Shown here piece by piece: positions 1 to 64,000 of a stretch of DNA of 64,000 bases. Every line of letters starts with the position of its first letter. The stretch's first letter is position 1. The notes beneath the pieces are model-generated. The model was not told where the DNA came from, did not search any database, and worked only from the letters and a program-made list of their open reading frames with translations. This stretch comes from Lama guanicoe (taxonomy: Eukaryota). The stretch covers positions 2,629,026-2,693,025 of the forward strand of contig MU053933.1 of NCBI GenBank assembly GCA_013239625.1. The letters run 5' to 3'. Both the position numbers and the translations under genes were made by a program.

Positions 1-1791
1 CCACATCGGGGATCTCAGCTGCACCGAGCAGGCAGGGAAAGGATGCTCTCCATGCCCTGCCCCTAGCCCCGCCACGAGCCCCTCTCGCCGCCTATAAGCC
101 CGGCTTCCAGCTGGTACGAGCGGAGGGCTTCGGACCGTTTCGTGCGGCTGCTTCCAGAACCAGTACTTTGTGTTTCCCGGAGCTGCGTCGTGAGTGCCCG
201 TCTCACACAGCCTCTGCGCTTGCCCCACACCACCTGCTTCTGGTCTTCGCCTCCGACCCGACCTCTCCTCCAGGCTCAGTCTGACCACCACACACCACAT
301 TCCCCCCGACCCTCCAGCCGAGAGGCCCCTCGAGCACCTGCATCTTCCCGAGGGCGTGCGGTGGCCTGGCACTGTGCCCACGTCCTACCTCCATTCAGAC
401 CTGGGGGAAATGAGCTTCATTACACCTTCCATAAGGGAGGTGCTAAAGCACACCAGTACGGATGGCGCAGTGAGCCCCGCGCGCCGTCAGCTAGCGTCAG
501 CAGGTGCCAGCCGGGGCGCCTCGGCCTCTCCCCCGCCCTGCAGTCTGTGATGACGAGCCCCAAGGACCATCCCGTCCGTGAGCGTCTCTGTGTGTGTCCC
601 TACCAGTGTGTGTCCCTGGAAGAGACGTGCTGTCTCCACACCGGCAAGGACTGAAAACAACCCCTTAGTACAGCCAGTTCCCCACACAACACTTGAATCT
701 CCCCGAGCCTGTCTGATTCCCTTCAGGTCCCTGTGGTAAGCAGTTCTGTGCTCTGTGTTATAGATTTTCAGAAACTACACCTTGGAGTAACTCAAAAATA
801 CAAAATGTTAATGCTTTTAAAACGTCTGGAACACTTTCTTGAATAAAGGATTCTAAATAGAAGCTCATTAAGCTTTTAGCAACGAATCTGCCAGCTATAC
901 AGTGAGAATTAGTGTTACTAACACATGATTGTCATGAAAACTGTGTCTTAGATGTCAGTTATGTGAGAAAGATGTTTCAGATACATGCACGTTTTAACAC
1001 ATGCTAGGCACTGTTTTGTATTATAAATCACTGGTTTTTAGTGATTTACAATAGAAACCTAACTTGCGTACCGAGCAGCATGTGCCTGCAGAACTCGGCA
1101 GTCTGCTGGAGTCCTTCACCGCAGGTCGCGTGCTAGTGCGGTCTTGCAAGGAGCGGCCGGAGTATTTAGGAAGAGGAAACTCTTTAATTTGTTAATGATG
1201 AAATAACTGGAGTAATTGTTCTCTGAGGGTTTCCTGTGGTTCTCCTGCCAACAAAATAGGTTGTATGTGGCTAAGAAGTTGGGTCAGATTTTAAGAATTC
1301 TACGCGTTTTAGTTTTGTCCATGAGACGCCCCTGCGGCTGAGAGGCGGAGTGACCACGGTACCTGTTTCTTCCTGCTCAGTAGCTTTACTTTATAACCCA
1401 CCCCAGTCTCCCCAGCACCCAGGTCGGCAAGTGGCTGGCGGTCTGGGCTCCGTCCTGGGGCGTCTTTCTGAGATGCACAGGGCGTTCGTTGCCTTCCCCT
1501 GGCTCGGAGCTCTGTACGGCCGCCACCCCTGGAGTGCAGGCCGCTCTCGCAGCGCCCTGAAGTCCTCCCTGCTGCAGCAGGGGCCTGGCCGGGACCCCGG
1601 GTCCTGACCACGCACAAGGGGGAGGAGCTTCCGGTCGCCCAGTCCGGAGGCTGGACCCACCCGCCCTTGTCTGAACAGCTTTCCACGGAGGGGACCCACC
1701 TCGTGTCACTCAGGGCTCAGTGCTGTGTTCTTGTTGTCTTTCAGACAGAAACAGCCTCCACCAGTCAAGAAGCTCCCAGAAGCGCCTTGCC

Positions 1792-1819
1792 ATGGACCTG
1801 GAAGATGGAGAGAACATGA
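1792..1819 (+). CDS. ADARB1: ADARB1 coding exon 1 (MDLEDGENM-S); exon begins at 1745
   Basis: Acceptor ttgtctttcag|1745, Kozak GCCATGG at 1792, donor ATGA|gtaaga at 1820; matches the human N-terminus MDIEDEENMS. Confidence 0.95.
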
Positions 1820-3569
1820 GTAAGACCTCGGCCCGCCACGTGGTCCCGAGCGCTGGTCTCCTGGGCAAGTCTCAGTGTGTGAGCGTGTTTAGCAGGGCCA
1901 GTGTGACACAGGCTGCTGACAGCGGCGTGTGTCCGCTTCGGGCTGGTGTCTGCTGTGGGCGTTCCCTCACGGCCGCTTGTCGGGGGTACTCGCCCTTGTC
2001 ATCAGCCGGGGCCGCGATGTGCGTGCCTCCCGCTAAGTCACGCGCGGTCCCCACAGTAGCAGCCGGCTTTCTCCCGTGGCCCTGAGGTTGGTCATGTGGG
2101 ATAACAGTACGTAAGCATTTCCCTTCAAATACGCTGGGTTGTCCCTGTGTTTTGAGGGAAAGGGCCCATGTGAGTCTGCGGATCTTAAGTTTCTGAAGAC
2201 TTAATGAGCCTTAGGGCTGGTGTGGCCTGAAACTCCCTGTCCCCCCTGGGGCAGGGGGGGCAGAGGGGACAGAGGGCCTCAGCTTCCCCTCGACATAGCT
2301 CTCTGTGGAAAGTTCCGTGGGCGAGCTCCCCTGCTCCGCCTCTAGGTCTGGACGGCAGAGCAGTCAGGGAAGGAGTCGGTGCTGCCGCAGGGCAGGGGCG
2401 TTTAGTGGGGGCAGCACGGCAGGGGCACCAGGGCTCTGATTTGTGCACGTGCATGCCGGGCTGTCCCCGGGAAGAGCGTGCGGGTGTGAAGGACAGGTGA
2501 CATTTTACTGAGCGTGTCCTCGGGGACTAGGACGCAGCTCAGTCCCTTTCCCTGTGGCCTCACCCCAAATGCAGCAGTGGAGGCCCTGCAGGCGCTGATC
2601 TGCACACACAGCCCACTTCTCCGGGAGAGCGTGCCGCCTGGCGGGCCGCTGCGAGCCATGTGCTGCAGCTGCTGGGCCTGTCAGGGGCCCGCACCGTACG
2701 CGCCCTCCGGCTGGAGCCCGTCCCTGGGACACGGCGTGGGGAGCCGTGAGTAGGTGCTGCTTCGGGCCTGAGGCCGTGCCCCTGCCAGCATGTGCTGGGC
2801 GCCCCCCCAGGGGCAGAGCTCCTCTTGGGCTCTTCAGGACCAGCCCCCCCACCAGTCCCAGTTCACCCAGCACTGCTCCTCCTTTCTGTCAGGCCTGTGG
2901 GCTGCTGTCCATGGTGGGGGTCATGGTCTGGGTGGAAGCTTCCCGGTGTGCAGATGGTGTAACCATCGCCAGGGCGACCTGCTGGTAAGTGACCTCGATA
3001 GAGAATCCTTCCGCATGAGGTTTCTGGAAAGGTAAGCCGCCGGTTCCAGGGCTGCAGCTGAAACGCCTGGCCTGTATCTTCTCATTTTGAAAGCAATGGA
3101 ATATTTTGTCGTGATTAACATCCGCATTTGTGAAGTAAATTAGCGTGGTCTGTAAGGAGGAGGCTCCTGCTTAAGAACAGCTGTGATGGTGGGGTGTCTT
3201 TGTCCAGTTCTGTATTTTATCTTCCTTGACATAGAAGCATTTTAACAAGGTAGAATGTGAGCTTCTGGAGCAAAGAAGAACTTGGAATCCATGTGAACTA
3301 TGCAGAATAGAAAGTGTGCGTATAATCTCAAGGTCCCTTGTCAGTCAGTGCTGATTGTTTTCACTTAAAGGAAAGCACGTGTTTCAGGGATTACAAATAT
3401 TTGACTAAACGCACGTCAGGACATGCTTACAGCGATGCGCTTTCCGCTGCCGATGCTTCAGCGACATCGGGACAGAAGCTCTTGTCTAGTGCGTGGTGTT
3501 GCTGCTCGTTTGCTAATCTAAACTCTGTCTTGCTCTACCCTTTCTAACTTTTTGTTTCCTTTGAGCACC

Positions 3570-3668
3570 GAAAGGAGTAACCTATTGAGCTTTTGCTGGA
3601 GGATGTTATAAATGAAAATTTAGTGTCCATTCCATCAGCTTTGTCAACTGGGAGAAGTGGTGTGTGTG
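3570..3668 (+). promoter_or_regulatory. Editing-complementary sequence (ECS) for the auto-editing site
   Basis: Colinear imperfect reverse complement of about 5072-5168: gaaaggagtaac/gttactctttc, ggatgttataaatgaaaattta/taaattttgcatttacaagatcc, ctttgtcaactgg/ccagttacaaag, aagtggtgtgtg/cacacatcactt. Confidence 0.92.
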
Positions 3669-5133
3669 TCAGGAGGGCTGGGGAGGAACGAAGTCCACAG
3701 AGAAAGCTTGTCAGTCTCCTAGTCTCTGCCACAGCGTGGACTCAGCTTTCCCACGGGGGGTGCTTGGCCCAGGGTTTTTCTGTGCGTCTCAGCTGAGCAG
3801 CGACAGCCCTGGAAGCCAGGGCACTTTAACTGGGGCCTGGCAGCTGATGACCCTGACAGGCTTCCTGCCGCGTTAAGCCCGCCCTCCCCTGGGTACAGCT
3901 GACGAGCATTTTCACAGTAGTGTTCCAGTTTCCTTCACTTGATGAGAGAGAATCTTCTTTTATTTCTGCGGTAGAAGTAGACCCTAGAGCCACCACATGG
4001 TGGTGGTAACTTGTAAATTAGTCTACAATTGTAAAAAATATTTTGGTTGATTAAAGATTTACTGCGGATTTTTGAAAGCCAGGTCTTTAAATACTTTCAC
4101 ATCAGCAACATTGTGAGGCCCTGGAGCCGTGCCCCCACGCTCATGGGCAGACGGCCCCCCATGCGGACTAACCAGAGGCAAGGAATTCGTTCCTTTTTTT
4201 AAAAGTTTGATAAACTTGAAGGAGTTAAGTTTTTGAAATTAAAATCATACTTATTTTGCCATGGACTTTTAGAGTTCTGAAGTTATCTTTATTGGTCGTA
4301 AAAAATCAAATACCCTTAAAAGATAAGGCAACCAAATTATTCTGTAAATCCGTCAGATATTTGTTTCAAACAAAAGACAAAACTGCCAGCTGTAGTCAGG
4401 AAGTTAGGAAGTCCTAAACACTCCAGTTTTCGTGTCTTCTGTATTTTTTCTATCGTGGAGTGTATTAACTATTCGGAGGTGAGTCAACTCCCATACGTAA
4501 TGAAAAAATCCTAAGTGAAAAAGTTCACTTCACTAGAAGTGAAGCTGGATCCTTTAGAAGTAACTTCTAAAAGGCCAGAACATTTTACATAGTCACATAA
4601 GCAGTTTTCTAAGATTGATCCATGAACTAAATCAAATAACTGCACATGTTGATTGAATATTTTAAACCAGAGAAAGACATTAACTTGTGAATGCGTGTTT
4701 TAGATGTTGTTTCTTTTCTGGGACATGCTGCAGTGTAAAGCCCCGTGTGAGTACAGCCTGAGGGAAAAGGGCTTTGCAAAGGAGGGAAATGCGAAAGGAA
4801 AGCGCACATATATCAGCACTGATGCTAGACTTACTAATGCAGGGTTTCTGGATCAGTTTATTATCCCACATTTTGATAAACTGGCATAACGTCTCTAGAT
4901 GCTTCAGAATATTCTCATAGAAAAAGATCATTTAAAAATTCATCTTTTAATGCAAAAGCAGTTGGCGACACTCAATAGAGCCAGCGTTAGGCACTGTTTA
5001 GCAAGACGTCAGCTTCCTCCTTTCAGCTTAGCTGGCTTCTGGGGGGAGTGGCCGCCGGGGGGAGTGCATGAGCACACATCACTTGACCAGTTACAAAGAC
5101 AGATGAAGGAATCTATAAATTTTGCATTTACAA

Positions 5134-5180
5134 GATCCTGCAACGAAGGCGTTGTAAGTTACTCTTTCTGGGCACCGCAG
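5134..5180 (+). promoter_or_regulatory. ADARB1: Editing-dependent 47-nt extension of exon 2; A5133 is the -1 auto-editing site (AA->AI acceptor)
   Basis: tttgcatttacAA|gatcctgcaacgaaggcgttgtaagttactctttctgggcaccgcag: the AA lies exactly 47 nt before the canonical acceptor, as described for rodent and human ADAR2. Confidence 0.93.
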
Positions 5181-6121
5181 GTTCGAGCACAGATGTTAAG
5201 GAAAACTGCGGTCTGGACGGCGCGCCCCCCGCGGACGGCAGCGCCCCGGGGCCGGGCGAGGGTGCCCCGCTCTCCAACGGGGGCGGCGGGGGCGGCGGGG
5301 GCGGCGGCAGGAAGCGGCCCCTGGAGGAGGGCAGCAACGGCCACGCCAAGTTCCGCCTGAAGAAGCGGAGGAGGGCGCCGGGGCCGGCGCTGCCCAAGAA
5401 CGCTCTGATGCAGCTCAACGAGATCAAGCCCGGCCTGCAGTACACGCTGCTGTCGCAGACGGGGCCCGTGCACGCGCCCCTGTTCGTCATGTCCGTCGAG
5501 GTCAATGGGCAGGTGTTCGAGGGCTCCGGCCCCACCAAGAAGAAGGCCAAGCTGCACGCGGCCGAGAAGGCGCTGCGGTCCTTTGTGCAGTTCCCCAACG
5601 CCTCCGAGGCCCACCTGGCCATGGGCCGGACCCTGTCTGCCAACACGGACTTCACGTCCGACCAGGCCGACTTCCCCGACGCCCTCTTCAACGGCTTCGA
5701 GACCCCAGACAGGTCGGACGCGCCCTTCTACCTGGGCTCCAACGGCGACGACTCCTTCAGCTCCAGCGGGGACCTCAGCCTGTCCGCGTCCCCCGTGCCC
5801 GCCGGCCTGGCCCAGCCCCTGCTGCCCATACCCCCGCCCTTCCCGCCCCCGAGCGGGAAGAACCCCGTGATGATCTTGAACGAGCTGCGCCCGGGACTGA
5901 AGTACGACTTCCTGTCGGAGAGCGGGGAGAGCCACGCCAAGAACTTTGTCATGTCCGTGGTGGTGGACGGTCAGTTCTTCGAGGGCTCGGGGAGGAACAA
6001 AAAGCTGGCCAAGGCCCGGGCCGCGCAGTCTGCCCTGGCGACTGTCTTTAACTTGCACTTGGACCAGACCCCGTCTCGCCAGCCCATCCCCAGCGAGGGC
6101 CTTCAGTTACACTTACCACAG
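5181..6121 (+). CDS. ADARB1: ADARB1 exon 2: N-terminal basic region/NLS, dsRBD1 and dsRBD2
   Basis: Acceptor ccgcag|GT TCG AGC ACA GAT GTT AAG. Encodes [25 protein letters not shown]...[13 protein letters not shown] and [13 protein letters not shown]...[13 protein letters not shown]. Donor CAG|gtgagg at 6122. Confidence 0.98.
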
Positions 6122-9100
6122 GTGAGGAAAGCCGCTGGCAAACCTGGCGTGTCTCAATAATGCTTTTACACAGGATCTGACCTCCTTCCTCCTGTGTCCT
6201 CCGCACAGGTGCTTCCTGGTAAGTCCAGCTGCCCGGCGGCCTCTCCTTGAGCGCGCCGCTCCTGTGGTCGCTGGGAAGCCCGCCCAAGGCTGCAGGGTGC
6301 AGCCTGGCCCGGAGGGGCGGTCGGGGCCCTGGAACCTTGCCCAGCTCAGCGGTGCCCTCCCTCGGGGCCTCGTGTGAAGTCCCAGGTGCAGGCTGGGTGA
6401 GGCTGGCCAGGCAGCGGCTGAAGCCCAACTCTGGGTCAGGGACTGAGCCCAGCAGGACTGAGGCTCAGGAGGCTGTCCAGGCAGAGGCTGGGCCACAGCG
6501 GTGGGGAGCACGTGTCAGAATGGCTAGGGGCACCAGGGCCCTCCACGAGCACCCCGGCGCCCACTCCTGGAGCCCCCACGGCGGGTCCCGGCGGGTCCCC
6601 GGAGCGGGTGTGGCTGTCCAGGTTGGGCTCGGAGGGAGAGGGAAGGAGAGAGCTTTTCAGCACCCCAGAACTCTCCCACGGCTTGTTGCTTCTCTTCCCG
6701 GAATTCCAGAATTATTCTGGTCTATTGAAGGACTCTGCCTTCAGGGAGACAGTCTAACCCTCCATTCCTTCCTGAGTAATATCTCAGTCTGAAGATGAGA
6801 TACACACTGGCCTGGTTGGAGCGTACGTGGGACGCCCGGCCGGCAGGAGGGCTGCCTCCCTCAGGAGGGCCCAGACCCTCTCGGGCCTTTGTGTGCAGGG
6901 GCCTCTGTGCAGGGGTCACCTCAGAAGGCCCACAGTTCTCAGTCTGAACAGAAGGAAATTGATTTTATTTTGCCTAAAGCAGCCAAATGCAGCATGAGTA
7001 CAAAGTAACACATCCAAAGTATATTACTGATTTTTTATGAACCAAATAACCGCTTCCCACGTTAACCTCTTGTTGACATTGCCCCCAGGAACTCTTGGTC
7101 CATTGTAATTTTACAAACGGGTGGCGCTCGTTCCCAAGTGATTTGTTATTCTCGGGTCTACCATTTGCCACATATTTCAACCTGAGTTCAGAATAACGTC
7201 CAATGTGACGAGTCTTCCCTCACATCAGCAGTTGTCTGCAAGACAATTGGAGTCATACCAAGTGTCACGAACCCCACGTCCTGGGCGGGGACCGCCGCGC
7301 TGGTCTGTGTGTGTGCGTGCACGTGTGCGTGCGCTCACACGTGTGCACGCATGTGTGCTGGCGGCCGCTCCCAGGCCTGGCTGTGACTTCCCTGTGGAAC
7401 AGCGCCCGGGCTCCTTCCCTGGGGCCCAGTGGAGCTGGCTGGGGAGGGCTCTTCTGAAATCCAGCTGACCGGGAGGGTGTGGGCCAGCAAGGGCTGCTTC
7501 CTCCCTGCCCAGTGCCACGTGCCCCTGCTCCACGTGCCCCTGCTCCACAGGCTGCACTGCAGTTTCTGGAGCTCAGCAGTCCAGGGAACCCCACCCCCCT
7601 CTGCTCACAGTGGCCCCCAGGTCCCCCAGGGTCCCCGTGGTAGCTCGGGGTGAGGTTACGTTTTCCCTGGAGGACTCGCGGGCGGCCTTCAAAGGATCCG
7701 GCCTTGCGGCTTTATTTCTGGGCTCCACTGCCTCCCCACTGGGGATTTCCAAAGGTGCAACCTAGAGTGAGTGAAAGGTCCTCCTGTCTTCCTAGGGGGC
7801 CCTTGGAGGACGTGGGTTGCCTGTCCCTGGTCTTAGGATGTTTGCCTTTCTAGTGTTCACGGCGGCTTTAGCAGGTTTAAAAATCAGACGATGTTGCCCG
7901 CGTGGTGAGCACAGAGCACTAGGTCAGTGAATTTGATTGACGTGGCCCGGCGCTCCGTCATGCAGGGTGCAGCCTCGAGCCAGGGCCCCCGCCACCCATG
8001 TCAGGCCGGGAGGGGCGGTGGGTGGCGTGGGTTTGACTTGTGCTGCTCCCTGCGCCCCAGAGTCCGCAGGGAGAGCCTGCCCGGTCCCCTCGGGGTGGGA
8101 GGGCGGTCCGACGCTGTGGGCGTCCATCAGCGCAGGCTCCGCCCCAGCGGAGGGTCCGACTCGGGCTGAGCTCGGCTGCCCTTCTCTGGGAATTCGGAGC
8201 CACGTCTAAGCTTGTGTGGAGCAGACACCTGTTTCCTCTGCTTTCCCTTCACCTCTTGCTGTTTCTCCTTCTCTGTCGACTGGAAGGCTGCGTCCCCTCT
8301 CCGGTACCCTCGCCATCGTGCTGCCACGTGCCCATCCTCTGCCTGCGTGCTCACCACCTTCCCGGCTCACACTGGGTGCAGAATGAGGTCCCCGGGCCCC
8401 GTCCCCGGGTCTCTGTCCACATCCCAACTTCTGGGGCTCACTGGTACCTGCTGGTGCGGTGACGGGGAAGGGTACTCTGACAGCTGCGTTCTTCCTAAAA
8501 AGGCACCATTTAGGACGAGCAATTTTTCTCTTGGTTTTATTAAAGGCCCCGCAGGGGGCCCTTGGTTTGGCCGTTAAATTCTCCAGACCAGTGTGGGAGG
8601 GCGGGCGCGGGTCCTCACGCACCTCCCCTCGGACATGACTTCCCCGCGCGCCCTGGGCCCTCACACCCAAGGTGAATCGGAGGCCGTGCAGTGGGCACGT
8701 CCGAGGCTGACAGACACGTGTGCTTCTGAGCAGCTCTGCCCGTACCGCAGGGCGCCAGCTGAGCCGCTCCAGACGCCCCCTTACACTCTCCCTTTACACG
8801 TGTGGCCTCTGCGCACACGCCCCATGTCACTGGATCTAAGTGACAGGTGCGCTGCAGGCTCTGACAGTGCTGGTTCCGAGGACCGAGCCGGGTAACTAGT
8901 TTTAGATGTTGAAATAACTGGGACACATGGAAAGGGCCCCTTTGGGAGGCAGGTGCTGTGAGCCTGGTGACTAATGTGATCACTCTTCTGGCCGCCCCTT
9001 TCTCTGCCTGTGGTGTCACTGGGAGGACAAGCTCCCCGTCGGGCCAGCCCTGAGCTGGCCGGGCAGCACCTCCTGTGGTGTCACGTCCTCCTGAAGCCCC

Positions 9101-9380
9101 GTTGCTCAGGGAGTGTGGCCCCAGGGCTCTCGCCCTGACTCGGAGCAGCAGGGGGCTGGAGGCAGGTGACCAGGAAGGCGCTGTCGCCAAGGGCCGGGCT
9201 GCTGTGAGGGCGCCTCCCTGCACGGGGCCTGGCTCCCATGGCCCGGGCTCTGGACTGGCCCCTCTGCAGGGACCCTCTCCCACCCCTCAGGTGTCTGTTT
9301 GCAAGGAGTGTTTGGGAGGAAAAGCACGGGCGCAGGGAACTGGCCCTAAAGGGAGCGCTAACCCCCTGCTTGGTCCTCAG

Positions 9381-9495
9381 GTGTTAGCCGACGCCGTGGC
9401 CCGCCTGGTTCTGGATAAGTTTGGGGACCTGACGGACAACTTCTCCTCCCCTCACGCGCGCAGGAAAGTCCTTGCTGGAATCGTCATGACGACAG
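9381..9495 (+). CDS. ADARB1: ADARB1 exon 3 (VLADAVARLVLDKF...VLAGIVMTTG), start of deaminase domain
   Basis: cctcag| acceptor, ACAG|gtaact donor, 115 nt, phase-consistent. Confidence 0.97.
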
Positions 9496-11314
9496 GTAAC
9501 TGTGCTGGCGGTGCGTCTGCCCGCCTGCCCTCACGCTCAGCAGGGGAATCGCCTCAGCCTGGAACAGCCCCGGGACGCCGGCGGGCAGTGCGTCCGCCCT
9601 CCTTCGGAGTGCCCGCCGCGTGCTCTTACGTGTTTTCCTGAAAGTTCGTCTCTCTAACCTAAGCTTTCCCACTTGGAGAAAGCACTGTGTGTTGATATGA
9701 GCCCTGCGATCTTCTGGGAGTGGTCTTGATCTGCTCCGGAAAACTGCAGGAGGCCCCTTGACTCTTGCCTCATTCGAGAGTAGGACATGGCGGGTTTGCC
9801 AGTGATGCTGACGCTGCCAGATCGGCTCCCGGGTGGCTTGGGTGGGGAAGGGAGGGCCCTCTAGCAAGAGCAGAAATCGGGAAAACATGCTTTGGGATGG
9901 CAGAAGCCCTGTTAATGTTTGCCCAAAGATCCCAGCAGCAAAGGAACCCTCCCGCGTCCCCGCCCCACTTCCCGGGAGCCAGCCCTCTGAGCAGCGCCCC
10001 GTGGGTCGGTCCGACAAACGGGACCCACAGCCGTGGCGGGTGCCTGGATCCCGGGGCGGGCAGGCCCCCCATCACCGTGGGGGATGAGTCTGGGCCGTCA
10101 CGCGGGGCCTCTCTTCCTGGAGCATCCACTCGGCCCCGCTGGCCGAGCCTGGACGGCCACGCACAGGAAGCCGCCCAAGAGGCCAGAGGGCGGGCTCCAG
10201 GAGTGGCTGCTCTGTCTACACCCGCTGGCCAGGGGCCCAGTTCTCCATGTAGGTGGCTGCCTTGTCCTTTCCCTGAGGTGCGCTCACCTGTCTGACCGTG
10301 ACAGGAGTGGCCCTGTGACGTTCAGTGCATCCCTGAGGCCCTGGGACACGGCCGCCGCGTGCTCGCCCTGCCCATCTGTGCTCCGGCACAGCTAGAGCAT
10401 GTCACGGGCGGGGTGGGGCGCTTTTGTGTTCCGATGTCCACTGCCTGGGTTCCCGTGTGCCCGCTGCCTCCTGCGCGGTGACCGCTTGCACAGGCAGGAC
10501 TGTCGTTCCCGGGCGAGGCCCTGCTCCCCTCCAGCAGACTGTTTTCATTCGGGTTTGACAGCCTCAGAAGGGGCACCTCACGTCGGGGGGCACGATGCAC
10601 CGCAGGGTGTGTCTCACTTGGGACCATCTGCTCAGAGCCACGATTTACACCTGAAGCACTTGGCGTGGCATCAGGCGGCCTGGTTCCAGTCCCAGAATGG
10701 ACTGTGACCACCCTATGCCACGGTTCCCTCATGCGCAGAGATAGGAGGGGAACGGGCCTCAGAGGGAGGACGCTGGGGCTGAGTGAAATCCTGCCCAGCG
10801 GGCTGCGCGGTCACCGCCCTGTAGCCGCAGGGCCTGTGTGTGGCCTGTGGACCCCTGACCGTCAGGGGGGTCGCTTCCCGGAAGCCCCCAGTGCTGGTGG
10901 GCCTCCCAGTGCAGCTAAATGGTGAGAGGCCCCTGAGCAACACCTGAGTTACCCTGGGCCCATTCTCCGGCCCCCTTGGTGCTTTGGTAGTTTCGAGGTC
11001 AGTCACGGCCAGCCTGTCCACCTCTCCACGGAGCTCCCCACCCGAGTCCACGGGGACTGTGCACGGAAAGACTTGCGTTTCGAGGAGGCTCCTTTCTTAA
11101 GTTTAGAATCTTTACACTAAAGAGTCAGGAGGGTTAGCTTCCAGAAATGTGGCAGAGCACGTGCTCAGTGGGAGGCCGTCATGGCGGCCGGGAGGGGTCA
11201 GCGGCTGCGTGAGGATGCTGCCGTCTGCCCCTGCACTGCACCCCCAGTCCACGAAGGTGCGTGTCCTGCCCTGAGGCCCGGGTCCCCGAAGCATGACTTC
11301 TCTCCTGTTTCCAG

Positions 11315-11483
11315 GCACGGACGTCAAGGATGCCAAGGTGATAAGTGTCTCCACGGGGACGAAGTGTGTTAACGGCGAGTACATGAGCGACCGGGGCCTG
11401 GCGCTGAACGACTGCCACGCGGAGATCATATCGCGGAGGGCCCTGCTTCGGTTTCTCTACACGCAGCTGGAGCTTTACTTAAA
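11315..11483 (+). CDS. ADARB1: ADARB1 exon 4 with the catalytic CHAE motif
   Basis: tttccag| acceptor; TDVKDAKVISVSTGTKC...LNDCHAEIISRR...ELYL; donor AA|gtaagt; 169 nt. Confidence 0.98.
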
Positions 11484-11667
11484 GTAAGTGTAGCAGGTGA
11501 ATGCGTCCAGGAAGCTGTTTCTCAAGAGATGCATTTTCCTTCTGTCAGAATGTACTGCAAACTTTTCATCGTTTCTGTAATCATGGAACAAGTCTCAAAA
11601 TAGTAACTTTTTAGGTAACGATTTCCTCACGATGCTCAAGCTACAGACCAGGGTTGACTAAATTACA

Positions 11668-11792
11668 GCACACATGTAACACAAGTGTGCACGCGTGTAC
11701 GTGTGCGCACACACGCACTCACAGGCAGCACACGTACACGTGCCCTCACACACACCCCTGCACGCACATATGCACGTGTGCATGCATGTCAC
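11668..11792. repeat. Degenerate (CA/CG/TG)n alternating purine-pyrimidine tract
   Basis: cacacatgt...gtgtgcacgcgtgtacgtgtgcgcacacacgcac...atatgcacgtgtgcatgcatgt. Confidence 0.8.
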
Positions 11793-12179
11793 GTAGTCAC
11801 GGGTGTCGCCTCTGGGTTCGGAGCACGTGCTCGTGTTCTGTGCGGCGTGAGCGTGGCTGGAACTGAGCTGCCAGTGGGGGGGTCAGTTCTGTGCTGGTGA
11901 CCATGCCCGAGCCGCTTTTCCCCACGAGCCGTTTCTTTTGTGTCGTCTTCGTGGCCGGCAGCCGTGGACGAGCAGAGGGAACGGTCGCTCGCGTGCTGAT
12001 GGCGCGTCCTGTCAGCAGACAGGAGCCATGTTGCTTGTTAACATATAAAATAAAGAGCCCAGTTCAGGCTGAAACCCCCCGTTTTAACACTGGCCTCTGA
12101 AAGTCACTGTGAGCTGTGCTAGACTAAACTTTCATTGTCAACAGCTTTGAGATTTATTTTGCAACTTGTTTCCTTTCAG

Positions 12180-12328
12180 TAACAAAGATGATCAAAAAAG
12201 ATCCATCTTTCAGAGGTCGGAGCGCGGAGGCTTCAGGCTGAAGGACAGCGTCCAGTTCCACCTGTACATCAGCACCTCCCCCTGCGGCGACGCCCGGATC
12301 TTCTCGCCGCACGAGCCGCTTCTCGAAG
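12180..12328 (+). CDS. ADARB1: ADARB1 exon 5 with the Zn ligand in STSPCGDARIF
   Basis: cctttcag|T AAC AAA GAT; donor GAAG|gtgggc; 149 nt. Confidence 0.97.
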
Positions 12329-13348
12329 GTGGGCTCGGCTTCTGGCGGCCGGTGCTCCCCCAGAGGACCGTGCGGGCAGAGCGACCACCATCAGTGCCCT
12401 TTGTGGAGATGCCCACCTTGAATGTGGATCTGATCAGAATGTATAAAAACAGGAGGTTTTTCTTGCCAGCAATTCAGTTAGAAACTGTTAATGACGAGAA
12501 TGCAGATTCTGATAAATTAGGAAGTTAGACTAGACTCGAGAATATTGGACCAAAATTGTTTTCACTGTTTAAACGTGGGCGACGCAGGTCTCTGAGCTGG
12601 GAGCAAGCAGCCCCCTCCTGTCTCTGATGAGCTGTGAGAGCGTGTGCGGCTGCGGGCCTGGCCTTCCACAGCGGCCGACCCGGGAGGCGCCAGCACGCTG
12701 CCCTCCGCCCCGCTCTGCTCCCATTCTTGTCGGGGCTTTTGTTTGATGGCTGTTTGTACCCACAGCCCTTCCCACAATCGCAAGCATTATTTATTCCAAA
12801 AAGAACATTTGATTTCATTATTTTTCTTGATTATCAAAGCAACGCATACCCACTTAGTGAATTGCTAGACATTTTTAAAACATAAGAAGGGAAATTTAAC
12901 TCACCCCGTATCCGTGTAACCCAGAGATAATGGCTCTGGGTGTTTGTGAACGCGTCCCGTGGGTCCACTTCTGCTGCCCCATAGACGTATTGCTGGAAAC
13001 TTAACTGTACGGGGAAGAAACACGGCAAACCCCCGCACGTCCATCGCGCAGAGTGAGCAACGGCTGGCATTTTGTCCTGTGCGCTCGGCTCACCTTCAGT
13101 GATAGACAGATCGTTCGGGTGAGGTGGAAGCCGTCCTTCCCCAGCCCCTGAGGGGCCCCTTTCCCGGCCTTGGTGTGTGTTGCATCGTCCTGTTCAGTTT
13201 TGTGTTCTCAGATGGCAATGCGTGTCTTCCGTGCGCACAGGGTAGGCGTGCACACGGGTGTGACTGGCAGCCGTTGTTAGATGTGCTTCTCAGTGAGGTG
13301 AGCGACGGCGGCTGTGGCGGAGTCTCTCACCCTGTGTGTCTCTTGCAG

Positions 13349-13517
13349 AACCAGCAGACAGACATCCGAATCGGAAAGCCAGAGGGCAGCTACGGACAAA
13401 GATAGAGTCCGGCGAGGGGACGATCCCGGTCCGCTCGAACGCGGGCATCCAGACGTGGGACGGGGTGCTGCAGGGGGAGAGGCTGCTCACCATGTCCTGC
13501 AGTGACAAGATGGCCCG
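13349..13517 (+). CDS. ADARB1: ADARB1 exon 6 with the base-flipping loop (KIESGEGT) and Zn ligand MSCSDK
   Basis: tcttgcag|AA CCA GCA GAC; donor CG|gtaagg; 169 nt. Confidence 0.97.
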
Positions 13518-13989
13518 GTAAGGCCCCGGCCGTGCGCCGCGCCCACCCCCGTGCGTTCCTCGGGTTCCGTGAAGGATCAACTTCGAGACAGGTGCTTCAG
13601 GGCCACCTTGAGGGCATACAGGCGGGCCTCTGTGGGCCTGGACTTCTGGGTTTCCACGGAAGCCTCATTACAGAGGCCCCGTCGGTAGCATCATCGGCCG
13701 TTGGCGTCAGAGCGCCACCTCCAGCCCCTCCCCTGGTGCCGGTGGGGCGCGGCCAGCCTCTGGCCTCACACGGTGGCTCCACAGACAGCCAGACCCCACC
13801 TGCAGGCGGCTGATGAAATTTGCCTCATTCAGGCAGCAAAAGACGCCCTCACGGGTCCTTCACTTAGGAAGTTCCAGGAGTTCTAAGAGCTGTGAGGCAA
13901 GAACCCCAGCAGAAGGCCAAACGTATGCAAGGGAAGTGGATTTTTGGTTGTCTGAATGATGAAGTGCACCTTTCTGATAAGTCACAACG

Positions 13990-15300
13990 TCACAAAGACT
14001 GCGGCTTCGTGGTGAGCCATGGAGCCGGTCGTGCCCGTTCTCCAGCTGTTTGTCCTCCTCCAGGGAGCTGGAGGCTCTTCTGGGCCTTCTGCCCGTCTTC
14101 AGGATCAGCTGTCGACATCCGGAAGATACCTTGCTGGGGTTCTGACGGCTTCTGTGCTGAGCCTGTAGATCTGGCTGGGAAGAGCTGACGCCGTGACAGT
14201 GTTGAGTCTTCCTGTCCGTGAACACGAGGCAGCTCTCGTTTATCTGGTTGCTCGACTCCTTCATCAGCTTTGTAGTTTCCCTCTATAGGTCCTGTGTATG
14301 TTTTGTTAGATTCGTACCTAAGTATTTAATTTTCGGAGGTATTAATAACGTAAACAGTATTGCTTTGAATTTCACTTGTTCGTTGTCACAACTGCTTTTT
14401 GATCAACACCAAGTCAGTCAGGAGGAAAGAATAGTCTTTTCAACAAACGGTGCCGGGACAATTGGAGACCCCAGCGTAACAACCACCAAATGCGCTTCAC
14501 GTTCTGCGCCATAGGCAAAAACTAACTCAAAACATGTCACAGACCTAGACGTGCGAAAGTTCTAGAAGCAGGAAACGATCCTGGCACCTCGCGTGGGCAG
14601 TGTCCCAGAAGCAGCCCCGACGCGCTCTCCATAAAGGGAGAAACGGTAAACTGGATCTCATCGAGTTAAAAATTACTTCGTTGAAAAACACTATTAAAAG
14701 AATGAGAAATGAAGTCACCGACTGGAAGAAAATGTTTACAAATCATGTGTCTGATAAAGGACCTGGACCCGGGACATGTAAAGACCCTCAAAACCCAACG
14801 AGGAGGAAGGACTGTTTAAAGGACGGGCGGAGTGTCTGAACGGCCACTTCACCAAAGCGATGCCCAGCAGGCCTGCGGACAGATGCCGCATGGTGAGCCA
14901 GCAGGCAGGCCGGCCCCAGCCCAGCTGGGGTGTAAGTAGCGTAGTCAGCTTGGAAGACAGTCTGACGGTTTCTTGAAGGTTAAAGGCGCGCCTGCCCAAC
15001 GCCAGCTGTTCTGCCGCTCTGCTTCCCGAGGGACGTGGAAGCGTGTGTCACACAGACTCACCCAGGGGTGCTCCCGGCGGCGTCTCTGAAAGCGGGAAGC
15101 AGCCCAGTGTGTAAACGGGGTGTGTCCGTGCGACAGAACACTGCTCTGGCGAGAAACAGAGTGAACAGCGATGTAGCCGAGCCCACATGGACACGTCGCA
15201 GAACAGTGGTGCAGAGTGTGCGGAACCAGAGCGGAAGGAGTGCTTGCTGTGTGACTCCACGTGCGCAGACGTCTAGCAAATGCAGACCACCTGCCAGGGA
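13990..15300. mobile_element. Old L1 (L1M-type) 3' fragment with inverted 5' part: antisense about 13990-14385, sense about 14386-15300
   Basis: Antisense ORF2 words (ttttgttagattcgtacctaagtattt) are followed directly by sense ORF2/3'UTR words (atagtcttttcaacaaacggtgc, catgtgtctgataaaggac). Boundaries approximate. Confidence 0.8.
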
Positions 15301-17384
15301 CAGACAGCTGGCCAGGCGCGGGGGCGGGGCAGCGGGCACGGGGCCTGGGGCAGGGCGTGCAGAGGCTTCGGGGAGCTCGCGGGGCTGCGCGCCTCTGCCC
15401 GCCTGCACCACGGGCAGGGGCCTGCGTGTCCGACGCCCCCCAGCCGCTCGCAGAGAAGAAATCCTGGCGAGCGAGAGAACGGTCGTCAGTAAACGACAGA
15501 GCACGAGCAATGGAACAAACGCACGTGAGCGGCAAGAAGGGAACAGCGGGGGCAGGGAGACGGCGTTTCGTGTGCAGCAGAGACAAGCGACCGCAGCTGC
15601 CAGGCCGGTGCAGCCACTGCGGGAGCGCGATGCGGCCACGGGCCCGCCGTCCGGCCCAGCGCGGGCAGGGGAGGCGGCGTCGGGGTGCGCCCGGCAGCTG
15701 CGAGGGGCGCTACGGACAGCTTCCCTCCCCGTGGGTCCTGAAACTGAAACTGAAGTTAAAAGGTTTTAGGAAAATGTGCTTTCTTAAAATTGACTCAAGC
15801 AAAGCAGAAAATTTGAATGGAATTGTAGGCATTAAAGGCATTAAACCAGTCCCCCACTTTCAGGAAAGAAAGAAGTTGAAGAAACTCCGAGGAAGGAGGT
15901 GGCTGTGGAGAGAAACGGCTCTCCCCGAGTCCGCTGCACTTTGGGGGCGGGCAGCCGTCCCCGCTTTCTGTGTCTAGAGATCAGAAGAACAGGGGAAGAG
16001 CCCCAGCTCGTACTGCAGGGTGCTGCCGCCTGTGTCCCCCAGCCAGACGGGGCGGGGCGAGGCGGCAGGCCAGCCGCAGTGCAGACAGGCGCGCGCAGCA
16101 GCTCCGGTAGCACTCGGACTCGTTTGGCCAGGTTTTCCACATCTGTAACTAAAGCAATGTAACTGAAGTCTCGTCATTTTTCATAGCACTTGAAGATCTA
16201 TCCCAACACTCAGTTGGAAGAGTGACCGTGTAAGTCCGGGCGGCGGCGGCAGAAGGCTGCTGTCACGGGGGACAGATCCGGAAGGGACGGCCGGGTGCAG
16301 GGAGAACCGCTGATGCTGAGTTTGCCGCTACTTAAAAGGAAGTGTGAACCAAATGGAAGCGTGCTCCTCTCTCACGGGAGAGCACATGCAAAGGCAGGCC
16401 GCCCAGAGCTGCTGCGTCGGCTCTCTGGTTGCCCGGAGGCCGGGTTCCGGCTTCCCACCCTGTCCATCCTGCATCCTGTTCTCAGAGCCTTCCCAGCGCC
16501 CAGAGGTGGCCAGATGCCAGCCTGGGGTCTGAGTCCCGGCAGCAGAGGGCCCAGCGGCAGGCCGCCAGCTGGCTCTGTGCCCCTGAGCAGCTACGTTTCA
16601 CCATCTAGAGCCCGGGCAGGGGTCAAGTCTCCCTGCGGAGCAGGCTCGGGGAGCCGTCTGGAGGAGGATGGAGGCTCTGTCGCCCAGAAGGGAGGGAACG
16701 CGGGGCCGCTGCTGCGATCTGTGCTGTGTGCGGCTCACAGAAGAGGTGGCCTGGTCAGCGTGGGGACCGTGTGCACGCAGGGAACTGAGCCCTCCTTCCG
16801 CCCGTGCACGGAAGCATCTTCCAGACAGAGGAGGACCTGGGTGTGAAAAGGGGTGCCCGGCAGCATTTGGAGCCTGCACCTCGGCGTTTTCTTAAACAGG
16901 GCACAGAAAACCCAAGTTATAAAGAAAAACAAGAGTAAATTTGGCTGAATTGAGATTTTAAAACTTATGTACTAAAATCCCCACAGATACATTGTGAAGA
17001 GAAGGCCATGCACTGGGAAAAGGGTTCTGACTCACAGAACCAGCAGGGGGTATAAAGACAGTTCCTGCGGCTCAGCCAAGGGCCTTTGCCGGCAGGATGT
17101 GACCCTTCCGCCTCCTTGAAATGCGGGTCCCCCGCACGCGCTTGAAAGTCAGGCCTCAGTGATGTGAAGCCTTGAGGTCCGTGTGGACGGTGCCTCATCT
17201 CAAGGAGAAGGCAGAGGTGAACGGGCGGGAGCACAGGGCGCAGGGATGGCTCCTGGCAGGGACGGCTCCTGGCAGGGACGGCGTTGGGACAAGCGCCCAG
17301 CCGCTCCTCCTCTCACCCCTCCACTCCAGGTGGCCCCTACCCGCGCCCCCCGCCCCCGCCAGCTGGCGCCCTGCAGGTCAGCTC

Positions 17385-17960
17385 AGGTCTGACACCTCCC
17401 GGGGTTAGTGCAGACCCCCAGTTTCGGGGCTCACCCACGAGGCTGCGCCTCAGACACCGGGTGCTGGCATTGGGTGCCCAGGGTCTGACTGGGCTGCACC
17501 CCGAGGGTCCCTTGACCCTCCCTGGGTTGAGGACCTTAGTGGAATGGCTCCCAGAGCTCAGGGAAAACCTCCGCCTTAGGTTTACTGGCTGGTTATCTAT
17601 CAGGGAAACCACCCAGGAGCAGCCAGTTGGTGGGGGTCCTAGGGGTGCGGGGGGAGGGGTGTCCCAGCCCCCAGCTCCTAGCCCTGACCCTAGGGGCCTT
17701 CGTGCAGATTGATCGGATCCTTGGCCCTTGGTGATTAACTCAACCCAGCCCTCCCCTCCATGGAAGGGTGGGGGCGGGGCTGAGTCCCAGCCTGCGATCT
17801 GCGGCTGGTTTCCCTGGAGACCAGCCTCTCCCTCCTCATTTGCATAAACTCTGAGTCGGCTGAAAGAAGACTGTCATTCAACGCCACACCACCCCTGGCT
17901 GGAGGGCGCCCCCGCCGCGCCCTGGTCCCTGCCGAGAGGGCGTGTAGAGTCCCCAGGGAA
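17385..17960. mobile_element. Degenerate LTR, MER21-like
   Basis: Motifs tctgacacc...gttagtgcagacccc, gaatggctcccagagctcagggaa, ttggtgattaactcaa, cctcatttgcataaactc resemble the MER21 consensus from memory. Confidence 0.6.
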
Positions 17961-19844
17961 GGTCGATGGGCAGGTGCCAGGCCAGCTGACCTGTGTCTCA
18001 CAGGGGCCGGGCCGTGGGCTCAGGTGAGAAGGGAGGTGCCGCCTGTCCATCCAGCGGGCAGCGTGGCTGAGATGTGGCACGGGAGCTGCATGGGGCACAG
18101 CGATGGGAGGGGCCTGCAGGGACCCACCAGCTCTGCTGGGCCATGAGAGGGAGGGTCCCAGCCTCCAGGCTCTGGGTGCACCCCCACCCCCAGGGCTGCA
18201 GCTTGGCTGTTCAGAGCTGCAGGGGGAAAGGGGCTTCCACTGTGCTGGGGGTAGGCTGGGGTCAGTGCAGGGAAGCCGGATGGGGGTGAGGCAGCAGGAC
18301 CTGCTCTGAACCCCGTGCTCCAGAGGTAACGTGTAAGGAAGGGGAGAGCAGGAGGCCACTCGCGGGTCACGGGGTCGTGGGGTCGGCTGGGCAGGGGCGC
18401 AGCACCCCCTGTGCCGGCTTCCAGCTTTGCCTGGGGGCAGTGGCTGCCTGAGCACGCCCTGTCGCCATCACTGCCCAGCCCTGCTGGGTCTTTCTCCCGG
18501 GGGAGTCTCGCCCTCACCGTCGCAGGGCTCGCTGGCGGGAGGCGTGCCCTAGCGGTTCCATCCCAGGGCCTCCGCAGAGCGGCCCGGCTCCTGGCTCCTC
18601 CGACAAGGCCTGTGTTCGGCATCTATGGCTTGTAGCAACACAGGCTTCTGTCAGATCACGGCTCTGAAGGTTCCCCGGGCGGCTGCTCTCAGCTCCTGAC
18701 TTACTTGAGAAAGCGACCCGTGTACTTTGCAAGCGCTGAGTTGTCTCCTGCTTTCTCACTGGGCAGGAAAACCAGGTTTTGATGTCGTTGTTGGGGAGCG
18801 GGAGGCCTGGGCTGTCGGAGTCAGGACTTACCGCCCGTTCAGCATGTATTTGCTGCTCTGCGTGTACCAAGTTGCGGCTCCAGTGAATTAAACAGAGACC
18901 CTCCTGTGTGGAGCTTCTGTACTTGGGCGGGTTTGAGGGGGAAGTTTTGCGGGAAGTTAGCCAACCGATGTGGGGGCCAGTTTGGCTCAGGTGATGGCTG
19001 CAGACGGAGATGGGGGCGCTGAGGCCAGGGACTGTCTGGGGACTGTGTTCCAGGGTGAAGGGATGGTGGTCAAGGTCCTGAGGGAGCAGAAGGAGCCCCG
19101 CGGCCGGAGCCTGGGGGAGGGGCGGTGGCAGGAGGCAGGGAGCCGGGGAATGCCAGGTCAGACAGGCTGGCGGGGACTGGGATGTGTCGTTTGGGAGGAA
19201 GATGGGGAGTGTTGGGAGGTTTCGCACTCAGAGTGGCCTGTCCTGCCTGGGCTGGGCCCTGGGGGCGGGGGCTGTGGTCACCGGATTGCCCTTGGGAGGG
19301 GCGGCGAAGTGGGCAGGAGGTGACCTGACCCGGGATCAGCAGAGGCAGTGGCACCAGCAGCCCCTGATCTGTTCTGAGAGGAAGTCCCGAGGCTTGCTGG
19401 CCGCTGGCCTGCGACAGGGATGGGGAGGCGGCCGTGGTCCCAGCCATTTGGCTTGAGCCAGAGCGCGGGCTGACCCCCTCTCGGAGCAGGAAGCATCAGT
19501 TCCCATCCACAGGGGCTCCCTTAGAGCTCCCATCTTTATTAACGTAATAAAATAGAGATTTACTTCTCCGTTTGATTTCCCTTAAGAGAAACGTGGCTTA
19601 TTGACACCTTTTCCTAACTGATCTTCAGTAAATGGTGTCGTCATGAGAAACACAGACCAAAGATCGTTCCAGCTCTAGATGACTTTTAAGCAGGTTTTTC
19701 TTTTTAAAATGTTTAGCTGCTGAGTCACCTGTTTCCTCTTTGAATGGCTGGCACGTGCACAAAACGCCCAGCACGTCGGTGTCAGCGCGGTGGGGTGGTG
19801 AGCCCGAGGCCGCCCGCACTGAGCTCCTGTCCCTGTGCCCCCAG

Positions 19845-20026
19845 GTGGAACGTGGTGGGCGTCCAGGGCTCCTTGCTCAGCGTCTTCGTGGAGCCGATCT
19901 ACTTGTCCAGCATCATCCTGGGCAGCCTGTACCATGGGGACCACCTCTCCAGGGCCATGTACCAGCGCATCTCCAACATAGAAGACCTGCCCCCCCTCTA
20001 CACCCTCAACAAGCCTCTGCTCAGCG
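19845..20026 (+). CDS. ADARB1: ADARB1 exon 7 ([11 protein letters not shown]...LNKPLLS-G) ending in a GC donor
   Basis: ccccag|G TGG AAC; only the junction AGC G|gcaagt keeps frame with exon 8; 182 nt. Confidence 0.95.
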
Positions 20027-20491
20027 GCAAGTATCTCCGTGGCCTGTGTCCTCTCCCCACGGACCTGGTTTGCGGCGTGGAAGTCTTAGGAGCACAGTTC
20101 TGGGCGGGGGCAGCTGCCCTGTGGCGGGCGCTGGCCGTTCTGAAGGGCAGAGGCAATGGGTCATTTAAGGGAGTCCCTCGGGGTTACTGTCTCTTGCTGA
20201 CTGAAAACCTTGCCGTTTACGGGGAAATTACAGCCCAGGTCCTGCACCTCCGTGCGGCCCGTTCACCCATCCTTACGTCTCAGCCGTAGAGGCTCACAGA
20301 TGCCAGCCATGAGGGTTACGCAGGCATCGGCCGCCCTCGCTTAAGCTGGGCTGGGCCTCGCGGGACAGGCGCCCACGGCGGTGAGCGGGCCGCCCGGAGG
20401 AGGCCGGTGCTGCAGCGCGTGCCGGGACAAGCGGGCGACCACCCCCAACTCCGTGCCCTGTGTTACCGGTTGTTTGTTGTTTTTCTTCTAG

Positions 20492-20584
20492 AGTGTCAGA
20501 GGCTAGCAGTAAAGTGAGCAAGCGCTTTTGAATTCAAGGGTCCTAAGCTCTCAGTTCGCCCTTATTTAAAAGGACACAGTTAAG
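20492..20584 (+). other. ADARB1: 93-nt stop-containing cassette exon in intron 7 (probable orthologue of human ADAR2 exon 7a)
   Basis: Strong acceptor ttgtttgttgtttttcttctag| and donor AAG|gtattt give exactly 93 nt; in-frame TGA at 20515-20517. Confidence 0.8.
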
Positions 20585-20673
20585 GTATTTTTATCCTTTT
20601 GAAAATATCGCTTTACTTACTTTTTTTAAGCTCAGAACTAAACCCCTAACCCTAAACTAGAATGCCTCTTTCG

Positions 20674-20676
<3 letters not shown>

Positions 20677-20706
<30 letters not shown>
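20677..20706. repeat. (TG)n microsatellite
   Basis: About 15 TG units. Confidence 0.95.
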
Positions 20707-20710
<4 letters not shown>

Positions 20711-22804
20711 GTTCTGTGGTGCTCGCTACTGGCACATTTTTAACTGGAGGAAAGCAGTGTGGAATTTTATTTGAAAGCATGTCTCTTAAACCCACAAATT
20801 CTGCCAGAACCGAGAAAAACAAAGGTTGTTTTGGGGCAAATCTTACAGCTCTCTAACCTTATCTGTTATCTTTTAAGAAAAAAAAAATAGACTGATAAAA
20901 CGCGATGGCGTGTAAGTTGAAGCTGTAGCGCACATCCGTTGGCGTTCTGCTGGTAGACGTGAAGCAAGTGCCTTCTGGTGTGTGTTGGTGTATGAATTCC
21001 TCATGAGTCAGAAAGTAATCTTCCCTGTTTAGTCTCTGGTCTGTGTTTGGAGGCAGACTGCCCTGTTTCATTTCAGCTGTCACTTGTCTTTTATGTTCAT
21101 AGACACTGGAACGTCGTGTGGAGTCCGTGGCACGTGGGCGGTGCTCAGGAAGAGCTGTTGGCAGGTGCCTGGTTGAGCGGTGCCGAGCATTGTTGCCTCT
21201 GTCACCATGATCTGAAAAGACAGGGTCGTTTTGCTGGAAGCGTGTTCTGAGGTGCTGGGAGGAGGGCTCACTGACAGAGGTCAGGTGTGTGCTTCCCACG
21301 TCGTGTGCGTGAGGTGCATCCGTGTCTGTACGAACACACGGACAATACTGCTTCGGTGCTGCACCATGCAGATTTGTTAAAAACATGAAGTTATAAATAG
21401 CAAAAGAGTCTGCTCTTCCGTCTTCCTGCCTGACATCACTTCTGATCCCCGAAGTGGGACGCTCAGCCCTTGCGGTCGGGCCCCCTGCCGCGGGCCTGGC
21501 TTGGAGCTCGCCTCATCGGCAGCCCCGTGCAGCTTCTTCACCTGCCCGGGATGGGCTGGGCCGGGTGCCGGCACGGCCCTCCCAGACCAGTGGGGAGAGT
21601 CCTGTGAAACTCAGGGACAGCCTCAGGTCTCAGGGAGCAAGTGTTTCTCAAATGCTGAGCCAGGGGACAAGGTCCCTGGCCTCAAAGTCTATTTCAGAAT
21701 GCAAACTGTTTGAAATGGCTCACTTCGGATAAATGCTTTATTTGGAACCAGTGGTGTTTTGTTGTCCCTTTGAGAGAGCTCACATCGGCACTGCAGGGAG
21801 CTGGGAGAAGACGCCTTAGGGTGGGGGAGCGAGGCCTGAGAGGGAGGGCAGCAGGATGCCCCGCAGAGCAGCAGCGAGGTCCGGCCTCCCGGGGAATCCA
21901 GCTCACAGGCAGAACGACGACAGGTGCCTCCCAGAGGAAAGATTTGGTCCAGAGAAATCTGGAGGGGGTGTCGCTGTCATAACGGTTTGGGAGGGCCCAC
22001 TGCCCTGTGCAGGGCCCCACGGTAAAGCCGTCAGAACTCTCTCTCACAGCGAGGTCCCACAGGGAGTGAGTGACTGGTCCAGGGTGGACCCAGCATCCTG
22101 GGGCCCCTCTGGTCCTCTTGCAGTGCAGACGTGTGCGTGTAACCAGCCACGCAGGTTGTTGCTCTTTGTCCACCTCTCAGTTTACCGCGGGCCGCTCCCA
22201 TGCTGGGGCAGAGTGGTGTGTAACAGCAGCGAGAGAGCTTTGCGTCCTCGGGGAGCGACGAGAATGGGCCACGACGTGCTGCGGAGGATGGCGCGGAGGG
22301 CAGCTGGTTTGCCTGGAAACCAGAGCAGACAAGACAGACGTTCATGAACGATGTAGCGATGGGCTGTTCTTGCAAATGCCGACAAGGTTAAAACGAGAAG
22401 GATTTCACTTGCGTTTCAGCATAGAAAGTAAACTCCCAGGAGGGACCTGCCGGTGGCAGCGGTGCCGCGTGAGCCCCGCCTCGGACACTCAGGTGCGGCT
22501 CTTCCCGGGGACTTGGAAGCAGAGCCTCGGCGCCCTCGCACTCCTCCTTTTCCGTTAAGTTTCAGATCCGACACCTGCGAGTCTCAGAATAGTTCTGCGT
22601 CTCGTTCACTCCGTTGGCCCTTGAGTCTGAGTTTCTCGACTGGCCGGTGTGCTGTCAGGCACCCCGAGAGATCTCAAGAGGTAGGACCAAGGTGCTTGAC
22701 TGTCCCGGGGCTGTGGGGACAGCCAGGCTGCCCCGGCTCACGGGGTCAGACTCCTCTCAGTGCTGGCTCTACTGCCAACACCGTCACAAAACAGTAACAG
22801 GCAG

Positions 22805-25800
22805 GGAGAGATCAGGATGTGGGAGGAGATGGTGTGGAGCTCACCTCCCGCCACGGACACATCAAAAATCCATCCGCCTGTGGGAAGATTCTCATGGAGA
22901 GCCAGCCGGACGCTGACACGGGACTCCTGCACAGCCAGGGCGAGGCTGCGAGGAAGGTACCCACGGAATCGGCAGAATGGGAAGAAAAGCACCGGGGCAG
23001 GGCCTGCACTCACGGGAGGGGGCTCCCAGGAAGGGGGAGGTCGCTTCCCGGGAAAGGGGAGGGCACAGGGGCGGACCTGCCCTGGGAGACAGCGGGTGGA
23101 GCCGCAGGCTGTGTCCGCTGTGCAGGAGGCAAGGCTGGCTGGCCGCTGGGAGAGCCGGGGGACAGACAGAAGGTGGGAGAAGCCTGGACTAAACTCTTGA
23201 GGAGGACACGGTGCTGGCTGAGCCCACCCAGATGGAGAGAGGTCTGCCCAATGCGCTGGCCCTGCTCGCTCCACGCCACACCTTGGCACTGGACCCAGGG
23301 CGGCCAAGATCGGGGAAGAGACTCCATGTAGGGACGCAGAGGCGACTCAGAGGCCTGGGGTGGGGCCCAGGCAGGGTGATGCGGCCGCTGTTGGAGCTCA
23401 CCCAAGCAGTGCCCCAAAGCAGCCCAGACTTCTGACGGCAGCGCGGCCACCTGGACTCCCACGACGGCCTCGCCAGGCACCCCAGCCCAGGCTGAGCGAG
23501 GGCTCCAGCCCCACCAGCTCCACGCACGTCACAGCACTAGGTCATGGGCGGCCACGCAGTGGAAAGAGGAGACCGAGGGCTGCACCTGAGCGGAGCCGCA
23601 GACGCCCACACAGGCGGCGCTCTGGACCTCTGTGAGTGCACGAGCCCCTCTGCTTCAGCCGTCCCCTCCTTCGGGGCAGAGACCCCAGTGTGAAGAGCAG
23701 AAAAAACACACGTAAAGGGAACAGATACTGACCGGTGTATATAAAATAGACAAACAAGTTCACACTGTATAGCACAGAGAAATATATTCAATATCTTACA
23801 GTAGCTTATGGTGAAAAAGAACATGAAAATGAACATATGTATATTCACGTATGACTGAAGCGCTGTGCTGTACACCAGGAATTGACACAACATTGTAAAC
23901 TGGCTATAACTCAGTAAAAAAATAAATAAGGGAACACAGCCAGCTTGAGCACATTTTTCAACCACAATGGTATGAAACTAGAATAAAAACGGGTAAAGAA
24001 CAAACACATAGAGACTAAACAACAAGCTACTAAAAAGCCAGTGGGTCAACAATGAAACCAAGGAGGAAATCAGAAAATACCTCGAGACAAATGAAAGTGG
24101 AAACACAACTTTCCAAAATACGTGGGATGTTCCAAAAGCAGCTCAAAGAGGGAAGTTCACAGCAATACAGGCCTTCCTCAAGAAACAAAAAAATCTCAAA
24201 GAAACAACCTAACCTACCATTTAAGAAGATTAGGAAAAGAAGAACAAAGCCCCAGGTCAGCAGAAGGAAGGAAATAATAAAGATCGAAGAGGAAGTAAAT
24301 AAAATAGAGGTTAAAAAATAAATAGGAAAGACCAGCAAAACCAAGAGCTGGTCTTTTGTACAGAAGAAAGAAAAAAGATAAACCTTCAGCCAGGCTCACC
24401 AAGAAGAAGAGAGAGAGGCCTTAAATAAACAACATAAGAAACGAAAGAGGAGCACTAATAACCAATACCACAGAGATACAAACGATCATAAGAGAACACT
24501 GAGAACAGTTACATGCCATCAAACTGGACAACCTAGAAGAAGTGGACAAATTTCTAGAAATGTACAGCCTGCCAAGACTGTCAAGAAGAAACAGACAATT
24601 TGAACAAGACCAATCACTAGAAGTGAAATTGATTTGTAATTAAAAACAAAAACAAAAACAAAAACTCCTAGCAAACAGAAGTCCAGGACCAGATGGCTTC
24701 ACGGGGAATTCTACAAAATGTATAAAGAAGAATTTATACCAATCCTTCTCAAACTATTCAAAAAAGTTGAAGAGGGTGGAATACGCCCAAATTTATTCTA
24801 CAAGGCCACTGTTACCCTGATACCAAAACCAGACAAAGAAACTACAAAAAAGAATATTAAGGACCAATATCTTTGATGAAAATAGATGCAAAAATCATTA
24901 ATGAAATACTAGCAAGCTGGACTCAACAATACATAACAAGGATCATATACTGTGGTCAAGTTAGATTCATCCCAGGGTCACAAGGATGACACAACATATG
25001 AAAATCAATCATTGTGATACACCACATTAACAGAAATAAAGATGGAAGCCATATAGTCATTTCAATAAACACAGAAAAAGAATTTGATAAAATTCAATAT
25101 CCATTTATGATTAAAAAAAATCTCTCATTAAAGTGGGTGTAGAGGGAACATACCTCAACATAATAAAGGCCATTTACAACAAACCCACAGCCAGCATAGT
25201 ACTCACTGGTGAAAAACTGAACGCCTTCCTGCTAAATTCAGAAACAAGACAAGGACGCCCACTCTCACCACTCCTATTTAACATAGTATTGGAAGTCGTA
25301 GCCACAGCAATCAGACAAGCAAAAGAAATAAAAGGCATCCAACGTGGAAGGAATGAGGTAAAACTGCCACTGTCTGTAGATGCCACAACACTCTATACAG
25401 GGAGTCCTACAGTCTCCTCCCAAATACTGTCAGATAATAAGTGAGCTCAGCAAGGCTGCAGGACACGTGATCACCACACAGAAACCTGCTGCATTGTACA
25501 CTACAATGAACATCAGAGAGAGAAAGTAAAAAAAAAAAAATTCTGTTTAAAATTGCATCAAACAGAATAAAATACTTAGTAATAAACGTAACCAAAGAGT
25601 TAAAAGACCTAAACTCTGAAAACTATAAAACACTGATGAAGGAAATTGAAGGTGATACAAAAATATAGGATATCCTGTGTCCTTGGATTGGAAGAATTAA
25701 TATTGTTAAAATGGCCATAGCGCTCAAAGCAGTCTGCAGATTTAATGCAATCCCTACCACTATTCATGCCGTTTTTCACAGAACTAGAACAAATAGTCCT

Positions 25801-26360
25801 AAAATTCATATAGAACCACTAAATGCCCCAAAGTGCCAAAGCAATCCTGAGAGAAAAAGAACAAAGCTGAAGATAGAACCCTCCTGGACTTCAGACTGTG
25901 CTACAGAGCTGCAGCGGTCAGCGCAGCTGCAGCGGTCAGAGCAGCATGGTGCTGGCGCAGACACCGGCTCATCGCCCAGTGGAACAGAATAGAGAGCCCA
26001 GACACGGACTGATGCGCCTGCGGTCAGTTAACCGGTGCCAGGGAGGCGAGAATACACAGTGGAGGTAACACAGTCCCTTCAGCAAGTGGTGCCGGGAAGA
26101 CTGGGCAGCAGCGTGCACGTCAGCGAGGCACAGCGCTCCTTTGCACCGCACACTGAAGTAAGCTCAGAATGGTTTAACGACCTAGTGTAAGACCTCAAAC
26201 CATAAAACTCCTAGAAAAAAACATGGGCAGAACACTCTGACAAATTGTAGCAGTATGTTCTTGGATGTATCTCCAAGGCAAAAGAAATAAAAGCAAAAAT
26301 AAACAAACGGGACCTAGTTAAACCTAAAAGCTTTTGCACAGCACAAAGGAAACCATTGAC
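22805..26360 (+). mobile_element. Decayed LINE-1: 5'UTR-like segment (about 22805-23700) and ORF2 remnant (about 23945-26360); ORF1 not recognisable
   Basis: ORF 25133-25444 [21 protein letters not shown]...[17 protein letters not shown] is L1 reverse transcriptase; A-rich sense strand; many stops and frameshifts. The 5'UTR assignment is less certain. Confidence 0.9.
23715..23936 (+). mobile_element. Short 5'-truncated L1 3' tail with A-tail and 9-bp target-site duplication
   Basis: aagggaaca at 23715-23723 and 23928-23936 flanks gctgtacaccaggaattgacacaacattgtaaactggctataactcagtaaaaaaataaat, a cetartiodactyl-type L1 3' end. Confidence 0.85.
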
Positions 26361-26944
26361 TTGGCCTGAGGGGACTGGCCGCACACCGGGCAGGTGCTGG
26401 AGGTCGGCCAGGTGTGCTGGTGACACCCTGACTAAACTGTGCCAAGGGAAACACCCCAGAGTGAAGGTGAGGGTGTCCTGGCAGCAGAGAATTGGTCATG
26501 TGAGGACATGGAGCTTCGAGGGCCGTGTGTTTGTCCCCTACCGAGCGGTGCCCCAGGACGCGCTGGGAGCGGCCAGCCGGGCCGCAGGAGGGCTGCCACG
26601 GCGCCCTTCCCTCGGACAGCCGGGCGGGGCCGCGCTGGGCTTCGGGCTCTTGGTCCAGGAGGGGCGTGGGTCCTGGCTTTTCTTCCAGGCTCCCCAGGAG
26701 CTGGAGCCACTTCCCAGAAACAGAAGCAGCCACGCCAGCCACTTGCATTGATCACAGACATAAGGGAACAAGCATGGTCAAACTTCAGAGGAAAATAAAC
26801 ACAAACGAGCATGACCTTATATGAGAAGTGGAACAACGGAGAGAAAACGGCTCAGAACAGAGGGAGATGCAAATGCTAGTCCCCCCGAAGTGTGTGGAGC
26901 CGTCGGCAAGTGCGGAAGGCAGATGCTCACTCGAAGCTCTAGAA

Positions 26945-27130
26945 AGTATTCACTTAACACATTCCATGTGAGTGGGGGGCGCTGTTCTGGGTGGTGGGGT
27001 GTGGGGTGAGCAGAGCAAAACAGCCCCCCACAGAGCTTACATTCTCGTGAGGGGAGAGGGGAGGGTGCGTCAGATACATCTCAGATAACTCCGAGCAGAA
27101 AAGTGTGAGACGTGGAAAGAGCTGGGAGAT
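26945..27130 (-). mobile_element. L2 3' fragment
   Basis: gcgctgttctggg...gtgagcagagcaaaacagccccccacagagcttacattctcgtgaggggag resembles the L2 3' end. Confidence 0.55.
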
Positions 27131-29934
27131 GTGGCAGTTGATGCGGAGGCCCGGTTCCCGCCTGGCAGCATCTCAGAAACAGAAAATCGAGAGGAGGAAG
27201 TAACAGGAGAAAAACCACTGATCCTGAAGGAAGGCATTAGTATTAAAACTGAAGGATGCGCTGAGCACTGAGCAGAACTAATGATGAAAAACCCCATCCC
27301 CAGCACATCCTTCTGGTTTGGGCACCGAGGGCAGAGGAAAGATGCCGAAAGCTTCTAAATTAACTCCAGCCAGTACCAGATTCATGTGCTGCTCGTCGGG
27401 GACCTTGCAAGCCGGCACAGTGACAAAACGGCCTCCCAGTTCTGAGGAGGAAAACACGTTGGTCCCAGCTTTTTTTATCAACCAAGGGTGAGTCAAACGT
27501 TACGATGAAGTAGTAGTTTTCAGATGCTCAAGGATTGAGAGGCATTTTCTCCGGCGTATATTTTTGGAGGAAGAAAAAGGTGAGGATGCTCCAGCAAAAT
27601 GGAATAGACATCTAAGAGAGAAATGCGGGCTCTGAGAAGAATCCTCCGTAAACCCAGGACACGATGGAGAGGAGGCAGCTCAGCAGCAAGCCTAGACAGC
27701 GCCAGCGCCAGCGCCGGGTCGCGACAGGGAGCCGTGTCGGAGAGCTCTAAAAGGAACATGTTTTCAGAAGAAAGCGAGTGTGTTTCAGCAAAGAGCCTGG
27801 GAAGCTGAGTGGTCTTTATGACAAAGCTTTTGTGAACAACAGAAAAGTAAAGGGACGTGGAAACTCTGGGAAACCCAAAAGGCTGCTCAGGAAAGAAGGT
27901 CCAAATAAAAGCAAACAAAAGTAAGGTGTTGTGAAGGGGAATTTGTGTGTTACCTTGACTGGCCACGGGGCGTCCAGATTGTCATGGCTTCTGGGGTGTC
28001 TGGCAGGTGTTTCCAGGTGGGTTAGCCTTGGAGTCGGTGGATTCAGTAAAGCACACTGCCCTCCCCGGCGACGGTGGCAGCATTTAATCCGCGGAGGGCA
28101 GAACAGAACAGAACAGAAAGTGAGGAACAAAGAACCTGCCCCTTTTCTTGCTTCGTGGTTGGAGCCAGGGCACCTCAGCTCACTGTCTCCCACGGCGTGC
28201 CTGGGACTTGCCCCGCCCACCCCGGCTCTCGGGCCTCTGGTCTCAGACTGACCGTGCCGCCGCTGTCCTGGGCCTCCAGTCTGCGGACGGCAGGGACTTC
28301 TCAGCCCCGCCGTAGGTGGTGTGAGCCAGTCCCTCGTGGTCACTCTCCGAGCTCTGGTTCTGCTTCTCTGGAGGACGTGACTGATACCGGCGTGACCTGA
28401 GCAGCTGGTGGGAGGCAGGACAGACTCCATCGGAAGCGGCGCTGGGAGCAGCCTCCCTGGAGGGGCTCAGTGCTCAGTCCAGAGTCATCGATGGTGAAGG
28501 TGGTTTCTCTGACCACAAGGCGCTGAAACTGAAGGCTGGCTACAAAGGGTTAAAATTTAAAGTCTAACGGCTCAGCCACTTAGAGGTTAGGCTCTTAACA
28601 ATTCTCAGATTGGAGACGAAACCGGAACTTAAACTGCTGGCCACGCAGTGGACACGAGTCAGACGTGGCGAGGGGGAGCCGCTGGTCCGCTCAGCAGGGT
28701 CCCGGCCTGTGAGGGAGTGAAGGTGAGCCAGCCTCTGGGCCCGGAACCCGGGGGAGGAAGGTGCAGCAAAGCAAACAGGGGCCGGGGAAGGAAGGAGACA
28801 GAGAGCGAGGGGGAGGCAGGGAAACGGGAACGGGTTAGAGTCAATCACCAAACTAGGAGATGCTGGCGTGAAAGAACCACGCCGCGACGCGCTGCCGGCA
28901 ACGCAGCGCTCACGAAGGAGGGCCGGGCGCCCTGAGGGCGTTGGGACTTCAGGACGACCCTGTCTGTACCTCTAACGCTGACGAGTCGGGAAACCTCAGC
29001 AACAGCGACAAAGGGTGAGTAAGGAGACGGAAACTGCTAACGTCGACCCGAGGGGGTGACAAAGCTCTGGCAGGCGGCGCTTCCAGGGAAGGTGCTGGAA
29101 ACGCTGTCGAGGGTGGACAGCCTTCTGAATGTCTGCAGAGGGCTTGGTCAGCCTGCCGAGGAGCTGCGATCCCAGCTGCGCGTCGGCTTCCCAGGAAAGG
29201 GCAGCTGACCTCTTCTTCTAACACTGGACAAAGAAACACTAACAACAACTGCAGGACAGTGTCCCCTGTGGCTGTGGGCGCGCAACGCCTAAATGAGACG
29301 CCAGGGGGTGGAACTTGCAGCGCGCCCCGGACCCCAGGTGGAGAGCAGCTTTGCCCCTGGTGCTGAGGTGTGGTCCTCACAGGCGCCCGGTCGGTCTCAG
29401 GCCGTTCCAGAGGGCACGCTGGCGCTCCTTCCCATCGGGGGGAATCTGTCTATGGCATCTTTAACACTTACATGTAAGAGATTTTTCTCTTTTCTAAAGA
29501 CAGCAGCCAGGGCCCCACCAACACCTACCCAGTCGGAATGTCTGACGGACAATCACGTGCTCATCGTTGGTGCGCCGCACTGATCCCGCCTGCTTGCCAA
29601 CCACTAAAACTATCGCAGCGCCTGCTGGCCTGCTGGCGCTTTCGTTTTCTTCTCCAGGGTGTGTGTGGGGTTTTGGACTTTTCCCCAATGAGCAAGTATT
29701 ATTACCTTTTTACTGAGAACAGCGTTCTTCCTTCTTACGTGCCCCTGTAGTGTTTTTCAGAGCTTCACTGAGGCACACCCGACATACGACAGACTGTACT
29801 TACAGGGCCTGTGTTCGGGCCCGCGTCTGCGTCGGTCCTGCCACCACGCAGCGGAGACGCTGACCCACCCTCAGCTCCAGGTGTCCTAGCCCCCCCGCAG
29901 CCCCCCTGCTCTCTCCAGCCCTCCCCAGGCCGCC

Positions 29935-32900
29935 GCTCACATGCGTACTGCCAAAATGGGTTAGTTTGCATTTTCTAGGATTGTACAAGAATCATGAGAT
30001 GTGTGCTTTTTTGTCTAGCGTATTCCATCCAGCATGATGTCATTATTTTGCGATTCCTCCATGTTTGCTGTCTGTCGGTGGCTCGTTAGCCCTTGTCATC
30101 GCTGCGTCACGTTCCGCTGTGGGATCAGCCAGTCTGTTCATCCAGCAGCTGTTGACGGTATCTGGCAGTTTCCAGTCTTCTACTGCCTCAGGCGAAGCTG
30201 CCGAGAACGCCCGTGTGCAAGCACCTCTCCTGTAAACGCCGGGGGGTGGGAAGGCTGGCTCATGGCTTGGGTGTGCGTTGAGCTTTTTAAACACTGCCAC
30301 ACTTTGCCTAGGCGGTTGTACCATTTTCCCCTCCCACCAGCACTGCCGGAGCGAGCCAGGTCCTTCCCACCCCGGCCAGCACTTAGCGTGGGCAGCGGTT
30401 TGGGACATGCTGATGGCTGTGGTGTCACACTGGTTCTAGCTTGTACTTCCCGCGTGACTGACGGACGTGAGCTTCTCTTCGTGTGCTGGTGCCATCTGTG
30501 TGACTTCTCCGATACATTGTTCAAAACTTTTCACGTTTCTTACTACTGAGTTTTGAGAGCGACTTACATACTCCGGATACAAGTCCTTTATCAGACATGA
30601 TTAGAAACGTTCGTCTTTCTGCTCTCTCAGCAGGGTCTTTCAGAGACCAGATAATATTTTGATATGGATAAAATTTCTGATAAAATTCTGTTTATCAGTT
30701 TCTCTCTGTTGGATCATGCTTTTGATATTGTAGCCAAGAAATGTCTGCCTGAGTCTGTGTCACAAAGATTTCTCCCTATGTTGTGTCCTTAGAAATTTTA
30801 GTTTCAGTTTTTGCATTTCGGACTAGACTCCATTTTAAGTGAAAGTTTGTATAGACGTGAGGTGTGAAGCTCATTTTGTAACATATAAGATAATTGTTCC
30901 AGCACCATTTGTTGAAAAGTGCCACCTTTACCGAACTGCCTTTGCACCTTTGTCAAAAATCAGGGCTTTTTCAGTTTATATTTTAAAAGACCAGCTTGCA
31001 TGTGTATGTTTAGGTCTGGTTTTGGACGCTGGTGTTTTCCATTCATCTCTTGTCTGTCTTGAAGCCAGTATCACGTCATGATAACTGTAGTTTCATTGTA
31101 AGTTTTGAGATCAGGTAGGGTTAATCCTCCAGCTCTGTACTTCTTCAAAGTTGTCTTGGCCACTTAGGTCCTTTTTGCATCTTCATAACAATTTTATAAT
31201 CAGCTTACCGGTTTGTTCATAGAAGCTGGCTTGGATTCGGCTGAGATTGTGCTGAACATGCAGGTCAGCCGGGGGAGAACCAGCATCTCGGGGTTTTGAG
31301 TGTTCAGGTGACGGAGGCCGAGCGTCTCTGCGTTTACTCGGGTCTTGCGCTTCCTCACGGGCCGGTGCTCCCTGGTTGACAGCACCCCCACCTTACACGT
31401 CTGGTCAGATTTAGCTCCAGGTGCTTCCTAGTTTTGATGCTCTTTTGAAGGCTGTACTCCAGCTTCCAGTCGTTCACTGCACGGACACCGAGAGAGCGCT
31501 TACAGCAGCTTTTCTGCAGATTGGACTGAAGCTGCTCTCTGTGCGAGCCTGTGGCTCATGTTTTCCCTCTTCCTGCACATCTGGGCGCCCTTGACTTCTC
31601 TCTCCTTCCTGCGCCTGGGCGGGCCTGCAGCGCAGGGCCGGGCCGACTCGGTCAGAGCCGCCGGCCTGTCCCGTGTGCGGCCTCGGGGCAGGCACGCAGC
31701 CTCACCCGGAAGTATGACGCAGCCTGCGCACTTTTCCTTTTCATGAGTTTAAGGCAATTTCCTTCTAGTCCTAACTTGCTAAAGGGTTTAAGTCAGGAAT
31801 TAATGTTGGGTTTTGCCAGATGCTTTTTTTCTACTTTATTGAGATGATCATTTGTGGAGTTGTTGTTTTTTTTTTTAAGTTAATGTGACATTGATTGATT
31901 TCTTTAAATATTAAACCAACCTTGCCTTCCTAGAGCAACTCTAACAGTCATATGTATTACTCTTTTTATACGTTGTTGGATTCAGTTTGCTAAACTTTTG
32001 TTTTTATGGTGTTTTTATGAATTTTTGCTTCTGTAGTACACTGGTCTGTGTGGATGTTGGTCTCTAGTTTTGGGGAGGTTTTCAAAAAATTTCTTTGTCA
32101 GGTTTTGGCATCAGGATAATGCTGGCTTCATAAAATGAGCTGAGAATCATTTCTTCCTCTTCTGTTTTCCAGAGAAATTTGTTTAGATTTGATATCAGAT
32201 TTTTCCATCCGAGCCTAAAGGATTTTTTGTGAGAAAGTATCTACAAATTCAGTTTCTATAATAGATACAGGGCTATTCATGTGATCTATTTGTTCTTGAG
32301 TGAGCTTTGATGATTTGTGTCTTTTAGGGAACTTCTCTGTTTCATCTAAGTTGTTGAATTTATTGGCAAAAAAGTGTTCATGACATTCATGTACTGTCCT
32401 CTTCGTGTCTGTGGGGGCTGCAGTGGTAGCTCCTCTTTAATTTCCTGTATCATGATTTGTGTCTTCTCTTTTTCCCCTATCAGTCTAGCTAGAAGTTTAT
32501 CAATTTTACTGATTTTTTTCTCTTAAGGACCAACTTTTAGTTTCATTGATTTTTTTTCTGCTGTTTTCTATTTTTCTCAACGATTTCTGCTCTAATCTTT
32601 ATTATTCCCTTTTTTCTGCTTTATGTTTTGATTGCTTTTCTTTTTCTAGTCTTTAAGGTGCTAGTTGAGGTCATTGTTTAGAGACCTTTCTTTACTGATT
32701 TCACAGCATTTCACAAATGTTGATACGTTGTGCTGTTATTTTCATTCATTTTGAAATACTTTGTCTCATGGGTTATTTAGAAATCTGCTATTTAGGTTCA
32801 AAATACTAGGACATTTTTACAGAGATCTTTCTGTGCTAAATTAGTTTCAATTTGTGACTTGAGTCCTTTTAAATTTATTGAGAATTGATTTAAGGACCAG

Positions 32901-34560
32901 GGTGTGATCTTTGTAAGTGTCCCATGAAAACTTGGGAGGGACGTGTGTCTGCTGCTGGGGAGAATGTCCCGTCAGCTGTCAGTTAGATCAGGTTGATCGA
33001 CTGTGTCATGTGCATCTTCTGTGTCCATGGTGATCTTCTGCTCAGCCTGTCAGTTGTTGAGAGAGGGTGCTGGGAATCTCTTGGCTGTAATTCTGCTTTT
33101 GTCTATTTCTCTTTCCAGTTTTTTTAATTTTTGCTATTTTGCAGCTCTGTGATTAGGTACAAATTTAGGGTTGTTGGTTCCTCTTAATAAACTGATGTCC
33201 TTTTTCATTATAAAATGGCCTTCTTTATCTCTGGTAATTTTGAGTTGTGGCAGCACAGTATCTGTGCCCATACTTTTATTTAAAACTATTTTATACTATT
33301 TTATGTTGAAATTATGTTTCTTGTAGGCAGCATGCCTTTGGATTTTGCTTTTTCCCACCCCAGTTAACATCTCTGCCTTTTCAGTGTGGTACTTAGGCCA
33401 TTGACATTTGTTGTGGTTATTGATACGGTTAGGTTTGAATTTGTCATCTTGCTGCTTATTCTCTATTTGTCCTGTATGTTCTTTGTTCCCTTTTCCTCTC
33501 TTTCGTACATCTTTTTGCATGAATTGAGTCTGTTTTGCCTCTCTAACTCCTTCTAACAAAAGCTGGGACTTTTTGTTTTGCGGCCTTAGCTGGTACATTA
33601 GGGCTCGTGGTCTGCACCTCCTGCTTCTCACAATCTGCCTTCCAGCAACGCTGGACCATTTCGTGTTCAGTGTGAGAACCTCACAAAGCGCATTTCCATT
33701 TCTGTCCTGCCCCTGTCGTGCTGTTGTCATCCATTTAGCTCTCACGCATGTTAGACATCCCGCACTGCTACTTTTGTTTCAGTTGTCAGCTTTGGGGGAG
33801 GTTTACCGCTTCTGGCACTCCTCGCTCCTTTGTGTGGACCCTCACCTCCCTCTGCCTGCAGGACTTCCTCTCCCATTCCGCGCAGTGCGTGGCTTCTAAT
33901 GATGAATTCTTTCAGCTTTGGTATGTCTGAACGCATACTTAGTTTGCTTTCATTTTTGAACCCTATTTCCGGGGCACTGCTGGACTTCCTGGCACTTTAG
34001 AGATGCTGTTCCCCAGCCGTCCTGTCGGCACTGCTTCCGGTGAGACATCTTCGGTGGTCCGTGTCTTTGTCCCTCCGGGCTGGTGTGTCTTCTCCTCTGG
34101 CCATCGTGCTTTCTCTTGATGCTGCTGTGGAGCGATTTGTTATGACGTGCTTTGGCATGGCTTTTTGCACATTCCTTGTGCTTGGGCTTCACAGAGGTTC
34201 ATAGACCTATGGACTTACTGATTTCATCAAGTTCGGAAATTTTTTCAGATTTTTTCTGCAGATATTTTTTCTGCCCTCCTTTCTCTCTTCTCTCCTTCAG
34301 GAGCTCCAGTTGCACGTATATTGGGCTGCTGAAATTTGTCCAACAGCTCTCTGGTTTTCTGGGGTTTTTTTTTTCCAGTTCCTTTTTTCCTCTCTATTTC
34401 ATTTTAGACAGTTTTTGTTACTGTATCTTTAAGTTCACTCATTCCACAGTTTTTATTCTGTGGTTAATTCCATCAAGAGCATTTTCACTCAGCTGTGTGG
34501 TGGTTTTCATCTCTGCAAGTGTGTATCTTGTGTCTGTGTGTCCCATGTGGGTGCTGGGCA
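29935..34560 (-). mobile_element. Long old L1M element, antisense (3'UTR at left, ORF2 and ORF1 remnants at right)
   Basis: T-rich plus strand with L1 antisense words (ccagcaccatttgttgaaaag, ggttttggcatcaggataatgctggcttcataaaatgag); minus-strand peptide ENALDGINHRIKT is ORF1p-like. Confidence 0.88.
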
Positions 34561-34809
34561 CCCTCCTCTCGCCCTGCAGGTGGTTCTTCCACAGCCCCAA
34601 ATAATATATGTGCTCTGACCAGCCCACGCTGGACACCCCAGGGCCCCTCACCTCTGGTCCCCCGTCCTCCGGACTCTGGGTGCCTTGGTCTCCCTGTGCT
34701 CTCAGTCCCAGGAGTCTGTGGGCTCAGTCACGCATCTGGTCATCCCGGCTGGCAGGTTTTATAGGATTATTACTCAGAGGTTTGCTTCGTGCCTCCCGGT
34801 CCTAGGCTG

Positions 34810-35000
34810 GGCAGAGACTGAGGCAAGAACTCCAGGTGCTTCACTTGGGTGTGTGAACTTAGGGCAGCAGCCAGACGAAGGGGAAGTGAGACAAGGAAGG
34901 ATCTGAGACGAAAGTTCCTGCCACTGCTGCTTCAGGACAGGCCCTGGCAGTGCATCTGCTCAGCAGCAGGGCAGGGACCGGGAGGGCTGTTCCCGTAGGA
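34810..35000. mobile_element. Possible ancient ERVL LTR fragment (LTR33-like)
   Basis: gcagagactgaggcaagaactcc...ggggaagtgagacaaggaagg motif. Confidence 0.4.
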
Positions 35001-36548
35001 GCTGACCCCGGCCCCTCCCATCCTGTCACCCCAGGCAGATGCAGGGTGTGCGGTGTGAGAGGTGGTGGAGAGGTGGGTCTGAAGCTTGGGGAGGGTCAGC
35101 CATAGGTCAGACCCAGGACCAGTGGGGTGACCTGCACTCTGCTCTGTCTGTGGGCGTTTTCCACCCTTGCCCCGCTGAGCAGCCTGGGCCTGGCTCCCTG
35201 GGTGGAACCTGACCCCACTCTCAAGTTCTTCACCATGTCTGCAGGAGGACTGTGTGAGCTGCTCAGTAGGCACTGGGCCGCCCCCCAGGTGCTCGGAAAA
35301 GACCTTAGAGGTGGCCACCGTGGCCAGTAGAATTTAGGCGCCAAAACAGGTCAGTAGGAACTGGTCAAATTTGTGGTTGGATGAATCTGTGCCTTCCTGT
35401 AGATGGGGTATCATTGGGTGCCCCGTAACCTGGAGTCACTGCGACCCACTGCAAAACCTGGTGCAGAGCCCACGAGCCTGAGGGGAGCCCAGCGCCCCGC
35501 CCCTCCTCCCCCAGGAGAAGCTGTCCCGCGGTGCAGGGCGGCCCCCGGCCATGTCCAGGGACTAGTGTTAAACCCCAGGCGTTGAGGAGCCGTCGGGTGC
35601 CGTTACAGACGGCGCCGCCTCTCCGCGCGTCCGTGCAACACGCACCCGGGCGGAGCAGGCGCCACCTCGTCCCCGCGGAAAGGGCCCGGATTGCACATTC
35701 AACACCTATCGTCCCTTAACTGCGTGTCCCAGCGTCGTGGCCTGTAAATGTGAATTTTCCTGCTGCTTTCAGACAAGCTGCCACCCGGCCCTCAGGAAGA
35801 GAGGCCTCTGCACTGAAAGTGGCCCGGGCCCCGTGGACGCCCCGCCATCTGCGCACTGGCCCGGGCTCCCGGGACGCCCCGCTGGCTGCGCATCGGGCCG
35901 GGCGAGCGCAGCCGGCGGAGCTCTGTCAGTGCAGGGGGCTCGGCCCCGGCCGAGGTCTGGGAAGTGCAATTTGCGTGGCGTCGTGTCGTCCCCGAGGTTG
36001 AATCACCAGGCTGTGCATACGGTGGGCGTGTGTGCTCAGCCCCATCCCCCGAGCGCCTCTCCACTCAGTGCCACACAGCGAGCCTCCGCTGAGTTAGCAG
36101 GAGAGCGCGGCGTGGTGAGAGGGCACCGCCGTGCGCTGGTGGAGGAGCCGGATGCCTGTCTTGAACGCAGCACGTGGAGGGGCCGGGCAGGAGCCCCAAA
36201 CCTGGGTGTGACACGCTAAGGAGCACAGCTTTGTGCCACCCTGGATCAGTCCCAGAGGTGGGGCCCATCTGCACCTGAGCCACCCACACTTCTAGAGACT
36301 TCGGCCCCCAGTAAGCTCAGAAGTGCTGTGAAGTCTCACGGTTTTAGGTTTCAGGAGACCTGGCCGCCTCCCTGCGGACCAGTGTGCGCTGGGCGGCTCC
36401 AGACAGGTTGCTGCTGGGAGGAGACGCGCCTGGGCCGGGCGCACCTGGGGCTGGGTCTCTGCAGCGCCGAGCGGCTCCCGTGCTGGTGCCGCACGTCTCC
36501 CGTGTGGCTCCCGTGAGGCTCCGCGTCACCTCCCCTGTCTTGTTCCAG

Positions 36549-36727
36549 GCATCAGCAACGCGGAGGCACGGCAGCCCGGGAAGGCACCCAACTTCAGTGT
36601 CAACTGGACTGTGGGCGACGCGGCCATCGAGGTCATCAACGCCACCACGGGGAAGGACGAGCTGGGCCGCGCGTCTCGCCTGTGTAAGCACGCGTTGTAC
36701 TGTCGCTGGATGCGTGTGCACGGCAAG
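36549..36727 (+). CDS. ADARB1: ADARB1 exon 8 (ISNAEARQPGKAPNFSVNW...RWMRVHGK)
   Basis: tgttccag|GC ATC AGC; donor AAG|gtactg; 179 nt. Confidence 0.97.
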
Positions 36728-37583
36728 GTACTGAGCGCCCTCGCGGCCACGCGCCCCGCTCCCCGCCTGCCTGTCTTCACTGCCCCCCCGCCGTCCCCGC
36801 CGCCACCCAGATGGCTGCCCCAAACCCTCGTCCCCGAGGGCTCTGAGCCGAGAGCGTGGCCAGCTCTGCAGATCAGAGCAGGCTCCGTCCTTCCCGCCTG
36901 ACTCTGGGACTCACCCCACCCTGGCTCCTCCTCCCGGGAACGTCGTGTCCCAGATGCCGGCCCGCAGCCCGGGTGCTGCTCGGGGTTCAGTTAAAGCTCC
37001 AGGAAGGTCTTTAAACCCTTCTGTCTTGTTCTGTTTGGAGCAGCAGCCCTTTTCCCCCACGCAAAGCTGTACATGGTGCGTCCGTATGTTACCCATCTCC
37101 GTTGGTTTGTAAGTCAGGTCGGGAGCTTTTAATGTACACAGAGGTCGCAGTGTCCCCGTGGCGGGCGCGTCCCCCGCTGGTGGCTGCCCTGTTTATTCTC
37201 AAGATCTTCCCAGAAACAGTCAGCCAGTGCCGCGGGGGGCCTCGAGTGCTCCCTATGATGAGGGGACCCCACACGAGGCGCTGTCTGTACAGCGCTGAGC
37301 GTGTTGCCCAGAAGAGCAGGCCGGCAGCATGGGGCCCCGGGCCCTCTGCGGCGCGCGGCTCCGCACCTGCCTGTTTAACGTGAAGCTGCCACTCGGGCGG
37401 CGGACACGGACCCTCCGAGGGCGTCCAGCTGGAGCTCTGCCTGCCGCGGCCCCCGGGGGGCGCCATCACTGGGTGCCCCCCCCCCTGAAGCCAGCCGTTT
37501 GAAGCGCCACTTTTTGGACGTCTTGCTGAGCTGTTTTCTGCTGCTGGGCTTCGGCAGCGGCGCTTGTCTGTGTCTTTTCACAG

Positions 37584-37763
37584 GTGCCCCCCAGCCTACT
37601 GCGCGCCAAGGTCACTAAGCCCAGCGTGTACCACGAGTCCAAGCTGGTCGCCGCGGAGTACCAGGCGGCCAAGGCCTGCCTGTTCAGGGCCTTCCTCAAG
37701 GCCGGGCTGGGCGCCTGGGTGGAGAAGCCCACGGAGCAGGACCAGTTCTCACTCACACCCTGA
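37584..37763 (+). CDS. ADARB1: ADARB1 exon 9, C-terminus (VPPSLLRAK...[17 protein letters not shown])
   Basis: ttttcacag|GTG CCC; TGA at 37761-37763; C-terminal 17 residues match human ADAR2. Confidence 0.97.
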
Positions 37764-40162
37764 CAGTGCAGCGCGGCCGGACCCTCACCTGGACCGGGGA
37801 GGGTGGGCGTGGGGGGGCTGGCGTCGGGGCCCCGCCGGCTTCTCTCCACGGTGGCATCTCCCCTTCTGATTTCTCCAGTGACTGCTTTCAATCTCAGTTT
37901 ACGTTTAGAAATTGAGTTCTACTGAGTAGGGCTTCCTGAAGTTTAGGAAAATAGAAATTACTTTGTGTGAAATTCTTGAATAATTAACTTATTCAGAACT
38001 AGGACCATGGTTTATAAAACAAGGAGTAATTAGTCAGGTCACTCTTGCACCACATTATTTTCATTGCAAAACAGCATTTCAATGTGGAGGAGGCGAGGAA
38101 GCAGAGAGGGTAGGAACCTAAGGGAACCGTCCCACAGTGGCGCCAGGCCCCGCCCGCCGGCGCTGGCCGCGGCCCGCTCCCTCCCCCACCCCCGAGTCCC
38201 ACAGCGCAGCAGCTCCCGGGGGCCCTGCAGCCTTCAGCCTCCTCTAGAAGCTTCTGTGTCCCTCGTAGGGCCACATCGTGGGCAAAACAGGGCCAGTCGC
38301 CCTGGCCCTTCCTTCGGGCTTTTCAAACAGCGTTTACTTTGCGGGACTAGAAGGGACCCCAGGGCGGCGGCACGGGGAGCAGCCCTCTGCATCTCCCTCT
38401 GAGTCGTGGATGTGACCTTCGCCCCAGGGTCGTCACGAGGGGACGAGTGAAGTGAGTGGTCACGCATTCCTGGAGAAGCCACTGAAGCTGTGTTTCAGAG
38501 TATCCTTTCCAGCTTTGTGGAAGACGCAGGGGGCGTGTCAGACGGACTCAGGCTAGAAGCAGGCCAGGCTGCGCGCTGTGGTGAGGGCCCCACCAGGGCT
38601 GAGGTCCGTGTCACGGCAGGGACGGGTGCTGCTGGTGCCTGGGCACCCAGGGCGCTGCCCAGCACCCCACAGCACCCGGCTGGCCCCAGGGTGGGCGGGG
38701 TCAGAGGTGGGGCGGGGCGGTGCCCCCCCCCCGCCCCGAGCTGGAAGACCCGCGCCCCTGCCTCGCTGCTTCCTCCCAGGACCTGGGCCTGGGCTCCTGC
38801 CCTTTGCCGACTCAGCCCCAGTTCCCGGTTCTGGGGGTGGTGTCGTGGGTGCCGCTGGCAGAGAGAGGCAGATCCCTCCACAGCGAAGTCCAGGCACCAA
38901 GCTGTGTGCCCGGGGGTCCCGCGCCCTCCAAGGGCAGGAGGGAAATGACCGCTGTCGTTGTGCCCAGACCCTGTGCACTCAGAGCGGGGCTGAGCCCAAG
39001 CGCTGTGCCTCTGGTGTCCCCGTGTCCTCCGCAGACTTGAGGTGGTGCACCCGTGGGCGGGAGCAGGGCAGGGTTCCCGCTGCCGGGGCTTCCAGGTCAC
39101 AGGATGAGGGCCGCTCACGCCGCCTGCCCCTCCTGCCCCTCACCCGGCAGGGGCTCGGGCCCTCAGCACCCGGGGGGCCCGGTTTGGTTCCACCATGAAG
39201 GGAAAGGGGTCTGGTGCCCCCCGACTGCCCCGCCCCTGTGGGCTCCCGTGCACTCAGAGAACACCTGTGGCCCCTGCATTTTTACTCTTGTCTCTGTAAA
39301 TGATATTTTTTCTAATGAGGAGAGGGAGATGGACTTACTTTTTAAAAAATAAGGGGATTTTGGTCACAAAGTCCAGTGGAATGATGCTGCACACACGTGT
39401 GAATGTGTGGGGCGCCCGGCTTTTCCCTCTGACCTGAGCACGGTCCCCTCCCCACCCCTGGGGGACGAATGCCTCGCGGTCCTCGCGGTCCCCCGCTGTG
39501 TGCGGCTGCCTTCCCCAGGTCGGACTTGTGCCTTGTCCAGGACAGACTTGGCGAGGGCAGATGCCCCGAGGGCACCAGGCCCGTGAGGATGCTGGGGGCC
39601 GGGCCGCAGGGGTCGGAGCGGGCCCTGGGCTGGGCGGGAGGGAGCAGCGCCTCTGCCCACGAGTCAGGCAGGCAGGGCTGCCCGGCCCCGGCACCTCAGA
39701 CGGGGCAGCTGGAGCAGCTCCCCTGCGGGCGGGGAAGGGAAGGAAATATCACCCCTCCGTGAGGCAAATCAGGGGACCCCGCTTGACCCCACCCCCAGTG
39801 CTCGCTGTGCACCCCGTACAGGACTGCCTGGGTGTGACTTTGTACCCAGGGTCCTTACTCTGGGTTTTAGAGGGAGCTTAGAGAATCTGGCACAACCAAG
39901 AACTTGGTCTCTTGAGAACAGTCGAGTTTTGAGAACATTTTGACCAGCAGGGGTTGGGAGGGCTTCCGCCCTGCCTTGTTGGCTAAACCTGGGGTGTGAA
40001 TCCTGCGCAGACACTGGCCGTCCTGCAGTGCCCGGGCGCCCTGGGCAGCCGACTGTGGGCAGGACGGCCCACGTTGAAGAGAAGTCCCGTTTTGTGACCC
40101 AGGCCAGGGCCCACGTGGGGACCCAGTGGGGGCAGCCATGCCCGCTTTCCTCAGCCTGCCCC

Positions 40163-40208
40163 NNNNNNNNNNNNNNNNNNNNNNNNNNNNNNNNNNNNNN
40201 NNNNNNNN
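40163..40208. other. Assembly gap (46 N) within the 3'UTR
   Basis: Run of N. Confidence 1.
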
Positions 40209-41200
40209 CAGGGACACCGGAGCCCAGGCCCTCGACTCAGTCCTCGCTGGACCTTTCACCTTTGCCTGTCTCGGAGGCTTTTGTTACATCAGAAGCAATT
40301 ATGTCTTAAAGAGTACACGCCAGCTTCCCGCAAGGCATTAATTTCTGTGGAATTTATTTTATTTAAATAACCTTGTTGCTCTCCAGACGCTACAATCCTG
40401 GCCTTCCTGGTGGTCTGACGCGGGCCTGGCCCGTCCCCTCAGGGCAGGCAGAGCGGGAGGAGCCAGGCAGCGCTGGGAGGGGGGCTGCCCGCCTGCCCTT
40501 TTCCTCCAAAAACAAACAAAGACAAAAAGAAGCATCTGGGTTTTTTCATTTCTAAAATAGTTTACACCAAAATACAAGGTCTCCCCCAACCACAAGCTTG
40601 ATTGAGCGCGAGGAGTAAAGTTAGCTCTAAACTCTGAAATTGGTGAATCTCTCAGAGGCTTTCTTTTTATCAAAAGGGTACAGGCGGGAAGGGCAGAGTG
40701 CTGCGATCACGTGTGTCCCTGCCCCCGGCGTGTCCCGTGGCGGCCCCCGGGCTCTGCGCCCCCGCGGCCTTGGGGGGGGGTCTGACTCGGTCCTGACTGA
40801 GCTGTTCCCGGCCACGTCTGCACCGCCCGGTCCGCTGTTTGCAGGAACGAGCCCTCAGCCCCAGGGGTTCTCTCAGGGTGGGCTGGTGACTTGTCAGGGA
40901 CCAGAGCCATCCTTCCGGACACAGCCACCAACCGCCAGAGGCGGCCTGTGTGGGGGCTATCCGTGGAGTCGGCCCCGAAAGCTGTTTGCTTCTCCAGACT
41001 TTGAGTCACGTGCTTTTAATTTTGTTTCTGAATCCGGACACTGTATGAATGTAATTCAGCCAAGAGCCCTGTCCCCGAGGCGCCTCCCCATGTCCTCTGT
41101 GTGCGTGCTGATGTGACCACCTGCATGAGCGTCCTCCGCGCCGCGAGCGGCCAGAGCGAGCATGAGACGCTGTCACGGAGACAGGACCGGAGATGTTCTC

Positions 41201-41206
41201 AATAAA
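41201..41206 (+). terminator. Candidate proximal polyadenylation signal AATAAA
   Basis: Canonical hexamer about 3.4 kb after the stop codon. Confidence 0.5.
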
Positions 41207-41778
41207 ACCATGTCTCACTGCTGCAGCCTGCCAACGTTCTCTCTCCTCCCTGCTCCTCCCAGCCTTGGTGCCTGTCATCGGTGTGTGGCTCCGAGCACCT
41301 CCCTTGGGGACGGGCCCCCTACACCCCCCGCCACTCCCACGTGAGAGGTGGGGGCCGCCCCTGCTCCTGTCCTGTCTGCACGGAGGGGTGCTGGCAGCAG
41401 CCCCCAGGGCCAGAGGGGCAAGAAACCGGGCAGCAGAGCTGGAACCAGACGGTCTGGGTGCCGGGTGGGCGGGGAGGCAGCCCAGCCGCCGGGTTACGAG
41501 GGAGAGCAGTTTGTTTGGGACCAGCACTGGAGGAGGATGTCCTCGGTGAAGCTGGCTGCAAGCATGTCCAGGTCCATGGTAGTGAAGACACGCAGGCGCT
41601 CCGGTCAGCAGGTGCACGAGCACGCGGAGCAGTCTGGACGGGACCCCTCTGGTCGCCATGGGTGAAGGATGGGATTTCGGGTCATTTTATTTCCCCTTTT
41701 AAAAATAATGTCTTTCCCAAATATTTCTATAATTAAATGAAAATAGGAAAATCTTTTGAAAAGTCAAAAGCTCACGCA

Positions 41779-41784
41779 AATAAA
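41779..41784 (+). terminator. Candidate distal polyadenylation signal AATAAA
   Basis: Hexamer in an AT-rich island (41680-41890), with a U/GU-rich tract downstream (gtcagtttttgattccgttttcatttctttt). Confidence 0.6.
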
Positions 41785-42949
41785 AAGCAGCAGTGCTACA
41801 GACAACGCACGTGCTCTCTGCGTCAGTTTTGATTCCGTTTTCATTTCTTTTCCCACAAAAAAAAGCGAGATTTAAGTGACAATATGTTGCATCACAAGAC
41901 GGATTCGGCTGCAGAGCAGGACTGGGAGCGGCGCCTCCCTCGCAGCTTCGTCCTCGGTGCCTCCCGCGCGCGCGCTCCCCCGGGGAAAAGTGGGAGGGCT
42001 CTCGAGGCACGGTCCGGAGGGGAGGACAGGGCCGGACGGGGCAGCTGCCTGAGAAACCGTTATATCAACAAGCGTTAGCACCAGTTCCGATGAGCTGATC
42101 AGCGTCGTGATTAGCGATGTCTTTACGAAGGCGGCACGAGCAGCCTGAGTGAGCCCGGCGCGTGGGGCGCGGCCGGCGCCGGGGCCCCGGGTTCCAGGAC
42201 TGAGGAGCCAGCAGGTGGGCCCGGCCGTCCTGCAGAGTCGCCTCTTGTAAGCCCACAATTATGCCGAAAACAAGATCCTGACTCCTGGGGTCCGTCATTG
42301 GCCGCGTCCTCCCGGTGCCTGGAAAGCGGCGCGGGACGTGCCGATCACACTGGAGACGCACCTGTTCCCTTGTGAGTGGCACAAAGTCGGGGACGTGTTC
42401 CTGTGGTTTCTGAAGACTGTCACCCATGTGACAGGAGCCCGAGCCCGAGCCAGACTGTGACAGGAGACCCATTGCTTCCCCGGTTCTGGTCAGACCCTCA
42501 GGCCCGACGCAGTGCTGGCTCCGGAGGCGGCGGCGGGCAGGAGCCCCCGGAAGAACCCCTGGGCCTGCAAGACTGACGCGCGTTGTAGCACGTCGGTGAA
42601 GCGGGTGCCACAGCCCTCGGACCCATCACACTGACCATAAACACGTGCACGCGTGTGCGCGGGGCAGGGCACGCGGTTGAACACTCACTTGGCACCAAGT
42701 CCTCCGGAGCAGACCAGGGCCGTGCAAAGGCCCTGTGCCGTGAGCACCCCTTCCCCACCGTAGGCACAGGGGCGACCAAGGACTCGGGTGACAGACCTGC
42801 TCCCCCACCCCCAGCTCGTCCGCCTGCCTCGCCATCCACACCAGCCACCTGGACCTCATAAGGAGAAGATGACCTTGTGAGGAGAAAGGACATGTGAGGC
42901 GTGCAGCTGTTCGAAAATCAGAACAGTAGTGCGGATGAGAGACTCCATC

Positions 42950-43290
42950 GGAGCGCATGCTAACATTTAAGAACAGACAGTCCACGAGTTTAAAAATGAA
43001 CTTAGTAAACATCCTGAAAGAGGTGAGACAGGAGAACCAAGCAGAATTTGAAGGCGTGAACACCACAGACGAGCTAAGCAATAGAATGAATGAGCAGTTG
43101 GAGGACCAGCGGGCGGAGGCGGGGCAGTGGACAAAGGGAAAGAAAATGAAAGAAAGGCTGAAACACTCGGGAGCTGACATCTGGCTAATGGGGTGTCCAT
43201 GTAGCCTGTCCCCCACCCAGGGCACTTCAGACGTGCGCGCCAGAGCCACTGCAGATGGCGCTGTAAGTCTGGGACCTCCTTAAGAAACAA
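42950..43290 (+). mobile_element. L1/HAL1 ORF1-like relic
   Basis: ORF 42957-43283 has coiled-coil character and ends KKMKERLKHSGADIWLMGCP, similar to ORF1p R..NI.IIGVP. Confidence 0.45.
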
Positions 43291-45814
43291 AAAACGAAGC
43301 TCCGTAAATGGAGGAACGGCCTGGACGAAACAGCAGTGGCCAAAGGTGGCACATCGCTGGAACTGGTACAGAGGGATTTATCGTACTGCCCTCTCTACAA
43401 TGACCTGTTCAAACTTCTTCATAAGGAATTTTCAGTGCTTAAGCATAGACTTAAAAATACCATGCACGGTGCTCTTAGTGATCGTGGGTTTTTTTTTTTT
43501 TTACACAAAACAGGTAATGCACACACTAAAAAAGTTTAATGACGTGAATTTTCCAAGTTTAAAAAAATAAGAGAAATAGAAAGTTTTGAAGTCGCAATCA
43601 TTGACTTCGAGTCGTTTTACACGCATTTTCATGGAAATGAGAACTTGGTGCATCAGCTGCATTCTCTGGCACCACTGCCCCTGCTTGGTGTTCGTCCCCG
43701 ACACTCAGCACTCTGACGTGACTGGTGTTCACCTGTCCTCCCACGGAACGTAAACGTCGTAGGTCAGAGACACCCGCTTCTCACGGCTTTTCCCCACCCC
43801 GGGCGCAGCCCTGCCACGCTGCAGGCAGCGAACGAGTACGCGCCGATTTAGTAAGAACAAGTTACTATTCAAAACGGGCACATGGTGCCTCAAAGAGACC
43901 TACTGTGGAAGGAGTTTTGATGAGATGCTTTTCAAGAACCCTCGCAAGAGGTTTGTGACGTAAAAGTTACCAGTACGTCAGCAAGTCTGTGGAAGTTTTA
44001 AAGAGCTGAACAAAAGGGGAAAGAACGCACAGCGCTGATAATCCGGAGCTTCAGGCCTGGGTGATGTCCACGTGGCAGAGGCTGGAGTGAAGAGAAGGCT
44101 ACAGGATGCGAGAATATGTTCAGGTCTTTGTCCTACTGGGGTGGAAATAGAAGCAGACATTATTTTTATGATGAACAGGTGTCAAAGATTCTACTTAACC
44201 CTAGTTAATGAGGGAACCAGTAAGATGCTAAACTGATCCATGAGAATTTGACTTCTTCTACCAGGTCAAATGCATTTGGCCTTTTCTCTGCTTGTCTCGG
44301 ACAGAACACAGCAGAGCCAAAGTGGAACTCAGCAGCGGGTGGTGGTGTCTGACCCCGTGCGTGTGAGCATCTCGGGGACGTTGAGCACCCCCGCTACGCC
44401 CTCCGCCGGCATTTGACGAGGTTACACAGTTTCACGAGTCTCCTTGCTTCTCTATTCATTTCTGATTTTACATCGGTGCATGTTGTTAATGCTGCAGACA
44501 CACGTTGCAAAGTGCCAGCCATCAGAATGGTTAGTTTTCGGCAATACAGAGCTTTCTTTTTCACTGAACACACCGGAAGCTGTGATTATGAGGCTTACCC
44601 GATCTAATGAGGAAGGGCTTTTTAAATTTTCTTTAAAATTCTCATTTACTCTTTAGCTTCTGGGAATAAAGTCCAGTACACACATATACACAAATCTTTT
44701 TTATCATTCTCCTCACTCAGTATATAACCTGCGCATTTACCTACATATTTCATTAAATTGTTGCAAATTAAGTTAGAAAAGCAGCATGTAGACTCATTTT
44801 CTTGTAATGGGATATTATAAAGTGTGTCAATTAATTATGTTAAGTGTATATGTTTTAAATCATGACTTCATTGCCTTCAATCATTTATAAGTTGTATCCT
44901 ATAATTTTATTTCTCAGAATTTTCTTTTTTAAAATCCCTGGGAAAAACATGTTAACACTTTTATTTCAATTGGAAAAAGTGAGTCAGACCTTGTCTGACA
45001 GAAAACAAATCTAATTTGGTTCACTGGTTTGACAAGGAGGGTTAGGTTACATGGAGGACGCTGACCATCAATAGAGCAAAATAAATCTGCAGCTCCGAGG
45101 TTTGATGAAAATAGATTTAAAATAATGGTACGATAAAAGTGTTTTATTGAAAAATGTCAAATGGGTGAAAAAAATCAATGAAATGAACATTTCAATGTTC
45201 CCAACCCTCTCAGAATTTATCAGGCCAAACAAGTTACTGCCAGATGAGGGAGAATCATGGATACATGACAGTCCCTTGATAAGCTGAGATGAGGCCTCTC
45301 CAGTAAATGTCCCAGAAATTGAGAGTGAGAGGATGACAAGTCCTTTTACAGGTAAGTCGTTTCTAGTTCTTTGCTTTCAAAACATTTAAATGAAGCATAA
45401 CTGAGCTGATAGTTGATGAGGCACTTCAGAAGGGTTTGCAGTCTTTATCACAGATCACCTTGCAGTGCAGAGGCTGCTGCACAGGGACTCCATGAGCCGC
45501 TGAGGGCCCTGCTGAAACGCGCCGCCTCGTCTGTGCTGCAAAGTGTCCTGGACTTGTGTCTCGAAAGAAAAGACTAGAAATACAGCCAAGACGGAAGCAG
45601 GCTGCTCCCCATCCTTGCACGTGGGAACCACCTAGTCAGAAGAACAGCTCTCCTCATCTCGCTGAGAGATGCATTTTCACTAAAATTTTGCTTTTGTGTG
45701 CAATAGATGCATATTTATGTTGTTTGAATAATTGTGAACTGAGTACTTGAAAAAAATAACTTAATCCAGGAAATATTATTAACAATTAAAGCCTGTTGGC
45801 CACAAGAGGAATGA

Positions 45815-47606
45815 AAAGGAAGGATGGGTGAAGGAGAATAAAAGATGCTGGAAGGCAGGAAGTAGAATGTGGGGGGTGGGTGGTGGAAGGTTGGCAGTGG
45901 ATTGTGGAGAGTTGGTGAAGGACGGTTGAAGTGAGTGGTGGACGATGGATGGTAGAAAGTGAAAGGAAATGGTAGAAGGTGGGAAGTGGATAATGGATGA
46001 TGATGGCCACTGGTAAATGGTTAAGAATGGTGGAAGGTAGGTGGTGGATGGAATGTAACAGGTACATGGTGGATGGTGTGTGGTGGAAAGTGAATGGAAG
46101 ATGGTTGATGGGGGATGGTGTAAGATAAATGGTGTTTGATGGATGGTGGATGGTGGATATTTGATGAAGAATGGTGGCAGGTGGATTCTGATGGTTGAAG
46201 GTGGAAAGTGCTAGATGGTGGAAGCTATGTGATGGATGGTGAAATGTGGGTTTTGGAAGGTGGAATGTGAACAATGCAAGGTTGAAAGTTGCAGGTGAGA
46301 TGTGGAGGGCGGAGGGTTGAAAGTGGATGCTCAAGGTGAATGCTAGCAGGTGGACAGGAGATAATGGGTGGCATATAGGGAACGTTGAATGGTGAGTGGT
46401 GTATAGTGGGTAATGGTTGGTAAAACGTGAGTGGTGGAAGGCGGATGGTGGGTGGTGGATGGAAGGTGAAGAATAAATGATGGAGGGAGGAAGGTGAATG
46501 GTGGATGGTAGGCAATAGAAGGTGGGTGGTGGCAAGTGGAAGGTTGAAGGTGGATGGGGGATTGTGGATGATGGACAGAGAAAGATGGTAGGTGGGTAGT
46601 AAAAATGGATGGGCTTAGTGATGGTGTAATAAGGGTGATATGGATGGTGGAGTGTAGGTGGTGGAAAATGAAAAATGGGGAATGGAATGAAAAAGGTGGG
46701 TGTTAAATGGTGGAAGGTGGACAATAAAAGTGGAAAGAGGATGGTGGAAGGTGAAAAATAATAGGTAGTGATGGAAGGTTAAATGATAAATCATAGCTGG
46801 TAGACGCTGAGTTGTGGATGGTGGAATGTGTGTGGTGGATGTTGGTCAGTGGAAAGTTGAAGGAAAAAGTTAGATGGATTGTGACTGTAGATGGTGGAAG
46901 GTGGATGGTGGATGAAGAATGGTGGAAGAAGGATGGTGGATAGGAGAATGTAAATGTTGGAAAATGGTACATAGCACTGAAGTCTGGATAGTGAATGGTA
47001 GATGTTGGATGGTTGAAGAAAGATGGTGGAAGTTGGATGGTAAAAGGAGAATGCAGTTGGTGAATGGTGTAAGGTGGATGATATGGTGGAAGGTAGATAA
47101 TGGATGGTAGATGGTAGAAAGTTGGATGGTGGATGGTGGAGGATGGAAGGTGGATGGTGGATGTGGGTATGTTGAGGGTAGAAAGCGAAAAGCGGGTGGA
47201 GGAATGTGGATGGTAGATGGTAGATTGTGGAAGGTGGAATCAGATGGTGGATGATGGATATTGGATGGTGAATGATGATTGATGGTTGATAAACAATGGT
47301 GAAAAGTAAATGTGGATGGTGGTTGCTGGAGTGTGGAGAGTGGATGGTAGATAGTGGAAATTAGGTGGATGGTCAAATGTAGGTGTTGGAAGATGGATGG
47401 TGGATGTGAATGGTGAAATGTGGAAACAGTATGGTAGAAGGTGAAAACTTGAGGGTAGATGGTGGTTCATGGATTGTGCATGGTGGAATGTGAGTGGTGG
47501 AAGATGAAATGCAGGTGGTAAAAGATGGAAGGTGGGAAGTGGAGGTTGAAGTTAGAAGGTGTACGTTAGATGGTGGGTCATGAAAGGCAGAAGGTAAAAG
47601 TAGAAG
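45815..47606. repeat. About 1.8-kb degenerate (TGGA/TGG/TGGAAGG)n low-complexity tract, very C-poor on the + strand
   Basis: Recurrent atggtggaaggtggatggtgg words throughout. Confidence 0.92.
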
Positions 47607-49247
47607 GCGTGGCTGCCTCTCTCGCTCCCTCATCTTCAGAGATGGTCCACACTCTGTCTATGGAATGTGTATCTACTTTTAATTTAACCTAAGCACTCAA
47701 ACCACACACCTCATGGGGACAAGTCGAACATATGGGGTCAAGGACAGGGACAGGTCAGGAGGGGACCTCCGGGGCTGGGCTGAGCGAGTGGACCTAGGCC
47801 ACCTGCTGACAACAGGATTCAGACGCAGGTGGGGCGTCTGAGGACAATCACCGGTCCCGGGTCCATGCTGCTCCTCAGAAACTGGTCATGTACTCAGAGC
47901 AAGATTATCCCTTGCAGAGGGAGCTTCTGGGAAGAGACCTGGCGCAGCTGGCCTCACAAGTCCCCCATTGGCTCCACCAGGCCCTTGACGCCTCCAGGCT
48001 GTGCCCGGGCTGGACCCCGGACAGACATGTCCCTGCCCCTTTGACCTCCCCCACTCCCACCCTGGGATCATCTGAGGATCCTTGTAATTCCACCTGTTCC
48101 CAGCTTGGGCATCACCACCGGGACCAGTGAGGGTCAGACCAGCCGAGAACCTGGGAGTCAGGATCTGCTTTGTAGCAAGTTCTCCAGGGAACTCCTATGC
48201 CCCTTAGTGGATAAAGAGCACTGGTGGTCACTCCTACCCCTCCCTCAGTGCTCGGCTCAGGGCCACCTCCTCCAGGGAGCCCTCCCTGACATTCCCGCCC
48301 ACCCTGGTCTGCTGCAGGGACAGATGGAGAGCCGGGCAGGGCCCAGCAAGGAGTGTCCAGGCCACGCTCGTGGGCACCTCCGACCCCGAGTCAGTCCCTT
48401 CCACGATGTGCACTTACTGGAGGAAACTGAGTTCATCTTGTGTCCCCACAGGGAGCCTCCCAGCAGCTTTGCTCAAGGGGCAAGTGCGTCACACTCGGGA
48501 ATCCTCACCCTGCACCCCAGCCCCACCCCCTGCCCAGGGAGTCCCTGCTGGGGAGCAGCTGGGAGGTGAGACCGCAAGATCCAGGTCGGGCAACCACGCG
48601 GAGTCCGGATAGACACGTCCGACTCCACACTCGGCCCCTCAGAGAAGCTGCTTTCCCGGGGGTCACCCTCCTGCTCCCGGAGACTCCCCAGGGCTCTCCT
48701 GCGGAGATGTCACCGCGTTAACTCAGTGCCCAAGGGCAGCAGGGTCACTAGAAGGTTCTGAGTCTCCTCAGTCCGCTTCCCGATCCCGCAGCCGCCCAAC
48801 ACAGCCCGCCGTCCCCCTCCTCCATCTCTGTGATGACCCCCTGTGCCAGCACCCAGGGCTCCACGCAGACCCCTGAGCGGCTCCCCCTCCCCGGCTCAGA
48901 GGACCCCCGTCCCCTCCTCCCGCCAGGCTCTGGGTGGGGGCGGGGACAGCGTGCCTGTTGCAGACCCTGGAGCCCCAGCCTCGGTCCCCCACCTCCTGCC
49001 CCCGCCCGGGACACAGCCCTCACCCCACGTTCTCCATCTGCACCCCTGCAGGAGGCTGTCTAGGTGGCATCTGGGCTGAGCCTCAGGGACCTCTCCCTTT
49101 CTGAATGTCGGATTGTATCTTTATGAAATTATATGCCCACAATTGTTTCTCTTTGATCACCTTTGTTTTATAACATTTTTAGGAATTTGCAACTCTTACA
49201 TTTCTGAGGTCTATGAAACAACTCACATTGTCTAGTATCTGCCTTAT

Positions 49248-49268
49248 TGTGTGTGTGTGTGTGTGTGT
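49248..49268. repeat. (TG)n microsatellite
   Basis: About 10 TG units. Confidence 0.9.
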
Positions 49269-52200
49269 TTGGCATCAAAAGAAAACGTTTTTATTTTGAC
49301 TGCATATATTTGGAAATGCTAAATGACAGACACTGTCTTAAACAACACAAGGAAGGTGAAGAAGAAATGACAAAACAGGAAATAGCAGTTGCAAAATCTC
49401 AAATTTAGTACTGAACTACTCCTATAAACTTAGGACAAACTATAGATTGAGACTAAGCTAACAGGAATAATACGTAGTTTGAATGGGGTTGTCTTGCTTA
49501 AGTTTTTCTTCTTGTTCCGCTTCTTTTTTTTCCTTCATTAAATTTTTAAATTTTTATTTCTTTACTTAGCTTAGGTTTTCAAACCAACCAAAATTTATTC
49601 GGGTCAATATCCAGGAGTTGCTGCTACCTTGTCAACAGCAGCCTAATGCACAGAGAGTTCTCTGTCTCCAACATCTCTACCAGGACAAGCTTCGAGGATG
49701 CTGTAGGTCACAGCAAACATTTAATTTCAACCAGAATACAGCGCTGCAGACCACACTGCTCAGGGTCCGAGCGGGGGAGGCGGGCAGTAACGGGACGGCG
49801 GCTACACCGCTCCCCTCCCAGGAGACGCTGTGGCGTCGATATGCAACCAGGGCAGACGAGGGGGAGCTGGATGCACATGTCCCCCCAGACACACATGCGG
49901 ACGTGGTGCGGTGGTCGTGGTGCAGTGGTCGTGGGGGTCAGACCCGGGCGCTGGGAGCTGAGCCAGCCCCACAGGCGTCCCCGGAGCCCTGAGTCCTCAC
50001 AGGGAGACCCTCCTCCTTGCTGGGGGCCCGGTGCCTGGGGCCCCCCACCTCGAACCCTGTGCTGCCCCCACGCCCCATTGGTCCCCAGCGCTGCTGTCCC
50101 CCCGCCGTCTCCCGGGGGCCCGGGCCGGGGGGGCCCTCAGCAGGCGCTCTGCCAGGGACGCCAGCTGGCCGACCTTGTCCTGCAGCGCCCGCTCCCTTCG
50201 GGCGTTCGCCTCCGCCAGCCTTTCTTTCTCCCCCTCCTTCTGCTGGACTCACTGCTTCCACGTGGTGACCTTCCGGGCCAGCAGCTCCCGAATTCGTGGG
50301 GACAGAGGCTTTTCCTGCCTGTCCTCCCTCCCTCTCTGCCGAGGCTGCTCCCCCGTGCTCTCTGCCGCTTGGAGGCTGGGTGTCCCCTGGGTCACGCAGG
50401 AGAGCTGGGGAGGCGGGCGCCTCCCGGCCTTTCCCAGGACGCCCACGGATTCTTGACAAGACGACCTGCTCAGGCTTCTGCCGAGAGCCGGCAGGCACAA
50501 AGTCACTAAGGCGGGAGGGCTGGCCTCCCCGCGGGGTGGCCCGCCGGCCCCATCGGCCTGGGTCGTGTGTCCAGCAGTCCCAGGCCCTTGTCCTCGGACA
50601 TCATCGCGCCCCGGGGAACACCCCTCACCTGGACTCTTCCGTCCCTTCCTGGTACCAGTCCCAGGACGACCAGCCCTGCCGCACACACCAGGGTCCCCCA
50701 GGGAAACAGAAGTTTCAGGCCTTCCCAAACCAGCCGCCCAGCACCCCCCGGGAGCTCCAGCATCAGTGGGGACACGGGCCTGGGGGCAGAGAGCAGGCCC
50801 CCCGTGGCTGCCGGGGCCCCACAGCTCTGCCTCTGAGGCCAGGGTCCTCTGGGCCCCAACTGACCACTCGGAACCCTGCAGGGCGTTCCGTGTCCAGGTG
50901 AACGGGTCCCTGACGACCGGGGCAGACCCACAGTTGGGCTTGGGGAGGGGCGGCCAGCCAGGTTCTAGGAAACGGTTCCACCAACCTGGCTCTGGAGTCA
51001 GAGTGATGTCACTTCTCCAGGCACCGGGGGAGGGGAGAAGCGCTGGTCCCAGCCTGGAGCTGGGCCACTCTGGCCCCCGCCCGGCCCCACAGGACACCCG
51101 GGGGGTCAGAGCAGGGCCAGGCCAGGACCCTTTCTGCGCACCAGGGCAGGTCCGACCTAGTGGAGGGCCCCGTCCCTGGGGGAGGCCGTTCTCCTGAGTG
51201 AAGGTTCCCTCCAGTGGGGAGGGCTGTGCCCCACCCAGGTAGTAGCTGCACACACACGGGCAGAGACCACACACACGCGGGCAGAGACCACCTACACACG
51301 GGCAGTGAATAGATGTGCACCATGTTTCCTCAGACGCATCTCATTCCATATAAGACGCAGGATGGGGATGCGCCATCCATATTGTGAATTTTAGGTCCTT
51401 GTATCTGGTCACGATTCCTTCTGCTCTGGTTTATCATCGCTCCTAACCTCCATTTCTTTCCAGAAGTCCCTTTGGGGCGTTCGTCCCTGCAGGAGGACTT
51501 GACACGTTTCCATATTGGCTCTTGTTTGACTCAGAATCGTCCCCGTTCTCCCGCCTTCTCTGAGGAATCTCTACCCGGTTCAGTGGTTTCCCTTCACCCT
51601 GGCCCACGTCTTCCTGGTACAGAGAAGAGCTTTAGGGTTTTGCCTTTTTCTTCATCACTGCGTGGAGGCCTCACAGCCGGTTCCAATGTTGTTTCTGTCC
51701 GTATGTTTTGGACAAGTATTTAAGGAGCACCTCCGACGTGCAGCGACGGGGTGGGGACAGGTCAGACCCGGGGCCCGCCTCCCTCAGAGGAGCTGAGTTT
51801 CCCAGGGACAGGTCGGCGCAGGCAGGAGGTCCCCGCCGGGTCTGATTCAGCGGTGGGGGTCAACAGATAACGCAGCTGTGAGAGGCTGAGGAGTGGCCCC
51901 AAGGGCACCTCTCAGTCCCTGGGACCTGATCCCCCGCCCCTCCAACACACAAACACACACACACACAGGGATGTCAGGGCCGTGGGAACAAAGGGCCTCG
52001 AGGGAAGCAGCCTCCGCTGGACCCTCTGGGGGCCCCAAGCAGAGCCACGTGTATCCTCCAGGGAGACGTGGAAAGAGCTGACGCACGCGGGGGAAGCGCC
52101 GTGAAGACAGAGCAGAGAGGTCTGCAGACGCTGGTCTCGAGCACTTGTCTACACCGCCGCGGCACCCGTCCTAGACCAGCCACCTGGATGTGTGTTTCCC

Positions 52201-54399
52201 CAGGACGCCTGCACTGACCTCTGCCTGCCCCCGCTCCGCTCCCCAGACTGTTCCCAGCACAGCACCGGGGCCATCTCTGTTCCCAGTCAGCCCCGGGGAA
52301 ATCGCCTCGGGAGTCTGCCAGCAGCTCCCACTTCAGCACAGGCGGGTCCCGAGGCCCAGCCAGGAGCCAGGGCTGACCGCCAGTGCCCATCTCCTCCTCC
52401 TCCACGGGCCTCACTTACTCTGCCGGATGCCCTGGTCTCCTCGCGCTGAACCCGTCCCATCCCCAGGGCCTTTGCACATGCTGCTCTTTACCCTGATGTC
52501 CCCACGGCCCTGTCTTCACACCCTCAGCTCCAGTGTCACCTCCCAGAGAGCCCCCGGCCCACACGGGTTTGAGGATCCCCTTGTGTCTCGAAAACCCTCA
52601 GACAGTCTGGTTCGCACACACTCCTTTGAGACTCAGCCCAGGTATCACCATCAGAAACTCACACTGGGTGTTGCTGTTCCGACTTCTACTGGGAATCCCC
52701 AAGACTCCAGGCCAAACGTTCCCCATCATTCGTGTGCTGAAAACTGGAAAGCCGGCCAGCGGCTCCTCACGCTTTCAGTACAAAGGGATCCCCTGGGTCG
52801 GTCGGACAGCAGATTCTGACTCAGTGACCTCCCGGCTGGGGCTCTGCACCTCTTCCTAGGACCCGAGATGTGGCGTCGCTGCTCCCAGCCCAGCTTCAGG
52901 GGTGGGGTCTGGACAAGCAGATGACCCTCGCCCACGCATCTGGGATACCCAGGGAGAGGCTGGGCCCCCACCCTCTCTTCCCACTGCTGGACGAGTCACT
53001 CCACCTGCCGAGCGTGGGGTCGGCAGCGCCCACTCTGCAGCACTCACTCCGCGGTTCACGGGAGGGGTGATCTGCGGCTGGACACGGGCGAGGGCTCAGT
53101 GGACATGCTCCCGGGGCCCGCGTCTGGGGCCCGGGACTGACCTCTAGCTCTCGGCGCCGGCCGTGCCCGAAGGTCCCCCTGGCTATGCACTCCCTCCTGC
53201 TGTCTTCCAGCCCCTCTGCCCCGGCCCCGAACCCCCCACCGAGACAGGCCCAACAGCAGTGCCTTCCTGGGCCGTCCCTCGGGGGAACCTGCACGTGCAC
53301 CCGACTTTCTCCTAGCCCAGGCCAGCCCGGTCAGCCCTGGCGATGGCGGAGCGTGACCGCAGCGGCCTCAGCCAGCATTCTTCATCAGAACTGTGTTGTT
53401 TATTCTAGGTGTTTCTAATTTCCTTAGAAATTTTATGATCTCCTTGCCAGCTTTCATCTTTAAAAACTGGCTGGGGTTTGGGCTGGGGCGGTGTTGCAAG
53501 GACAGAGAAATCTGGGGAGAACTAACATCCCAGCGATGCGGCTTCCAGGCCGTAAATACCATGCGTGTTTCCACCTGCTGGCTCTTCCCTCACGTCTGCC
53601 GGGATCCTTCCACAGGTCCCCGTCGCCATCTTACGCGGCTGTTGTCAAATTTATCTCCAAGTCACCCTAGGCTTTAAACGCTGTTGTATAGGGTGTTTCT
53701 AAATTTTTATACTCTAAGCTATAAATAAATCACTGTCTGTAAACGTGCACACACACGTGTCCACTGTGTGTTGCATCTCTGCGTCCCCATCTGTCTGTCT
53801 GTCTCTGTTTATCTGTCTCTCTCTCCCGTCAGCTGGTTTAGGGATGTCCATTCCTCACAACCGGCTCAGTCGCATCCCGTGGATCACGGCCCACTTGCAT
53901 CATTAACCTGTGCGTGGTGGGCACGCTTCACGTGTGTGTATTTTAGTGCTGCAGCTCGCATGCCCCGCCACACCTACCGTGACAACCGCATCATGACAGT
54001 AAGCCGTGTCCGCACCCTCCCCAAACCTCCGCCCTACTCCCTTCTACGCAGACGCCACCGTCCTGAAGTTACCTCTGGCTCCATGTGGTCTTCCCCACTG
54101 TGGTTAGACGTCCGCGATGTTTCTAGGTTTCGGCTACTAAGCAATTCTGCACTAAATACTCTCGTGCAGTCTGTTCAGCCCAAACACTGACCGTGTTCTC
54201 GGGCACGCCCTACGACGGGAGTGCTCCGTCTCCGTGGACCGAGGCGCACGGCCGTCTAAAGGTACTTGACGCTCCTTAGCGGAAGATTTCCAGAGTGTGC
54301 CGGTTCACTCCCCCACTGCAAGGACTAGGACGCCCAGTTCGGAGCAGCCCGGACAGAGCTTAGTCAACACATATTATTCAAAACTTTGTAAATTTGGAG

Positions 54400-54842
54400 A
54401 TCAGCCAAGACGGCAGAGTAGGAAGACCCTGAGCTCACCTCCTCCCACACGCACACCTAAGTTACAACTGTTCACAGAGCAACTATGATGAAAAAGACCA
54501 GAACCTACTAGAAAAGATCTTCAATGACTGAAAATATAAAGAAGAAACTACAACGAGAAGGGTGGCAGGGGCCAAGCAGCAGCACAGTGAGACCCACCCC
54601 CAGGGGGGCGCCCACAGGTGGGAGGAGAGCCACAACAACTGCAGGCGCCCCCTCAGGGAGCTGGGGTCCCCAGCCTGGGGGTCCTGCACCAGGAAGACAA
54701 GCCCCCGGGACGTTAGGCTTTGAAGGCCAGTGGGGCTGACTTCCAGGAGTCCCAGAGGGCTGTGGGAACTAGACTCCCCTGGTAAAGGACGCACACAAAA
54801 TCTCACAAGCTCTGGGACCCAGGGCAGAGCAGTAGCTGGAGC
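54400..54842 (+). mobile_element. L1 5'UTR-like fragment
   Basis: caagacggcagagtaggaagaccctgagctcacctcctcccac...ggctttgaaggccagtggggct resembles a laurasiatherian L1 5' end; shares gagctcacctcc with the 22805 element. Confidence 0.65.
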
Positions 54843-54845
54843 AGT

Positions 54846-55332
54846 GCAGGATGGGTAGTGGGCGGTGGGTGGTGAAGAGTGGTTACTGAGTGGTTGACGA
54901 TGGGCGGTGCATGGTGGAAGCTGGATGGTAGCTTCTGAACTGGGGCCAGTGGCTGGCGGTAGATGGAAAACAGTGAGCAGTGGCGGAAGTTGTATGGTGT
55001 ATGGATGATCCTGGATGTTGGACGGTAGACGGTAGATGGTGGACAGTGGGTGACGGACAGTAGGATGTAAGAGGTAAAGGTGGAACATGGGTAGTGGAAG
55101 GTGAAAGGTGGAAAGTTGATCCTGGATAATGGGTGGTGGAGCATGGTGGGTGAAAAGTGGAGTAAGGATGGCGGATGGTGGACGAGGAACAGTGGAAAGT
55201 GGATGATGGATATGAAAGGTGGTTGCTGGGAGGTAAAAGGCAGTAGGTGGGTGTGGAAGGTGGGTGTGGGTAATGGATTGTGATGGTGGAATATGGAAGG
55301 TGAAGAGTGGGTGGTGGATGGTGGGCCGTGTG
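54846..55332. repeat. Second degenerate (TGGA/TGG)n tract
   Basis: Same word content and strand polarity as 45815-47606. Confidence 0.85.
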
Positions 55333-58300
55333 TGAAGTGGGCAGTGGAAGTTCCCGTCACCTCTCTGGCGTTTATACTACAATGACTCCTGTAATCTCTG
55401 CAGCACAGGAGGCCGCACCCTTATGTGGGCCTTTGATAGTGACCGGCTTGGGCTCTGGAGCCTTCCCGACCCCATCTTGGAGGGTTCCCTTCACTCGAGG
55501 GGTTTCAGACTGTGCTGGTGATGGAGGGCTGGGGGCCCCGGGGGCCAGCGACCTGACATGACTCTGTGGAGGACGAGGCTGCAGGGGGCCCAGGCGTCGG
55601 GGCGGCCCGGGGGTGGGGAGGGGCTGGGGCTCGGAGGGCATGCGCGAGGGGCGCAGGGGAGCCTGGGGCATCGGTGGCGGGGTTTGGGGAGAAGCCAGCC
55701 GTGGGGGCTCGCTGCGAGGGGGTGGGGGCGTGGGCCCGGGTGAAAGGCTGGAGCAACGGTTGACCGTGTCCAAGCGCACACACAGAGAGGAGGAAAGAAG
55801 CGTTTATTTCAAGCCTTCAGTATGCACAACCGGCCAGAAGTGCATTGTTTGTCAGGGCTACGGTCAGAAGATTTAGTCGTCAGCTGCAGTACGTGAGGAG
55901 ACACAGGGTTTCAGAAATCTTTTAAGGATGTGGAGCAGAACCAGAACAGCGAGCGCCTCTCTTGGAGACCCCCTGGGCCCTCCCCACCCCACGTGGCCCC
56001 CTGCACCGGAGGTCCCGTGGTGCTTTCTGCTCAGGCTCTGTCTGCAGAGAGCTTGGTCTCCCCCAACCTGGGTGCCCAGGGTGTGCGTCCAGCCAAGCCT
56101 GGCACCCCCCAGACCGCAGGCCCCAGGCTCGGGCAGGCCCGGGGGGCTCAGGACAAAGACCTGAACATCCGGGTGCAAGACCTTCCAGGCTCGGCGTCCT
56201 CAGAGCCAGCTTCCTCCTGGGCATCTCGAGCCCTCGCCCCGCCGCCTGCTTTGGGGGAGAAAGAGCCGGTTTCTTCTCAGAGGCAAACCCAGCAGCTGAG
56301 CGGAGCTGGAGGCGGGAAGAGCTTATTCAGAACTGGAATATTTTTAAGCCAAGTCAGAAGAGTGCGACCTTCAAAAGCAGCGTTTGTCCTTCTGCTTCGG
56401 CCCAGAGCTAATCAGCTTAGCAGGAGGCCTGGGCCGCCCGGCCAGGCAGGCAGGCACCGCAGTCCGGGTTGATCTTTCACAGAAGGAAAACCCCGTCTCT
56501 CCCCAGTGCCCGCTGTTTGTTCTGGGTCTCCCCTCAGAAGCAGCTCGCGCTGGGCCATTAAAAGGACAAAGCAGAGACTGTCTCTTTCCGGGAGAATGTC
56601 AAGGCGCTTTATACGGAACCGTCTAGGGCAGGAATGCTGGCTGCTGTTGAATACCGTCACCTGCCACCCAGAGCAGCCAACCCGGCCCCTTCCCCGTGTC
56701 CCCCGCAGGGCAGCGCCCAGCGTGGTCAGAGCGTCGCTGCGGTTCCTGCCTGCTCTCAGCACCCGTGCGGCGCCAGCGGAGGAGGAAGTACCTTTTAGGG
56801 CACCTGTCCGTGGTTAAACTGAAGACGTCGTGGGGACAAAGCCGATTCCTGGCGACAAAGAGGATGGGTGACCTGGCCTCAGGCGATCAAAGGGACGTTA
56901 TGATTCAAAATTCATTACTGTCAGTTTGCGGCGCTCGCGGCTCTGTGCCCCGCCCCGCAACGGAACTAAGAGGGAGGATGGGGGTGGGGGACCCCCAGGA
57001 GACCCACTCACAGAGTTCACCGAAGGAAACACATGGATGAGCTGGGGAGTTTTTAAAGAATAAAAGGGACAGAATAAACAAAAGTTTGGATGAATACACG
57101 AAGATGTTCGGAAAGGTAAGCGCCTGGAAAGGGAGTCGCGCGGATCTCGTGCACAGGAGTCCCCGGGATTTGCCAAAGCAAAGTGCTGGGCTGCCAGGAG
57201 TGCGAGCGGCAAGCAGGGAGGCAGCCCGGCCCGGGCGGCGTCTCCTGCGCTGCTCTCGCTCGCGCGATCGGCCCTCCGGAGCCACCAGTCCAAGGCGTGG
57301 ACGGTGGGGCGCAGGGGCCAGCGGGGCCCTGTGTGCCCAAATCCTTGGGGTGAGGACGTGTGGACTGGGAAATTCCAGACACTGAGAGGAACCAGTGGTT
57401 ACATGTGCATCTCAACAGCGCTGAAGGGTCCCCGCGCAACGGAGGCAGCCTGTGCCTTTCAAACCAAGAGTGTGAATAGAAATAAAAATATTACGCATTT
57501 CACTTCCTGCAGCAGAGAGCACGGGGGGAGCTGAGAACCCCCCCCGGACCCCCCCGCCCCCCACACACGCTGGGGGCGGTGCTACGAGCACCATCTAAAG
57601 CTTGCCACGGGCTGCGCTTTGGGACGGGGCGGCTGCAGAGGATGTCACGCCCACCCTGGCAACGACAGCAAATCCAGACAAGCTCGTGTCCCCCTGAAGC
57701 CCTGAGAGTGTGGCAGTCCTGGGACAACCAGTGAGACCTGAGGAGAGAGGCAGGCGCCCGTGGGGAGAGGGCCCCAGACACAGCCCCCAGAGGGGGAAGA
57801 AACCAGACAGAAACCACAGGAAGGGGGCCCTGAGCCGAGAGGAGCTGGCACCTCTCGAGAGCCTCGTGGCATCCTGGGGGACGGGGCACAGGCCAATCTC
57901 TCTCCCTGAGGAAGAGGCAGGGGTGCAGGCTGGGCCCCAATGCTGGAGAACCCTGTTCCTGGGGAGGGCAGGATAACCGGGAAGACCCCACCTCAAGCCC
58001 CAGGGACCCCCCACCTGCCTGAGACGGCAGGATGTGGGGCCATGAATCTTATCTCAGTAAAAGCAATTATGAGACCGGGACTGGTGGAGACGACAGACAG
58101 GGCAGGGCAGCACGCACAGAGCTGGGAGAGGCCAGAAAACGGGCGAGAGCGAGCACTGACAAGGCGCGGCAAGCAGGCCGCCCGGGAAGCCGGCTCCGGA
58201 CTGCCCGTGTGATGGGGTCCGGACTCTGCAGCAAAACGACCAAAGCTGGTGAAAAGGTTTTTTTTTAATTTTAAGTCTCTGGGATTCGTCCTAAGGATAT

Positions 58301-59059
58301 ACAGCAAACAGACTGGGGCTTCCTTCCCCCACGGAGCTCGCAGCCCCGGTGGAGACTCTGCCCCGGGCGCAGCAGGCCCAGAGCTGGGGGCCCTTATCAC
58401 CCTTGCTCCAGGCCCTGGTAGGAGGCACGCCACAGGGGCCACACGAGGCGACCCCCCTGCCCAGGGTCCTGCTCGCGGTCGGGAGGCCACTCCGAGGGAA
58501 GTGGGCCATGCTCCCCAGCCACATTCAGAGGTTTCGCTCAGGGAAAGGCAGGCCGTGAGGGACGAGAACGCCAGCGCTCTCCCCAGAGAACGGGCTTCCT
58601 GGAGACCGCGTGTGGGGACGTCAAGCCTGAGGCTGCTCTTGAAAACTACGGGGGTGGGATTGGTGAGAAGCAACCAAGGGGAGACAGCTCATTAGAGAAA
58701 GAGGCTAAACCAGAGACCAGTTAGTTGACCAGCAAGAACAAGGGGCAGGGACAGCCAAGAAGAGACCACCTGGGCTCAGGCCAAGCCTCCAAGACTTGCC
58801 GCAAACTCAACGCCCGCAAAGGGGCCCGTGTTCACCGGGACAGACGGTGGAGGTGGCGGGCCCCCGGGCAGCCCTGAAAACAACAGGGCCACCAGCAGGC
58901 CACCAGCGGGCCACCAGTGGGCACCAAGAGCCAGGTGTGGCACCGAAGGAGTCAGAGGTCAGGGAAAGAGAGCCCTTCCAGAACCACTGTCCCCAGGGGT
59001 GGCCGTGGCCTCCGAGCCAGGGCACCAAAGGCTTCACACTGTGGGAGAAAAGACATCAC

Positions 59060-60335
59060 TTGTTCCCTTTTTTTGTCTCAGTTTTTAAAAAGTGCATAAC
59101 ATTATATAAAGTAATAATGATGAATTGCTGGGTTTGTGACATGGGAAATATATTACATACGGTATTTATACAGTATAATTGTGTTTATATTTCATAATGG
59201 CACAGAAGGGGAAGAGGGACTGGAACTGCACTGGAGCAGTGTTTCTGTAACTCACTGGGACAAAGTTAGTACAAATCTGAAGTAGATTCTGATAAGAAGT
59301 ACATGGTAAGCCTGAGAGTCACTACAAGGAAAGTAACAAAAAATACAATTAAAAGAGTAATTAAGGAATTAAAATGTTATCTTAGAAAATACACACTAAA
59401 TGCAAAAAAAGCAGCAAATTAGGAATAAATAAAGGAAGCAAAAAAGCAAAACGTCAGATGAACATCCAACTGTATTAACAATTACATTAAATACAAGTGG
59501 ATTAAACACAATCAAGAGGCACATACCGTCAGACTGAACCCCCTAAAGAAAATGATTTCACTATATAATGCCTCTAAGAGACACACTTTAGAGTCAAAGG
59601 TATGAATAGCCTGAAAGTAAAGGATGCAAAAAAATTTTTACCGTGGGAATAGCAACCATAAGAGAGCTGGAGTGACTACACTAGTATCAAACAAAACAGA
59701 TTTTAGATCAAACAAAAATGGTCACTAGAGATAAAAGGAATATTCTATAATGACATGAGGGTCAATAAACCAGGAATATAAATAGTTGTGATCACACACA
59801 CGCACCTGACAACAGACACCAAAACACACGGCGTGGAAGACGACTGAGGTGAAAACAGGACCAGACCATCCAGCAGCAACGGCTGGAGACCTCAGCGCAC
59901 CGCTCACCGCTTGCAGTAGTGGGCAGAGCAGAGAGGCAGGACACCGAGTGCACAAACAGCCTGGACAACACTGGGAACCAACCAACCCTCACACACACCT
60001 GAGGTCACCCACCCAGCAAAGCCCAGCGCACCGTCTCCTCAGGGCGCGCGGCTCGATCTCTGGGAGAGACACGTGCTAGGCCACAAGACAGACTCAGGAA
60101 GCGTAAAGGGTTAAAATAATACAGAGTATGTTCTCTGACCAAAAGGATGAAATGTAAATATGGGAAATTCACACATACGTGCAAATTATACAACACACTC
60201 CTGAATAGCCAGTGATTCAAAGAAGAAATCGCAGAGGAAATTAAAAACTTTGAGATGAATTAAACTTACGGGATGCGGCTAAAGTGGTTCGTAGGTGGAA
60301 TTCGTAGCCATAAATGCCTGTATTAAAATTGAAGG
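59060..60335 (+). mobile_element. Old L1M fragment covering the inter-ORF region and ORF2 endonuclease
   Basis: attacattaaatacaagtggattaaac (ITLN..GLN), gagacacactttagagtcaaagg...ctgaaagtaaaggatg (ETHFR...LKVKG), agtatgttctctgacca (SMFSD). Confidence 0.85.
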
Positions 60336-60339
60336 AAGG

Positions 60340-60850
60340 AGTCCCATCATTTTGGTGGGTTTGTATGTTTCTCTCGTGTATCTACAGATTTTTGCTTTAC
60401 ACGTTTTGAGGCAATATGATGGTGGTGGTGGTGGTGGTGCAAAACTGGAATCTTTCATGACAGACTTAAAAACCCATAGGTGGTCATCCTCTCTTTTCAC
60501 AAAGAATCTCTGTCTTAGGCCTATTTCATCTGCTATGAATGTCAGCAAGTTCAACTCTTTTTTGTAGAGTATTTGACTGGCTTACCTTTTCTGATTTTGA
60601 CCTTCTTTCATGCCCTTGATTTGAAGGTTGATCTCTTACAAACAGGGGAGCCACGCTGCCTGCTTTCCAGGTGTCCCACCTGGCCAACATCCCCTTTTGC
60701 TGACCAGAGGGCCTTGGTTTGGACAATATGGCACGTGACTCCCCTACTTACAGACAGCAGATCTCTGGGATCTTAAAAACTGTCTAATGTGACGTTATCT
60801 GTGTAACTTGGTCCATTTTCATACATTTTGTACATGTAACTGCTGCCATC
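60340..60850 (-). mobile_element. Ancient L1ME-like antisense fragment
   Basis: T-rich words ttttgctttacacgttttgaggc and tttgaaggttgatctcttacaaacag. Confidence 0.45.
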
Positions 60851-62436
60851 GTTGGATTTATTTTTCCCGCATGGCGCTATGGCCAAAGGGACGGAGTCCG
60901 CAGCTGCGCCCGGGGGACCCGTGCTCGGAGAGGTCATCCCTGACCGCGGCCAGACCGTGCACCTCTGCCCCGGGGAGGTGCTCCTCCGGACGAAGCAGTG
61001 TGACCAGGTGTGGGGCGCCAGGGGGCGGGGGCACAAGCGAGGTGCCGAGGTCGGGCGAACCAGCCCCTCCTCAGACCCCACCCCCGCTGCCCGCCTGCTG
61101 CCCAGGCAAGGATGTCCTGCAGACCCCAAGTCCGGGGGTGAGCCGGCGTCCTGGGGGTGCTGCCCGGCCCACAGGCAGGGGCTCCCGGGCCGCTGGCCAG
61201 CTGGGCAGCGGCTGCAGCAGCAGGGAGCGCCCAGGGCGAGCCATGGCGGGGCGGGCCTGCAGGGCATCTGCTGCTTCAGGGCTGCGGGGGCGCAGGCGGG
61301 CACGCAGGTGGGAGTAAAGGCGCGGGCGGGACAGCTGCGGCCCCCGTTAACTGTGCCACTCCGCCGCGGACAGGCTTTCCGCCTTCCTGCCTGTGTTTTT
61401 CCTTCCTGCCTATTTTAAGGCCAGAGTTGCTGTCTGCCTCTCCGGAGCCCTCCTGGGCTCCGCGGAGGGCAGGTGGTCCGGCAGCTGCTGGGACAGCTGG
61501 GCGGGGGAGGTGGCTAGCCCGCAGGGTCGCGTGGGGTCACGGTCACAGTCACAGGGAGGCCACGTCCTTCTAAGCGCAGGCCAGTTTTCAGGTCTGTGGG
61601 AGGGTCCCCAGCCCGCCATCAGCACTGAGAATCCTCTTATCTCAGACGTGTGGCCACAGGTGGCCTCGGCGGCACCATCCTCAGAAGGTGGAACCACAAA
61701 CAGTGAGGCAAGCCTAAGAATGAGCCGGCCACCCCCAACTCACCCAGACGAACCCGTGTGTTCACTTTTTGCACACATTTCACATTAATCGACTCATGGT
61801 CACCAAGACGGCGTCTGTGTGTGTGGATACTGTCCCTTTTCCACTTGACTTCAAACCAGCGCTTTCCGACGCGCCTCCTAATCCTGTGACACTCTTCAAT
61901 ACCCCGTGTGTCTGTTTAGGCGAAGTGCACCATCTCTCTGTACTGCACACTGAGTCAAATTGCTCTTTTTTATAGACAAGGCTGCAATACATGCTTTCAT
62001 GGTGGTTTTATTGCCAGTGAGATATCTGCTTCAGCTAAATCCCCACCAGCAGGATTGCTGGGCCAAAGGCCAGCTCCAGGATTTCTGCTATTTTTTTTTA
62101 ACCAAAACTGATCACAATAATTTATTGAGCACTGTTTGCAGAGGGGTTGTGTTCAAGTTGGTTCAGGGTCAGGACCCAGGCCATCCTGAAGTCTGTACAG
62201 GATTACAGACTCGTTACCCCTGATGCAGACGAATTACAGACCCTGTAAAAGAAAGAACAAGTCTGTACGTGCTGAGCAGAAACGACGGTCTACCACGTCT
62301 GCTGTGTTGTTCACTACCTGAGCATGCTCTCCCTTTTCACCACGGTTGACTGGTTTAAAAAGCATCCATTTCAGTAGATGCAATATTTATACTAATAACA
62401 CTCACTGGCAGACATTCATTGAAGTTTTTTTTTTTA

Positions 62437-62625
62437 TGTTCCTGCCATCCTAGTGGGCACTTCCCATGAATTCTCATGTTTAATCCTTATGATGACCTGA
62501 AACAGGGGCCCTATTTTATTTTATTAGTTGGGAATCCAGGGCTCAGAGCAATCAGTGGCCCAAAGTCACACAGCTGGTCAGAGGCACAGCTGGGGTCACA
62601 CTGGTCCCTTAAATGCAGAGCTCAC
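62437..62625 (-). mobile_element. MIR SINE
   Basis: tttaatccttatgatgacctga...agggctcagag...gcccaaagtcacacagctggtcagaggcacagctggg matches the MIR core. Confidence 0.75.
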
Positions 62626-62645
62626 TTCTGCGACAGGGCATCACC

Positions 62646-62823
62646 CCTGCACCTCCTGCACCGCCTGCACCTCCTGCATCTCCTGCACCGCCTGCAGCTC
62701 CTGCACCGCCTGCACCGCCTGCAGCTCCTGCACCTCCCGCACCGCCTGCACCTCCTGCACCGCCTGCAGCTCCTGTACCTCCTGCAGCTCCTGCACCTCC
62801 TGCACCGCCTGCACCTCCTGCAT
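62646..62823. repeat. 9-bp minisatellite CCTGCA(C/G)C(T/G), about 20 copies
   Basis: Directly visible tandem units cctgcacct, cctgcaccg and cctgcagct. Confidence 0.97.
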
Positions 62824-63089
62824 CCCAGCCCCCCACCCAGCCCTGCCGCATGCGGGGGCAGAGCTACTGAGGAGACGCTGGAGATAAAAGGAGGGACTGC
62901 GTTTGGGAATCGTATTCTCCTCCGTGTTCAGAACTCAAAACCCAACATGGCCTCATTGCTCCCTGGGGCTAAAAATTAATAGAAGTCCAACTGACCTGTG
63001 GGTGCCAAGCCAGCTCTGTCCCCCTGGACACCAAGAGGGACACCCCGTCAACTCGGATCCTGGTGTGATCTGCAGGACTCGGGCTGCGG

Positions 63090-63460
63090 CCTCCGTCCCA
63101 GGGCGAGATGCCTGGAAGCTGCTGCCTCACCTGGTGAAAGGGAAGGTGCAGGTGTGCGTCAGGAACTAAACCTCTGACCTCAAAACAGGAGGCTGTCCTG
63201 GGTTATCCAGGTAGGCCCAGTATGAGTCCCTAAAATGGAGAGAGGCAGGCGGGAGGCGGAGATCAGCAGCGTCGTGGGCACTGACCCGCCAGGTTGGCAA
63301 GAGACAGCATGGCCATGAAGATGCAGGAGGCACACGGAAATCGTGAGCAGGACCGGGTCCTGCCAACAGCCCAAGGAAGATGAGAGCTGATTGTGCTGGT
63401 GCCTCCAGATGAGACCCTGTTGTTTGAAGCCCCGGGTGTGATGACCCGAAGCAGCCAAGG
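63090..63460 (+). mobile_element. MLT1-type (MaLR) LTR
   Basis: ggaggctgtcctgggttatccaggtaggccca...gtcccta...gagaggcagg and terminal tgttgtttgaagcc...gcagc. Confidence 0.7.
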
Positions 63461-63611
63461 CTGCACCTCATTGCAGGGCCCGGAGCATCTGTCCCCTCTC
63501 CGGCTCATGTCCCATCAGCAGAGGCTCCCGGCTGGGGACAGGACAGGCCCCCGTCCGGCTTCGAGCCTCTTATAAGCAGCACAGAATTCAACTTTAAACA
63601 GTCACCCTAGA

Positions 63612-63730
63612 GGGGAGGGCACAGCTCCGTGGTAGACGCGTGCCTAGCACGCACGAGGTCCTGGGTTCAACCCCCGGTCTCTCCACTAACATAAACAAAC
63701 TTAATTATCCACCCCGCAATTTTTTTTAAA
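63612..63730 (+). mobile_element. tRNA(Ala)-derived SINE, Vic-1-like (camelid)
   Basis: ggggagggcacagctccgtggtaga (A box)...gcacgaggtcctgggttcaacccccgg (B box), then tail taaacaaacttaattatccaccccg. Confidence 0.8.
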
Positions 63731-64000
63731 TCAGTCTAATCTTTTACTCAGTCTAGTCTTTAAACTGGAGTTTTTCTCTGTTGACACTTGCTGGGACTTC
63801 CAACATACTTGGGTTTACTTCTATATCGTGTTGATGAGTTTGTCCTTTTCCCTCTTGTTTCCTCCTGTCCTGCCTTTTGTGGGTTTGAGTCACTTTTTTT
63901 CTTATTTCACTTTCTCCTTTCAAATTAGCCTGAGAGTTACACTGTCTACCTGTCTCCTCTGGGTGGGGAATCTCAAAGCTTCATCCACCATTTACCTTAA

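Follow-up and report, generated by a model that had tools for sequence, protein, structure and literature searches.

A probable ortholog of the ADAR2 auto-editing element in the intron ahead of the dsRBD exon of a mammalian ADARB1 gene

The intron that precedes the dsRBD exon of the ADARB1 (ADAR2) gene described here very probably carries the ortholog of the ADAR2 auto-editing element, which combines a fold-back duplex, editing at the -1 position, splicing to an acceptor that adds 47 nt to the mRNA and negative feedback on the enzyme. The same switch is on record for zebrafish and for rat, mouse and human, so that what is seen here would be a known element's ortholog and no new mechanism. The gene lies on the plus strand of the stretch of DNA that was analysed, 64 kb in length and referred to below as the window; the exons, the intron and the arms described below are on this strand. 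An earlier note on the window had proposed the same interpretation, which at the level of sequence is supported, through orthology and conservation.

In the mechanism that we propose, an upstream arm of the pre-mRNA (3565-3667) would fold back onto the last part of the intron (5072-5173, at its 3' end), some 1.4 kb away. ADAR2 would bind this duplex and deaminate several adenosines, as in rat, mouse, human and zebrafish. By orthology, the enzyme would act chiefly on A5157 (+24, opposite a C), with +23, +10 and -1 edited as well. Editing of the -1 adenosine, A5133, would convert AA to AI, which the spliceosome would read as AG, and position 1819 would then be spliced to 5134 instead of 5181. 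The 47 extra nucleotides shift the frame, such that translation from the first AUG would end after 84 aa, giving a product with neither the dsRBDs nor the deaminase domain. With its stop codon upstream of many exon junctions, the +47 mRNA would probably be a target of nonsense-mediated decay. More ADAR2 activity would lead to more dead mRNA, and the outcome would thus be a negative feedback on the level of ADAR2.

The ADARB1 gene and the +47 cassette

The gene in the window is a compact, GC-rich ADARB1 of mammalian type, identified as ADAR2/ADARB1 by matches to the Pfam families dsrm and A_deamin. The coding part of the ATG exon (1792-1819, with the start codon at 1792) encodes MDLEDGENM plus one base and is followed by a GT donor at 1820-1821. 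The exon itself probably starts at 1745, after the sequence tctttcag. The ATG frame is open through 1745-1791, back to the acceptor at 1744 (ORF 1675-2085), such that an N-terminal extension from an upstream exon is possible; an extension of this kind is described for mammalian ADAR2 in an excerpt of PMC2626628. The intron with the putative switch comprises 3,361 bases (1820-5180), with gtaaga at its donor and ccgcag at its acceptor, and the reading frame is continuous across 1819/5181. When 1819 is joined to 5181 in this regular way, the translation is the ADAR2 N-terminus and remains open for 335 aa without a stop.

The exon on the far side of the intron (5181-6121, its end read from the sequence, with a GT donor at 6122) encodes the N-terminal region and both dsRBDs. 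It matched the PDB entry 2l3j_A (E 1.2e-140) and, in two stretches, the Pfam family dsrm (E 1.2e-28). The next acceptor after the donor that follows 6121, read directly, is at 9380/9381. Four further ORFs were tested against Pfam; three of them (12151-12525, 19744-20286 and 36332-36898) matched A_deamin, and the fourth (9054-9638) matched no Pfam family. The N-terminal region of the predicted ADAR2 contains a run of ten glycines (5315-5345, residues 43-52), the counterpart of which is shorter in L001, the vertebrate contig described below. A run of N at ~40150-40200, which appears as X in the ORF translations, is an assembly gap within the gene.

Elsewhere in the window, the blocks 45700-47700 and 54500-55400 are strongly G-skewed, with a GC skew of up to 0.84. 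Their minus-strand ORFs encode monotonous repeats rich in H, P, S and T, and the blocks look like degenerate tandem repeats. Two other blocks, 24000-26000 and 32000-34000, are AT-rich (GC 0.35-0.40). The ORF at 25115-25444 resembles, by eye, a fragment of a LINE-1 reverse transcriptase, and L1-like ORFs of this kind suggest that the host is a mammal.

The AA dinucleotide at the centre of the proposed switch is found at 5132-5133 (-2/-1), in the context ttacAAg, and would read as an AG acceptor if A5133 were edited to I. Its distance from the regular acceptor is that given in the earlier note: splicing to the proximal acceptor would add a cassette, 5134-5180, with a length of exactly 47 nt, and the exon begins at 5181. 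The adenosine at +24 (A5157) is the counterpart of the principal and most efficiently edited site in mouse. As offsets edited in rat, the note had listed -28/-27, -4, +10 and +23/+24, and an A is indeed present at each of these offsets. The same holds for all ten positions edited in rodents, namely the nine listed for mouse in an excerpt of PMC2777444 (-28, -27, -4, -2, -1, +10, +23, +24 and +28) and, in addition, +14, which comes from the rat sites given in an excerpt of PMC2694175 (-2, -1, +10, +14, +23 and +24).

Translation of the 1819 to 5134 join gives the frameshifted product that had been predicted, 84 aa ending in TPSSA, with the TGA at 5358-5360. This stop precedes the dsRBDs, and the loss of both of them and of the deaminase domain, also part of the prediction, follows from the sequence. 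The dsRBD1 profile match begins at about residue 81, and no methionine occurs between residues 9 and 86, the next in-frame Met being residue 86, inside dsRBD1. A rescue from Met-25 like that of rat would therefore not be available here. Of 24 public sequencing runs, seven RNA-labelled ones carry 0.25-0.37 of 460 sampled words of 1700-6200, a fraction that has no bearing on editing or on the junction.

Pairing between the two arms of the intron

The earlier note had described two intron arms that pair across about 1.4 kb, and this arrangement was recovered: the arms are 3565-3667 and 5072-5173, and 1,404 bases of loop separate them. The note had suggested a computation with RNAcofold, which for 3560-3700 and 5000-5185 returned a stable duplex of -135.3 kcal/mol, in which the arm duplex accounts for 83 pairs, 7 of them G.U. 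The 5' arm is the predicted ECS; the editing sites and the greater part of the 47-nt cassette are in the 3' arm. The predicted duplex is long and imperfect, and its ECS is intronic and lies upstream at a distance of over 1 kb. On the loop side, the cofold alone predicts an extension helix, with a GC-rich 5' half (3668-3695) and a 3' half at 5005-5036. The 5' half aligns poorly with L001 and the 3' half is not conserved there, so that conservation gives the extension no support.

Around the editing sites, the pairing is as the note had drawn it, both in the cofold and in the minimum free energy (MFE) structure of 1745-5400 (3,656 nt). A5133 is paired with U3606, while G3605 and G5134, and likewise A3608 and C5131, are mismatched, each unpaired opposite the other; A5157 faces C3582 as an unpaired A:C. 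In the MFE structure, the 5' arm has 83 of its 103 bases paired, and the partner of every one of them is in the 3' arm. Since the arm pairing is kept in a fold of this length, local structure does not, at least in the model, outcompete the long-range helix. The duplex also takes in the polypyrimidine tract of the regular acceptor (5158-5173), 15 of whose 16 bases pair with 3565-3581. The last seven bases of the intron (5174-5180), including the regular AG, pair locally in this structure with 5206-5212 at the start of the exon.

The strength of the pairing was compared with two backgrounds. The arm-to-arm energy is -91.6 kcal/mol, versus -36.0 +/- 5.3 when the 5' arm was dinucleotide-shuffled 200 times; the best shuffle reached -56.1, and none of the 200 reached -91.6. 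For the second, the 3' arm was paired with 3,172 sliding 103-nt windows over the whole 64 kb. Its best partners were the windows at 3561 (-83.2) and 3581 (-73.6), and the best unrelated one was at 16681 (-66.3), with a mean of -34.6 (sd 6.8) for all windows.

One argument of the earlier note did not survive in the form in which it was made. The AT-richness of both arms in a GC-rich locus had been taken as a sign of purifying selection. The arms do have a low GC content (0.417 and 0.402), but so does the loop (0.416), and AT-richness extends over the whole block 3050-5000, the flanks of which have a GC of 0.64-0.68. Composition therefore fails to single out the arms, and it was rejected as evidence for selection on them. 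Because AT-richness does not hold alone, the comparison across species takes its place.

Conservation of the arms and alternative readings

Relatives were sought by a protein-guided scan of metagenome contigs, which gave 321 candidate stretches and, from these, four loci (L001-L004). Only L001, a distant, non-mammalian-looking vertebrate contig, has the upstream intron of a close ortholog; it covers the whole exon and 2,045 bases upstream, and L002 begins inside the exon. The L001 exon is 73% identical to that of the window at the protein level and 72.9% at the DNA level. When 3000-6200 of the window was compared with L001 by blastn, two matches were obtained, one covering the exon together with the 3' arm (72.9% over 1,077 columns), and the other the 5' arm alone (3562-3667 against L001 1341-1447, 79.6%). 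Over the same range, no further blastn match in L001 was found for the intron outside the arms, and the loop is not alignable. In this one comparison sequence, then, the arms are conserved and the loop is not.

The 3' arm is the better conserved of the two, with 91 of its 102 bases identical in L001, as against 81 of 103 for the 5' arm (L001 1341-1447). In the stretch from -30 to +47 (5104-5180), identity rises to 75 of 77 bases, and within it the 47-nt cassette differs at a single position (46/47 identical). Both sequences have the same AA 47 nt ahead of the acceptor, with the same mismatches on either side of it. As aligned, the arms are conserved far above the level of the neighbouring coding exon; the near-identity of the core, as a sequence comparison, cannot separate a constraint on pairing from a constraint on splicing signals.

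The L001 intron also folds like that of the window, with an energy of -90.9 kcal/mol. The fold has 87 intermolecular pairs, and the -1 A (1998) of the contig is paired in it, with 1385 as partner. Among 325 partner windows, that of the 5' arm of L001 was the best (-68.6, versus a mean of -32.0 and sd of 7.2). The arms of L001 lie at 1341-1447 and 1937-2045, and its loop is 489 bases long, compared with 1,404 in the window. With such different lengths and nothing alignable between the arms, the length and content of the loop apparently evolve freely. When the 83 pairs of the window were mapped on L001, 68 were unchanged, 6 were kept despite a one-sided change, 1 was kept through a two-sided change and 8 were broken. 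The two-sided, compensatory change is from A-U to C-G at 3655/5084, and the broken pairs, as counted in the window's register, are mostly in the loop-side half (3622-3662). Covariation is thin evidence here, since a single sequence was available for comparison and it has changed so little.

Neither arm has a counterpart in L003 (56% identity) or L004 (43%). Both loci, the former at 3640-4723, are ADAR2-like and more distant, and they are without the ACAAGATCC motif. In L003 there is also no outlying duplex before the exon, the best pre-acceptor partner having a z of -2.7 among 541 windows. Exact-pattern scans with the 22-base core of the editing-site arm gave 0 matches in genome contigs and 0 in viral contigs. 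The element may be restricted to a subset of ADAR2 genes.

Other than auto-editing, a potential reason for the conservation of the arms is that the duplex acts mainly through its structure. In this case, sequestering the polypyrimidine tract or looping out 1.4 kb would tune splicing, and editing would be a by-product or a means of loosening the helix. The conserved block does span all 47 nt up to the acceptor, and the tract just ahead of the regular acceptor is almost fully paired with the ECS in the MFE structure. However, the AA and its flanking mismatches are unchanged in L001, and, in excerpts of PMC2694175 and PMC6101491, -1 editing is reported to create the acceptor and mice without auto-editing are reported to express more ADAR2. 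We consider a mainly structural role improbable; such a role would supplement the main reading and not replace it.

It is very unlikely, in our judgment, that this species has kept the element as a relic and scarcely uses it; the duplex would then form and might be edited, and the +47 form would be rare and of no regulatory weight. The inclusion of the 47 nt does vary widely by species, from ~80% in mouse brain to ~15% in human brain (PMC2694175, in excerpt), but an identity of 75/77 bases with a distant vertebrate, next to an exon at 72.9% and an unalignable loop, is hard to square with the absence of function in the lineage.

That the pairing is an inverted repeat arisen by chance, or stems from two transposable-element copies in opposite orientation, is scarcely credible: repeats are present elsewhere in the window and frequently give rise to long inverted repeats within introns, but no shuffle reached the observed energy, the arms were the best among the 3,172 windows, neither arm has a second copy in the window by blastn, and both arms are conserved in L001. 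The origin from a transposable element was rejected by blastn within the window (word 11, E 1e-3), where the 3' arm and 3050-5060 gave self-matches only, on both strands. At word size 11, blastn did not detect the arms themselves as an inverted repeat at the DNA level, which fits a helix interrupted by mismatches and G.U pairs.

Relation to known self-editing systems

Auto-editing at the -1 site in rat, mouse and human reportedly goes back to Rueter, Dawson and Emeson in 1999 and to Feng et al. in 2006. The zebrafish +47 transcript is said to have been described by Slavov and Gardiner in 2002, and Dawson 2004 is likewise said to be among the primary papers on ADAR2 self-editing. The mechanism that the earlier note had given for rodents agrees with an excerpt of PMC5852575, in which self-editing by ADAR2 converts an intronic AA to AI, creating a 3' acceptor and adding 47 nt. 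In human cells transfected with ADAR2, -1 editing also adds 47 nt (PMC6101491, in excerpt), and the +47 event is mentioned in PMC2626628 as well. The excerpted text of PMC2777444 gives +24 as the principal site in mouse, with >80% of transcripts edited in adult brain, and reports further mouse edited positions in the opposite strand, ~1,500 nt upstream, at -1476 and -1500.

The likeness of the window to the -1 site of rat, mouse and human extends to the gene, to the intron, which directly precedes the dsRBD exon, to an AA at a distance of 47 nt from the acceptor, to an arm ~1.4-1.5 kb upstream and to a frameshift that leads to a short dead product. With rodents, it also has in common the adenosines at all 10 reported edited positions. 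The differences are species-level details. The predicted product has 84 aa here, whereas that of rat and mouse has 82 aa and that of human 31 aa (PMC5852575, in excerpt). A rescue from Met-25 has been proposed in rat, and this residue is absent here; human also lacks it, and as in human, the next in-frame Met is in the first dsRNA-binding domain (residue 86 here, 84 in human, where the domain is termed dsRBM1; rat and human from an excerpt of PMC2694175).

In zebrafish adar2, a +47 transcript includes 47 nt of the upstream intron after editing of the preceding A, according to an excerpt of PMC4018279. The vertebrate contig L001 has the same cassette (46/47) and the same ECS as the window, with the shorter loop, 489 bases versus 1,404, as the difference. 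A more general likeness is to the Q/R and R/G sites of GRIA2, where an imperfect duplex of the edited site with an intronic complement recruits ADAR2 (PMC2694175, in excerpt). In those cases, however, the ECS is usually downstream and close and a codon is changed, whereas here the ECS is 1.4 kb upstream and an acceptor would be created. The auto-editing of insect Adar concerns an exonic recoding site and creates no splice site, in which it differs from the window. What it has in common is that the enzyme edits its own transcript, possibly with an auto-regulatory effect, as mentioned in PMC9479739.

In two respects the switch might depart from, or add to, the systems described. It is possible, though we hold it doubtful, that it is a stricter off-switch than in rat, given the missing rescue Met, and that the helix helps to set the ratio of the two acceptors. 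With the polypyrimidine tract (5158-5173) inside the helix, one may speculate that the structure itself weighs on the choice of acceptor. Structure and inosine, in such a model, could act together on splice-site choice.

The ADAR2 element is a textbook case in which editing creates a splice site and the editing enzyme limits its own level. The present finding very probably adds one species to those with this ADAR2 self-editing switch, which is already described from fish to human, and it has little importance beyond annotation. For the gene models of this species, it means that a +47 isoform should be included and not dismissed as erroneous. The strength of the constraint is evident from L001, with 75/77 bases identical next to a coding exon at ~73%, and a loop that has gone from 1,404 to 489 bases and become unalignable. 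Within this framework, the species would join a long dead peptide of the rodent kind (84 aa) with the absence, as in human, of a rescue Met.

Follow-up and report, generated by a model that had tools for sequence, protein, structure and literature searches.

A probable camelid orthologue of the ADAR2 poison exon 7a in intron 7 of ADARB1

Introduction

Does the camelid ADARB1 gene, which encodes ADAR2, carry in its seventh intron the poison exon described for its human counterpart, and if so, is there anything new in its being there? The question is raised by a 93-nt segment bounded by AG and GT in 64,000 nt of Lama guanicoe DNA (the whole stretch analysed here, called the window, to which all coordinates refer), which a preliminary description made from the sequence alone had put forward as a hidden NMD-inducing exon. 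The human exon described by Agranat, Sperling and Sperling in 2010 (RNA Biol 7:253, PMID 20215858) is said to lie in intron 7, to hold stops in all three frames, to be highly conserved in mammals, and to be included most in skeletal muscle, heart and testis. Human exon 7a is reportedly 93 nt long, NMD-inducing and tissue-specific, as the preliminary description stated.

In print, a passage of the review PMC4381283, citing Agranat 2010, states that inclusion of ADAR2 exon 7a leads to in-frame premature stops that induce NMD in a tissue-specific manner. The same label is also used for something else, since "exon 7a" in passages of PMC4693238 and PMC12925331 denotes an exon of ADAR1. The available parts of PMC9226085 and PMC4030101 hold no passage on ADAR2 exon 7a, those of PMC8657411 and PMC3941116 give Agranat 2010 as a reference but say nothing about what the exon is like, and a literature search on ADAR2 intron 7 found no statement of a 93-nt exon. 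The exon numbers used below are our own; only coding exons are counted, and the primate Alu exon is left out.

Results

An intact ADARB1 gene surrounds the segment

ADARB1 (ADAR2) is present in the window as an intact forward-strand gene, whose nine coding exons encode 703 amino acids with 91.5% identity to human ADAR2 (P0073). In the exon model, coding exons 1-6 lie at 1792-1819, 5181-6121, 9381-9495, 11315-11483, 12180-12328 and 13349-13517. Exon 7 (19845-20026, 182 nt), which encodes part of the deaminase domain and ends in phase 1, yields a peptide equivalent to residues 225-284 of the 403-residue deaminase chain in PDB 1ZY7 (chain A). It is separated by an intron of 16.5 kb from exon 8 (36549-36727, 179 nt), which is followed by the last coding exon, exon 9, running up to the normal stop (37584-37763). 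Compared with this model, the Vicugna pacos protein XP_072826433.1 shows 0 mismatches and 15 gap positions, and the Camelus dromedarius protein XP_031316771.1 shows 6 mismatches, which marks the gene as that of a camelid. On the 3′ side of the last coding exon there is a run of 46 Ns (40163-40208) and, downstream of ADARB1, a long, purine-rich, degenerate 7-bp tandem array (45850-47300) with a GC skew of up to 0.84.

The segment has the stop geometry of a poison exon

The candidate poison exon (20492-20584, forward strand, 93 nt) starts 465 nt into intron 7. As had been claimed for it, it follows a TAG acceptor, is closed by a GT donor and has two exons still to come, exon 8 starting at 36549; and when joined to exon 7 it reads ECQRLAVK followed by a stop at 20515, and another stop in the same frame comes at 20581. 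Stops are present in all three of its frames, two in the frame of exon 7 and three and two in the others. The preliminary description had predicted an NMD target, and the distances agree with this: from the end of the first stop it is 67 nt to the next junction and 246 nt to the final one, both more than the 50-55 nt by which a stop precedes a downstream junction in AS-NMD. Any protein made from such a transcript is predicted to contain both dsRNA-binding domains and to run as far as human position 582, keeping H394, E396, C451 and C516, while the C-terminal 119 residues of the deaminase domain, including K662, K672, W687 and K690, would be missing. We take the first four to be catalytic and zinc residues and the latter four to be inositol-hexakisphosphate contacts, and the loss of these contacts implies that any truncated ADAR2 would be inactive.

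A donor-like site overlaps the first stop (20514-20519, forward strand) and fits the consensus at 7 of 9 positions. Judged from its sequence only, this internal donor at 20513 would define a 22-nt mini-exon (20492-20513), the shifted frame of which stops in exon 8, 40 nt before the last junction and thus near the limit for NMD escape. A Pfam scan of six intron peptides returned nothing above cut-off.

Splice signals alone do not single out the segment

The acceptor of the segment is preceded by a T-rich tract within an AG-free zone of about 58 nt (20434-20491, forward strand), compared with 19-29 nt for the eight constitutive acceptors, and has 14 T in 20 positions. The long U-rich tract of the preliminary description is thus indeed T-rich, with 14 T, 3 C and 5 G in 20467-20488, but it is not strongly pyrimidine-rich, and no YTNAY branch consensus is present within 20420-20491. 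The donor (20584) fits the consensus at 7 of 9 positions, as do several constitutive ADARB1 donors. The segment had also been placed in an AT-rich island. This holds locally, GC content being 0.32-0.48 in 100-nt windows starting at 20450-20850 against 0.58-0.80 just upstream; it is no rarity, however, as 87 of 329 windows across intron 7 lie at or below 0.40.

By simple consensus-type scores rather than a MaxEnt model, 31 of the 607 YAG acceptors that intron 7 contains, and 45 of its 980 GT donors, score at least as well as those of the segment, and 21 acceptor/donor pairs spaced 50-250 nt apart qualify, the segment included. With this many equally scoring pairs, the splice signals alone are within chance and therefore no proof of an exon. 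Downstream of the cassette donor, neither TGCATG nor ACTAAY was found. Between this donor and a TG tract further on lies a cluster of CTAAAC/CTAAC motifs, three in 20 nt (20638-20657), which we take to resemble QKI or branch-point-like elements.

Rodent protein models splice exon 7 to the orthologous sequence

Proteins were collected by searching with exon 7 (the best 120 of 174 matches), then by two later searches with 98 and 98 proteins and from the members of ten further clusters, none of which yielded another ECQ tail. This gave 351 proteins in all, 348 of them with the exon 7 anchor. Among these 348, 234 run on normally into exon 8, and most of the others are intron read-through. In 7 of the 348, the residues directly after exon 7 form a tail that matches the segment, and all seven are rodent gene models, six from squirrels and one from a deer mouse. 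In the latter (Peromyscus leucopus XP_028730149.1, isoform X5), the tail reads ECQWLTVE, with 5 of 8 residues identical, and then stops at the same codon as the camelid. In Urocitellus parryii (XP_077651560.1, isoform X7) the tail is ECQRLTVKRTGAFEFKGLNF, compared with ECQRLAVK-stop-ASAFEFKGPKL in the window, and tails of this type were found in five further squirrel models from the Urocitellus cluster (Marmota XP_046294928.1 and XP_071471074.1, Ictidomys XP_040143067.1, Sciurus XP_047419236.1 and Callospermophilus XP_076723813.1). All six squirrel tails are 20 residues long and are identical to the reading of the segment at 11-13 of 20 residues. These rodent tails are computed annotations, and they cover the acceptor side of the segment up to the stop rather than its 3′ third or the donor at 20584.

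The match is specific to this one acceptor. When the Urocitellus tail was compared with the readings that follow each of 1242 AG sites in intron 7, the site at 20492 was separated from it by a minimum of 8 base changes in 63 nt, while the next best required 25 and the mean was 35.4 (SD 3.3). The first 63 nt of the segment are at least 8-11 changes away from the squirrel tails, and its first 27 nt are 3 changes away from the deer mouse tail. Elsewhere in the 64-kb window, the best six-frame match reached 7 of 19 residues, compared with 12 of 19 at the segment. Given this unique fit of 20492, the segment is therefore orthologous to the sequence that the rodent models splice to exon 7, and the same AG is used. 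Because the six squirrels are one family, this amounts to two independent lineages (Sciuridae and Cricetidae), not seven.

The two lineages differ in where translation ends. In the squirrels, an arginine replaces the first stop, at which both the camelid and the deer mouse terminate, and the stop comes 12 codons later, at codon 21; the camelid codon matching this squirrel stop is a serine codon, one change away from a stop. On this comparison of sequences, selection appears to keep termination rather than the peptide, the stop turnover in squirrels appearing as one event.

The ECQ tail is absent from the other 341 of the 348 anchored proteins, including all primate, bat, horse, ruminant and camelid RefSeq proteins retrieved. 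NMD isoforms are mostly filed as non-coding, and if this is so here, the absence of the tail from these proteins is to be expected, although it also limits the evidence. Two Camelus dromedarius models (KAB1283680.1 and KAB1283679.1) do use the 20492 acceptor, though from a GT 4 nt past the GC donor of exon 7, and they read another frame to a stop; they may be prediction artefacts. A metagenome scan with the exon 7 peptide yielded 58 loci, none of them mammal-like (best 85% amino acid identity), and no blastn match of the segment to these loci was better than E 0.25. For the vertebrate ADAR2 locus among them (L001), alignment of its intron to the segment gave a score of 28 against a shuffle mean of 25.5, with 45 of 200 shuffles scoring as high. 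In two ADAR2 models of Nannospalax galili (P0077 and P0089), exons 7 and 8 are separated by about 60 additional residues, inserted in frame and unrelated to the segment.

Intron 7 begins with a GC donor

The frame into exon 8 is preserved only from a GC position, so that the 5′ splice site of intron 7 (20027-20032, forward strand) is of the GC type; a GT dinucleotide lies 4 nt beyond it. This GC-AG intron had been overlooked in the preliminary description. Among the loci of the metagenome scan, the one vertebrate ADAR2 locus L001 (1780-1789; 85% amino acid identity) has the same GC donor, and its first ten intron bases are identical. The read-through peptide GKY, encoded past the exon 7 donor, is found in 47 of 348 proteins, a count that cannot separate GC from GT. 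The GT four bases downstream misleads two gene models (P0004 and P0128), and three GNN forms (P0058, P0059 and P0083) are probably further cases. A weak GC donor, a near and optional acceptor and a constitutive acceptor 16.5 kb off would together form a plausible setting for regulated choice.

Editing-driven feedback finds no support at the segment

Self-editing of ADAR2 reportedly creates a 47-nt insert through an AA-to-AI acceptor in intron 1 (Rueter 1999). Like inclusion of the segment, this is a splicing event that switches ADAR2 off; it differs in that it occurs in another intron and depends on editing, whereas the segment has neither structure above shuffle nor an inverted partner. Fold z-scores for three spans around the segment were 0.05, 1.65 and -1.25, none of them above shuffles, and no inverted partner of the segment was found in the 64-kb window. 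Editing-driven feedback at the segment is thus without support, there being no fold above shuffles and no inverted partner.

Discussion

Taken together, these data suggest that ADAR2 exon 7a, as a conserved poison cassette exon, has its camelid orthologue in the segment at 20492-20584, a reading to which we give a probability of roughly 0.85. The proposal of a conserved NMD-inducing exon 7a made in the preliminary description gains support from the stop geometry, from rodent models that use the orthologous acceptor, and from the review PMC4381283. The human exon and the segment share the gene, the intron (in our numbering), the in-frame premature stops and the geometry for NMD, and the rodent isoforms with the ECQ tail have the same exon 7 junction into the homologous segment; the comparison with human runs through camelid sequence and rodent proteins. 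Agreement extends to the stops in all three frames and the mammalian conservation that the 2010 abstract is said to have described. That the segment is the published exon, with the same length of 93 nt, is most likely, on the basis of the review PMC4381283 and of the length reported for the human exon. What most likely lies here is a known exon in one more mammal, conserved and not new. The preliminary description had presented its occurrence in a non-primate as news. This is probably wrong, given that the 2010 abstract reportedly already had high conservation in mammals.

If the segment is a cassette exon of this kind, the following course of events can be proposed. Full-length ADAR2 would be the default product, made by splicing the GC donor of exon 7 to exon 8 across the 16.5-kb intron. 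In a fraction of transcripts, as the rodent models suggest, the same GC donor would instead pick the near acceptor at 20492, and exon 8 would then be reached from the donor at 20584. Translation would end after eight codons of the cassette, with the two remaining junctions 67 and 246 nt downstream, and the mRNA containing exon 7a would be degraded by NMD, as is reported for human and seems probable for the camelid. The net effect would be a dial at the level of splicing, which lowers ADAR2 in those tissues that include the exon.

Two other readings of the segment were weighed against this one. The acceptor at 20492 might open an alternative last exon, ended by intronic polyadenylation, in which case NMD would be escaped and the product would be a truncated ADAR2 that has its dsRNA-binding domains intact and ends in a short tail. 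It is in keeping with this that all seven rodent isoforms carry a protein-coding annotation, that proteins cannot show whether the transcript continues to exon 8, and that variant poly(A) hexamers occur at 20875-20894 and 21392. There is no AATAAA or ATTAAA within 20492-23920, however, the segment ends after 93 nt in a reasonable donor, and exon 7a is called NMD-inducing in a passage of the review PMC4381283, which makes an alternative last exon very unlikely. Alternatively, the segment might be conserved for another reason, as an intronic element that aids the weak GC donor or as a DNA enhancer, and be spliced in as occasional noise. That 20 other pseudo-exon pairs match its splice signals, that the tail is present in only 7 of 348 proteins, and that the GC donor upstream may need help all fit such a view. 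Set against it are the use of exactly the orthologous AG by the rodent models, the in-frame stop kept in both rodent lineages and the camelid despite loss of the first stop in squirrels, and the tissue-specific, NMD-coupled inclusion reported for human in PMC4381283; we consider this second reading highly improbable.

The remaining alternative concerns the regulation of the exon and is compatible with its being exon 7a. A (TG)15 microsatellite (20677-20706, forward strand) starts 92 nt after the cassette donor, just as the preliminary description, which put it forward as a candidate TDP-43/CELF site, had it at about 90 nt downstream, and is one of only two tracts with at least 8 TG units in the 64 kb. 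UG repeats are the motif of TDP-43, which, bound to a (UG)15 tract adjoining the exon in this way, could repress it, making the segment a TDP-43 cryptic exon. TDP-43 cryptic exons are typically not conserved and are absent from annotation, whereas the segment is conserved to rodents and annotated there; and UG tracts in a downstream position would equally serve activators, among them CELF, or RBM24 in muscle. The literature found on ADARB1 and TDP-43 reports, in the parts available, no control of an ADARB1 exon by TDP-43; one such study (10.64898/2026.06.22.730622) concerns, in the part available, ADAR2 acting on TDP-43. Moreover, it is on loss of another protein, MATR3, that an ADARB1 exon bearing a premature termination codon (PTC) has been reported as included (10.1101/2023.12.07.570685). 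Repression by TDP-43 is, on balance, unlikely.

According to passages of that preprint (bioRxiv 10.1101/2023.12.07.570685), knockdown of MATR3 leads to inclusion of the PTC-bearing human ADARB1 exon and lowers ADARB1 mRNA, and MATR3 rescues this. In addition, "ADAR1B" appears in a passage on Matrin3-repressed, PTB-independent exons (Coelho 2015, PMC4365034). The MATR3-repressed exon and the segment have in common the gene, the PTC and lower ADARB1 mRNA on inclusion, and the former may or may not be exon 7a. MATR3 and PTBP1 are further described, in a part of 10.1101/297853, as repressing splicing in and around LINEs. Intron 7 holds two L1 ORF2 remnants, at 24640-24873 (forward strand, E 7e-16) and 32085-32240 (reverse strand, E about 1e-3; both against PDB L1 ORF2p), which lie 4 and 11.5 kb downstream of the cassette; being opposed but sharing only 30 nt at 90%, they form no long duplex. 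For TDP-43, the (TG)15 tract is the sole observation in favour, and MATR3 is the better-documented lead, a lead and not a result.

A bolder combination, to which we give a low probability, would have exon 7a as the MATR3-repressed exon, the UG tract as adding control by TDP-43, and the minor form made with the donor at 20513 as escaping NMD. Were it true, loss of either of these ALS-linked proteins (MATR3 or TDP-43) would switch ADAR2 off through exon 7a, and the form with the 22-nt mini-exon would be an RNA-binding, catalytically dead ADAR2.

The dosage of ADAR2 sets recoding edits such as GluA2 Q/R, and it is because of this that a conserved NMD switch in ADAR2 matters. While such a switch has been in print since 2010, the present analysis makes small additions: the probable camelid orthologue, traces at the protein level in two rodent lineages between which the stop codon has turned over, the upstream GC donor, and a link to MATR3 that can be tested. 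Should MATR3 indeed act on exon 7a, an antisense oligonucleotide that blocks the exon could raise ADAR2 where it is lost.
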